Source: Bugula neritina | Lineage: Eukaryota > Animalia > Bryozoa | Length of the DNA stretch: 64,000 nucleotides | Assembly: GCA_964035545.1 (NCBI GenBank) | Contig: OZ037767.1 | Location: forward strand, 19,670,628-19,734,627 | Direction of reading: 5' to 3' | Shown: positions 1-64,000 of the stretch, piece by piece | Layout of the letters: every line of letters begins with the position of its first letter | Numbering within the stretch: the first letter of the stretch is position 1 | Program-made: the position numbers and the translations under genes | The notes under the pieces: generated by a model | The model's database searches: none | What the model was told of the DNA's origin: nothing | The model's input: the letters and a program-made list of their open reading frames with translations, nothing else

Positions 1-3000
1 TACCGACACTGGATACAATCAGGAACTCTTTCATCCTGGAGAAACTTTTGACTAACAATAAAACTGTGAGTAGTAAAATAGCTAGTGACTAATAACTAGC
101 AACTAATAACTGATAACTAATAACAGCTGCTGTGGCCACATAGACATTTAATTTAAGACTATAAAATGTTTGTATAAAAGTATTGTAAATTGTCTGTTAC
201 AAATTTAGTAATAATAGTAACTCTCATTATGGTATGTATATGGAATATATAAGTAAGGCATACTGTAAGCTTCTTATAGATCACTTACTCATTTTTTTTA
301 GGTTTTGTGCGTCGGCCCCACCGGTACTGGAAAATCATTGGCTATATCAGATAAACTAATCAACGGCATGCCGAGTCAGTATGTCCCAGAATTCATTGTC
401 TTCTCAGCCAAAACCTCTGCCAATCAGACTCAAGATCTGATTGATGGTAAGCTAGACAAACGAAGGAAGGGAGTGTTCGGGCCCCCTTTGGGAAAACAGA
501 TGGTGTTCTTCATTGATGATTTGAACATGCCGGCTCTAGAGGTCTATGGCGCTCAGCCTCCTATTGAACTCATCAGACAATGGTGTGACTTTAAAGGATG
601 GTATGACAGAAAGGCTATTGGTAAGAATTACATCACAGTGCTTGATACTATCATATGATCTGTTAAAATAAAATACTTTTCTGTAAAACTACTTAATAGC
701 AGTTTAGAAAAAGTAGAAGGTATAATATATATTGTCAACAATTGACTTGTACATCACAACAGCTTATGCCAGTTCAGGTGACAAAAAAGTATATGCACTA
801 AATAGTAAAGCATTACTACTAACGCAGACTAATCGCCTGAGTTACTAGTTGGGTTGGGATTTAAGGGTTTGGGTGGGAATGTGGGTTGGGAAAATTTAAC
901 ATCAGTGTGCTATTTTTACCTACTTTGCTATTTGTGCCATTATTACCTGTGGCATTTTTACCTGTGACATTTTTACTGGACACCAACTCTGACTAATTAC
1001 AACGTGTCGAAGTTAATTGTTTGTTGCTTCTAAGGTGACTTCCGAAACCTGGTTGATGTTAACTTTGTGGCTGCCATGGGGCCACCTGGTGGTGGGCGTA
1101 ACCCCGTGACTCCTCGTCTTATGCGACATTTCAACTTCCTGTCTTTTACTGAGTTGGAAGATGAATCACAGATTAAGATCTTTGGAACTATTCTGCAGTC
1201 CTGGACATGTGAGTTTGTTAGTTAGTAGAAAGGTTTACTGACTACTCTACAGTAACTATAAGCATCACTCGGTCAGCTTCAGTTGTTAGAATTAGAACAA
1301 TTAGTGTGTTTATTCGATCAACTGTATTACAGGTAGTTTATAGTTGAATGTAGTTGGAACTAACAACTAAACAATTCTTAATTTACCATTTAATGTGTAA
1401 AATGATACGGAGTGATAACTGAAGCTGATGTTTTAGATGGAAAATGTTTACGGCAACTTTTAAGCACAATATTTTTACTAACACAAAGTTCTTTAATCAC
1501 ATACTACTATCAATTATATAATTAAACAATTTTTTTGCTATGTATAATCGTTATGCTTTATGATTCCAGCTCAAGCCCCGCCCATTGTCGAACACAATAT
1601 CCAGCTTACAAAGACTACAATGTCAGTCTATTCTACAATCACCAACACTCTTTTACCTACACCAGCAAAGAGCCATTACACTTTCAACCTGCGAGATCTG
1701 AGCAAAGTCTTCCAGGGAATTCTCATGTTTAACCCAACAAATATGCCAGTTAGTTTCATGCTGTCTGCATATACTACATTACAGTGTAACTTGAACTTAT
1801 CACTTATTAAGTCAAGCATGTCAATGGAGTAGATGTGGTCTAGGGGTTAGAGCGCTGGCTCAGTAAACACAAGGTCATGGGTTCCATACCCAGTTAAGGC
1901 CATTGGTGATGTTAGTAAGAGTATCCAGTCATAAATGCTCCTGTGTGACATATGAATAAGTCCTTAGCTCGATTTCACGAACCCTTTTCATCAGGGGTTT
2001 CTCAAAGGGATAATAACTATAAAGTTGCATGAATTTGTTGTTAAGTCAATCGCATCACTACGAGAAAATTACATATAAATTTGTCCTTCTGTTATTCTTA
2101 GGACCTGCCAGCACTACTTAGACTCTGGTACCACGAGAGTTGTCGGGTTTTCCAAGATCGTCTCGTCAATAATGAAGACAGGCAGTGGTTTGATGATCTG
2201 TGCAAACAGAAGATGAAGGAAGACTTTAGCCAGGAGTTTGAGGAGGTGGTGGTCCAGTCCCCCTTACTCTACGGGGATTTCATGACTGGGGACACAGGCA
2301 CTTATGATGAGATTGTTGATCACACTAAAGTATGTCATCTTTGAACAGCTAATTATTAAAATATTGTGGACCACTTTTCGTTTTGCTATTTCTCTAAATT
2401 ATTTCGACTCTATAAATATGTCACACTCAATAACACAATAACAACTAGCATGCCACACCAGTTGTTGTGAACCAATGAAATCAATATCAATATTATCTGC
2501 TGAAACTTGCAGATGGTGAAGGTCATTGATGAGTTCCTGGATGACTATAACCAAGTCAACACGGCGCAGATGAAGCTAGTTCTGTTCAATGACGCTGTGC
2601 GCCACGTCTGCAGAATTGGGAGAATTGTCAGACAGCCTCTGGGCAACGCCCTTCTACTTGGCATGGGAGGTGAGAGCCTGAAAATAGTGTTGACTTATAA
2701 AGTTTTCAGCTACTATAAAATAGCATTACATGACGCATTATAAAATGATATACCTTATGCTATGATCAGTAAGTGTGCAAGTCAGTACCACTTTGGCATA
2801 TATATAATTCATTTTATTTAATCATTATTCTTTGGTGTTTTACATCATGTTACGGTTCAATGTGCTTCTCTGTAGGCAGCGGCAGGCAATCTCTTACTCG
2901 TCTGGCAGCGCATATTGCCGACTTCACCTGTTTTCAAATTGAGCTGAGCAAAAACTATGGTATGACCGAGTGGAGAGACGACCTCAAGAAGGTCATGCTA

Positions 3001-6000
3001 CAAGCAGGTCTCGAGAGCAAAGCAACGGTCTTCCTGTTCAGCGACACGCAGGTATGTAACTTCTTACAGGAGAGCATAATTCCCTACAGGAGAGCATAAA
3101 TATTCACAGGAGAGCATAACTATTTACAGGAGAGCATTTCTCTTTAGAAGAGATCATAACTCCTTACATGAAAGCACAACTCCTTACAGGAGAGCACGAC
3201 TCCTTACAGGAGAGCATAACTACTTTGCATCACACCACAGTGTGATAAGCCACTATTGGTTAACTATTCCAGTAAAAAAAACCTAACAATCAAGTAACTG
3301 ATAAATTCTAAGGCGGGTGTAATAGAAGCGTTTATGTTTGCATGCTCTATCATGCTACAGTTGCATTCCTGGAAGATATCACACAATTTTTATTTGATTA
3401 GTCATATAAATGTTTAATTTATAATTATGCATATGAGAATAAATAAGAGATGGGAGAAAGTGTTTAAAAGCACTACCCACTAGATAATTGCTACACAGTA
3501 GTATTTCTGTACTGTAGATAAAGTCCGAGTCCTTCCTTGAAGATATTAACAACATTCTCAATGCTGGTGACGTCCCAAACATCTACTCCTTTGACGAGTT
3601 GGACCAGATCTATACAGCCATGAAGCCTATAGTCCAAGATGCAGGCCAGCAGCCAACTAAAACTAACTTGTTCTCAGCCTACACTAAGCGTGTCAAGGCT
3701 AATCTACACACCGTCATCACAATGAGGTTAGCGGCAGCAGCAGCAGCAACTCCTCATTCTGTTGTATTATCACAATGGATATTTGATAGTATGAATTTTG
3801 AAAGGCTGTTTTTCACCTGGAACTTTTACACATCTTTAAACAACACAACATTTTTTTCAATCTTATTAACTAATAAGAGTTTTATGGCATAGAAATGCAA
3901 GGGTGTCTCTCTAATGCATTACTTAGTGAATTGTTGAGACACTCTGTGAACATGTCTATCTACATCACAGAATATTTCTGCATAGTACACACAATATTAT
4001 GTTGGTTATAATTAACAAATCTCTTTTTAAAGCCACAACGAAGTGCGAGGTGACAGGAGATCTTTTCAATAGCATTTTGTGGATTGAAATCAACCTTTTG
4101 CCATAGTTAAGGTCAATCTACATGCATATATTCACTTAATCATAAAAATCTTATTCATACAGTTTTACAGTTTGCTTTTATCAAACAAGAAGGTGCTCTG
4201 GTAGAATTTCTAGGCCGAGTGTTTTTGTTTACTTGTTGGTGGAATACTAATTTAGTAGTGCTATTTGGAGTTATCTTCTCTATAGAGTATTCACCACTTA
4301 TGTGTGTCTGTAGCCCTATAGGGGAAGTATTCACCACTCATGTGTGTCTGTAGCCCTATAGGGGAGGTATTCACCACTCATGTGTGTCTGTAGCCCTATA
4401 GGGGAGGTATTCACCACTCATGTGTGTCTGTAGCCCTATAGGGGAGGTATTCACCACTCATGTGTGTCTGTAGCCCTATAGGGGAGGTATTCACCACTTA
4501 TGTGTGTCTGTAGCCCTATAGGGGAGGTATTCACCACTCATGTGTGTCTGTAGCCCTATAGGGGAGGTATTCAGAGCTCATGTGTGTCTGTAGTCCTATA
4601 GGGGAGGTATTCAGAGCTCATGTGTATCTGTAGCCCTATAGGGGAGGTATTCAGAGCTCATGTGTATCTGTAGCCCTATAGGGGAGGTATTCACCACTTA
4701 TGTGTGTCTGTAGCCCTATAGGGGAGGTATTCACCACTCATGTGTGTCTGTAGCCCTATAGGGGAGGTATTCACCACTCATGTGTGTCTGTAGCCCTATA
4801 GGGGAGGTATTCACCACTCATGTGTGTCTGTAGCCCTATAGGGGAGGTATTCAGAGCTCATGTGTATCTGTAGCCCTATAGGGGAGGTATTCACCACTCA
4901 TGTGTGTCTGTAGTCCTATAGGGGAGGTATTCACCACTCATGTGTGTCTGTAGCCCTATAAGAAAAGTATTCACCACTTATGTGTGTCTGTAGTCCTATA
5001 GGGGAGGTATTCAGAGCTCATGTGTATCTGTAGCCCTATAGGGGAGGTATTCAGAGCTCATGTGTATCTGTAGCCCTATAGGGGAGGTATTCACCACTTA
5101 TGTGTGTCTGTAGCCCTATAGGGGAGGTATTCACCACTCATGTGTGTCTGTAGCCCTATAGGGGAGGTATTCACCACTCATGTGTGTCTGTAGCCCTATA
5201 GGGGAGGTATTCAGAGCTCATGTGTATCTGTAGCCCTATAGGGGAGGTATTCACCACTCATGTGTGTCTGTAGTCCTATCGGGGAGGTATTCACCACTCA
5301 TGTGTGTCTGTAGCCCTATAAGAAAAGTATTCACCACTTATGTGTGTCTGTAGTCCTATAGGGGAGGTATTCACCACTCATGTGTATCTGTAGCCCTATA
5401 GGGGAGGTATTCAGAGCTCATGTGTATCTGTAGCCCTATAGGGGAGGTATTCAGAGCTCATGTGTATCTGTAGCCCTATAGGGGAGGTATTCAGAGCTCA
5501 TGTGTATCTGTAGCCCTATAGGGGAGGTATTCACCACTTATGTGTGTCTGTAGCCCTATAGGGGAGGTATTCACCACTTATGTGTGTCTGTAGTCCTATA
5601 GAGGAAGTATTCACCACTTATGTGCGTCTGTAGTCCTATAGGGGAGGTATTCACCACTTATGTGTGTCTGTAGTCCTATAGGGGAAGTATTCACCACTCA
5701 TGTGTGTCTGTAGTCCTATAGGGGAGGTATTCAGAGCCCGCCTGCGACAGTTCCCGGCGCTGGTAAACTGCTGCACCATTGACTGGTTCTCTCCCTGGCC
5801 ACAAGAAGCTCTACAGTCTGTTGCCTGGAGATTCCTTGGAGATCTCATTGATCTTGATGAACGAAGCAACATTGACGGAATCGTAAGTTTTACTTCTTTC
5901 TTCATTTTAGTATTTTTTCTGTTGACTATATTATACATGTTAATAGTATATCTGTTGACTATATCGTACATGTTACTAGCACATCTGTTGAATATATTAT

Positions 6001-9000
6001 ATATGTTACTAGCACATCTGTTGAATATATTATATATGTTACTAGCACATCTGTTGAATATATTATACATGTTACTAGTATATCTGTTAACTATAGTGGA
6101 CATATGCATAAGTTACTCTTTAATAATAACATAATATTTTATTATTGACAACTTTCTTGTTGACTGTTAGCCAAAGGAAAACTCCTTGCGTGGTCATGTG
6201 GTAAGATTCGTTGTTAATCAACATATTTAGCCTCTGTTATCATTTATTTTATAGTTTATTTATTATTTCTGAATATTACTAACACATTTCTGTAGTCAGT
6301 GCTCTACACACAATAAATTTCATCTAGTTGAATTACTGTTTTATCTCTAATTTTAGTATTTAGTTCCATTTGCTTTTGCAGGTGTTAGTTTCATCCCAAT
6401 AATATCAGTTTCCTATTTTAAAGAACCTTTTTGGATTTCTATCTTATTTTAGTTCTATACTAATTTTTTTTCAAATGTCTACTCAGAACAGCTGTTTGTC
6501 ATATTAGTCAGACAGGTTTACATGTACGGTAAACAGTAGCTAATTATGTGACAGTAAATAATTATGTGACATTACTAAATATAGATGTCGATGGAAAACT
6601 TCTCCATTATGTGATTGATTAGTGAAAGCTACATTAGTCATATAGTATCCTTGTCTGACTTACTCATGCTCTGGTTCAGGTGAAGATGTGTCAGATTATC
6701 CATGAAGACGTCGTGCAGTACTCTCAGAAGTTTCTGGATGAACTCTCCCGATACAACTATGTCACCCCGACCAGCTACCTTGAGTTACTCGGCATATTCA
6801 GTAAGCTCATTGGCATCAAGAAGAATGAGCTGGTTGTTGCTAGGAAACGCACAAAGACTGGTCTGGATAAGGTGAGTATAACATGCTGTTATAGACACTT
6901 CTGTATACTTTCTTTTGCTTTCTAGAGAAATAAGACGTATTTTGCTTACAAAACTAAACAAAAGCTAAGTTTAGGTTGACTATTGCTTTGAAGTTTGTGT
7001 TTAAAAAAGGAACATGTTTTATTTTGTGCTGTGATTGTCACAAAGAGCACCATTTTTAGTCTCAGTCTTTCCTTCACAGAGCTAGCCGGTGGTGTGGTGG
7101 ATAAGTCCTACTACTTACATCAGGCTTGTTGATGTTACAAAGGGTTGAACCCCAGCTTTAGGCAAACCTGATTGTCAGTGTAGTTCTGGTCGACAAATAA
7201 ATTTGATTAGATTGAAATTATGTAAAGATCTGCTCTAAAACACTTGTTATATTCTGCAGCTGCTATCTACAGCAGACGAAGTTGCGAAACTGCAGCAGGA
7301 ACTAGAGACCATGAGACCTTTGTTGGAAGAGGCAGTAAAAGAAGCAGAAGTTACTATGGTGCAAGTAAGTCCTGTCTAAAACACAACTAGGGTTGGGGAC
7401 TGAAACTTTGAGTTGTTTTTGAGTTGGTGTTTATTCTTATTCGAAGTGTTATTTACAAGGTTTTTTGTGACAATTGACTTTGAAATATATCTCTGATGGT
7501 TATAACTATAATTAACAGTCAAACAGTAATTAGTTGAAAAAAGCAATAATCTGGTAATTAAGAATAACATTTATTAGCGGCATTCGTAAAGTTAAGGGAA
7601 TTTATAGAATTATTACTTTCAATACTTGAAAGTAAAACGTAAAATATGCTGTACATTTTTATACAAACTAAAATAAGAGTTTAAATTGACTGTTGAGTCT
7701 ATTGAGTTATGTACTGACAGATCACCAAGGACACGGCCGTGGCTGAAGAAACCAAGGCAGTTGTACAAAAGGAAGAGAACGAAGCAGCGGAGAAAGCTAG
7801 GGACACTCAGGCTATTGCGGATGATGCTCAAAGAGACCTGAATGAGGCCCTCCCCGCACTCGTGAGTTAATATAATGTGTCTGCTTGAACAAATGTGTGT
7901 CATTGGAAAAGTTGACTTGGCGCTTAAAGCATTTGTTAAGAGTTAAATAATAACTCATCAAAGGAGTCAATGGATGTTGATGAAAAAGAGAATTAGCTAC
8001 TTGCAACATCTGTTGATGAAGCCTTAATAGAATCTCAATGCTTAAACCCCAACAGCTAACAGTCTGTGTTTTATTTTTTATAGGTTCCATACTTGTAGTT
8101 TACCACAAAAACTTAACAATTTTCATATATCATATTATTATGAGTTGGAAGCATAAAACTACAAATTGCTATATACTTATCCCTTGTATTAGGCATACAT
8201 GAATCGAAACTGTTTAGGCTTGTAAATTCCAAAGTTACTTGAGCTCTCTGGCTGGACTTCATATGAGCATTATAAACATTCTTTGGTATAAACCTTAATT
8301 TCTGTCATGGTGTGGGCCATGGTATTTTGTTCTGTGCTGATGAGGTAACAAACCCTGAACAGCTGTTGTACACGGATTGAGTTAAATTTAGATAGTAATA
8401 CTAACAGTTCATTTATTTTCTGTTTTCAGGACGCTGCGTTGGCCAGTCTGAAGTCTCTCAACAAGACTGACGTTGTGGAGGTGAGAGCCATGATGAGTCC
8501 ACCAGCTGGTGTGAAGACGGTGATGGAAGCCGTCTGCATCATGAAGGGAATCAAACCTAAGAAGAAGGACGGGGAGAAGCCAGGCCAGAAGATTGATGAC
8601 TACTGGGAGCCTGCCAAAAGTTAGTTTTTCACGTCTTCCTTTTCTCACAGTAGATTCAGATTTCTATTGTTTCAATTTTTATCGCAAAAATCGTCATAAT
8701 CTGTAAATGTAGGCTGTGAATAGTTATTTTTTTGTAAAATTTCACACGTTTAATTTTATTTTGAATTTTATTGGGAAATCCTGGTGTTGAACATGTTATG
8801 TCACCATCATTTTCAGACTAAGTAAAAGTTCAACTGTGAGCTAATCTCCTGAATGACATCATATGACGCTACTCAATATTACATGACGTCATAATTGGTC
8901 ATATATATCAACTGTTGGGCCCTAAACAGGCTAAACTAGTCAGCTGCGCTGACTCAATCTACACACAACATACATCCTGCTGCTGGTATATATTCCTGCA

Positions 9001-12000
9001 TAATCTATAGTTTTCTTCTGCTGGTTAAAAAAACATTTTTTTCGTGATTTTAGGTATTTTGAGTGACCCAGCCCGGTTCTTGGAATCCCTGTTTAAGTAC
9101 GACAAAGACAACATACCTGAAGCTGTTATTACCAAGATCCAACCGTATATTGACAACCCGGTATTCACTCCTGCTAATATTGAGAAGGTGTCTAAAGCCT
9201 GCACTTCCCTGTGTCAGTGGGCCAGGTAGATAGACACATTATAGTATTATATAAGCTATAGCGTAGTGTATTCACTATAGCATATGTGCTACAGCATATG
9301 TAATAGCTGAATACACAACATTGCTTGTAATAAGTAATCTGTTGCTGCAGTTAGCTTTTTGTTATTAGATTTTTAAACTATGCAAATGTTGAAGGGAAAA
9401 AACATTGCGAACCTATACTTACAGAGCTAAATATCATATACTTACAGAGCTATATATCATATACTTACAGAGCTATATAACATATACTTACAGAGCTAAA
9501 TAACATATACTTACAGAGCTATATATCATATACTTACAGAGCTATATATCATATACTTACAGAGCTATATATCATATACTTACAGAGCTAAATATCATAT
9601 ACTTACAGAGCTATATATCATATACTTACAGAGCTATATAACATATACTTACAGAGCTAAATAACATATACTTACAGAGCTATATATCATATACTTACAG
9701 AGCTATATATCATATACTTACAGAGCTATATATCATATACTTACAGAGCTATATAACTTATACTTACAGAGACATATAACATATACTTACAGAGCTACAT
9801 ATCATATACTTACAGAGCTATATATCATATACTTACAGAGCTATATATCATATACTTACAGAGCTATATATCATATACTTACAGAACTATATAACATATA
9901 TTTACAGAGCCATGCACAAATACCATTTCGTGGCAAAGTCAGTGGCACCAAAGAGAGAGGCTCTGAGACTTGCTCAGGAATCTTTGGCCGAGACGCAGAG
10001 AATTCTGGATGCAGCGAAAGCTCAGCTACAGGAAGTTGAAGAAGGTCTGGCCACGCTGCAGGCTAAATTTGACGACTGTACACGGAAGAAAGAGGAACTG
10101 CTGAACAAGTGTGAAGAATGTGAAGGAAGACTTGTTCGAGCTGATAAGGTGGGCGTTATCTTAGATTCGTTTATTGAAGCATTTAATCACACAGTTCATA
10201 AGTGTTAGTTGTAGTAATCGATACGTTGGGTTTTTATCAATTCTTTATTTCATTATGTTTCTAAATATTCCAGTAGAAACCTAACTTTGTTTTGTCTATT
10301 AATTTAAATTTTGCTACATGTTTTGAGTTATATTTTATTCATCAAGTTTATTGAAAAAGGAATAGATGCTAGTAAATGAAATTACTTTTTGTTACTACTA
10401 CAACTCTATTTATTTGTAATGTATGTGAGTAAACTAGTGACTTTTCTTTCAGCTGATTGGTGGATTAGCAGACGAGAAGGGAAGATGGGAAGAGTCTGTT
10501 GAGAGACTTGAGAGAGAGATCGATTTGATTGTTGGAGATGTGTTGATCTCCTCTGGTGCTGTAGCATATCTTGGTCCATTCACGGTTAGTATGTAACGCG
10601 TAGAGATACGTGGCGAGTAGAACATTAAAAGTTTGCAACCTGTGTTCTGTTTTCAGTACTAGAAAACGATAAAGTTTTAATTGAACTACTATCTTGCAGT
10701 CTTATACAGGTGATGGTGATATTATAGTTACTTGGCTGTGCACTGTCCACTAGTCAGACATAAACTACTTCTATAAAGTATTTCTTTCTGTTATACTAAT
10801 ACATAGGATTACATTGTAGGGTGAGTTCCGAAATGAAATGATGTCTAATTGGCTGAAGAAGTTGGGTGATACTGAAGTGCCCCACACCGATGAGCCCAGT
10901 ATTGTAAGCACTCTAGCCGATCCAGTGAAGGTCAGGAGCTGGCAGATAGCTGGCCTTCCCAAAGACACGCTGTCGGTAGAGAATGGCGTTGTCACCCAGT
11001 TCTCCCGGCGGTGGTGTCTATTTATAGATCCCCAGGGACAAGCCAACAAGTGGGTCAAGAACCTGGTAAGTTTCATCCTATCTTCGTCTATTGTGAAAGG
11101 TGTTTGCTTTACTGGCTTAAAATATCACTATTAGAGATTCCATAATAACAAAATTTCAGCCAGTCATTGTAGTTCAATCCTTTATTGCATCGATGTTTGA
11201 ATGAGCAACGTATGTTTTTGGTAAAGCCATGTCTAAATTGGTAGTAAGAATTTACTAACAACATTTGATAAAATTGTATCAAAATAGGCTATTAGCTTCA
11301 TAATCTGGAATTAGCAGACTTCTGGAGTTAACAAACATAAGGCACAGGGTTTGTTCAGTCTGTCACTCTGATACCGACTGTAACTAGTTAGTCTTTAAGT
11401 TGTGTAGTGTTGATATTACCCAGTAGCCGGAGGTCTCGGGTTCGAATCCCAGTGTGCGCAAAAGTTTTACAGGTTGCTAGTGATTATTGTCGAATGTGTG
11501 TAGGAGCGTGAGGCGGGACTGGACGTCATTAAACTGTCTGACAGAGACTTTCTCAGATCCTTAGAGAACGCCATTAGGTTTGGTAAACCCTGCCTACTCG
11601 AGAATGTTGGAGAGGAACTGGATCCTGCCCTAGAGCCAGTCTTACTCAAACAGACTTTCAAACAGCAGGGTAAGAGAGTTGTACTCATACTTTAATTCTG
11701 CATATACTTGATGTTGCATATACTTGACGCCTGCATATACTTGACATCTGCATTTACTTGACGTCTGCATATACTTGACGTCTGCATATACTTGACATCT
11801 GCATATACTTGACGTCTGCATATACTTGACGTCTGCATATACTTGATGTCTGCATATACTACCTGAAGTAAATAAACGTTTATCCATGTTTTCACACTAA
11901 AGGAAGTCTGGTGCTGAAGCTAGGAGATGCTGTCATACCATACCACGAGGACTTTAAGTTCTACGTGACTACTAAACTGCCAAACCCTCACTACACGCCA

Positions 12001-15000
12001 GAAGTCTCGACTAAGGTTACTTTAGTCAATTTCACTCTGTCTCCTAGTGGCTTAGAAGATCAACTTCTGGGTGGGTATCTTGTTATGTTCACTTGGAGCA
12101 AATAGTTGTTGTATCACATATATGGCATGTCTTTAGCGTAAGCTTAAATTGTTTCACAAAGTTGAATAAATCTGTTTTATTATCGAAGTTTTAATCACTT
12201 TATCTTTTGGATTACTGACTTCTTTTAAGTTGTCATTTTAGTATTTAGCATTAAATCAAAGACTATGCATTTTGTTGAACTAATTTTAGACAAAAAAATT
12301 AGTAAACTACACATCAAACATTTGGTTCAGGCATTTGCCAAATTATTGTAGGTCTACTCTGTTCAGTTTTATTTGTCTTTTAAGAGTAAAACTGCTTAAA
12401 AGGTGCTGCAGGGGTTTTTCTTTCAGCCAACTCAACTTTAATTTCTTGAAACATTGTTCACATTAATGGATATAACTAGTATATATTCAGATAACTAATC
12501 ATAACTTCAACTATTATATTAGTAGGGTTGTAGTTTCATTAAACTGACTCTGTGCAGGTATTGTGGTGGCTGAGGAAAGACCAGATCTGGAAGAAGCAAA
12601 GAATCAGCTGATTGTAAGCAATGCTAAAATGAAGCAAGAGTTGAAAGAGATTGAGGACAAGATTCTAGAGAGGCTGAGCAGCTCCGAGGGAAACCCAGTT
12701 GATGACATTGACCTTATCAATGTGCTAGAGGCATCTAAGGTCAAATCTCAGGAAATCAAGGTATGATCGTTAGATCTAAACTTCAGGCTGTTAATGATTC
12801 ATTCCTGTAGTAAATTACATTTTTAAAGCAGTCATCTCAAAATTTAGTACAATTTTAACTTTTTTAAATTTTCTCATTGTATAAAACCCCAAAAAGTTAA
12901 TTAATAATTAAACATTTTGAACCCAATACTCATTTTAAAATTTTTTCTGCCAGTTATTAGTGAACATGATTATAAATACTGTCTGTCTCGGTTCAGCAGA
13001 TTAAACCTGACACTTTTTTTCAGGCCAAGGTGGTTGTAGCCGAGCAGACTGAGAAGGATATTGATGAAGTGAGAAGTAAATATATTCCGGTAGCTGTCAA
13101 CACGCAGATCCTGTTCTTCTGTGTTGCTGACATGGCTAACATCGACCCCATGTACCAATACTCCTTGGAGTGGTTTATCAGAATCTTCCTCGGTGGTATA
13201 GCTAACGCAGAACGGGCAGGTTAGTGCTGCAGGGCCTAAAGCTATTGCCAGTTACATATTTATATTGTATCAGCTTTCAATCGTTGCTAAGTTTTAGAGA
13301 TAATATCAATACAGTAAAAGAGGAAATGAATAGCGGGTGATAACTGGAAAAGCTCTTTTGAAGTAAAGTTTCAAAATGCAAGCTCTTATCAGTGTTACTG
13401 TCTTGTTTCACGTCAAGAATGCTTAGTAGTTCTAGTAGTTTGCCAACTGGCTTTTTTATTTGTTTTTGTTAAAATTATAGTAAAAGTTTTAATGTATTTA
13501 AAATATGAAGACAGTGCACTGCTAAATTCATGTACCTGATTTTTGCCAATTGTTTTTCTGTCTCTTTTGTTATATTGCGGAAGAGATAATTGAAGTGATC
13601 GTAGGCTTATTATTGTTCATGTACACAGCCTGTATTGGATTTGCTGTAGATAACCTTTCAAAGAGAATAGAGAATATCAACAACTATTTTACGTTCAGTC
13701 TGTACAGTAATGTGTGCAGATCTTTGTTTGAGAAGGACAAGTTGATGTTCGCCTTTCTCCTGTGCACAAGAATTCAGGCTAATCAGGGTCTCATCAAACC
13801 AGTGAGTCTATAAACTTGTTTTCCTTTTATTTTTGAATAAAATTTTGTCGGCGTTTGTGAAACACTAGTCAGCTATAGGTTGAACCAAGGTTGCTTATGT
13901 AGAAGTTTTAGTTTTAAAAAAACTTTGCTCATTTGTGTGCAGTCAAAGAATTTATATGCTATGAAATAACCTGTATAATACTCGTATATTCATACATTCA
14001 TACATCATGGTGTGATTATAACAGGATGAGTGGAGATTCCTTATAGCTGGTGGTCCTGCCAAAGCAGTGGAGTTTGTCAACCCGTCTCCTGACTGGATAT
14101 CATCTAGAATATGGTTTGATATTCTCAGTCTGACAGGGTTGGAGACATTCTTACCTGTTGTGGAAACATTTGCCGAGAATGTGGAGGGTTACAAGGTATT
14201 TGTTTTCTGTCATCATTCTATGACTCTGATCAATTTCCTTCTAATAAATATTATGCGAGATATAAAAGTAAAACTCACTAACAAATTAATCTTGAAGTTG
14301 TTTTCTCCTGTAGAGAATCTTTGACAGCGCTGACCCTCATTTAGAGGAGCTGCCCGGAAAGTGGAACTCTGAAATGGATGACTTCCAGAAAATTATTATT
14401 CTCAAATGTCTGCGACCAGACAAAATAACCAATGCTATGCAGGAGTACGTTGCCAAGTACCTTGGTCAGCGATTTATTGAGCCCCAGGTGAGCTTTATTC
14501 TCTGTTAGGTGAGCTTTATTCTCTGTTGGATGAGCTTTGTTCTATATGTTAAGTGAGTTCTGATTTTATTCTGTTAGGCAAATTAACACCAAAACGCAGC
14601 TGACTTTTTCTTATTTTCAACTGTTTCCTATAATAATTTTTTTGTCATTTCATTGACAATCATGTATAACTTTCTAAATGTGATGATTTAAAAAGGCTTT
14701 GAAATAGAAAAAGATGAACCAAGTTACTATCATTTCAGTTGCAAATGAAGTTTTCTTTGAAAACTTTTTGTTAGGGTCTTGTCTGTGTGGTTGGCCTTAA
14801 TCACTAAAACTGTGAAGCTTCTTCAGATTTTCTCTTGAGATCTGAGCCTCTCTTAATAATTGAGGTACACATTTATTATTAAGCTGAATATCATACTCTT
14901 CCCATTACAGACCGCTGACTTGAGTGCTGTCTACAAAGACTCCTCCCCCACCACTCCTCTCATCTTCGTTCTCTCACCCGGAACTGACCCTGCTGCTGAT

Positions 15001-18000
15001 CTCCTCAAGTTTGCAGAAGACATGAAGTTTAGCAAGAAGCTGTCATCCATCTCTCTGGGTCAAGGTTAGAACTAAGCTTGTCACTGCAGTGACTACACTG
15101 TGAGTTTTAAGACTCAGTGTAGTCACTGTGAGTTAAGGACACTGCGGGTTTAAATCGCAGTGTAGTTACTATGATTCCAAGACACAGCACAGCTACTAAA
15201 TGTGTTTATTATATTAAAATTGTCACCAACTCTGAATTCTGTTATAATAGATATCTATAGTATATCAAACTAGCTTTCTGCTAGTTGTCAATAGAAAGTA
15301 TATATTTATATTTATGCATATAACAGTTCTGTCAGGTCTTCCAGTAGGAAAAGTACTTTGATTTGATTTTATGGAATTAGCACTTTTAGGTAAGTAACAG
15401 CAGAGTTGTATATTATGTTGGCTTCATGACTTGAATGTTACACTAACTATTTGTAGGTCAAGGACCCAGAGCCGAGACAATGATGAGATCAGCCATGGAG
15501 AGAGGAAAGTGGGTGTTCTTCCAGAACTGCCATCTTGCGCCTAGTTTCATGCCGAGTCTGGAAAGAATGATAGAACAGATTGATCCCGACAAGGTGGGAA
15601 TTTCTCTATGTGGGTCATTCTACTTAATTTAGTACACACTGGATATCTTCAGTTTTTAGCTATTTTTCACCATTTAACTGCTAATGAACATAGGTTTTTG
15701 ATCAAAACTAGTAAAACACCAATAAATACACCCAAATAATCAAAGTTCCTTTTAATTTTGCTTCATTTCCCATGTTTTTTCCTAATTATTTAGCTAATTT
15801 TGGTCGTGGATCGTTACGTTTTTTTCGTAACGGTCCGCACTCCTAATAAGCTAAATAAATACGAAAAAACATGGGAAATGAAGCAAAATTAAAAAGAACC
15901 TTAATTATTTTGGTGTATTTATTGGTGTTTTATTAGTTTTGGACAAAAAGCAAAGTTCAATACCATTTAAATTGTGAAAAATAGCTAAAAACTGGAGATT
16001 TCAGTGTGTACTAAATTAAGTAAAATGACCCATGTATGTATCTACACTACTTGTCTAATACTATGTGACACAATTCCTTAGTCTAACATCACATGGCACA
16101 GTGCTGAAGAATCACCAAACATTCCGCTGTGTCCCTTTCAGGTTCACCGAGATTTCCGACTCTGGGTGACTAGCATGCCTTCGCCAAAGTTTCCAGTTTT
16201 TATTCTGCAAAACGGCTCTAAGATGACCGTGGAGCCTCCTAAAGGGATAAAAGCGAACCTCTTGAAATCTTACTCCAGCTTTAATGACGACTTTCTCAAC
16301 TCTTGTGGTGAAAAGGTAGAAATTATGAATATCTATTTATAAAGTTTTTTATTTTATTATTATATTATATTATTTCATATGAGAAAGCTGTAACTACCAA
16401 TACTTGGAATTTCTATATTGACTTAAATACTATTATATTCTTACTCCTACCTAAACGAAAACTTACACTATTTGAACTGTAAATTAGTTCTAACGTTACT
16501 TTATTAACTTTGAATTGTTGCTACATTGTCTAAAGGCTATAGGATTTGTTTAGTATTAAATACTCAGCTTAATATTTTATGTGCAGTCCATCTTCCTCGT
16601 AATTTTATTGATTTCATAATTTCAAATGTATAACGAATCTATTTATTTGGTTTTTATTAGCCACTGGTGAGTATTTTAGTTGCATTTTGGTGCTCCTGTT
16701 TTCTGTTCTACAATTCATGGTTATGTCTAGAGCTCTGCTACTTTAGCCTCAGTCCCATACCAACTGTAACTGAGTGTTTTATAAGGAATACGTGATAGTT
16801 TCATATAAGAGCCAGTTTATCACTTCCTCTTACAACTTGCTTTCATATTCACTGTATGGTGCAGTCTTTTCTTTTCCTCGTTGCTAAAGTATATTTATCA
16901 TTAGATTTGTGGGCATTATATTTACTAACATGTCTTTGTTTTCTTCATTTATCTCAAATTCCCTTTTTGAGTGCAAACCACTTATTTATATAAGAAAGCA
17001 GCAATATCCTGTTTAATTAGTGAAACAAACTCAACAAATTTGTATGCACATTTCCTCACTTGTGCTACTTCATTTTTCCCGCCTTTTCAAAGTTTGTGCC
17101 ACTTTCTGCTACTTCAACAGATTTCTGTGTGATTACAAAGTGCAAGTTTTTCTATATCAGTTGTTTGATGAACACAACTGACAATTTGTGGTGGAGTTGT
17201 TCTTATAAGTTTAAAGTTTGTTATGCAACTCTGTGTAATATCTATTTTTGAGAGTATCCAAGTTTTAGTTTTCTTCTCACAGTAAAACAACGTATTTTAG
17301 CTTTAGAACTATGGAGGAGGATTATGTAAAAAAAAACTTCCGCATAGATTTTAAGTTAATTCCAAATCATGAAAATCTTACATTCAAACAAATGCATATA
17401 TCATATATGTGTATATATACTGTATATATTTCTGGTATTCAGCACTTTCTATAATTAATTCTTTTATATATTAAAATGATAACTTCCTGAAAGCAAGTGT
17501 TTTGCGTATATTTCCGTTAATAATATGTACTTGTTGAAATTGGCCTATTGTACTAGCTATTATAATGGCTGCTATTATTTTCCTATTTCCCAGATAGAGT
17601 TACAACATTGAGGTGTTGGCTTGAACTGTCTGGAATATTCCCATGTTATCTTGTAGAATCAGACATTTAAGCAAATGCTCTTGTCATTGTGTCTTTTCCA
17701 CGGAGTTGTGTTGGAGAGACGAAAATTTGGAGCCCTGGGTTTCAATATTCCCTACGAGATGACGGATGGTGATCTGCGTATCTGCATTTCTCAACTGCAG
17801 ATGTTCCTTACAGAGTATGATGACATTCCATACAAGGTGAGTCATTGTGTATAAAGTGAAATATTTTGTATAAGATGACACACTCCTTATAAGGTGACAC
17901 ACTCCTTATAAGGTGATACACTCCTTATAAGGTGATACACTCCTTATAAGGTGATACACTCCTTATACGGTGACACACTGCTTATAATTTGTGGGTCATT

Positions 18001-21000
18001 CTGTATAAGATGAGATATTCCAGGAATTATAAGAGAAAAGTATATGTATTTTGGGAGTTACTACTGAAACAGCAACAATGGTGACCAAAATTCTTATTTT
18101 TCCTATTTTAATCAGTTTTTATTTACCTAAAATATTAATGAACCTTTGAAGGTATACAATGCATTGATATCTCCAGTCTCCACTATATATGCAGGTGTTA
18201 ATGTATACAAAGCATTGATATCTTCATTATATATACAAGTGTTAAGGTTTACAATACATTGATATGTTCACTACCTATATATTAAGGTATACGACACATT
18301 AATATTTTCACTATACACACAGGTGTTGAGATACACAGCCGGACATATCAATTATGGAGGTCGAGTGACAGACGACATTGATAGGAGGTGTATGATGAGT
18401 GTTCTGGGAGAATTCTACTGTTCAGATATCCTCAATGAGGAACACAAGTATTCACAATCTGGCATATACAAGCAGATCAGCCCAGCCCTGGATCACCATG
18501 TAAGTGTAGTATGTGCTGGCAGTGTAGGTACAATATATACAATGTAAGTACAATATAAACAATATAAGGACTCGGCTGAAGTAAATCAAATGAATTAGTT
18601 TTATAAACTATGGCACATGTGTGTAATATTGTGTTGTACTATGTTGATATGTAATGTATTATTAGCCAGTGTTACATTGCCATTATACTTGTAGGATTTG
18701 TCAGGTTAGCTCAAAAACATTATATAAGCTCAAGGATTGTCTGTTCTTTGAATCAAATGAAATAAACCTCATTTTCAGATATTCCAAGATATCTATTTGT
18801 TAGGTAGTAGTAGCCAGTTAGCTTCGCTGCTGTTTCTAACCAGCGTGAAACGTATAGCTTGTGTACTTTTAGGGGTACATGGAGTATGTCAAAAGTTTAC
18901 CTATCAACGACACACCAGAAATATTTGGTCTCCATGACAACGCAAACATCACCTTTGCTCAGAATGAGACGTACGCATTACTGGGCAGTTTAGTGAAACT
19001 ACAGCCGAAAGCGTCGTCAGGAGGGGGCAAATCTAGAGAAGAGGTATTATCATGAATACAAACACTTGCAATGTAGTTGTTTCTTTTCATTTATTTTGAA
19101 AAAATTAGCCAAATTTCATTGTCAAAATCAAATGTCCTAAAAATATATTGCAAGCTTTAAGTATTTAAACATATATGCAGCAGAAAAAGTATTGTAAGGG
19201 CGAGCATATTAATTTTTTTTCGTATTATATGCTTTTACTTTACTTTCTACTAGATTTACATTTATAATTGTGTATAGTAAATGAACACCTATTTTCAGAA
19301 TGCTTGTCGCAGCCATGTAGTGCGTTTATTGTAACTCTTATATAGATAATGGAAGAAGCAGCAAAAGACATTCTGTCTAAAGTACCAAAACCCGTTCCTA
19401 TTGGTCCAGTCATGGAGAAATATCCCGTTATGTATGAGCAGTCGATGAACACTGTCCTTGTACAGGAAGTCATCAGGTGAATGACCTTGAATCTTCGAAT
19501 TTATCTGATATAAGCGAAGACAACCTAGCAAATACGATACAGTACTCTTTCTGTGTCTCACGGTTCCATATTTCACAAAATCTCCTAAGTCCCTAGAATG
19601 ACTTGTACCACTGTTTTGTGGCTCATGTATGTGTGTATGTATAGGAACAAAATGGTTGAATTTAACGAATTCATGAGTTAAATCTGTTATTCTACTATGT
19701 CACGAATTGGAGTTTCGAGACTTACTGAGATATAGAGAGAACACCATGTAATATTATATTATAATATGTTATGTTATATTGGTTTAGCATTATATTATGT
19801 TATATTGTTATATTATTATATTGTGTTTTATTCAGCATAGTGTATTAAGCATAGTATTTAATGTATTGCAGATACAACAAACTTCTAAAGTCTCTGCACA
19901 GCTCTCTAAATGACCTCCTGAAAGCTCTCAAAGGTCTGGTCGTCATGTCTCAGGCCTTAGAGGACATGGCCAACAGCCTCTTTAATAACATGGTGCCCGG
20001 CATGTGGTCAGGAAAGGTATGACGACTTCTGTATAATATGTAGGCCTATTTTGTAATAATGGAAGAAGTGTGGCTGTTTGGAGAGCAAAACGTGCCAAGG
20101 AAACTTTTACTTGATGAACAGATTTTTTTTACCACAGCAATACTTATGGAGGGTCAGCTTTCACTTACCTTTGTATTTTTATAATCATCGTTTAATGCAT
20201 CAATTTTCTTTAACCAAAAATGAAACATAGTACTGCTCTGATTTACAGACCATTTGCTAGAACTGATGGTTTAGTCTTGACAAATCAGAATATTGTTTTT
20301 ATCAACAATATTTATCTTTTAATGTAAATTTTATAGGCGTATCCTTCCTTAAAGCCTTTGGCCTCCTGGGTGTTGGATTTAGTAGAGAGAATGGACTTCA
20401 TTCAGAACTGGATAGACCAAGGGATACCACCTATTTTTTGGATCTCAGGCTTCTTCTTCCCTCAAGCCTTCCTCACCGGAACCCTTCAAAACTATGCTAG
20501 AAAGAAGGTTATTTCCATCGACACCATTTCCTTTGGTTTCCAGGTTTGTTTAATGAGTCAAATTTTCATGCAGCTGTTTTACAAAGATTCATTGTAGATA
20601 CAACCATAGTCTACTATGTGTTTGTTTGGTGTTTTTATGCAGTATATTATGTTGGTTGAATGCATTTTGATAACATGCAATTAGTATGCTTTTGTTTTTA
20701 TATTATAATAATTTGTAACTAATGGAGCAGAAATTACAATTATACTAACCAAATAAAGAGCACAGTGCGTAATCTACCTACAAATGAAGAAACAGACAAT
20801 GTAGCCCCGAGAGTTATCTATTCGCTATTTAAAATACTAAAGTCTAAACTGTTGCAGGTGATGAGAGAAACAGCAGCAGAACTCTCCTCAGGTCCCGAAG
20901 ACGGTTGTTACATTCGAGGTCTGTTTGTTGAGGGAGCTCGGTGGGACGTTACGGCTCACATGCTCACAGAATCTCGGGCTAAAGAGCTTTATACAGAGAT

Positions 21001-21475
21001 GGCCTGCATCTGGCTAGTCCCTGAGGCTAATAGAAAGGCACCAGATACGGGGATATATAGATGTCCGGTTTATAAGACATTAACAAGAGCAGGTTTGTTG
21101 TCAATATGACAGTTTACACTATGTGCTTGCTCAGCAAGAAGCTCTATTACCTTGCTTGATAACTTAAATCATACTTGCAGTGTTTATTTTTAGTTCATCT
21201 TATATAAATGTTCATACATGCAATACTTTTAATAAACGAGTCTAAAAATAGCTCTATAAGCCTTACTGTTTTCTGCCCCCAATTGCTGTCAGTCAAAGTA
21301 GAATCATAGGATTGTGCACAGTATAATGATTAAGTATATGTCTGTCTGTTCAGGTACTTTGTCTACCACCGGCCACTCCACCAACTTTGTGTTTTGGGTG
21401 GAAATACCCACGGACAAGGAGCAGCAACACTGGATTAAGAGAGGCGTGGCTATGTTGTGTGCCCTCAACTATTAG
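1..21475 (+). CDS. DNAH1: Axonemal dynein heavy chain, DNAH1-like; 3' part (AAA3 to C-terminus), 35 exons, 5' end outside window
   Basis: Frame-consistent GT-AG exons: 1-65, 302-620, 1035-1208, 1570-1748, 2102-2329, 2513-2669, 2876-3051, 3518-3726, 5714-5882, 6680-6871, 7260-7364, 7721-7861, 8430-8619, 9054-9225, 9908-10148, 10453-10584, 10820-11065, 11504-11669, 11903-12070, 12558-12760, 13024-13219, 13650-13801, 14025-14195, 14314-14487, 14911-15064, 15457-15593, 16142-16315, 17657-17836, 18323-18499, 18873-19043, 19346-19476, 19872-20016, 20337-20543, 20858-21092, 21354-21475 (TAG). Motifs: GPTGTGKS (AAA3 P-loop), [17 protein letters not shown] (AAA4), [29 protein letters not shown]-terminus [12 protein letters not shown]...[10 protein letters not shown]. 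Paralogue name recalled from similarity, not searched. Confidence 0.92.
1826..2022 (+). mobile_element. tRNA-derived SINE in a dynein intron
   Basis: A-box-like TGGTCTAGGGGTTAG and B-box-like GGTTCCATACC at tRNA spacing, followed by a non-tRNA body and an A-rich end; no clean cloverleaf. Confidence 0.6.
3057..3221 (+). repeat. 20-bp minisatellite (AACTCCTTACAGGAGAGCAT), 8 copies
   Basis: Tandem copies starting a few bases after the donor at 3052. Confidence 0.9.
4287..5737 (+). repeat. 40-bp minisatellite, 36 copies, spanning the 3' splice site of dynein exon 5714-5882
   Basis: Unit TCACCACTCATGTGTGTCTGTAG|CCCTATAGGGGAGGTAT; TAG recurs every 40 bp from 4311 to 5711; the last copy runs into coding [10 protein letters not shown]. 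Confidence 0.97.
5918..6095 (+). repeat. 33-bp minisatellite, about 5 copies
   Basis: Unit TCTGTTGAATATATTATATATGTTACTAGCACA shortly after the donor at 5883. Confidence 0.9.
9414..9910 (+). repeat. 23-bp minisatellite, 22 copies, spanning the 3' splice site of dynein exon 9908-10148
   Basis: Unit ATATATCATATACTTACAG|AGCT; ACAG recurs every 23 bp from 9421 to 9904; the last copy continues as AGCCATGCAC (R-A-M-H). Confidence 0.97.
11401..11468 (+). mobile_element. tRNA-like/SINE head fragment
   Basis: Perfect B-box GGTTCGAATCC in a T-arm hairpin (GGGTTCGAATCCC); the rest is degenerate. Confidence 0.4.
11697..11862 (+). repeat. 17-bp minisatellite (TCTGCATATACTTGACG), about 10 copies
   Basis: Fills most of intron 11670-11902. 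Confidence 0.92.
14488..14577 (+). repeat. 21-bp donor-site repeat, about 4 degenerate copies
   Basis: GTGAGCTTTATTCTCTGTTAG repeated directly from the donor at 14488. Confidence 0.85.
15609..16034. mobile_element. Foldback MITE (about 210-bp inverted arms, T7 loop, TA target duplication; Tc1/mariner-like)
   Basis: TA|TGTGGGTCATT...AATGACCCATG|TA; arms are imperfect reverse complements up to the centre CGTTACG-TTTTTTT-CGTAACG (loop 15819-15825). Confidence 0.88.
17837..18020 (+). repeat. 19-bp donor-junction repeat (ACACTCCTTATAAG|GTGAT), about 6 good copies plus degenerate flanks
   Basis: Unit resembles the exon end and donor ACATTCCATACAAG|GTGAG at 17823-17841. Confidence 0.85.
18148..18335 (+). 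repeat. Degenerate acceptor-junction repeat of about 44 bp, about 4 copies
   Basis: CACTATATATGCAG|GTGTTAA, ATTATATATACAA|GTGTTAAG and the real CACTATACACACAG|GTGTTGAG, each preceded by a CATTGATAT-like word. Confidence 0.75.
19538..19750. mobile_element. Short interspersed TIR element (MITE), copy 1
   Basis: Starts TACAGT, imperfect TIRs; shares CAAAATGG...ATTCTACTATGTCAYGAATTG...TGAGATATRGAGRGAACAC with 32344-32513. Confidence 0.6.
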
Positions 21476-21702
21476 ACCTATCACAAGCAATGTGAGGTGT
21501 GACTGTTGTGTGATTTCAGCCTTTATGTTTCGATTTTTGATAAGTTTGAGATGTTATCGAATATTATAGATTATACAACTAAACAATCTATTTTTAACTT
21601 TGATTTTCTTTCTTTAAACGTAATCCGTCCAACATAATTCACTGTACCAGATGAATTTATTTCATTAATTTATTTATTGTTTTTGAGTGTTTCTTGGCTT
21701 TT

Positions 21703-21708
21703 AATAAA
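21703..21708 (+). promoter_or_regulatory. Putative polyadenylation signal of the dynein gene
   Basis: AATAAA about 230 nt after the stop codon. Confidence 0.55.
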
Positions 21709-22538
21709 ACTGGTTTAAAATCAGAGAGATTTAACACTAATGTGTGCATCCTGTATATCTATGAGTGAGACAATACTTGAGAAGATTATATGTGTCATTT
21801 GTATTATTGCTAATAACATAGAAAAGTAACAGCACAAATATTTTTGAAAAATGTTTCTTTGATTTATGAAAATTAGAAAAAGTGACCATACGATTCCACT
21901 GCTAGGCAGTAAGATTAACATGATATTATGTACGAGGGGAAAATACAGGAAGAGAGGCGTTCAATGATAAAACATGAACAATCTGAAAAGTAAACCTGAT
22001 TGATAATAAATGACTAGCAAAATTGGCGCTGAAGAAAATATCTAAAGTGAAACATTTCCTCTACCAATGCTACTACTGAGGAAATTAACCATTAGCTTTA
22101 CAGCATTTTAGAAACTGTTTTTATCATCATTTAATAAGTTTTGAAACTGCTTATCCATGTGCACCTGTTGACAAGCTAACTGTTGAACAGATAAGCAGAA
22201 CTCATGCAAAATGAACTAGTAGCATGGAATTATATAGAAACTGAAATCAATACATAATTATGAAAACTGGTGCACAGGCTATCAATATCTTGGTATAACC
22301 TGAGTTACTGGAATACAATGAATAAATAGAGTATGAAAGAAAAGTCAGATCCCCAGGGGAGAGAAACACACTATCATTATAAATTAGCACACGGTATAAA
22401 TATATTGCATAGCGGAACAGGTGAATGATGAGGAAGCATATATAAGCTACCATCTCTATATGTTATATGTTTTTGTGCTTCTAATTATAAACCACTGGCA
22501 ACATTTGTGGGAGAGGAAATGGTTAGATAGCAGCTGCA

Positions 22539-25500
22539 TCACGTAGATTTTGAACTTGACTCTGTTCTATGCCGTGTACTGTCAGACTTCTCATACTCCA
22601 TCTTAACTCCGCCCACAGTTGACGTCATCGTAGTCTGTCTCTGTAAAACCCTTGGTGGTCCACTTGACTCATCTATTATGGACGGACCACTTATTGCTTT
22701 TCGTAGCTACAAAATATTATTCAAAATCAAGATGGTGCAAAAGGTTTTTTGCTAAAAAGATTAGAAAAGTTATCAGGAGCAACGAGATTTGCTGCTGAAA
22801 CTTGATATTCAAGAAAAGCTACAGAAGGATCATATATCTCCTTGTTTTACATTTTCACTTTTTGAAAACTTCATTTGGTATGAAATCAAAGTGCAAACTA
22901 AAAAAGAAATTTGAAAACAATATATAATTAAACCATAGGTTGTGGAAACAACTCCAACAGACAAAGGTGGTTACAGTGTGTAGAGTTGTGGAGGAGTATA
23001 CAGTGTGTAGGGCTGTAGAGCCTCCTAATTGGCTGTAGAGTTGAACCAGTCAAGAAAATTCAATCATAAATTGACAACATGAAAATTTCTATTGAAAGAA
23101 AACTTATTCACTAGAAAAAAGCAAAGCTACAACAAAAATATATGAAACAATATTAATTATACATCACCTTCAAAATGTTTCTGCAGCTAATAAAAAGTAT
23201 TAACAAGTTAAATTATGAAAAGGGATTTAATTTTATCTCTACGACAGAAGAATTTTGGAGTTGTCCTAAAAACATTTTGACAAAATTCGAAAGTTTTCTT
23301 ACAACTTCAAAACTAAGTCAACTATACACACACTGAACAAGTTAGAGTTCTTTCAATTACATAAAATTGAATATATATCTTGCAATTTAAATACACCTAC
23401 ATTGGTTAAACGAGTGTTTAGAACAATCACCCACACTTCAGACAAAATTTTAGACACTAAATTCAACACAGGAACATTTTCTTCTACACACACAAAATTC
23501 CAGCTTATTTAAAACGGAAACAAGAATTAGAAAGATCTTAAGCAACAGTTGAAGAGAAAGCAACTTCAAACTAGTCTAAGAAATTAGTCTAAATGGGTTC
23601 ACACTCGCAACACCCTCACCGAGTTTCTCATGTATTTCATACAGCTAAACAAAGGCGATATTAAAGCACATGTAACCATATCAGACTCATGCACAGCAGG
23701 AGTAGGTAGCTTCCTAACATTAGATTACGATGGAGGAGCAAAATTATACTTTACCCACAATTAAAAATGCATGTTAACTTATCATCAATATATGATATCC
23801 ACCATTACAATATTAGCAATATCACTAAAGCACACAATATGTACAATGGAAGAGTTATGTTTACCTCTTTGAGAGAGACAACTCCCACGAGTCTACCAAC
23901 ATTAGTAACGTAAGCATGGTTTAATCCCAGTAAAGAGAATAGAGAATGCACCTGCAATAGTCAGTTACTAAAGACTAAAAAATCGGGAGTGGAAATCAGG
24001 TAACTACAGCAAATACAACACAAAGCATAAATTGAGTTTCATGTGAAAACATGCATTACATCCATCCTATGAGTATTATAAATATAACATACAACATCTT
24101 GTTTAATTGCAGTAGAAATTGAATTATTGACTTAAACAGCTTTATCGAAATACTATCTACTTACTCGGTTTACTTACTAATGTACATAGTAAGTTTAGCA
24201 ACTTGACAACTTAGTGACTTGGCAACCAGCAGCCTAGCAACCCAGTAACTTAGCAGCCCAGTAGCTTAGCAACTCAGTAGCTTAGCAACTCAGCAGCTTA
24301 GCAACCCAGTAGCTTAGCAACTCAGTAGCTTAGCAACTCAGCAGCTTAGCAAAATGGTAACTTAGCAGCAAAAGAGCTTAACAATCTGCTGGTTTAATCA
24401 CTCCCTTAGTTAATCAGTCATACTAATCATAGATAGAATACCCTTCTAAGAGTTTTCTAGCAAACACAATTTAGCCCTATAGAATTAACTTATAAAACCC
24501 ACCTTATAAAGGGATGTTCTAAGGACTAGTTGAAATGGTGCTGGGTCTATTTGACACTGCTCAAAGTCTATCTTACTACTCAGTCTCTCTGCCTCCCACT
24601 TCAATTGCTGCAAGTAGTTCATGAGAAGCTGTTTTTAAAACAGACTTCAAGACATAAACAATATGGCAGAGATTATGCTGACTGTGAAACTTAGTTTTTC
24701 AGTCTATTTTGAAAATCATCATTAAACTAACCACACTTACCTTTTTATATCTACAAAATGATTTGCTGCAAATTAGCAAAATAAATTCAACAAAAAATAT
24801 ATTGAAGTAAGAAAAGGGGTACAACAAATACTCCGCACAGCCAACCACCTAATAACTAATAAACACTAAATACTGACTCATAACTGGTTGAGATTAGTTA
24901 CTAACTACTAATAGTTTCTATATACTAACTAAAGAGCACTAGCTACTGACTGATAACTAATAGTACTAATTGATGACTGCTGACTAATATACATGACTGA
25001 CTGAATGGAAAGTAAAGCCAACTAGGTAATTAAATAAAAATACATCAACTACAGGTAAAAGGTGATAAGCTTGATAGCAACATATGTGAACACAGGTGTG
25101 CTTTCAGTTGTGTATCACTGTAAATATTTATAGCCTATCCCATTGGCTTAGGATGTGTATCTGTATAATAAAGGTAACGTCAGGTGCTGCTAGCTTTTCT
25201 GAACAGCTAAGTTCCAAACATTCCATATATTATATTATATTATATATATATTATATATTATATTATATTATAAGTATAGTAATGTACAGAGTGTATAGTA
25301 AGTATAGTAATGTACTGAGTGTATAATAAGTATAGTAATGTACAGAGTGTATAATAAGTATAGTAATGTACAGAGTGTATAGTAAGTATAGTAATGTACT
25401 GAGTGTATAGTAAGTATAGTATTGTACTGAGTATATGGTAAGTATAGTAACGTACTGAGTATATGGTAAGTATAGTAATGTACTGAGTATATAGTAAGTA

Positions 25501-28500
25501 TAGTAATGTACTGAGTATATAGTAAGTATAGTAATGTACTGAGTATATAGTAAGTATAGTAACGTACTGAGTATATAGTAAGTATATTATTGTACTGAGT
25601 GTATAGTAAGTATAGTAATGTACTGAGTATATAGTAAGTATAGTAATGTACTGAGTGTATAGTAAGTATAGTAATGTACTGAGTGTATAGTAAGTATAGT
25701 AATGTACTGAGTGTATAGTAAGTATAGTAATGTACTGAGTGTATAGTAAGTATAGTAATGTACTGAGTGTATAGTAAGTATAGTAATGTACTGAGTGTAT
25801 AGTAAGTATAGTAATGTACTGAGTGTATAGTAAGTATAGTAATGTACTGAGTGTATAGTAAGTATAGTATTGTACTGAGTGTATAGTAAGTATAGTAATG
25901 TACTGAGTGTATAGTAAGTGTAGTAATGTACTGAGTGTATAGTAAGTATAGTAATGTACTGAGTGTATAGTAAGTGTATAGTAAGTAGCTCTTGTTCTGG
26001 ATGACAGGAAATTAGCCAATCACACACAACTGCTACGTGACCCAATAAAATATACCACAAACACACCTTACCTCATAAACAGGTAGATCCACTATTCTAA
26101 ATGGTGGCTAAGAATATATTAGAATAAAATGAGATTGATTTTATCATAACATAATATAGCTGCATATATAGCATACTGTAGATGATGCTTTTTGACTACC
26201 CATTCAATTATAGTGATAGTTGGTACTGATAGCGATACAGTATAGCATATTTAATAAAATTTGAAACTTACTCGAGGTGACTTAAACTGATTTGGCAGTA
26301 GAGCTCACCACACCAATAGTCTATTAACTAAACCATCACTTACACACACTGCTAGGGTGAGAAATAAACTAGTGAGTTCACAATGTTGGCTGCATTTACT
26401 TGGTGTTGAAACCAGATATCACACTCACAGCAAACTCTTACCAGTTTCACTGATTTCAGTCTCTGCGCTGACCTACGGGCTGACCTATGCCCACACTAAT
26501 AAATAGCCAAATATGTGAGGATCACTAAAACCATAAAGTATGATTCAGTTGGAACAAAACTAATTTCTGACTAAAATGGCTAAAGGGAAGTATTTAGGCT
26601 ACTGCGCACATATCCTGTCTGTCAAGTAATTTACAGGGTGTCTACAAACTTTTAGGTAAGCTATATGCCTCAAAGAAAAACGCTGACCTCACAATGGCTG
26701 TCAAGGTCATATTTAAAGGTCACAAACCTGTTGACTTTACAGGTAATTGACATCATCACAATTATTGCTTAATTTAGACACTTTAGTAATTGAGTAAAAG
26801 TAAGTGATTGAAGAAAAATAAGTCATATTTAAGATATAATAAAAGTAGGTTGCTTTTGATAGCCATTGGCTCTTAGTAGAACATAAACACCACCTTTTCA
26901 TGCATCTGAACCACTTTAATGTATTTGAGGTTAGTGGATGTTGAGATTTCACTACTATAAATTGTCTTAGCCAGTTAAGTGCTTTAAATATCTCACATAT
27001 AACAGAATTGAAATATAATTATTTAAATGTAGTTCTGGTGTTAGAAGCCACCCATGAGCACAGTTAGAAAGTAAGCAATCAAACCATTACCGATAGTCTG
27101 TATTAGTAGAATTAGTGCAAAACACAGTTTAGAAGAAACCAACATTTAGGAGCAGTAGTGGAGACATTGAGATTGCTTAAGCTCTTTATACTTCTTTTAT
27201 AAATTTTGGTTTGGGTTTAAAATGCTCAGAGAAGATAAATTCGCTTGCTACATTTTTAATCTAGATCACAGGCTTTTCCCAATTTCTCTATTACTGCACC
27301 TACCTCGCACTAGCTAGAAAAGAGAAAACAGAAACACAGTAATATGCCTTACAGATGAACATTCAGTTTCTAGTGGTAACGGGTGCACCATTGCTATAAA
27401 AAGATTGTAGGGCAGATGTATTTTTCAATAGCTCTAAACTATTACAAAGTTAATAAATGTCGGCATAGACATTTTTAAACCCATGGTATATCTATTTCCA
27501 GTTTGATATATCTAGACTATTTATAGACTGTTATATGATTGGATGAAATATATTTCATTTGGTGATTTTAATTATTTTCTGGTAAATGTTACTAAATGGT
27601 TAACTAATACTTTAGCATAAAATACTAGTTAATAATTTATCATTTACATCGTAAGCTGTTTCCCATTTGAAAATTTCAGGAACTGAATGTTCAACCTATA
27701 AGCAATAAAAGACAAGACAGCAAATAAAAAGATTAGACTGAGCTCTTAGCAATCATGTTGGTGGAAGGGGCGGTGCATCTTACCCGCCACGACGGTATCT
27801 CAAAGTGAACATGCCCATCAACAACATCATCTTTGACTGATGTGGAAATGAGGCTATCAGTAGTGCTGCAGTCTGACTGAAGGTGAAAGAAGAAGAAATT
27901 GGTGAGTATAATATGTTAGCAGCTAAATCCGTGACAGTAGAAAATGAAAACACATCTCCATGCTTCTCTGGTAAGGACACCTGACACACCTGACATGTGT
28001 CATCATGAGAAATCTGACAGGTATGACTCACAGCTATTACTAGCAGAGCACATGACATTGTGACACATAGTAGGACATGGTGACAGCTAGAGTGACAAGT
28101 TCAAGTACAGTGAGAACAAGTGCTGTGAAGTACATTAACAGGTGCTATAAAGTTATAGAGGTATTTGAATAATCATTTTAACTTCAAACGTGAAAATAAA
28201 AAAGTAATGCAAACACTTTGTGTAAAAAGTACACAACAAAACTGAATTTACATATTGCAGATGCACTTTCACAGAGAGAAAACAAAGTTTTTAAATGTTT
28301 TCAATTTAACCAAATGACACATTTAAAAATACACATGACTATAATACTAACAATATCATATAATGTGGTAAGGATAGGAAGGGGTGGGAAGTCAGCTATA
28401 TTTTGATGAATGGATGGAATTGAACAGCCAACTAGTATATTGACTGGCATCTATATGTGCATAACACATACTAAGTGGAAGAAGGAACAGGCAAATGGAG

Positions 28501-31500
28501 CAATTAATGGCAACAAATTTCTGTGAAAGAGCAGGTCTTAGTTGGGAAAGTATTAAGATGGATACTGTTAACATTTGCTTCTGGGTCAGCTTGGGAAATG
28601 AATAGTGTTTAAAAAAGATGTGATCTAAACGAAGAGGAGGTGGTTCATTTGGAGAGGGAGTGGTTTAATTAGAGGGGGTGTGGTCTGTTTGGAGAGGGTG
28701 TGATCTATTTGGAGAGTGTGTGGCTTAAATGGAGAGGGTGTGGTTTCAATGAATAGAATGTGATCTAAAAGTAAATATGTGATCTAAATGCTGTCACTGG
28801 TCTAAACAGAGAAGGTGTGGTGGACATAGAAAGTGTAATAACTAGAAAGATTGTGACAGTTGTAAGTGACATGGGACTGGTGAGGTGGAGGAAAATACTA
28901 AAAGTCTAAAACATTTTCCATGTATAAATTACCATAAAAATAGTTGCATATATTAATCTCAATCTAATATATAATTTTCTACAAATATTTATACAATAAA
29001 TTTCTACAAGTAGGCGCCATGCTGAATATTGATGAGTCAGCAGCTGGTGGTGGTTTATTGAATAGCTGAGCATAATATATTGGAGTTTGCAAGAAGTGAA
29101 TTAGTGATATGGTGATTTACACATGGAAAGGCATGGAAGGAATGGGATGCGGTGATGTGACTGGTATTTCAAGGTAACATTCAACTCCCAAACCTGAGTT
29201 ATCTGTCCTGAAAACTATAATAGAACACAGAATGTAACATCATTACAATGCTGAAGCTGGTATATAGACTGTTTAGAACTCGCAGAACAGAAGAAAACAA
29301 GAAACTTAAAGAGCTTTGAAACAGATAGCCACCCACTCAGGAGCTAATTAACTGTAATGTTTACCAAATCATCATCTGATTGGTCGAGTCTCTCTGATGA
29401 TGACCTTTGTTTGGATCGAAACAGCTGAGTGAGAGGTGTAGCACGGCGGTCTAAAATCATATTATTTTGCATTATATTATATTATAGGCTTCAACAGATA
29501 TAAACTAGAAAGACAGTGCAAAGCTTAAAATAGCGATGTTAAAGCCGAAGCTAACAAATTAAACAACCAGTAAAAAACTGAAATTCAATGGCTGAATAAA
29601 AGGCAGCAGCCATGGTCTAGTTACTAGTATGACAACCAGACCAGTAGAACCAATCTTAACAGAAGCTAATAGTAATGTCAGCATACAGTCTATATAATTC
29701 ACTAAATAAAATGAAGGACCCAAGTAGCAGCTCGCACAGCCTAACAGCCATTTGACATCCTGCATCCTGATGAATTCTAATATATAGACAATGCCAAGGG
29801 AGTCTTACTAGATTTGGGGCTGCCATCTGGAACGTTAGAAAGAGATTTGGATCTTGGCTTGAGTTCAGAAGACAGGTCTGGATTCGTGTTGGATTTTTTG
29901 AGAATAGATTTAGACGGGGCACTGCGCTCAGGAGCTCCTGTATTTAGAGTAGTCAACAGTAGCATCTTGCAAAGCTTTAACAAAACAGACACAATCAACT
30001 GTTGACAAAATGTTTGCTACAGCCTAAATGCAAAATCAACCATAACTTACAAACCCATATTTTTTCAACACCTCAAACACTTGGTGGATTTAAAAAGATA
30101 TAATTAAACAATAAAAAAACTAAACCGGGTGAGGTGAAATCTGCATGGTAGCCAAACCTCATCTTTGTTTGAACTTAGGAATTCCCAAGTACCCTGTTTT
30201 AATAGTTTTGGTTAGGAAAGTCACATTACGATGTGAACCAAATTTATTACGATTTAAGGATTCTAGATATTTGCCGTAAATTCGTCGTGCATGTATATAA
30301 TTAGTGTGTATATAATAGGTATGTAGTCCCATTGTACCGATAGTCTTGTATACATTCTCTCCTGCATTTTCTAGACGCTCTGCCAAAACTTCTAAGCTCC
30401 TTTCTTGTCTGTCATCCTGAATTATTAATTAAATTATTTTCATTCCAAATTTTTCGTACTATTCTTGATATACAAATACCTGTTATACTCAGTAAATAAC
30501 ATAAATACACTATTAGTTACTAGTGAATAACAGTTACACTGACAACTAGTTACTACTGACTACTAGTTACACTGACTACTAGTAACTAGTGAGTAACAGT
30601 GACACTGACTGCTAGTTACTAGTGAGTAACAGTTACACTGATTACTAGTTACAAATAACAGTTATACGAACAACTAGTTACTAGTGAGTAACAGTTATAT
30701 TAAGTACTAGTTACTAATGAGTAACAGTCACACTGACTACTAGTTACTAATGAGTAACAGGCACACTGACTACTAGTTACTAATAAGTAACAGTCACACT
30801 GACTACTAGCTACATACACTCTCGTCATCAGATGTTGAAGAAGGACTTTTCTTTCCCGCTGCTCTCTTTCTCGGAGAGGAAGAAGGTGCGGACTGTCTAT
30901 TCTTCTTGTAAGCTGCATACAGACAGTCAAGTTAGAACACAACAATAAAAGCACGCATCAACAACCTCCATATACATGTGTATTCCTACTCTCAGACTAT
31001 TCTAGGACTCTCAGACTATTCTAGTACTCTCAGACTATTCTAGTACTCTCAGACTATTCTGGTACTCTCAGACTATTCTGGTACTCTCAGACTATTCTGG
31101 TACTCTCAGACTATTCTGGTACTCTCAGACTATTCTAGTACTCTCAGACTATTCTAGTACTCTCAGACTATTCTAGTACTCTCAGACTATTCTGGTACTC
31201 TCAGACTATTCTGGTACTCTCAGACTATTCTGGTACTCTCAGACTATTCTGGTACTCTCAGACTATTCTAGTACTCTCAGACTATTCTAGTACTCTCAGA
31301 CTATTCTAGTACTCTCAGACTATTCTGGTACTCTCAGACTATTCTGGTACTCTCAGACTATTCTAGTACTCTCAGACTATTCTGGTACTCTCAGACTATT
31401 CTAGTACTCTCAGACTATTCTGGTACTCTCAGACTATTCTAGTACTCTCAGACTATTCTGGTACTCTCAGACTATTCTAGTACTCTCAGACTATTCTAGT

Positions 31501-34500
31501 ACTCTCAGAATATTCTAGTACTCTCAGACTATTCTGGTACTCTCAGACTATTCTAGTATACATACTGCCAGGTTTCTTGCCATTGCCCGGCAGCTGTTCA
31601 TTCACCACGTCTGCTGCTGCTGCTCCGCTGTTTGTGGACCTCATCTTCCTGTCTCTACCGAGGTGCTCCTCCAGCATCCTGATTAGTTCTATTCTCTGTA
31701 CGGAGCCGAGTAGGATCATGTTATCTATACAGTAAGTATAGCGTGTGACTTACACACCTATACAGTAAGTACTTACACATCTAGACATGCTATTTGAACA
31801 CATCACTACAATGTATATATAGTCAAGGTTCTTATCAGTGTGCTTGTGTGTTGGGCCAAGGTGAGACGTCCCCCATTTTATATCATAACTGAATATTAAG
31901 CATACAATACATTGGATATGAAATTGGTGCCTAGCTTTAACACAGTTTCAGTTAATATTGGTAACATACATAAGTCTAGCTGCTTAGAACTATTTCATAT
32001 TGCTTCTTGTTATGGTATATAACCATTCATACTTGAACAGTCAAATTTTTTCACATGCTAAAATAAAAATATTCTCGTATTCAACAAATTAAATGTATTA
32101 TCCAATAATATAAGTAAAGTTATTACTGATTATATATTATGGACAAAATTTTTTAGTTTATTTAGTTTCCACAGAGACAAATCATTTCTCCTCAACACTT
32201 CGGAAAAATGCTTTAAATGATATAACTCACACTATGTTATTGGTGCATTGTCTATGCTCATTACCAGCATACTATATTACATATACTGTTATACTGCATG
32301 TTATATTATGTATGCAGAACTCCTATAAATGGGATGGACAACATACAGTGCTCCCATTCTTATGACATTCTATAGGTCACGACCAGGGCTTGGACCCCTG
32401 CTTTGTGGCTTATGTATGTTTGTACAAGGACAAAATGGCCGAATCTATTCTACTATGTCATGAATTGAGGTCTCAGGACCAGAAAACTAGTGAGATATGG
32501 AGGGAACACATACTAGCCTAAGAACCTTACTTTTATTCTCTACGAGGGGAAATGTGCGCAACCCTTCATTCTGACTGAGCAGACTCCTGATGTCTTCATA
32601 GGTAGTCGACTCATGGCTGATTATCTTCACGTCTTTCACCATGATGTCTTCAGCCATAGTTCTGTGAGCACTGGTAGAGTAGGTGGGGTTAGTAGAGTTA
32701 TCAGTGTGAGATCATTGTGTCATACATACAGTATATATACAATACACAGAGTACATACCTACAGTATATATACAGTACATACACACAGAGTACATACATA
32801 CAGAGCACATACACAGAGTACATACCTACAGTATATATACAGTGCATATAATACACACAGTACATAATAAACACTAGCCCCATACCTCGAGTTATTAGGC
32901 AGAAGGTTGGGCAGGTAAGGCAGCCGTTTGATCTGTATTATGCTGTCATATATAGAGGGCTGGAGGATGTTGGCGACAGCGTTAGCTATGAGTACAGCCA
33001 GGACAGCCGGGAGAAGGTGGGAGAGCTGTCCAGTCATCTCAAACACTATCATACTGGTGGAGATGGTGCGGGTCACTGCTCCTGATAATGCTGCCGCACC
33101 TACACACAGGTATTAGTACTCACAGGTTGTGTAGGTAGGTGTAACAGGCAGATGCAAGTTATACACCAACAGAAAAGTGATGCAATAACAGCCAGATAAA
33201 TCTGCCTATGCTGGTTTGACATTAGTAACGCACAAGTTACTCAGCTTTTTCTGTGCCTGACGTTGATTGATGGAGATTTTGGTTATAAAATGAACAAAAG
33301 AAGATTTAGGAATAGAGTTGGAGCAACACAGCAGTCATAGCAATGCGCCTTGTGAAAAAGTTACCACCCCTGGTGATACTTTAGCTACTACCCCTCGTGC
33401 TACTTCAGTTACCACTCCTGGTGCGCCCTGTGAAAAAGTTACCAACTCCGGTGATACTATAGTTACTACCCCTGGTGATACATGTAGTTACTACTCCTGG
33501 TGATACATGTAGTTACTACTCCTGGAGATACTAGTAGTTACTACCCCTGGTGATACTAGTAGTACTTACCCACAACAGCGTAACCAGCTGGTATTACTTG
33601 ATAGATCGAGTATCCATTGTTTATACCATTTGGAAAGAAGACGTACATGGCCTCCCCTACTAGTCTGCCAAATGCAGCACCTAAAGATAGTATTGTAGTT
33701 TACCGGTAAATATACATGTACTTTATACCAGTATATAATATGCACTATGTAATCGCGCATACATGTACTGTGTAGTAGTATATACATGTACTTAGCGACT
33801 CAGTGATTATATACAATACGTGTAGTGACTCACCCATAGCAAACACAGGTATAAACACACCAGATGGAACAGGAAGTGTGATGGCCACGGCTGACATCAG
33901 AAACTGTAAGAGAGAGCACCTTGTGTATGTTACTTACTATAAACACCATGTACGTTACTTACTATAAACACCATGTATGTTACTTACTATAAACACCGTG
34001 TACATTACTTACTATAAACACCATGTATGTTACTTACTATAAACACCACGTATGTTACTTACTATAAACACCATGTACGTTACTTACTATAAACACCATG
34101 TACGGTACTTACTATAAACACCGTGTACGGTACTTACTATAAACACCATGTATGTTACTTACTATAAACACCACATACGTTACTTACTATAAACACCATG
34201 TATGTTACTTACTATAAACACCACGTACGCTACTTACTATAAACACTATGTACGTGGCTTACTATAAACACCATGTATGTTACTTACTATAAACACCATG
34301 TACGTTACTTACTATAAACACCATGTACGGTACTTACTATAAACACCATGTATGTTACTTACTATAAACATCGTGTACGTTACTTACTATAAACACCATG
34401 TATGTTACTTACTATAAACACCACATACGTTACTTACTATAAACACCATGTACGTTACTTACTATAAACACCATGTACGTTACTTACTATAAACACTATG

Positions 34501-36671
34501 TACGGTACTTACTATAAACACCATGTACATTACTTACTATAAACACCATGTACGTTACTTACTATAAACACCATGTACGTTACTTACTATAAACACTATG
34601 TACGGTACTTACTATAAACATCATGTACGTAACGAGGGACACCCATATTGAGGGATTGTCCCACCTCGCAATGATAATCTGCTCGTCTACAGTCAGCATC
34701 TCATTGTACTTGTCACTCCACGTCACATTAGCAAAGAAATCTGACAGTGCTCGTCTGAAAGTTATCTGCAGAAACAGAAAGGATATAGAAGCGTTTTATT
34801 GAGAGGCATTAAACTACAAAATTATACCATTTATATAAAAATATTTCGTTTTAATTTCAAGCAAATAATGGCTGAGTTCATAGCCAGTTAAGTGATTTTA
34901 ATATTCATTCCCATAATTAATAATGACAAATTCCAGGGAACTTTTTTGATAGCAAAATTTGTTTTCTTGTGAATTAAAAACAAGAATAAAGCATAGCCGT
35001 GGATTTTACAAATTATGAATAGATGAGAGTCTATACTAACCCCTCCACCCATATACTGTCCAAGAGATTGAGGGCAAGTGGCTGCAGTAATAATGGAGGT
35101 GACTATCAGTGGGTATATGAACCGACTAAAACAATATGCACAGCATTATTGAGTTCATATACGACATAATATATTACAACAGAGCATTGCATTGTGTGAG
35201 TAAAAGTGTAACAATATTACAGCCGTAATGTAATATTTATATGACATGGCAGTGAAAAGTGAGCATTAAAAATTTAGTATAGTTAAACTCTTACACAGTA
35301 TACAGCTGTAATATAGATATTACATTACTCATAATTGCAATAAGAAGTGTAGCTACACAAATAGAAGCTGCAATGACTGTCCCCTAACAGAGCATGTGTC
35401 CAGAGTTGAATTAAACTCACTAGCTTTGAAGGAAGCCAGAAAACCTCTTATTTTTTCTCATCAGGAACACAAACTTGCGATGGAGCCACACGAACAGAGC
35501 TCCAGCCAAGCCGCTGAAGAACCTGCAATGAACAGCCTCCCTGATACAAGAGTGGATATGCGGGAGAGAGTTGGTAAAGTCTCACAGGAAATCAAACTTT
35601 TATGATGTATGATTGCATGTCACATCCTTAGTTCCACAAGTTACTATACTGCAAAGTACTGCACCGCAGTAAATACTTACCCGATGCCCGCAAAACACAG
35701 GAACTCTGCCGCATCAAATGGAAACTCGTGACGTAGCGTAGTTCTAAAGATGGCCGTCACCGTGTTCTCATCCTCAAACCAGATGGCACACAGTCTAAAC
35801 AATATAGCCGCACACGCTGCTGAGAAGAAGCCTCGCCAGTAGTTTCTGACAGCGAAGTACGTGGCAGTTACTTCGATACTAAACAGCACGCCCCCTATCG
35901 GGGCAGCAAAGGTGCAGGCAACTCCAGTAGCTGCTGCCGCTGCCAGCATTTCATTATTCCGTGATTCATTCTAGCAAAACAGAGTACAGTGTAATATATA
36001 ATATACAGTACAGTGTGGCATACAATATACAGTACAGTGTAACATATAATATAAAGTACAGTGTAACATATAATATAAAGTACAGCGTAACATATAATAT
36101 ACAGTACAGTGTGATATATAATATACAGTACAGTGTAATATATAATATACAGTACAGTGTGATATATAATATACAGTACAGTGTAACATATAATATACAG
36201 TACAGTGTAATATATATATACAGCACAGTGTAATATATAATATACAGTACAGTGTAATATACAATATACAGTACAGTGTAATATACAATATACAGTACAG
36301 TGTGATATATAATATACAGTACAGTGTGACATATAATATACAGTACATATTATTTTCCTCACCTCATAGATGCCTCTGAAAGAGCTGATAGACTTACTAA
36401 GTAGTGTGGCAACTATACTGGCTATATGAACAAACGGACCCTGCAATCAACAAGTTTATACAATAGATAAGTACACACGCAGTGTAAACTTGTACACACT
36501 TGGCACAGTTACAATTAGAGAGAATCAAGTACTGTAAATACAGCAACACACCATGAGTTCTATTCTCACTTATAACTATTTGCCCACAAGTTGGTATTAT
36601 AATAGTCGACGGAGGTTTCCAGAAAAATCATAAGAATTATCTAATATAAAAGAACCCACAGAGAAAATATA

Positions 36672-36708
<37 letters not shown>

Positions 36709-39700
36709 TATAGCCAGGGACAGGCAACTTCATAAACTGCTGACAAACTACTGACTGTTAGCAGAATAAGCCTAAAGACACAAACCTCTTTACCAAACGG
36801 CAGCCCGCTGCCGAGCGAGGTGGTGAGGCCGACCATCTTGGAGAGCAGAGTTCTGAAAGTGAGATACTCCTTGAGAATGACGCCTCTTAGAATAGTTTTC
36901 ATCTCAGGAATTCCTGAACCTGGAGGGCAGAAAGACAGACTACTGTGCAGGAGATTTTATGGATGACAACTCCAAATATTGAGTATTAAAATGATTAGAG
37001 ATAATTATGTTGGTAAATCTGCTTTTACACAAACTATGCATTCTGAGATGAGAGTTTAGGATGATTCTGGAGAGATATGAATTAGGAGTATTAATCTAAT
37101 GTTTTTACTTACCTATTGCGTTGGGAGCTACCATGTGCACAAAGTAAGTAGAGAAGAGTATAAGTATGATGGGGTAGACAATCCACGTGGTGACTTGTAG
37201 GGCGGGGTGGATCCTAGCAGCCTCCTCATACATCACATTATGGGCTGGAATATATGCAGCACTGAGGCTAAGTTTAACATCTGGTATTTTGTGAATTGTA
37301 TAGTTGACTTGTTTGAGTTTTCGATAAATTAACCCCTAAGGCCTAAAACTTTGGTTTCAGGATTCAAACTTGTTTTTGTTGACATAATTTGATGTGCTTT
37401 ACACTTGTTAGGGAAAAGAATGGGGATTGGCATATACCCTGAGTGTCACCTCAGATATATAATTGAAAAATCATGTTTAAATGGGACTCTCCTAAACTCA
37501 TGGGGACTATTATATATCTCTGTAACTGAAATGTGAGATACCACTGAATAAGCCTGAAGAGGTTAATGAATACAGATACATGGTGGGAAGAAGGCAGAAG
37601 GGAGGCCCTTGAAAATCCATCAACATACTTACAGACTATTCAGTAGTACTTTACCCATGACATGATGTAATAATAGATATATACAGATAATACACTGGCT
37701 GAGATAAGATGTGGCCATAGCAGTACAATGCAATAACTGCAGTACAATGCACTAAACAATATGAACTGACAACACGATAAGAGATGGAATTCCCACACAG
37801 CTGTTAGCTTTTCTAAAATCATTAGCACATCTCATACATTCAAAGTGACCTGTGCTCGGTTGATGCAGATTTATCAGGATTTCAATGATGTAACAAAACA
37901 GCTGATGCACATGGTTGAGTGATGCAGTCAAAACTAACCCCTTAAAACAGCTTCTCCCCCTCTGACAACACCCTAGAGGGGCACTGCCCCCTGGTGGGAC
38001 GTCAGCCTTACCTTCTAATAGATGGAGGATACAGAAGTCCATGAGGAAGCTCAGCATGGCCATAATACATCCCAGCAGAAACAAGAATATCCAGTCCTCT
38101 CCTATCTTGTTCACCACAACCCGCATGACAGCGCCACAACCTGTGGGAGAGGTAGAAAGTGTTTCTGTACCTCGGAGTGTATTCAGACATATAGACACAC
38201 AGACAGACTGGTAGACAGACACGCAGACAGACTGGTAGACAGACACACAGACATACTGGTAGACAGACACACAGACATACTGGTAGAGACACACAGACAT
38301 ACTGGTAGAGACACACAGACAGACTCACCTGAGAGACAGACTCACCTGACAGACACTTGTAGCATCTGCTCTGCTCAAAGTGCCGCAGCTTCTCAATCTC
38401 CTCTCGACTCTTGTGAGTCAGCATCTGCTGCTTCTGGAGTCTCTGCAGCTGAATCTCCCTGGCTATGGCAGCGAGGTCTTCAGTCACGTAGTGGCCACTC
38501 ATCTGCACAGACAAAATCACGTAATACAGAGCTCAGTGGGCTGGAGAATACAGAACCAGAACGTAAACTATCTCACAGTACAAGGTGCCTCTAGTTAGCT
38601 TTTGGCAAAAAATGAAGCAATTTGAGCATTATTGTGCTGCATTAATTTTGGCTTTTGCTTGTTAAGTGGCATAGCCCAGGTGTAGTGCTATATATGCTTT
38701 GTTTAGGAGGCTACTGACATAGCCAGGCTATAGGGTGTAGTCTAGTGTGAAAACAAAACAACACACTGGTGAAAAATATGTGTTGAATAAACAGGAGTCT
38801 GTCTAACAAATGGTGGAGAAATGACTCAGTACACAACATGGTATATATTATTGCTAAAGTCGAGCATTGCTCACAAATACTTGGCAAGAAAATATCTAAT
38901 TACTGTGTCACATGTGTGGAAACATACAGCAGCTGCAATAGTCTTAGTCACTGATAGAATAGTAATACTAGCAGTTCATTGCGACCCACTACTACTGATA
39001 CTATTCACTAATGTGTTGGTCACTAACAAGTGATGTATGTGTAGTAGTACATAACATAGTTATGTATAGTTGATAGTATAGTATAACATAGTATAGTATA
39101 GTATAACATAGTATAGTATAACATAGTATAGTATAACATAGTATAGTATAACATAGTATAGTATAACATAGTATAGTATAACATAGTATAGTATAGTATA
39201 ACACAGTATAGTATAGTATAACATAGTATAATATAACACAGTATAGTATAACATAGTATAGTATGACATAGTATAGTATAACATAGTATAGTATAACATA
39301 GTATAGTATGACATAGTATAGTATAACATAGTATAGTATAACATAACATAGTATAGTATAACATAATATAGGAATACAGAGTAGTTTATCACACTGAGAC
39401 AATTAATGACAATATTACAGACTTGAAAAAAGGTGAATTGTTATACTAACTCAAAACGAAATTGATAAAAATGCTCAACTTCTCAAACAGTGGTTAATGT
39501 TTCTAAACATATTGAAAAAGCATGCATCACAACTAAGTGTGATGTACAGTGTTACAATGTACTTTACAGCCATGCTAATATTGGACACATCTCCTCATTA
39601 GTACAATGTGATTCATGTCAGTACTCTGTAGTTGATAGCTAATAAGCATAATACATGTACTACAGCTAGCAACAACTACAATAGTTACCGTGGTAACCAA

Positions 39701-41008
39701 AACTTATCCACTTGCTGTAGTCTTACCCTGTAGAGAAGCTGGATGGGATCCTTTAAGTTGTTATGGAGCACCTCGAAGATGGGCACCAGCCCACCCTTAG
39801 ACGAGATGACGTACTCCATGACTATATAGTAGTATATAGTATAGAGTATAACTACAGTACACAGTATAACTACAGTATAACTACAGTATAACTGCAGTAT
39901 AACTACAGTATAGACTATAGAGTATACAGTAGCCTATAGAGTATACAGTATAGAGTATAACTACAGTATAGAGTAGAGAGTATAGAGTAGAGAGTATACA
40001 GTATAGAAGTGAAAGAGAGAATTACAAGAAACTCTCAATACAAGAAGGATTTACTCTGCCAAATGTATACACATGTGAAAGGGGCATATCAATACTTATT
40101 AGATGCTGTTTGGGTATAATTATGTAATAGAAATCTCTATCCCAATAATCTACACACACACACACACACACATACACAGGGCATAGGTATTGATTAATCA
40201 GCCTAAGGGGAGTGTGAGACCCTAAAATATGGTAAATAGTAAATTTATTGTATTATGTGAATTTGTAAGCTACAAATCTAAGAGTCTTATGCTATACATC
40301 ACAATACACATATTTTTCTAGCTATGCTAGCAGTATTAAGTTATACTAAACATTTCAATAAATTATCATTGACTGATCATTAAGTTACAGAGATAACTTT
40401 TATAGACAAGCAAATTTAGTTTAATCAACTATTTTAGTTGTAATTTAATGTGACAGCTTGAACACTGCTACCCCTGTTACCATAAATATATAAAAGTAAA
40501 TTAAAACTTGCTAATAAACTCGATTAATGCATTTATAACATCCTAATTAAAATAGAGCCAGTGATTCTTGAATATATCCATGTATAAAAGTAGGGGGGTT
40601 GATTATTCTACATCGAAAGATTGTGCTAATTATTTAACTCTGATTGTTTCTTTTGCAAAATTCAGCATATAAAAGTGCCAGGTGGAGAAAACCACTTGTT
40701 ATATTGGTGAGATTTTTACACCTGCTTTCTCTCAGTATTTTCTGGTTAACTCTTGTAACACAGACTAGTTTTATTGACTTGAATAATTACTACAAGAAAA
40801 GAAGTTTCCTAAAAATTGTGGAATTTTGCGTAAAATTTGCACAAAACTGTACAGCCAATGCACATAACACTAGATCAACAAGAAACCTTACCAGCGTTTG
40901 TTCATATCCATATTTCTTGTTACTGTTGGCCTTATCTCCATGAGGAGATGATTCTCCGCGAATCGGCTCTGACATCACTGCAAGTGTGTTTCCATCACTC
41001 TGATCCAT
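22539..41008 (-). CDS. CLCN2: Voltage-gated chloride channel, ClC-2/ClC-a type (complete gene)
   Basis: Core exons (minus): 41008-40892, 38502-38346, 38140-38012, 37244-37113, 36919-36786, 36440-36363, 35970-35681, 35522-35421, 35125-35041, 34765-34613, 33903-33834, 33680-33570, 33099-32886, 32670-32531, 31724-31566, 30912-30818, 30416-30338, 29937-29809, [variable inter-CBS exons], 26472-26442, 26107-26072, 24607-24503, 23951-23865, 22706-22539 (TGA). Motifs: [25 protein letters not shown] (gating Glu), [10 protein letters not shown] (Val at the proton-Glu site, i.e. channel type), [25 protein letters not shown]2 [15 protein letters not shown]. Inter-CBS exon calls are less certain. Confidence 0.92.
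24190..24370. repeat. 16-bp minisatellite (CTTAGCAACTCAGTAG), about 10 copies
   Basis: Direct tandem copies in a ClC intron. Confidence 0.88.
25270..25988. repeat. 28-bp minisatellite (AGTAAGTATAGTAATGTACTGAGTGTAT), about 25 copies
   Basis: Direct tandem copies; source of spurious ORFs 25258-26066. Confidence 0.96.
28620..28820. repeat. Degenerate 20-bp repeat (GGAGAGGGTGTGGTCTAAAT-like)
   Basis: 20-bp periodicity of GGAGAGGGTG TGGT/TGAT. Confidence 0.7.
30515..30810. repeat. Minisatellite of about 33 bp (TACTAGTTACTAGTGAGTAACAGTTACACTGAC)
   Basis: Tandem copies abutting the ClC donor at 30817. Confidence 0.88.
30985..31558. repeat. 19-bp minisatellite (TACTCTCAGACTATTCTRG), about 30 copies
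   Basis: Near-perfect copies with runs of A and G variants; begins just after the ClC donor at 31565. Confidence 0.97.
32344..32513. mobile_element. Short interspersed TIR element (MITE), copy 2
   Basis: TACAGTGCTCCC...GGAGGGAACACA; similar to 19538-19750. Confidence 0.6.
33355..33565. repeat. Repeat of about 27 bp (GTTACTACCCCTGGTGATACTAGTA-like)
   Basis: Tandem copies abutting the ClC donor at 33569. Confidence 0.8.
33925..34632 (-). repeat. 25-bp minisatellite, 28 copies, spanning the 5' splice site of ClC exon 34765-34613
   Basis: Minus-strand unit ACGTACATGGTGTTTATA|GTAAGTA; the first copy is the coding end (T-Y-M-M-F-I) plus the real donor; GT recurs every 25 bp from 34612 to 33937. 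Confidence 0.97.
35982..36346. repeat. 24-bp minisatellite (ATATACAGTACAGTGTAATATATA), about 15 copies
   Basis: Fills almost the whole of intron 36362-35971. Confidence 0.95.
38195..38350 (-). repeat. Duplicated donor (TCAG|GTGAGTCTGTCT x2) followed by 24-bp repeats
   Basis: Plus strand AGACTCACCTGA at 38321 and 38338, then ACAGACATACTGGTAGACAGACAC units. Confidence 0.85.
39070..39365. repeat. (GTATA/ACATA)n compound microsatellite
   Basis: GTATAGTATAACATA units. Confidence 0.95.
39727..39819 (-). CDS. Candidate alternative first coding exon of the ClC gene ([31 protein letters not shown])
   Basis: GC-richer island with TATAG|TCATGG, 31 open codons and a phase-0 donor AGG|GTAAGA compatible with the exon starting at 38502. 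Confidence 0.6.
39822..40005. repeat. Low-complexity repeat (ACTACAGTATA / GAGTATA)
   Basis: Abuts the acceptor at 39822; the minus-strand units read TATACTGTAG. Confidence 0.85.
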
Positions 41009-41569
41009 GGTAGCACCGGGTTGTGACTAGTGCTAGCAGGTGCTCTGTGGTCCTTACATCAACTGCCATAATAAAGCTGACATGTAATTTTCAGCTTCCT
41101 TACATTTATACTAATTAAAATAATAACAGGACACTACTACTTGATTTATGCTAAAACTCATTTTCTATAATTTACCCATCTACTTATTTGGACCTAAATG
41201 GGTGAATACAGGTTTTCCAAATTTCTATCCAACAGCTTATTCACAAAATATTTGTGTTTGAATTGTCTTTGATTTCACAACACATTCAATTCATACTATT
41301 AAAAAAACCATTCAGTGCGAAATTACACTACATTCCCATGCTTAGAATGGCTGCTGTGATTGTGATTGTGGTTTTATTGACCTAAAAGTCAAGGTTTCAC
41401 TAAATTAATACTGTCCCCATAAACAGATTAAACAATTATAATATATGCATGTGAGCCTAGCATAGGAAACATCTATCTGGGATGAAACCTTTACTATTAA
41501 TATTGATACTAGTATTACAGTTACTTTATTTGATTTAGGCATTTAGATTTGGCTTTACTCTTAGTATCA

Positions 41570-42245
41570 GTATGGCATTTAGTTTTACTATTTCAGTATT
41601 TGACTTTGAATATTACTAGTAGTATTCGACTTAGTATAGCCTAACTATAACTATAAGTATTAGTATTACTATAATTGTAATACTATTACTATTAGTATTA
41701 GTAATAGTAATATTTTAAACTTTAAAGTTATAATAATAACACTGATAGTAATACTAACTAGTCAAATAGTAATAGTACCACTGGTACCCTTAGTAATAGT
41801 ATTAGCATAAGTATTACGATTAGTATTAGTATTAGACCTGGTATTACTATTATTAATAATATTATTATGAGTATCAGTATGCCCGTTGTAATTTGTATTA
41901 CTTTACTATTACTATTAGTATTAGTATTACTATTAGTATTACTAATGACTATTAGCATAACATTAATGATTAACTATAAGTATTAGTAGTGTATTAGTAC
42001 TATTCATATTGTCTATTAAAACTATTAGTATTAGTATTAGTATTACTTACTAAACGTAAATAATACTATTTTGTCTATTGGTAGGCCTATAAGTATAAGT
42101 ATAACTATAAGTATTACCGTATTACTATTAGTATTAGTATTAGTAACACTAATAAGTAATAGTAATACTAATACTAATAGTATTAATGCTTATAATGCTA
42201 GTACTAATACAGTAATACTAATAGTAATAGTAATAGTAATACTTA
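41570..42245. repeat. (TAGTAT)n/(AATAGT)n low-complexity tract with internal inversion
   Basis: Hexamer-based tract that switches orientation near 42150. Confidence 0.8.
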
Positions 42246-43861
42246 ATTGAATGTAATTGTATGTAATTTCATTGATTTTTTAATTTTATATTCAATTATT
42301 TTCATTTTGTCATTTTAACATGAACAAGAGCTTAATTTTCATTTTATTTTTACTTTCCTTTTGATTTAGAATTATTGTAATGCAATCACACTGTTACACA
42401 CTACTGAATAAGATTTACTACAACCATTGTCATACTCATACGGATAATCATTGTTCTTGTGATTGTCAATGTTACTCAGAGTGCGATTATCATTATCATT
42501 ATCATTATAACTTATTTATAGGTAACCTTTTCAATGGTTCTACAAGCAGCTCTGAGTTTGTGATGAATGAGTGTAGGAATTTGAAGCTTTAAATTTAAAG
42601 TTGGGGACGTCCCTTAACACCTCAAACCTCCCAAATTTTTGCACTCATTTACCACCGACTGGCAGCTGCTTATAAAACTATTTATACTTTTTCGATATAT
42701 AAGTAATATAAGTTTTTCATTACGATTGTCACACAGAAGATCATCGACTATAACCATTTATTATAAGTCGTCACTTATTGAGATCGGACTATTGATCACA
42801 GGCTCACAGGCTTCCTTTAAGCCTGTTTTTAAAACACAAATGCGCTGATAGGTAATATGATCAATGTACATACAATGTTTTATTCTCAATTTATTATTTG
42901 CTTGGTCCTCAGGTTACAGAAGCTCTTTTTTGTGTGAGGCAAACCCATATGGGGGCACAATCATTCTACGGGCAGAGTGAACTTTACTTTTTTGTCTATA
43001 TGCAGCTCTAAGTTAGGGATATAACTGAATGCGGATTCTCAAATTTTGACTCAATATTGTATTCCAAGTATCGAAACTTCAACCCCTTGCACTCTTTCAG
43101 TTACTCCCGATTCCGAGCTGCTTATAGAATAATTCATTCGGAGATGATGCCATAGATTTCCACAACTCGCCATGTGGTAATACTAATACTAGGATTGTAA
43201 AGTACTAATGGCCATTATTCATTAGTGAATGAAGTTATTTATAAAAATGCTAAAGATTTTTGATTTTATAAAGTAGTTGTAAGTAGGATTACTGTTAAAA
43301 CAATGAAGAATATAATTATTATAAGGCATATATACCTAAGAAGTTTTGCTATTGCTTAGTTAGTTTTCCATTTTTTCGTAGCACTGGCTGCACTGTTTTC
43401 TTTTTCATGTAATTCAGTGTCAACTTTCGCGCACCAAGTCAAATTTAGCATTTTTTTTATTAGAGAGTTTGCTTTTTGGTTAAAGCCTTAAAGGTGTTAA
43501 AAGTTTTTAAAACCAAATTTTTCGAAATAATCTTGACAATAGTTATAGTCATATTGAATTTGATATTCATATTGGGTAATTATAATTTAAATTATACTTA
43601 TAGCAAGCCTTATTTTGTTGAAGTATTGCTATAACTATTTTAAGTAATTTTTATTATACCTAAAATAATTATCTATTCGCTCTGCTTTGCGTTTATAATA
43701 TTAAATGTAAAGCATCAATAGATTATCTTATTCTTGTGTAAGTTTCTGCAGGAACAGGTATTCTGGGGTTGTGTAGTTTGGAAGTCTGCGTCTCACTTTT
43801 CAGCTGCTCTCTTCTATGTCTATATCTTCTCTCTTCTATATCTATATCTTCTCTCAGATTT

Positions 43862-44844
43862 TCAATTTGTCTTCTGAGAGGCTCTATTTCGTCTCTCCTG
43901 TACTTTAGTGACTAGTTTGGGAGGGTTGGTCGGAATTTCAGAGAGCTCTGCCTTCACTGCTTCGATTATCATTATAGCTTGTTTTAGTGGCAAATTACTT
44001 ATTGAGTCTACCACTCGGCGTATAGGGTTTCTCAGTCCTTGGGTAAATTTGTCGAGTAGAAATTTGTTCCTGTGAATCTCACGGACATCAGCATATTCTG
44101 ATTGGCATGCTGCTGCTAATTCCACATAATACTCGCTTACGGTTCTTTTCTCTTACATAATGAATGATATTCAGATTTGGGCTTGCAATCTAGAGTGAAC
44201 AGTGAATATTTTTTGCAAGTCTTCTTTTAGTAGGATGTAATTTGTTGTGCAATTGACTTTTTTCGCAGATAAGGTCTTTAAAATTTCGTGAAAGCCGGTG
44301 TACGAAATGTCCTTGGTAAATATCATGCCTTTTGCTGTCGGTAAATTGGTAGGTTAAAATATGTGTTTCAAATCGGTCGATGAAGTTTTCCCAACTTTCA
44401 TTAGGTGCGCCTGAAAAGGTTTCATAATTTGAAAACTTCTGCTTGATGAAGGTCGGGGCTGGTGCGTAATGAGGGGGTTGTGTATGGGCAGTAATGGTGG
44501 CTTATGTTAAGCTGAGGCTCAGTTGGCATGGCAAGACCTGGCGGTGTTCTAGAAGTAACTGGAGGCGGTGAAAATAATGTGGCTGGCTGTATGGTATGAC
44601 TTACTAGTGGTGTTGTTGTAATTGATAAAGTATGGGTAGCGGTAGTAGTGTGGCTTACCACTTTCTGCCTAGTTCCAGTTCTAGCGTCCTTTTCCAAAAC
44701 CATTACTTTGTACCATTCAGGGAGTGAGTCCCAGAAGTCCATAACTTCCTTCACTTTATCACCATCTGCATCTTCATATGTTGTTGACCTAGCAGGTGTG
44801 GTAATCACATCAGTTGTTCTTTTAGATATTGCGTTGCTGGCCAT
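43862..44844 (-). mobile_element. Degenerate LTR-retrotransposon gag-like relic
   Basis: Frameshifted pieces FSGAPNESWENFIDRFE, ELAAAC and DKFTQGLRNPIRRVV are typical of Gypsy-like gag. Confidence 0.6.
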
Positions 44845-45298
44845 TCTAACTTTGGTTGTTGAAAATTAATTTGGCACCTAAATTTTATTTTGTTTTTATT
44901 TTTTACTTTTCGAATAATTTTATTATGCAATTACTGTGTGACTAATGCTCTGTTCTATAGTTATTCTGGTTTTATTGTTTAAATTGCTACCAATTATTTC
45001 TTATTTCACTGTTAATTTTCAGTTTAATTTTTATTACTTTTAATTCCCTTTTAAATAGTATCTTTCAACCTGCTCTGAAGCAAGTAATTTATCAGACCTG
45101 TGAAAAATTTTTGGTAAGTGCTCTGGGGTTGCATGAAAAGGCATTAAAAATAATAATCTTGAGCTACTTTATACCTATAAGATTTACGAAAAAGCAAATA
45201 TATGTGCATAGCTCTGGTTGTAGGCTCTTGAAACCATTGCTGATGCTAGTTTGTTTTCCTCGGCATATGCAAACTCTTAACGTCTAATCAAAGCAAGT

Positions 45299-46904
45299 TG
45301 TATTGTACTGTTGAGCAAGGTCTCGCCACAAAAATGGTTTTGGTACGGACTGAGAAGAAGTTTTAACAAATCTCTCACTTTTATTAATTTTCTTCTAAAT
45401 CATAAAAACTACAAGTAACATAAAGAATACATATAGGTGTGCTAAAACTCATACAATACAGTTGTTCAAATACCAGCAAACATCACGATATAATATTAAA
45501 TATAACAGCAATAAAAATTGTAATAAAAGACATAAAGCATTATCAAGTTAAAAATAGCAAAGAATAATAATAAAATACCTTTATTCTCTTGACGAGCTTG
45601 CTATAATATCTTCAAAATTTAGCTCTTTGTCACTTAACAAAATAAGTAGCTCAGCTTAGGCTACATGAGTGACTGTCTTTTTGGAGTTTCAATGCTGCCT
45701 TAAATACCAGGGCAATCACAAAGAAAAGGTAATTACATCTAAATTTAGCTATAATTAGGGTCAGCTAACTATGGGGCACATGTAATGACCTCATAAAGGA
45801 AGATGGATCAGTTCCTGTCAAACCCTAAAAGCTGACTTCAACAAAGGTGGCGGTTAGGCTTTACCTATTATTAGGCAGCTGACTGCTGCACAGGAGAATG
45901 AACTATCTAATAATAACAAATATCACCATTAAAAGCTAAAAATAAAAGTTCTAGTGGTATTTGTAACAAGGGCTATCATGCTTCTTTGTTAGATCCTTTA
46001 CACTCCCCCCTTTAATTTCACTCAGGGAAATTAACTAAACTGATTCAAAAAAATTAACTTTCGGTAGGTTCTAATTCATTTAGGGCACGTATCAAATTTA
46101 GGAGGGCCTAAACAAGAAGATTAGTTTTTGAATTGGCCTCTCAAGCTGTGTTTCTGATTTTATTCTTCTACCCTTTCTGTCTAACTTTTCTGCATCAGCT
46201 ATGCTAAGCCTAACTCTCCTAACTAAGTTGTCATCACTAGGAAATACTTCCACTACTCTGCCTAATGGCCAATCTCGCCTGTTTTTGTCATCACTAACTA
46301 AAAGTACTACATCTCCCACAGCAATGTTAGCAGCCCTTTTCAACCATTTTGGCCTGGATTGAATTTGTTGCAAATAATGAGTGCGCCAACGTTTCCAAAA
46401 TTGATTTACCAACCCTTGAACTACTCTCCAACGTTTTCTACAGTATACATCTTGTTCATCAAATTGACCAGGAGGAGGCAACACTACTTTGGACTTCATA
46501 GTTAATAGTTGGTTGGGAGTTAGTGGCATTGGGTAACTTTCATCTGTTTGAGATATTAGTGGCCTGCAGTTAACTATTGCCATTACCTCATATAATAAAG
46601 TCCGCAGTGTACTAGTATCTAGCCTTGTGCTGTTTATAGCTAGCATTGAGTTTAAGACAGACCTGATTGTTCTTATGTGGCGCTCCCAGACACCACCCAT
46701 GTGACTTGAGTGGGGAGTGTTTGTAACCCACTCGAAGCTATTACTTTCAGAAAAGCTTTCAATTTTTCTAGTTGCTTCTTTTGCAACACTTGCTAGCTCA
46801 TTAGCAGCACCTATAAAATTAGTTCCCCTATCAGTGTGTAATTGTCTGATGGGCCCTCTAATAGCTATGAAACAGCGCAATGCATTTATAAAGGCATCAG
46901 ATGT
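45299..46904 (-). mobile_element. BEL/Pao LTR retrotransposon 3' half: integrase core and C-terminus, PPT, 3' LTR
   Basis: TDRGTNF, GGVWER, FWKRWRTHYL, WPLGRVVEVFPSDDNLVR, RPIQKL; PPT GGGGGGAG (46010-46003) followed by the LTR start TGT at 46002; the distal LTR end is approximate. Confidence 0.88.
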
Positions 46905-48164
46905 TATCATTTCGGCTATTCCCCAATGAACGCGTTCAGGTGGAGGGTACACCAATGTATGCTGAACGCTTCCGTTGCTGAGTAGCTCTCGCCAAAATGG
47001 CAAAACATCTTTTTAGTGCAGGACCTTTTTTGAACACCTCCAGGAATCATTCATGACTTCTTTGGCTGTCTTCGTACAGTTATCTTTATAACTCTTTTGA
47101 AGCATCGCGTACTCACGGCGTTTCCGAAGCTTTCTGCTTAGCCTGCCAGAGATAACGTCTTCGGTGTTCTTCTGAAAGTTTTAGATGTTCTTTTGGCAGG
47201 AAACAACACCCTCTGCAATTGATCCACAGTCTAGCCTGTCGAGTCTCTCCTTCTTCCACTCTTTCTGGCCTATGGTGATGGGCCGTTCCTCTACTACTAT
47301 GCTGCTCACTCCCACAGTGTTAGCATCTCGAGCAAGTCTAGCATCATCAAGCATTTGGTTGAAGTCTTCATATCACAGTCTAGCTCTAATCCTTTCTGCT
47401 GATCTGTTTGGGTGCCTCACATGCAAAGCTCTATAGAGCTGAGCTTTAACTCGGTATGATAGCTCTAATTCTACCCAGTCGTGGGCTAAATCAACCAACT
47501 CGTTCTTTTCCAAAACAGATCGTTTCTTGCCCTCATCTTTAACCTCCTGCTCTCGCCCGGCTTTTTCGTGACACCACACCGTGTGCGCAGATCTCTGATG
47601 TTGTGAACATCCAATTTTGGAAGAATAACAGCTTGTACACTTTAGATAGCCGCAGAGCCACTTTGGCATGCACATGCGTACATGCGCAAGGTTCCCGTCA
47701 TCTCTTCCCCACACTCATCACACCGGCCCCGACGGTCAGGCCGAGCTTGCAAACTACTGGTTCCAGCTGCCTCTGACTGGAAGGCAGCTAAAAGCCGATG
47801 ACTTATATCATCACTATTAGCTTGTGTAACCAGTAAATAAGGCGACGCAAGGTGGGGTGTCAACCCACCTGCAGGGAGACACCTGCACTGTACAGGTGTC
47901 CCGTATTTGATTAACGTCTACACGCTTGGGCAGACGCTGGCTGGATTAGTAGTGTGGGCGACCACCTATCCGAAGATAAATGAAAGTGCTCTACTCCGGA
48001 GCCGAGTACATATGTCCCCTAATCCACACAAGTTTCTCCACGACGAGGGGCCGAGGCTTACCCCACAGTCAGCTGCAACTTCTGGCGTCTACGGCCAACA
48101 AGAACCCCAGCTGGCCAAGAGAGCTGTACCTCTCTACAAAGACGTTCCAGACAGATTAAGAGAG
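46895..48164 (-). mobile_element. R2-clade non-LTR retrotransposon family A, copy 1 (5' portion, degenerate)
   Basis: Visibly colinear with 54170-55490; zinc-finger and Myb-like region (HVRHPNRSAE). Confidence 0.85.
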
Positions 48165-49289
48165 CTATTGCTATTTCTAAATGCTGTTGACGCAGTTGTG
48201 TAAATTTTATTGAAATCCACACGACATTCTCTCTCCATCACTACTCATTTAAGTGCCAAAAGCGAAAAATTTCATAATGTTCACCCAAGTTTTTGAAAGT
48301 CAAAGAAGTTGGTGTTGAACTCTTATAGTAGACCTTTGTGGTTAAGCTAGCAAAATGCTGTTGAATATTCAATGTATGCCATTACTTAGCAAGTCGTCAA
48401 TTACTTATGAGTACACGATCAAGTTTGCACACATCATCGCGATGAAAAGTCACCACATATCTTTTTCTGACTTTAATATAGTTACTTCAATATAAATAGG
48501 TTTTTAGTTGACTTTTAGTGTCATGAAGATGATAGATGAACCATTTTTAAGGAGACTCTTTGAGGCATTGACCAATCCTCTCATCACTTTGTTGATGCTA
48601 ATTTGAAAATTAGCAATTTTATATTCATGAACTTTGATGCTTTCAAATAATCTAAGAACAACAATGCTGGTAGCTGTTATATTCCTATTAGTAAAAATAA
48701 AAACTTCATATTTATATTATGCAAGCCATAAAACAACTTTTATTCTGTTGGAGCTGTATCCGTGTACACTGATCCTGAAGGAATTAACATCTGGACTAGT
48801 TGCAAATATTGTCTTATTATATACTGATTTTATAAAGAATGGACATTTGGACTAATGCAAATATTTTCTCATTATACACTGATTTTGTAAAGAATGGGCA
48901 TCTGGACTAATGCAAGTATTTTCTCTGCCTGCTTAGCACCTATATTTGTTAGTTTCTTTTCTATGTTTATAGCACCAAAACAAACTACCCTCATTGTTAG
49001 GATCACTGTCGATATTTTTCATGAAGTCCCCAAAATGCTTTCATTGAGAAAATTTACCTTTTCAATCCCTTTTTTATCATGCTCTATAACTTAGAGATAC
49101 AGTACTAGTTGATATGGTTATACAAGGTGATCAAAAAGTTTATTGTGAAAAATATAATAAAAGTTGCATAATTTTTTAATGGGGCATTTCTTTCTCATTG
49201 TGATATTAGTCTGGGACACATTCATCCTAATGAGATGGAAATACTGTGCTATAAAAATATGCATTTACCAAGTTTACTTATATAAAATT

Positions 49290-50230
49290 GCAAGCATTCA
49301 TTTGTGGTAAGCTGCAAAACAGTTTTTGTACATTGGTTTGTCGCAGGTATCACAGATAGTGTTTATTCATGTCTCCTTTTTCTGCTCGGCACATAAACGA
49401 CAGTGTCTATGATTTGTATGTTGACCAGGTAAATTGGTCGGTGTTTCCATGATATTTGCCTTTTTGATAGCCTGCTTTTTTGCTCCTTCTTTTCATTGGT
49501 TTTCTGCTAACAAAGTTTTGGCCAACTCAGTGATAAATGATAGAAATGGTATTTTTGTCTGTGCAGGTCGGCATGCAGTACCCAAGTATTTACCTCACTA
49601 GCCATCAAAAGGCGAAAAAATAATTTCTTCCACCACTTCTTAGATTTTCTGTCAAGTTCATATATGCTTGCCATGTAATCACCTCTTTCAACACCTCTCA
49701 TTGTGATGCGATAGAAAACTTTTAGTTCTGATCACTAACACTTCCATCTTTCAACTTCTTTTTCACCAATCATTGCTATGACAGTTACTAAGTACAACTA
49801 TTTCTTTGATATCTCACCATTTACCTCCAATGACTCCATAGTCATTAGTTTAGAACAACGATTCACCGGGTCGAAGCTTGTCAGTCATAAACTTTGACAG
49901 GTTCTTACGGCCCATGTTACAGATAATCACAGCAGCAAATTGAACTGTGCACAGCAAAGCCATCACTACATTTGGTATCTCCTAATAGATCTTCACCATT
50001 TATACCATCGTCTCTCTCTTGATCATACACAGTCAGACTTTGCGTCACCTTGTATCCACATTTTGCTTCCTTTTTGACGGATTTCAGTAGTACGTATTGC
50101 TTGAGAGATAAACACCATATAAATTTGGTCATTGACTCATCAATAGATTAATATGTGCTATCTTCTCCGCAAAAAAGAAATTTACCTTTCAAGCATTGAA
50201 TCTTTTCATCAATGTAGTAGGCTGGGCATG
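49290..50230 (-). mobile_element. piggyBac-like transposase relic
   Basis: SIDESMTKF, LKQY, MRGVERGD (MGGVD-like), RKSKKWWKKLFF, and a C-terminal Cys-rich domain near 49300-49410; many stops and frameshifts. Confidence 0.85.
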
Positions 50231-50278
50231 CATGCTTCTGTGTTTCCGCCACAGTTTTGAAAGTTTTACCCCTTCACG

Positions 50279-52900
50279 TCTCCTTTTGGGCACCTTTTCA
50301 CCTCAGCTTGGCGTTGGGCTACGTGCTCAGCAAGCCCATTCCACCCTTGACAAAGAGCTTCATCTCACACAGGGTGCGCGATGCGAGAGCATAGCTGGGG
50401 ATAACCAACGCCCCACGCATATCCACATGCAGATGCGCCGGGTCTAGACCCCCAGAGTCTTCGGCTAATATCCTCCGTAGTTTGTCCACATGCGCCAGAT
50501 TAACCATCCACCTGACAGAGTGCGTAGTGACATGATGACAAAATCACGGTCCGTGAAACCTATCGCCCGCAGAAAACCCGCGCTTGCTAGGCTAACTGCT
50601 CCTCTCCAGTTGAGGGTTGTACTTCTAAATTGCCAGGTGGCCTCTTCGCACAATCCTCTGCACCAATGATGAATCTCCGGGCAGTCATAATACCTGATTT
50701 TTTCTTGATGGGCCCTATCGAGATCCCATCCATCTCCCGTGATGGCAACATCACACACAATTGCTTAGTCGCCCCTCCAAGCCACAAGATCAGGTTTGCG
50801 AAAAGTCTGATGGTAAGGGATGATTGGTTCCTCTAGCTTGGAGAAACCTAATCTGCGCAACCTTTCAGAGACATACTTGGCCACGTAGTTGTGCCGTTTG
50901 ATACGTGACCCATGTGAGCGAAAGCAAGTTTGCAGTACATGACCTCGTGTGGCCGTATAGTTTGGGCCACAGGTTGAACATTTGTCTGAGTGATCGCGAT
51001 CTATCCGATGCTTCCTGCTCGGCGTAACTACAAGGTTCGCTCTCAAGAGAGTTCCCCTTACATACTCTGCACCACTGACAAGTTCGACACTGTCGGGCAA
51101 GACCCAAGCATGAGTTTTTGGTACTAGGTTGTGGTGAATCAGGATACAACCATCCGCCGACTCATGGAGTTTTTCCTCCCAGCTTTTGACTCTAGGCGGC
51201 ACCCTTTGATCCAGGGCGCTCGACCTATTCAGAGATTGAACTCGACCCGAGCGTAGAAACGCATAATTGCGTTCTCCCCATCGACTTTCGTAAAGGAGCC
51301 AATGGGAAACACTATCCTCGTACCTCATGAACTGCCGAAGCCTTCTTTTGCGTAGTTCATGAATTTCATGAATTGCACTGGCAAAATGAATATGCACCTT
51401 CAACCATTTCTTACATTCTGCTCGCACTATATAATCTAGATGCGTCAGTACTTTTCCAGTTGGAGGCGATAAGATGAGTGCGTGATAGTGTTTAGGTATT
51501 TAAAAGGTTCTTAGTAAAAATAGCCTTTGTTGCGGCTTGAGGGGTGCTTTTGATAGTTTCTTTACAGATGACTCCAAACTCTTTGCGGGATTGGTCCCGA
51601 TGTTCAACGAACCTATCTGGACACCAAGGTACTTGTAGGTGTCTACGACACTTAACGCAGGTACCTTAGCACCAGTTAGCTCTAGAAAAGGTCTATCATC
51701 GCAAACCCATTTGCCATGCAATACCTTGATGTTTAATGTGGCGCATTTGACTGGATTAGCTATCAAACCAGCCATAGAGAATTGTTTTACCAACTCACAG
51801 TTTACCTGTAGGCCGGCACTGTCTTCACTCATGATGACGAGGTCGTCCGCAAAAGCCAAGAATTTGACCCTCTCCTCTCCCAACACATACCCAATGTCTT
51901 TCCTTAGTTTTTCAGTACAACAGTCCATGACAGCATTGAACAGATGCACTGAAATCGAATCCCCCTGCTTTATACCTCTTCTTGAACTAATCGGTTCTGA
52001 CAACTTCCCGTCCAGAACAATTCTAGTACTGCTAGCCTTATAAAAATTGTAGCAATACGTAATGAAATGATCTGGTACCCTAAGTCTTCTGCAGGAGGTC
52101 CACAGTGCATCGTGCCCAACGCTGTCGAAGGCCTTCCTCAAATCAATGAATGCAACTCTCAGGTTTTTCCCCTTCTTTTTTGCGTCCGTAATGCATCTCT
52201 GAAGAATCAGAGCGTTCATGAATATTCCATCTCCCTTACGGAATCCTTTTTGCCTCTGTGAGATAGGCAAGAGTCGCTCTAGCCTATTTCCCAGAATGCT
52301 GTGGAACAACCTAGTGAAAACCGAACACACAGTAATGGGTCTGTATTCACTAGGGTCCTGTGTACCCACAACCTTTGGAACCAGAATTGTCCTACCTTCA
52401 CATATAGTTGATGGCGTTTTTCCACACAGGAGCCACAGATTAAAGAACGAGGCTAGTTCCTCAGCTTTGGTGTTATTCTTCAATTTTTTTCATGTAAACC
52501 CGTCTGGTCCTGGTGCTCCCTTGTTCTTGACTGCAAGCGCTTGTTCTATTTCTTGGGCTACTATCGGCGCCAGTAGCTCGTTTAGTTGTGGATGCTGTTC
52601 ACTACATCTAGGCATAGTTTCATCAGGGGGTCCCCTCCCTAGAAGCCCCTCCCAATACGCTTCTGCGCCTTCCGGTAGACACCCTTTGCTCTGCCCTAGT
52701 GTACCCAACAAAATTTGGTCCACTAGTCTTCCTGGATCTTTTCTAAATAGTTGTTGTGCCTTTCTATACATTCTTCTACGTGTCTGGTTTTTACTAACCG
52801 GCATTCCCTCTGGGATGTTCTTCTTGTTCGTTTGTTGCTTCAGGGGGGAAACCTCCTGATGAAAGTTCTGTCTAGATACTCCTGTGTAAGTTCAAGTGGT
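50279..52900 (-). mobile_element. R2-clade non-LTR retrotransposon family B (RT, CCHC, restriction-like endonuclease, 3' UTR), degenerate
   Basis: APGPDG, YRPIT, DLRKAFDSV, GIKQGD, FADD, YKYLG; CSTC...HVLQTC, RHN, RKPDLV...D...K; stops and frameshifts present. Confidence 0.92.
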
Positions 52901-52979
52901 AGGTAATTTTCATTACCGGATATGTGGGTCTCATTGATCGCTTCCTTCAGGGCTTTTCTATAATCTCCTTGCTCATCGT

Positions 52980-55490
52980 GGGAAGGTAACCACCTCGACA
53001 CAGCTCTCCGCACCTAAACATCTAGTCTCACGAGTAGGCTTTTTGTAGGATCCCCCAAGACAAGGCTGTGAGTGAGCCTTGGCAGCAGATGCGTTCTAAG
53101 GATCTTCATGCGTTGCTGAGGTTCAAGTTGGTCAGAAGAAATATTCTGCAACCACTTCGTGACGGATTCGGTACAAGCACTATACAGCTCTCTCCTCTCA
53201 TCACGCCTAGAAGTACCGACACGAATGCCAAGGTACTTATAGATCTCCCCAGCAGCGAGCAATGGTATGGCTTGATCCTTGACGCTGAGAATGGATGGAT
53301 GAACCACCCACCTCCTGCCGGCTTTTCGCTTATGGACATGAATGTCCACAGTGGCGCACTTCTTTGGGTTCACCTCCATACCTACCCTCCTGAGATGCTC
53401 GGTGTACGCAGTAAGAAGCCTCTGCAAATTCCGTAAGTTCTCAGCAAGAAGAACTACGTCGTCTGCAAAAGCCATGTGGTTTACTCTGACTTCCCTGTTT
53501 AACTCAACTCCCAGGGAAGAGTCTAGTTTCTTGACACAGCTGTCAATGACAAGATTGAACAAGAAACAACTGAGAGGGTCACCCTGCCTAACACCCTGTC
53601 GTAGCTGGATCGGATCGAAGATCTCGTGTCCAACACGCAAGCGTGTTCGCCACCCTGAGTAGAGATCACGTAGGTTATCGACTAGGGGAGCAGGGACACC
53701 CGCACTAGGCAAGACGTTGAAGATTGAAGCATGATTCACAGTCAAACGCCTTTTTTCAACATCCACATAGCAAACACTAAGAGGGCGCAACTTAGCTGGA
53801 TTAGTGCGCTCTCTAATGATTTCTTGTAGTAGAGAAACATTGGTACCCACACCATCACCTGGCCTAAAGCCCCTTTGCATTTCGGAGATCGGAACAAAGT
53901 TCTCGAATCTCCAAGCCAATATCCTGTGGTAGAGTCTGGTGAGACAGCTAGTGACAGTAATGGGCCGGAAGGCTGCCGGGTCATTTTCACCCTGTACCTT
54001 AGGTATCAGCGTAGTAAGCCTCTCCTGTAATGCTGTTGGCGCACGCGCCACAGCCATCCAGATGTTGAACAAACAGGCTAGGCGCTCACTGGCAACCCGT
54101 TGACCTGACTCTAGGACAGCCTGTCAAGACCCGCTACGCCCCTAACTCCTCTGAGAGCTCGTGTAACTTCATCAGATGTAATCATTTCAGCTATTTCCCA
54201 ATGAACGCGTTCAGGCGGAGGGTACACCAATGTATCCTGAACGCTTCCTTTGCTGAGCAACTCCCGCCAAATTGGCAAAACGTCGTTGAGTGCAGGGCCT
54301 TTCGTTGAACACCTCCAGGTATCATCCATGACTTCTTTGATTGTCTTGCTACAGTCATCTTTATAACTCTTTCCGTTTAGCCCCTCCAGAGATACTGTCT
54401 TCGGTGTTCGTTTGAAATTTTGACGTGTTGTCTTTGCAGAAAACAACACCCTCTGCAAGAAATCCACAGCACCCTGTGAATCGTTCTCAAGTTGAGGCCA
54501 GGTGGTTTGGGCATCAATCTTGCCATTAGTCCACTCAGCTAGGAACTCGAGGTCTAGCCTATCGAGTCTCTCACTCTTCCACTCATTCTGGCCTACGGTG
54601 ATGGGCCTGTCTTCTACTATGCTACTCGCTCCCACAGAGTTAGTATTCCTTGCAAGCCTAGCATCATTAAGCATTTGGTTGAAGATGTCATACCTTGCTC
54701 TTGCTCTAATCGCTTCTGCGGATCTGTTTGGGTGCCTCACATGCAAAGCTCTGTACAGCTGTGCTTTGACTGGGTATGCTAGTTCTAATTCTACCCAGTC
54801 ATGGGCTAAATAGACTAATTCGTCCCTTTTCTAAACAGTCCGGTTCTTGCCCTCTTCTACAACCTCCTGCTCTCGCTCAACTTTCCGAAAATACCACTCC
54901 GTGTGCGCGCTTCTCTGATGTTGTGAACATCCTACTTGGGAAGGATAGCGGTTTGTCCACTCTTGATATCCGCACAGCCACTTGGGCACGCAAGCACATG
55001 AGTACATGCGCGAGGTTCCCGCTTTCTCTTCCCCACACTCATCGCACCGGCCCCGATGCTCAAGCCGAGCACGAGAACTACTGATTCCGGTCGCCCCTGA
55101 CTGGGGGCAATCAAAAGCCGACGACTTAAATTATCATCTCTGTGTGCTTTGGAAACCAGTAAATAAGGCGACGCAAAGCGGGGTGTCAACCCACCTGCGG
55201 GGAGACACCTGCACTGCACAGGTGTCCCGTATTTGTTCAACGTCTACACCCTTGGGCAGACGCTGGCTGGATTAGTAGTGTGGGCGACCACCTATCTGAG
55301 GATAGATGGAAGTACTCTATTACGGAGTTGGGCACATATGTCCCCTGATCCACACGAGTCTCTCCACGACGAGGGGCCGAGGCTTACCCCTAAAGACAGC
55401 CGCGATGCCTGGCGTCTACGGCCACCAGGAATCCCGGCTGGCGCAAAGAGCTGTGCCTCTCTACTAAGACGTTCCAGACAGGTTAAGAGA
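52980..55490 (-). mobile_element. R2-clade non-LTR retrotransposon family A, copy 2 (5' UTR, ZF/Myb, RT; 3'-truncated)
   Basis: FRPIT, QRGF, GVRQGDPLS, FADD, YKYLG, PQQR in ORF 53014-54072; N-terminal zinc-finger and Myb pieces upstream. Confidence 0.92.
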
Positions 55491-55504
55491 TAACTGCTAC
55501 AACT

Positions 55505-55728
55505 ATGTCTGGAAGAGGTAAAGGAGGCAAAGGACTTGGAAAAGGAGATCTGCTAAGAGGCAAAAAAAGGTGTTGCGTGATAACATCCAAGGTATCACTA
55601 AACCTGCAATCCGTCTTGCAAGAGGCGGTGTGAAAAAAATCTCTGGACTAATCTACGAAGAAACCAGAGGTGTACTCAAAGTATTCCTTGAGAATGTCAT
55701 CAGAGATGCTGTGACCTACACTGAGCAC
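55505..55728 (+). pseudogene. H4: Histone H4 pseudogene (frameshift, two codon deletions, 3'-truncated)
   Basis: [14 protein letters not shown], then frameshift, then [53 protein letters not shown]. Confidence 0.95.
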
Positions 55729-56035
55729 TGGCAATAAGAAAAAGAAGAGGAAAAGGAAAGAAAGCTATGGAATCTATATTTATAAAGTCTTGAAGCAGGT
55801 GCACCCTGACACTGGTGTCTCCAGCAAGGCAATGTCTACCATGAACAGTTTCGTCAATGATGTGTTCGAAAAAATTGCTGATAAAGCATCAAGACTTGCT
55901 CATTACAATAAAAGATCCCCGATTACCAGCCGGGAAGTGCAGACCGCAGTGAGGTTAATCCTCCCAGGAGAATTAGCCAAGCACGCTGTATCTGCGGGTA
56001 CAAAGGCAGTCACCAAATACACCAGCTCCAAGTAG
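55727..56035 (+). pseudogene. H2B: Histone H2B pseudogene (5'-truncated, fused to H4)
   Basis: [28 protein letters not shown]...AVTKYTSSK*; no start codon, several substitutions at normally invariant sites, no 3' stem-loop. Confidence 0.95.
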
Positions 56036-56062
56036 ACGTCTTGAGTCCCTGATTCATACCCC

Positions 56063-56333
56063 ATGTAAATTTGGTCATTGACTCATCAATAGATTGATAT
56101 GTGCTATCTTTTCCGCAAATAAGAAATTCACCTTTCAAGCATTGCATCTTTTCATCAATGTAGTAGGCTGGGCATGCATGCCTGTGTTTCCGCCACAGTT
56201 TTGAAAGTTGTACCCCTTCACTCGTGTCAAACAAGCTGTAATTAGTTTTGTATAAATTGAATCGTTTAAGCCAATCAGTGAATAAGTCTAGTTTAGAGTA
56301 GTCAAATTTAGTTGAAAGCTGCAACTGAAACAT
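56063..56333 (-). mobile_element. Chimeric relic: gag-like N-terminus joined to a duplicated piggyBac fragment
   Basis: FDYSKLDLFTDWLKRF resembles a Gypsy gag start; 56063-56221 repeats 50123-50278 (DSTYQSIDESMTKF). Confidence 0.7.
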
Positions 56334-56747
56334 TTTTAGTGATGTATAAAATGTTGGATGTCAATTAAGTGCAATAAATATTCTCAAATAGACTAATATA
56401 TTTTTTCTTTATGATGAAATGGCTGCCACCACGTTGTTAGTTTATGTTTAATAATGCTAGCTCCGCAGCATATTACTAAACATAACAAAGCAGTAATATG
56501 ATTTCAATAAGATGCTTCAAAATACATAGCTCAAATATTACATGAGTAGCAGTAATAATGTAATGACTTAAAGCTTTTGTTAGTTCAAAAGTCAAATGTA
56601 GTTGTAGCTGTGTATTGTAATCTTCAAAAACAATTGCTAAAAAAAATTGAGCCCTAAAGACTATATCCACATGTTCAACCTTATATTTCCTATTGATATA
56701 TTTTTTCTTCAGTTTTCTATATTTTTTTCCAATTTTGGTTGAATACT

Positions 56748-57990
56748 CCCCCCCCCCCCCCAAGATACTGTGATCGAGTCTGATGAGAACAGATCCCACT
56801 GTGATGGGTCTGAAATGACTCGGGTCAGTAGTACCTAGGACTATCGGAATAAGAGTTGTCTTTTCACAAATCCTGGATGGACAGAACCACAATACAGCCA
56901 TCAGTTAAAAAGATATGCGAGTTTTTTAGTTTGTCCATTATCATCCGCCATGTTGGGGCATCCTGTCCCAGTACCCCACTACTCTTCCGGGAGAAGTATT
57001 TGACAACCTCCTCTTCCGAGATGGGGCCCATAAGACAGTCCAGCCTGTCGTGGGGATCCTCATACTCTGGCACATTGACTGGAGATTTCCTCCTCAACAG
57101 CTTAGTCCGGAACTCATCTGCACCTGCAGGTATAGTTACTTTGAAATCAAAGTCCTCCTGCAAAATGCCATTCATAAGACGCTTGTGGTCTCAGCACAAT
57201 TTCCTCTGTACTCTTTTGAAGAAACGTCGACGTCTGCGATAACTCGTATGAGTCTTCGAGAGAGCCGCAAGGTCTTCATCGTGCCTGGTGGTAACACCCG
57301 AACTGGTCCTTTGAACTGCCGGGAAGAGCCTCTCCAGTGATGTGTCGAGCACACTTTGGTCGATGATGATACTTTCATTTGAAATTTCTCTCCCAAAATT
57401 GAGAGACAGTCAACGTGCTTTATGATCGTATTCAGCTCTTCATTGGTTAAGGGAATATGTAAGGCTTCTACAGATTACGTTTCAGGTATATTTTCCATTC
57501 TGTCGTATTCCTCAGCCAGAAGCTGAGAATATCTTGCTTTCTCATTACGCTGACCCTTGATGGATTCCAAACTATATTCAGGAAGACACTTTAGGAGCTC
57601 CTGGTTTATATACCTTACTCCTTGCTGTTTTAACCTAACTTCTTCCCTAACCAATCTGATAAACATTCCATCATCCTATCTGATCTTTCTCGCTTCCCTT
57701 TCAGCCTCTTCTTGGTGGTATTTTTCTTCATGTGCTCTTTTTAAATGGTGAGATAGTCTGCCTAATGTTCTGTACACCGTGCCGCATGAGGTGCATTGAT
57801 GGAAATTGCAAATCTGACGAATCCATGATCGATCAGATTCCCATCCCACATACTTAGGAACTTCGAAAAAGCTCGCGTTTGTTTTCCTTTCATTCCTGGT
57901 GTCACAGTTTGCGTTGCCACACCGCTTTAGTGTACACACACCTGCGTCATCAGAAGTAAAAGCCCCTGTAAGGGTTTCGTTACACCTTTT
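56748..57990 (-). mobile_element. R2-clade element family C, 5' fragment (C2H2 finger, Myb, start of RT)
   Basis: CTSCGTVYRTLGRLSHHLKRAH; INQELL...SLESIKGQR; HFRPITVGSVLIRL; ends in a G-run. Confidence 0.85.
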
Positions 57991-58649
57991 TTTTGGATCA
58001 TATCTTCTGGATTGAGAAAACCTTCAGTTTAAAAAAGAAAGATAAAGCAAACTGTGGTAATGCATTATTAGGTGCTAGAAAAAGGCCAGCGTTACCGACT
58101 CTCACCACAAGGAGGTTGCGCATTAAAAGAGTGTTTACCCTTTGTTAATCCGTAAAAACTGTAGCGACAAAACATGATATATACGTCCAGCAGAACCAGC
58201 ATCTAAGTGACTAACAAATATAAAAAAAATCCTAATATTACATTTCAAAGTAATTAGCATAATTCAAAAACATAGTGTTCACATTAATAGTAGAATTATA
58301 CATAGCCATTAATGGACACATACCTCTGTGTTCGCACTATGAGATGCAGATAACTATATTATTCGTTAAACTTACTATATATCTTCTTTTACAAATCCGT
58401 GTATAAAAAACTACATGCTATTGACTAGTAATAACTTTCAACTGCCTTACTTGTATAAGTATATTAACCTGATGCCATTATGTTATGATACAGCCACAAA
58501 TATGATGCAATGATGATGCAATACGCTATGGCCATGCACAAGTATGATACCACTGTCAGCAGAAAGTAAACAAGGGTATTTTTACTATTAAATTGAAAGA
58601 TAAAAGCATAAAAATGTTATAGGTGGTTTTTAATATGGTAAAATTTATT

Positions 58650-60130
58650 CATATTTTTAAGTAGCCCTAGGTGAACTGTTTGAGAAGCCATGCATGTAAC
58701 AAGTAATCTCCATCTTTTTCTTTCAGTTCTTCCATCTTTGACAGTAAATGGTCCGAAACAATCCCGGCCTAAAAATTGAATGGTGGTGCTAGTTCTGTTA
58801 TGTCAGCAGGTAACCGTGTCATTTGCTGTTCACATCTGCCACGTTGTTTCTTGCATATAGCACAGTATTAAATCACAGAAGCTATTAATCTGTGGGCACC
58901 AATAAGCCAATGTCTAGCTGTTCTCAACTTGAAGAGTTTTAAACTTCTGCTTTTATGAGCAACTTTGTCATGGTAATAGCCAATCAGAAGTTTTGAGACA
59001 TGAGTGTGCTTGGGCAAAGTGACTGGATGCTTTTTCGAGAAATTCAACATACTCTTTTGATGTCTACCACCTACTCTAACAATATCATTTTCGTTGATTG
59101 GATCAAGGTGAAAAATCGAACTTTGTTTACTTACCTGCTTGCCTTTTGTTAGTCGGTAAGTTTCTGTTGAAAAATTTTCATGCTGTACACACTTCAAATC
59201 ATCCGTCATATTGACCAGTTGTATTATGGAATCTTTCCACTTTGATGTGTAGCTTGTGTGATACTTTTTTTCACAATTTTAGAAGCATGCATGTTTTGAT
59301 TTGGCTCAGTAAATTCTTAATTTTGAAATTTTGTTTTTTGTGATTCAGGTTGTCCAGAAGATTGATAATGCTTTGCTGCGGTTTTCCTCAGCTCTTTCAG
59401 TTTTATTGGACTGTCAGAATGCGTTGATGTTAGGTGTTCTTTATGGCATAACTTGCATTGCCTTCGAGTATGACATTTTTTAGACATGTGACTGGTAGCA
59501 CTTCTAGCATAGTCTATTCTACTTTACATTTTGTGTTCGCTCCTCATATGTCTGCGAACGAAACTTTCTACACATGCTTATATCATATTTAGGCGTTTTG
59601 CGGTACAAGTCCCATGTTTGTTTACTGTTTGGTGGACTTTTACTGACACTGGTGAGAAAGGTGTGTCGACTGTTGCGCTTTGATGTGTTTTCTTGAGCTT
59701 GTGATCGATCTGACGATTTGCTTACAATCTTTTTGCTGTTAATCTGCTGGTAAATTGGTTCAAATAGTAGCTCAGCTTCTGATTCCACAAACTGCGCAAA
59801 CTCGCTGGAGGTTGGGTACCTCGCTTTTTTCTTTTTACAGTAAAAACAATGCCTGCCCATTTTCTTTGTGTATGGCAGTTTGTGGTCTAGCTTTTCATTT
59901 CGCATTTTCACAATCTCAATTTCCATTCTCAAAATTGCAGCTTTATGAGGTGTGAGTTTTTTAAGCATTTCCCAACACTTCTACCAAAATAATCATGTTT
60001 GCCATTTTCATCTGCTGCTAATAATTGATCTATTTTTTATTGTGTCTTTTTTTGGCTGCTGTCTGCTTTGTATCACTTTATCAGTGGTCTCAATTTCTTG
60101 TAAGATATTCTCTGGCGGCGTAATGTCATC
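58650..60130 (-). mobile_element. BEL/Pao retrotransposon 5' relics (gag with zinc knuckles, internal deletion, integrase N-terminus)
   Basis: EFAQFVESEA, CRKF, CKLCHKEH; LDP...VRVGGR...KHPVTLPK, DCFGPF, TCMASQTVHL. Confidence 0.85.
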
Positions 60131-60464
60131 TATACTACTACAAAATACATGACTTGATCTGTATTAAAACATTCTCTAATTTTAAAGTTTTTTTTTTAAA
60201 TTCAGTTAGTTAGCTTAAGGTTAAACAAACCTTTCTGCACTACTCTTGTTATCCATAAAGCTGAGCAATTGAAAGAAATGCCATTTTTGAGGTTCAATTG
60301 GACTGGAGCCACTGGGTGATTTTAGTTGTTCTCTTTTCAATCCTGTGAGTGTCCCGTCGGTTTCGATACTTCAGAGAACATGCTTCTTCTAAATATAATG
60401 AAAGTCAAAAAGTAAACTTGAAAAGTGGTAGATTAAGTATCTGATTACAATAGACATAATTAAT

Positions 60465-60620
60465 TCATTGAACTGACCAACTATCATCTAATAAATCTCC
60501 CATTTCTTTGCTAACGTCTTTCCAATTGTTTTCTTTTACAGTTTTGTGCATATAATATTTATGGTTTTTATCCCACAAGCATGGTCTTTTCCTGACATGA
60601 AATGCAAACAAAATTAATAT
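60465..60620 (-). mobile_element. MADF/Myb-SANT fragment, possibly from a PIF/Harbinger element
   Basis: VRKRPCLWDKNHKYYMHKTVKENNWKDVSKEMG fits the MADF pattern; isolated, with no intact gene structure. Confidence 0.6.
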
Positions 60621-61449
60621 AAAATGATGAATTGAACCATTATTACATATCAGATGATGTGCAGCACTGACCAATACTCAATTTGGCTGCAAACAGTATC
60701 AGTATCACTATGAGTATGCCCTTGTGATTCAGTTTGACATTGTCAATAAATGAATAATTGAATCTGAAAGTGAAAGATTGACTTTGAGTGAAGGACAAAG
60801 TGAAATTGACAAAAAAATTGAAGGAGTGCCATTTTGTTTTCATCACAAGTTGTATAAAAATTGTAAAAAAATACTCACTGCATTAATCCATTTTTCTGTC
60901 TATAAAATATTGTTTACATCAATGCGACTATTTTTACTTTCAAATGGCAGGACCATACACAGAAAGTAAAAAACTTACACAGCTAGAAGTATTGCTTTTT
61001 AAATATTACTTGCTATACAATAAACAATGCGCAATTTAATGGAACAATGCAGCAAGTTAGGAAAAATGGGCTTGCTAAGTAACTACCAGCCAATTAGGTA
61101 AGGACGACAGAAAAATATTCGCACCTGTCGTTCAGCATTTTCAACACATGAAATTCGCGTACAGTAAATTCCTTTTTCTACGTGTGCAAATTTTTGCCTA
61201 CGAGTATGAAAATACGTTAAAAAAACTTCATACGCCATACCCTTCATGGATCAGTCCCGTGGCCTTAATACTTGCACCTGTCTTTCAATTTCTTTTTCTT
61301 GGACAGGGTAATGGCGATATGGTGTCTGTTAAAGGAGTCAAGTCCCTAAAACTAGAGGGGTTTCATGTTTTAATAGGACTGTTCGACCTAAGTCATATTT
61401 GTGGGTGCTTAAAACCTCTTGTTGTTGCCTCAACATTTGTGTAGCTGCT

Positions 61450-63017
61450 TGTTTTTCTTGCGGAGATTCAATGGACTCCACAGTACAGCCTCTGGAATTT
61501 TGGAATTGTGACTGGCTCTGTTGTATGATAAAGCATCCACACAGATCTTTGGTTGCTGTAGGGGATGGTATAGTGCACTGGCAATTACCACTCTATCAAT
61601 GTAGGCTTTTTTACTCTAAAAAGGCGTGTTGACGATTCCATGGCTGAACTATGCAGGCCTCCACAAGACTTTCTGCACCGGGTGACAGGATTGTAGCATG
61701 TTTAGCCTGCATGTTGGCATAGAAAGGCTGACGTCCTTTATTACAACAACTTATGGTTTGCTCTTCCATCCCAAACAAGCAGTTAGAGAAATCTATGTGA
61801 CAGTGAAATTGTTTGAAGAAGTTGAGACTTAGTAGTATCTGGTTGTCTAGATTGGCTACCAGGAACTGATAAGTACAGACAGTGGAAACCAATTTAAAGG
61901 TGAGGCGTGTGGTACACTGGCAGTCTGACACTTTTTCCATCTGCAAGTGTGCAATACCCTGTTGTGGAAATAAGGGGCGTACGACAGTGGTCGGCTATTT
62001 GACATATCACTGATTTTTGTACGATTGACTGTGCACCCACTGTCAAGTAACAGAACCTCATCTCGGGCCCCAATCTTGACTGGAACATAATATGCGGTTC
62101 TTTGATTGGTTAAACTGACATGTGTTTGACCCATAGGATTTGATTCGGTAGTGACTGGGTTATTCAATGTCAAACTAGTTCGTTTCCCTGTCTAGATTGA
62201 GCACATCGCAGCGTAGCAGGTAACTGGCATTGCCGCTGTTCTAGTGTCGGCTTTGTACCGAAACAGTTGACAAGGTCAGTTTCTCCAGCATGGCCCTTTA
62301 GTTTCCATTAATTTATGCATCATCATATTTTCCTGTGTCATGTATTGGTCCAGTCAGGCTTCTAACTCAGCCATGCTGTCATTCCTCACTTGGCGCACCC
62401 TGGGTGTGTTTGACTGTACTTAGGAAAATTTGGTTGATGATGCCAATGGTGGCTTCCACAGTCCCCAGTGTACGATTATTTAGTTCCCAGCCTAATATTT
62501 GATACTCATGAGGTAATGCACTTATCAGCTCTTTAATAGTAGGCTTCTCCCTACCATCACCTCCTAGTTTCGGGATGGCCATCTGGATTAGTCTTTTTAG
62601 ATAGCTTGCAAATTCATGTATGTTTTCTTTTAAGTTCTAGCTGACTTGCTGCAGTAGCTGACTGGCTCCTGGCTCTGTGAGTTGATACTTTGTTTAAAGT
62701 TCACAAGCACGATGAGTGTAAGTACCCTCTAGCAATCCTTGCTTTGCTGCACTAGTCACAGCCATATCAACTGTAGCTTGGTTTCTGCATCTTCCCAGCC
62801 ATTAACAACTCGGACCTGTTCGAACCTATATAAGAACTCATCCACATTAGTAGTGCCATCAAATGACGGGGGTGGTAGGCCAATCTGTTGGTAAAGTACA
62901 GCAGCAGCCTCCTGTGCCATGTCTCGAATTCTTGCAGCGGCCTCACGAAGAGCTTCCTCTGCCATCTTTAAAGTAGGTTATCTAGTATTGCTCTAGAAAG
63001 ATCCCACTGTTGCCACC
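61450..63017 (-). mobile_element. Gypsy/Ty3 LTR retrotransposon 5' part (PBS, gag, protease), degenerate
   Basis: PBS TGGTGGCAACAGTGGGAT (63017-63001, tRNA-Leu-like); gag PPSFDG...FLYRFE...NGWED from ATG 62965; protease LLDSGCT. The 5' LTR presumably lies above 63018. Confidence 0.85.
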
Positions 63018-64000
63018 AGTAAAGTAAATTTGTATTTGACACCAGGTGTCACTATTGACGGTAAGCAATGTCACTTTAAAAATTGGTTAAAATTATGGTG
63101 TGCAGAAACCTAATTGAACTATCTAATACTGATTGTTTTCAACTATTAGTGTGCTTTTTTTAATTAATTTAGTGACTAGAATTGATTTCTGGTGTTCGGT
63201 AACAGTGCTCGATTGTGACAGTGACACCACTATGGCTCACCAATTTATATCACAGAAACTGTAGTCAGAGACAGTGACAGAAATCAGGTTCCTGGTATTT
63301 CGATCACAAATATTCAACTAGAATTGCAGCGCAAACAATCACCACTGACATTTTATAGGAACTAACTACCACTATAGTAATAGCAATAGTAACCTAATCA
63401 AGAGCTAAGTATTTCACAAATAATAAAGCTTATTGTAAGTCGATTATAAACATTACAACAGGCACGAACAATTCATAAATTTTGAATTTGAAAATTGAAA
63501 ATTTGAATTTAACATAAAATTATTATGGAGACTTGCATCAACCAATCACAATATATCAAAACTAGTTGGCCTAGTTTTATTTCAGTTTATTGTATTGTCA
63601 AATTAATTTAACTTGCTAGTAACGATCAATATTTCCTTGACCTAGTCTCTATCTTCACAGCAGTCTTTTTCGCAACGTGTACTGCTCGATAGCTGTAATA
63701 CTATTTTTACTACATTGTATAAGTATGCTAGCGTGATGCTATTACGAAAAGTATAACTTGGAATTTTTGGATATAACTGCAGTGTAAAACTGGATAAGTT
63801 ATAGATCGCATTGAAGTGTAAAATACATTTTCATTGACATTGAATACTTTTTGTGATGCTTTTGTATCTTTATAAAATTTAATTTTGTTAATTCTTACTG
63901 GTGTTTTGGTAGTCTACACATAATATATAAGCAGCAGCTGCTTATAGTAGGCTGGAAATATACATTTTATTATTTAATATTATGAAGCTATTATTTCAGA

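Follow-up and report, generated by a model that had tools for sequence, protein, structure and literature searches.

Do the broken transposons that lie side by side in an intergenic region of the Bugula neritina genome, all facing the same way, mark a locus that produces piRNAs? Within the window (the whole 64,000-nucleotide stretch of DNA that was analyzed), they form a discrete heap of 19.5 kb at 43,622–63,076 (C3:19,714,249–19,733,703), ∼5 kb upstream of a minus-strand ClC chloride-channel gene (table 1). The initial annotation recognized this heap but set its limits at 43862–63017, which we corrected.

Composition of the Heap

The heap consists of approximately ten broken transposons of at least nine families (LTR/gag, two BEL/Pao, three R2-clade, piggyBac, a MADF-bearing repeat, and a Gypsy-type gag). 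Identities of the relics were set by comparison with intact copies elsewhere in the same genome (loci L012–L020 in table 1) and range from about 66% to 99% relative to nearest relatives. These comparisons bear out the initial view that the pieces are all truncated and that they include two gag relics (43.9–44.9 kb and 61.3–62.6 kb), two piggyBac pieces, one MADF piece, and one Gypsy-type gag. Two other assignments changed in part. There are two BEL pieces, but instead of being halves of one element they derive from separate BEL/Pao elements: one shares 99% identity with an intact copy, and the other is an old integrase relic. Three R2-clade families are present as proposed, but in five stretches rather than four, with 51,373–52,987 being a patch inside another.

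The ClC gene was identified from motifs because ten long ORF pieces from the left flank had no match in Pfam. Its N-terminal exons are at 37.9–38.5 kb, which rules out that the heap is a ClC intron.

Table 1. Parts of the transposon heap and the neighboring gene, with positions in the window
Feature	Position	Strand	State	Relatives and matches
LTR piece (43622–43838) and gag relic (gagA) of an LTR retrotransposon	43622..45057	−	internally deleted, 5′ side truncated	89–91% DNA identity to L017, whose 215-bp LTRs flank a gag ORF with Retrotrans_gag and zf-CCHC; gag on minus at 43892–44865 (tblastn)
Young BEL/Pao fragment: 3′ LTR (about 755 bp) and C-terminal end of integrase	45303..46900	−		99% identity to intact L012 copy (1984-aa ORF: Peptidase_A17, DUF1759, DUF5641) and to 8 or more further copies; rve and DUF5641 on minus at 46101–47012 (Pfam)
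R2-clade family X, second older copy (X′)	46895..48163	−	5′ part only; abuts BEL break point	77–83% identity to window 54170–55490, 85% to L014; Xn ORF, minus 47253–47917
piggyBac relic	49049..50277	−		71% DNA identity to L018; DDE_Tnp_1_7 C-terminal end, minus 49510–49731, E 4.6e-5, above Pfam's cut-off
R2-clade family X, 3′ part (thumb/linker/endonuclease region)	50274..51367	−		94% identity to sister heap C3:20027267–20028363
R2a patch: 1.6 kb of a young R2 family in place of 78 bp of X	51373..52987	−		97.6% identity to L013 (747-aa ORF); RVT_1, E 1.7e-30
R2-clade family X, 5′ part (N-terminal region and RT)	52986..55490	−		RVT_1, E 3.2e-24; 92% identity to L014; 88% to sister heap C3:20028441–20030483, there contiguous with the 3′ part
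Host histone fragment: H4 residues about 13–76 joined directly to H2B residues about 22–125	55490..56064	+		H4 E 2e-29, H2B E 8e-54 (PDB phmmer); Pfam Histone; 84–92% DNA identity to histone arrays on C9 and C5
Direct copy of 50112–50277 (piggyBac end and 56 bp)	56058..56221	.	same orientation	94% over 166 bp
R2-clade family R2b	56731..58108	−	N-terminal zinc-finger region only	weak C2H2 match; 60–64% aa identity to ORF upstream of RT on L019 (tblastn); DNA identity 72% to L019, 71% to sister heap
Dispersed non-coding repeat	58137..58649	. (orientation not definable)	without coding signal	79% identity to L020 and other copies
Second, old BEL/Pao relic (integrase and probably upstream pol)	58647..59980	−		35–37% aa identity to BEL pol residues 1533–1717 (tblastn); 153-aa piece 59522–59980 weakly matches 930-aa and 1909-aa multicopy TE ORFs
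MADF-bearing dispersed repeat	60069..61216	−		79% identity to at least 5 copies on C8; MADF_DNA_bdg, minus 60468–60677, E 3.3e-9
Gypsy-type gag/protease relic	61266..63076	−		81–85% identity to L015 (zf-CCHC gag beside Gypsy pol); on minus at 61266–62627 (tblastn)
ClC chloride-channel gene, 5′ half (context)	35895..38532	−	N-terminal exons end near 38.5 kb	motifs on minus: GSGIPE (36920), a ten-residue motif (35901), and an 11-residue helix-B stretch

Orientation and Its Limits

Both strands of 43.5–63.3 kb were scanned alike against Pfam, each represented by 83 stop-to-stop pieces that were 45 aa or longer. The minus strand yielded RVT_1 (twice), rve, DUF5641, MADF, DDE_Tnp_1_7, and C2H2, and the plus strand yielded Histone/CBFD only. 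All TE domain matches and tblastn blocks in the heap are on the minus strand, in agreement with the initial annotation and with the one-strand arrangement of a uni-strand cluster. The accompanying claim, that host histones are the only plus-strand coding relics, holds in that the histone is the sole Pfam match on that strand; the relic can now be specified as an H4(13–76)–H2B(22–125) fusion fragment. Plus-strand TE genes overlooked by Pfam were considered and rejected. Both ORFs tested (2/2; 61079–61441 and 44961–45284) overlap little with the TE coding relics of the minus strand. Their matches are confined to short, interrupted frames in further copies of repeats, and they are spurious.

Most of the insertions are independent, and they come from unrelated classes (LTR, BEL, non-LTR R2, piggyBac, and MADF repeat). 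With approximately nine independent oriented insertions, the probability that all face the same way is 2^-8 = 0.004; if R2 relics attract one another, there are seven and the probability is 2^-6 (0.016). The R2a piece was left out of these counts because it is homology-guided. These probabilities precede any look-elsewhere correction, and with about 3,400 windows scanned, 0.004–0.016 is not compelling for a single locus picked from among them. Tandem duplication inside the heap was rejected, the only duplications seen being the 166-bp duplicate and the diverged second copy of the 5′ part of X. The two copies of the duplicate (50112–50277 and 56058–56221) flank the block of X plus histone and resemble a long target-site duplication.

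The strand bias ends with the heap. Whether it continued past 64 kb had been raised with the initial annotation, and it does not: the next element, at window-equivalent 65.1–71.7 kb, is a very young DNA transposon that carries its ORF on the plus strand, and TEs further out are dispersed and of mixed orientation. In the searched part of the interval from 63.1 to about 65.1 kb (positions past 64,000), neither a TE-protein relic nor an own-genome repeat was found. To the left, 41.5–42.3 kb is a (TTAGTA)n-type minisatellite common genome-wide amid otherwise unique DNA, and no promoter at 41–43 kb is recognizable from sequence alone. Depletion of poly(A) signals, an indirect sign of a long transcript, is not seen on the plus strand, where AATAAA occurs 12 times versus 8.7 expected.

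R2-Clade Relics and a Sister Heap

Families X, R2a, and R2b have the architecture of the R2 clade, homologous to R2Bm, in which N-terminal zinc fingers precede the RT and a C-terminal linker/zinc-knuckle/restriction-like endonuclease region follows it. The intact R2a ORF on L013 matches the R2Bm structure 8gh6 (residues 307–998, E 9e-99; phmmer) and the window piece 50768–51499, in the 3′ part of X, matches its residues 850–1001 (E 5e-13); the N-terminal region of R2b gives a weak C2H2 signal. None of the three families shows the site-specific insertion into 28S rDNA that characterizes R2, and searches of this heap, its sister, and the intact copies yielded no rRNA match with E ≤ 0.1. The heap also lacks the 18-bp repeat flanking the intact R2a copy, and family X has no shared target site because its 3′ flanks differ completely between the two heaps. 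On these grounds we dismissed a common target of the R2 relics, be it rDNA or another sequence. Genome-wide, R2-clade copies are mostly in four clusters, each internally co-oriented, and three of roughly four R2a pieces with >93% identity are in the two heaps on C3.

The 3′ junction of the R2a piece is in frame and at the homologous position, and its 5′ junction has microhomology. Judging from these junctions, the piece is a homology-guided patch in a resident X relic. Part of the co-orientation in the heap is thus forced by homology, which counts against a piRNA-based interpretation.

The sister heap is 290 kb downstream (C3:20.009–20.039 Mb) and spans ∼30 kb. In it, 10/10 TE blocks are on the minus strand, two Gypsy relics among them, and the sole coding sequence on the plus strand is an intact 650-aa ankyrin-repeat ORF. 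The two heaps are alike in chromosome, in polarity, and in having only non-TE coding sequence on the plus strand, and they share families X (88–94% identity), R2a (96–98%), and R2b (about 70%). The sister heap differs in being larger and more R2-dominated and in holding the ankyrin-repeat ORF. Segmental duplication was rejected as the source of both, as their X copies differ in flanks and 5′ truncation points.

A Candidate piRNA Source Locus and Its Alternatives

We suggest, with a probability of roughly 40%, that the heap is a strand-selected transposon trap and a candidate uni-strand piRNA source locus. Under this model, the intergenic region would have acquired and retained insertions of numerous TE families over an extended period, with insertions persisting only when their sense strand is the minus strand. 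The plus strand would be transcribed as one long precursor, the best-known process for such a layout, from a putative promoter between ClC and 43.6 kb; such a transcript would run antisense to all of the TEs and be processed into piRNAs. The layout has the prerequisites of a uni-strand cluster and partly supports the piRNA interpretation. Two pieces are 98–99% identical to intact copies elsewhere in the genome and represent families still active there (BEL, 99%, with an intact 1984-aa ORF; R2a, 97.6%, with a 747-aa open frame). Piwi-domain loci number at least seven in this genome (AGO and PIWI clades counted together), and lophotrochozoans including bryozoans have two PIWI paralogues, PIWI1 and PIWI2 (PMC11114477). 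A literature search found no bryozoan small-RNA library.

Similarity to known clusters is partial. Like flamenco and flam-like clusters, the heap is a discrete locus adjoining a unique gene, draws its fragments from many TE families with nearly all of them on a single strand, combines relics of old families with fragments of recently active ones, and has a sense-oriented insertion only at its presumed distal end. The label "flamenco-like" given in the initial annotation nevertheless fails on size, because the heap at 19.5 kb is ten- to fifty-fold smaller than those clusters, which span hundreds of kb (180–1,085 kb), and on Gypsy/ERV dominance (PMC10643416). Strand bias and content of flam-like clusters are driven by Gypsy-family ERVs (PMC10643416), whereas the heap is mainly R2-clade non-LTR, BEL/Pao, piggyBac, and LTR/gag, with one Gypsy-type gag relic and no env-bearing ERV. 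Drosophila uni-strand clusters tolerate sense insertions at the 3′ side (PMC10643416). The lone sense-oriented TE near the heap is very young and at its presumed 3′ side. Molluscs belong to the lophotrochozoans, the nearest group with a demonstrated piRNA pathway including ping-pong, which makes PIWI-based TE defense plausible in this genome; mollusc piRNA clusters were reportedly defined from small-RNA data by Jehn et al. in 2018 (cited in PMC11114477). Flamenco belongs to another phylum, and whereas the mollusc clusters rest on small-RNA data, the heap is known here from the layout of its DNA.

Alternatively, the heap could be an ordinary TE graveyard, a gene-poor gap that tolerates nested insertions and whose orientation has no strand function and reflects chance, R2 homology events, and selective reporting from a genome-wide scan. 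We consider this somewhat unlikely. Only seven to nine samples of orientation are independent, with the uncorrected probabilities given above; three to four relics belong to the R2 clade and might not count as separate events, and the R2a piece is a homology-guided patch. The end of the bias at the heap, with the next TE on the plus strand, and the missing transcript features (AATAAA depletion and a promoter at 41.5–42.3 kb) are likewise as expected of a graveyard. Agreement of unrelated classes (two LTR/gag, two BEL, piggyBac, and MADF) with the R2 relics argues against it, as does the sister heap, where every block including both Gypsy relics is on that same strand.

Selection and insertion could each also produce one-strand heaps in other ways. 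TEs inside transcription units are well known to be biased toward the antisense orientation, and the heap may lie inside or be read through by a plus-strand host or lncRNA unit (e.g., a long first intron or 5′ region), from which purifying selection would have removed sense insertions because they bring polyadenylation and splice signals, with no dedicated piRNA production. The intact ankyrin-repeat ORF on the plus strand amid minus-strand relics of the sister heap, and the plus-strand location of non-TE relics in the window heap, are consistent with such a unit. But no plus-strand host exon was found beside the heap (piece 40644–40940 has no family match), the first plus-strand ORF to the right belongs to a transposon, and the nearest recognized host piece in that direction, an SDR at about 82 kb, is on the minus strand; we regard a host unit as improbable. 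It shades into the piRNA model because piRNA production can be triggered by TE insertions that lie antisense in host transcripts (PMC13226689). Still less probable is that the mechanism of insertion sets orientation, whereby R2-clade elements or their cDNA would home to a resident R2-like or oriented target, or replication direction would bias target-primed insertion, yielding head-to-tail growth without selection. The four co-oriented clusters in which nearly all R2-clade copies outside single loci are found, the concentration of R2a pieces of >93% identity in the two C3 heaps, and the homologous, in-frame R2a junction fit this mechanism, whereas the wholly different 3′ flanks of X, the lack of an rRNA or other common target, and the absence of the 18-bp repeat do not. 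Moreover, BEL, LTR/gag, Gypsy, and piggyBac agree in strand with the R2 relics, and such integrase- or transposase-driven elements are not known to prefer a strand.

The trap model and patching could also be combined. The one-strand heaps of the genome, as working piRNA source loci and the first in Bryozoa, would then also grow by homology-guided patching, without ordinary transposition. cDNA or RNA of an active R2 lineage would repair a break in a resident R2 relic and become fixed in the orientation of the relic. Such patching would explain why nearly all non-rDNA R2 sequence is in co-oriented heaps, though we view the combination as a long shot.

Without piRNA production, the heap would be no more than an ordinary TE graveyard, and the recurrent strand polarity in this genome would need another explanation. 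The R2a patch hints at a second route by which such loci could take up sequence of active elements. Should the heap produce piRNAs, the uni-strand design, whose best-known example is Drosophila flamenco, would extend to a lophotrochozoan whose TE content (R2, BEL/Pao, and piggyBac) differs, and with this heap and its sister loci a bryozoan would have its piRNA source loci mapped for the first time.

Composition and extent of the heap

The heap, a 19.5-kb set of truncated transposable element (TE) relics upstream of the minus-strand ClC chloride-channel gene, was mapped with DNA searches of its own genome (216 Mb of assembly) and by comparison with nine fetched exemplar loci, after classification of their intact ORFs. 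Both strands of 43.5–63.3 kb were also divided at stop codons, keeping pieces of 45 aa or more (83 per strand), and all pieces were subjected to the same Pfam scan. TE domains are on the minus strand only (RVT_1 twice, rve, DUF5641, MADF_DNA_bdg, DDE_Tnp_1_7, and C2H2 fingers) and the sole match on the plus strand is to Histone/CBFD, as expected from the initial annotation, which described the relics as confined to one strand. Its inventory of elements was accurate overall, but the two BEL pieces belong to different elements and the R2-clade stretches number five, from three families (X, R2a, and R2b). The R2a ORF and the C-terminal piece of X match the Bombyx R2 structure 8gh6 (E values of 9e-99 and 5e-13, respectively); as judged by homology, the R2 identity of both is firm. 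The two plus-strand ORFs that overlap little with the TE coding relics of the minus strand have matches only to short, interrupted frames in other copies of the repeats and thus are not genes.

Features of the heap, the adjacent transposon, and R2-clade clusters in the genome (plain positions are within the window)
Feature	Position	Strand	Remarks
LTR and gag relic	43,622–45,057	minus	89–91% identity to locus L017
BEL/Pao 3' LTR and integrase end	45,303–46,900	minus	99% identity to intact copy with 1984-aa ORF
R2-clade family X, 5' fragment	46,895–48,163	minus	older copy, X'
piggyBac relic	49,049–50,277	minus	
R2-clade family X	50,274–51,367 and 52,986–55,490	minus	single copy split by R2a
R2a, piece of young R2 family	51,373–52,987	minus	97.6% identity to copy with open 747-aa frame
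Histone H4(13–76)–H2B(22–125) fragment	55,490–56,064	plus	
Direct copy of 50,112–50,277	56,058–56,221	not definable	94% identity
R2b (third R2 family), N-terminal zinc-finger region	56,731–58,108	minus	
Non-coding dispersed repeat	58,137–58,649	not definable	
Second BEL/Pao relic	58,647–59,980	minus	old
MADF-bearing repeat	60,069–61,216	minus	
Gypsy-type gag relic	61,266–63,076	minus	
6.6-kb DNA transposon	65,111–71,732 (window-equivalent; L001:1111–7732)	plus (ORF)	1462-aa ORF; ~635-bp terminal inverted repeats
R2-clade cluster	C3:19.72 Mb		heap
R2-clade cluster	C3:20.01–20.04 Mb		sister heap
R2-clade cluster	C8:5.170–5.180 Mb		
R2-clade cluster	C9:1.731–1.747 Mb		

The minus-strand ClC motifs and N-terminal exons extend no farther than about 38.5 kb, which places the heap in intergenic DNA, ∼5 kb upstream of the gene; a location inside a ClC intron was rejected. 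The 41.5–42.3 kb segment (41,555–42,257), within the region initially suggested as the start of a plus-strand precursor, is an AT-rich (TTAGTA)n-like minisatellite that is found at many loci and matches itself on both strands; the remainder of 39.5–43.6 kb is unique sequence.

The heap ends at 63.1 kb; in assembly coordinates it spans C3:19,714,249–19,733,703. In the 110 kb fetched and examined beyond the window, the strand bias is no longer seen past 64 kb, a check that the initial annotation had proposed: the next transposon ORF, that of the 6.6-kb element, is on the plus strand and is followed farther right by isolated full-length Gypsy elements only, of mixed orientation (plus at 100–106 kb, minus at 121–127 kb and 147–150 kb). 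The bias is thus a property of the heap itself. The 6.6-kb transposon is very young, with dozens of copies, dozens of internally deleted derivatives, and 100% and 99% identity to copies on C82, C9, and C1. Its single ORF has no Pfam or PDB match and has distant homologues (25–51% identity), including in Exaiptasia and Pinctada, some with PF03638 or PF20231.

Junctions and independent insertions

Where the window copy of family X carries R2a, the copy in the sister locus is uninterrupted. In the junction alignment, 1.6 kb of R2a stands in place of 78 bp of X (51,367–51,373; 52,986–52,987), with a 3' junction at the homologous, in-frame position and a 5' junction at a short microhomology. Judged from these junctions, the R2a patch is a homology-guided event; its orientation was consequently forced and we left it out of orientation samples. 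Because the piece is without its 3' end, target-primed insertion seems a less likely origin of the patch than repair of a break with R2a cDNA or RNA as template.

The 166-bp direct duplication (50,112–50,277; 56,058–56,221) brackets the R2-X and H4-H2B block in the manner of a long target-site duplication, and a separate piggyBac insertion was rejected as the source of the second copy on this account. The arrangement suggests that X and the histone block are one insertion with an unusually long target-site duplication, in which histone DNA was captured at the 5' junction in the opposite orientation. X' is 77–83% identical to X and is thus more distant from it than is a copy on another chromosome (92%), so X' was counted as a separate insertion.

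A sister heap and the distribution of R2-clade elements

Several pieces of the heap have matches, in identical orientation, ∼290 kb downstream at C3:20,009,000–20,039,400, a second R2-rich heap. All 10 TE blocks of this sister heap identified with the TE protein set of this analysis, eight R2-clade and two Gypsy, are on the minus strand. A Pfam scan of plus-strand pieces found no TE domains, and this strand has only an intact 650-aa ankyrin-repeat ORF (L010:4524–6473, corresponding to C3:20,034,524–20,036,473). The X copies of the two heaps have a common 3' end, but their flanks are unrelated and their 5' truncations differ, indicating independent insertions; segmental duplication as the source of both heaps was rejected.

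Genome-wide, R2-clade matches are outside rDNA and mostly in four clusters, each co-oriented internally, and no rRNA or other common target of the copies was found. Only one R2a copy, on L013 (C9:315,6xx–318,6xx), has a long open frame, and it is bordered by the same 18-bp tandem repeat (GGTTACACCACAGAGCAT-like) on both sides (L013:3635–3722 and 6536–6632). Neither the window nor any of the other 25 fetched loci has this repeat, which may represent either a minisatellite targeted by R2a or a repeat at the termini of the element. L013 also has a 335-bp near-perfect, MITE-like palindrome (3151–3485) that is present in the left gene region of the window (15,611–16,033); its sub-threshold matches to miRNA hairpin models (mir-218, 40 bits vs. 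a cut-off of 62) are most likely due to chance, from its hairpin shape.

Explanations for the one-strand layout

The tally of independent oriented insertions is ∼9, all minus (P = 2^-8 = 0.004), or seven if R2 relics attract one another (P = 0.016), but because the locus was picked from ∼3,400 windows, the orientation P alone does not exclude chance, and a graveyard without function, co-oriented through chance, homology, and reporting bias, is a possible if doubtful explanation. Insertion-mechanism bias centred on R2 is very unlikely, as full co-orientation spans integrase-, transposase-, and TPRT-driven elements and recurs at a second locus, a combination hard to explain by mechanism of insertion. 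Selection around a plus-strand transcript, in contrast, would yield the one-strand layout. Such selection could be of an ordinary kind that removes sense insertions inside a plus-strand host or lncRNA unit. We regard this as improbable, although the ankyrin gene of the sister heap is a reason to retain it. This explanation grades into a piRNA cluster, as piRNA production can be triggered by antisense insertions within host transcripts (PMC13226689).

The best-known case of selection around such a transcript is the uni-strand piRNA cluster (PMC10643416), and the heap is a plausible candidate for one. The label "flamenco-like" given initially does not hold, because the heap falls short of flamenco in size and is without its Gypsy/ERV dominance. 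Depletion of AATAAA on the plus strand of the heap was not seen, and a literature search found no bryozoan small-RNA data. Piwi-domain loci number at least seven in the genome, and two PIWI paralogues are reported for bryozoans (PMC11114477). Four tandem loci with Piwi-domain exons are within 43 kb at C2:12,874,000–12,917,000, which suggests a local expansion of an Argonaute/PIWI gene.

This analysis adds a junction-level tally of independent events, an end to the bias at the heap, a link to a sister heap, and a homology-guided R2a patch. Judging from its layout, the heap in Bugula neritina may function in the manner of a small uni-strand cluster.
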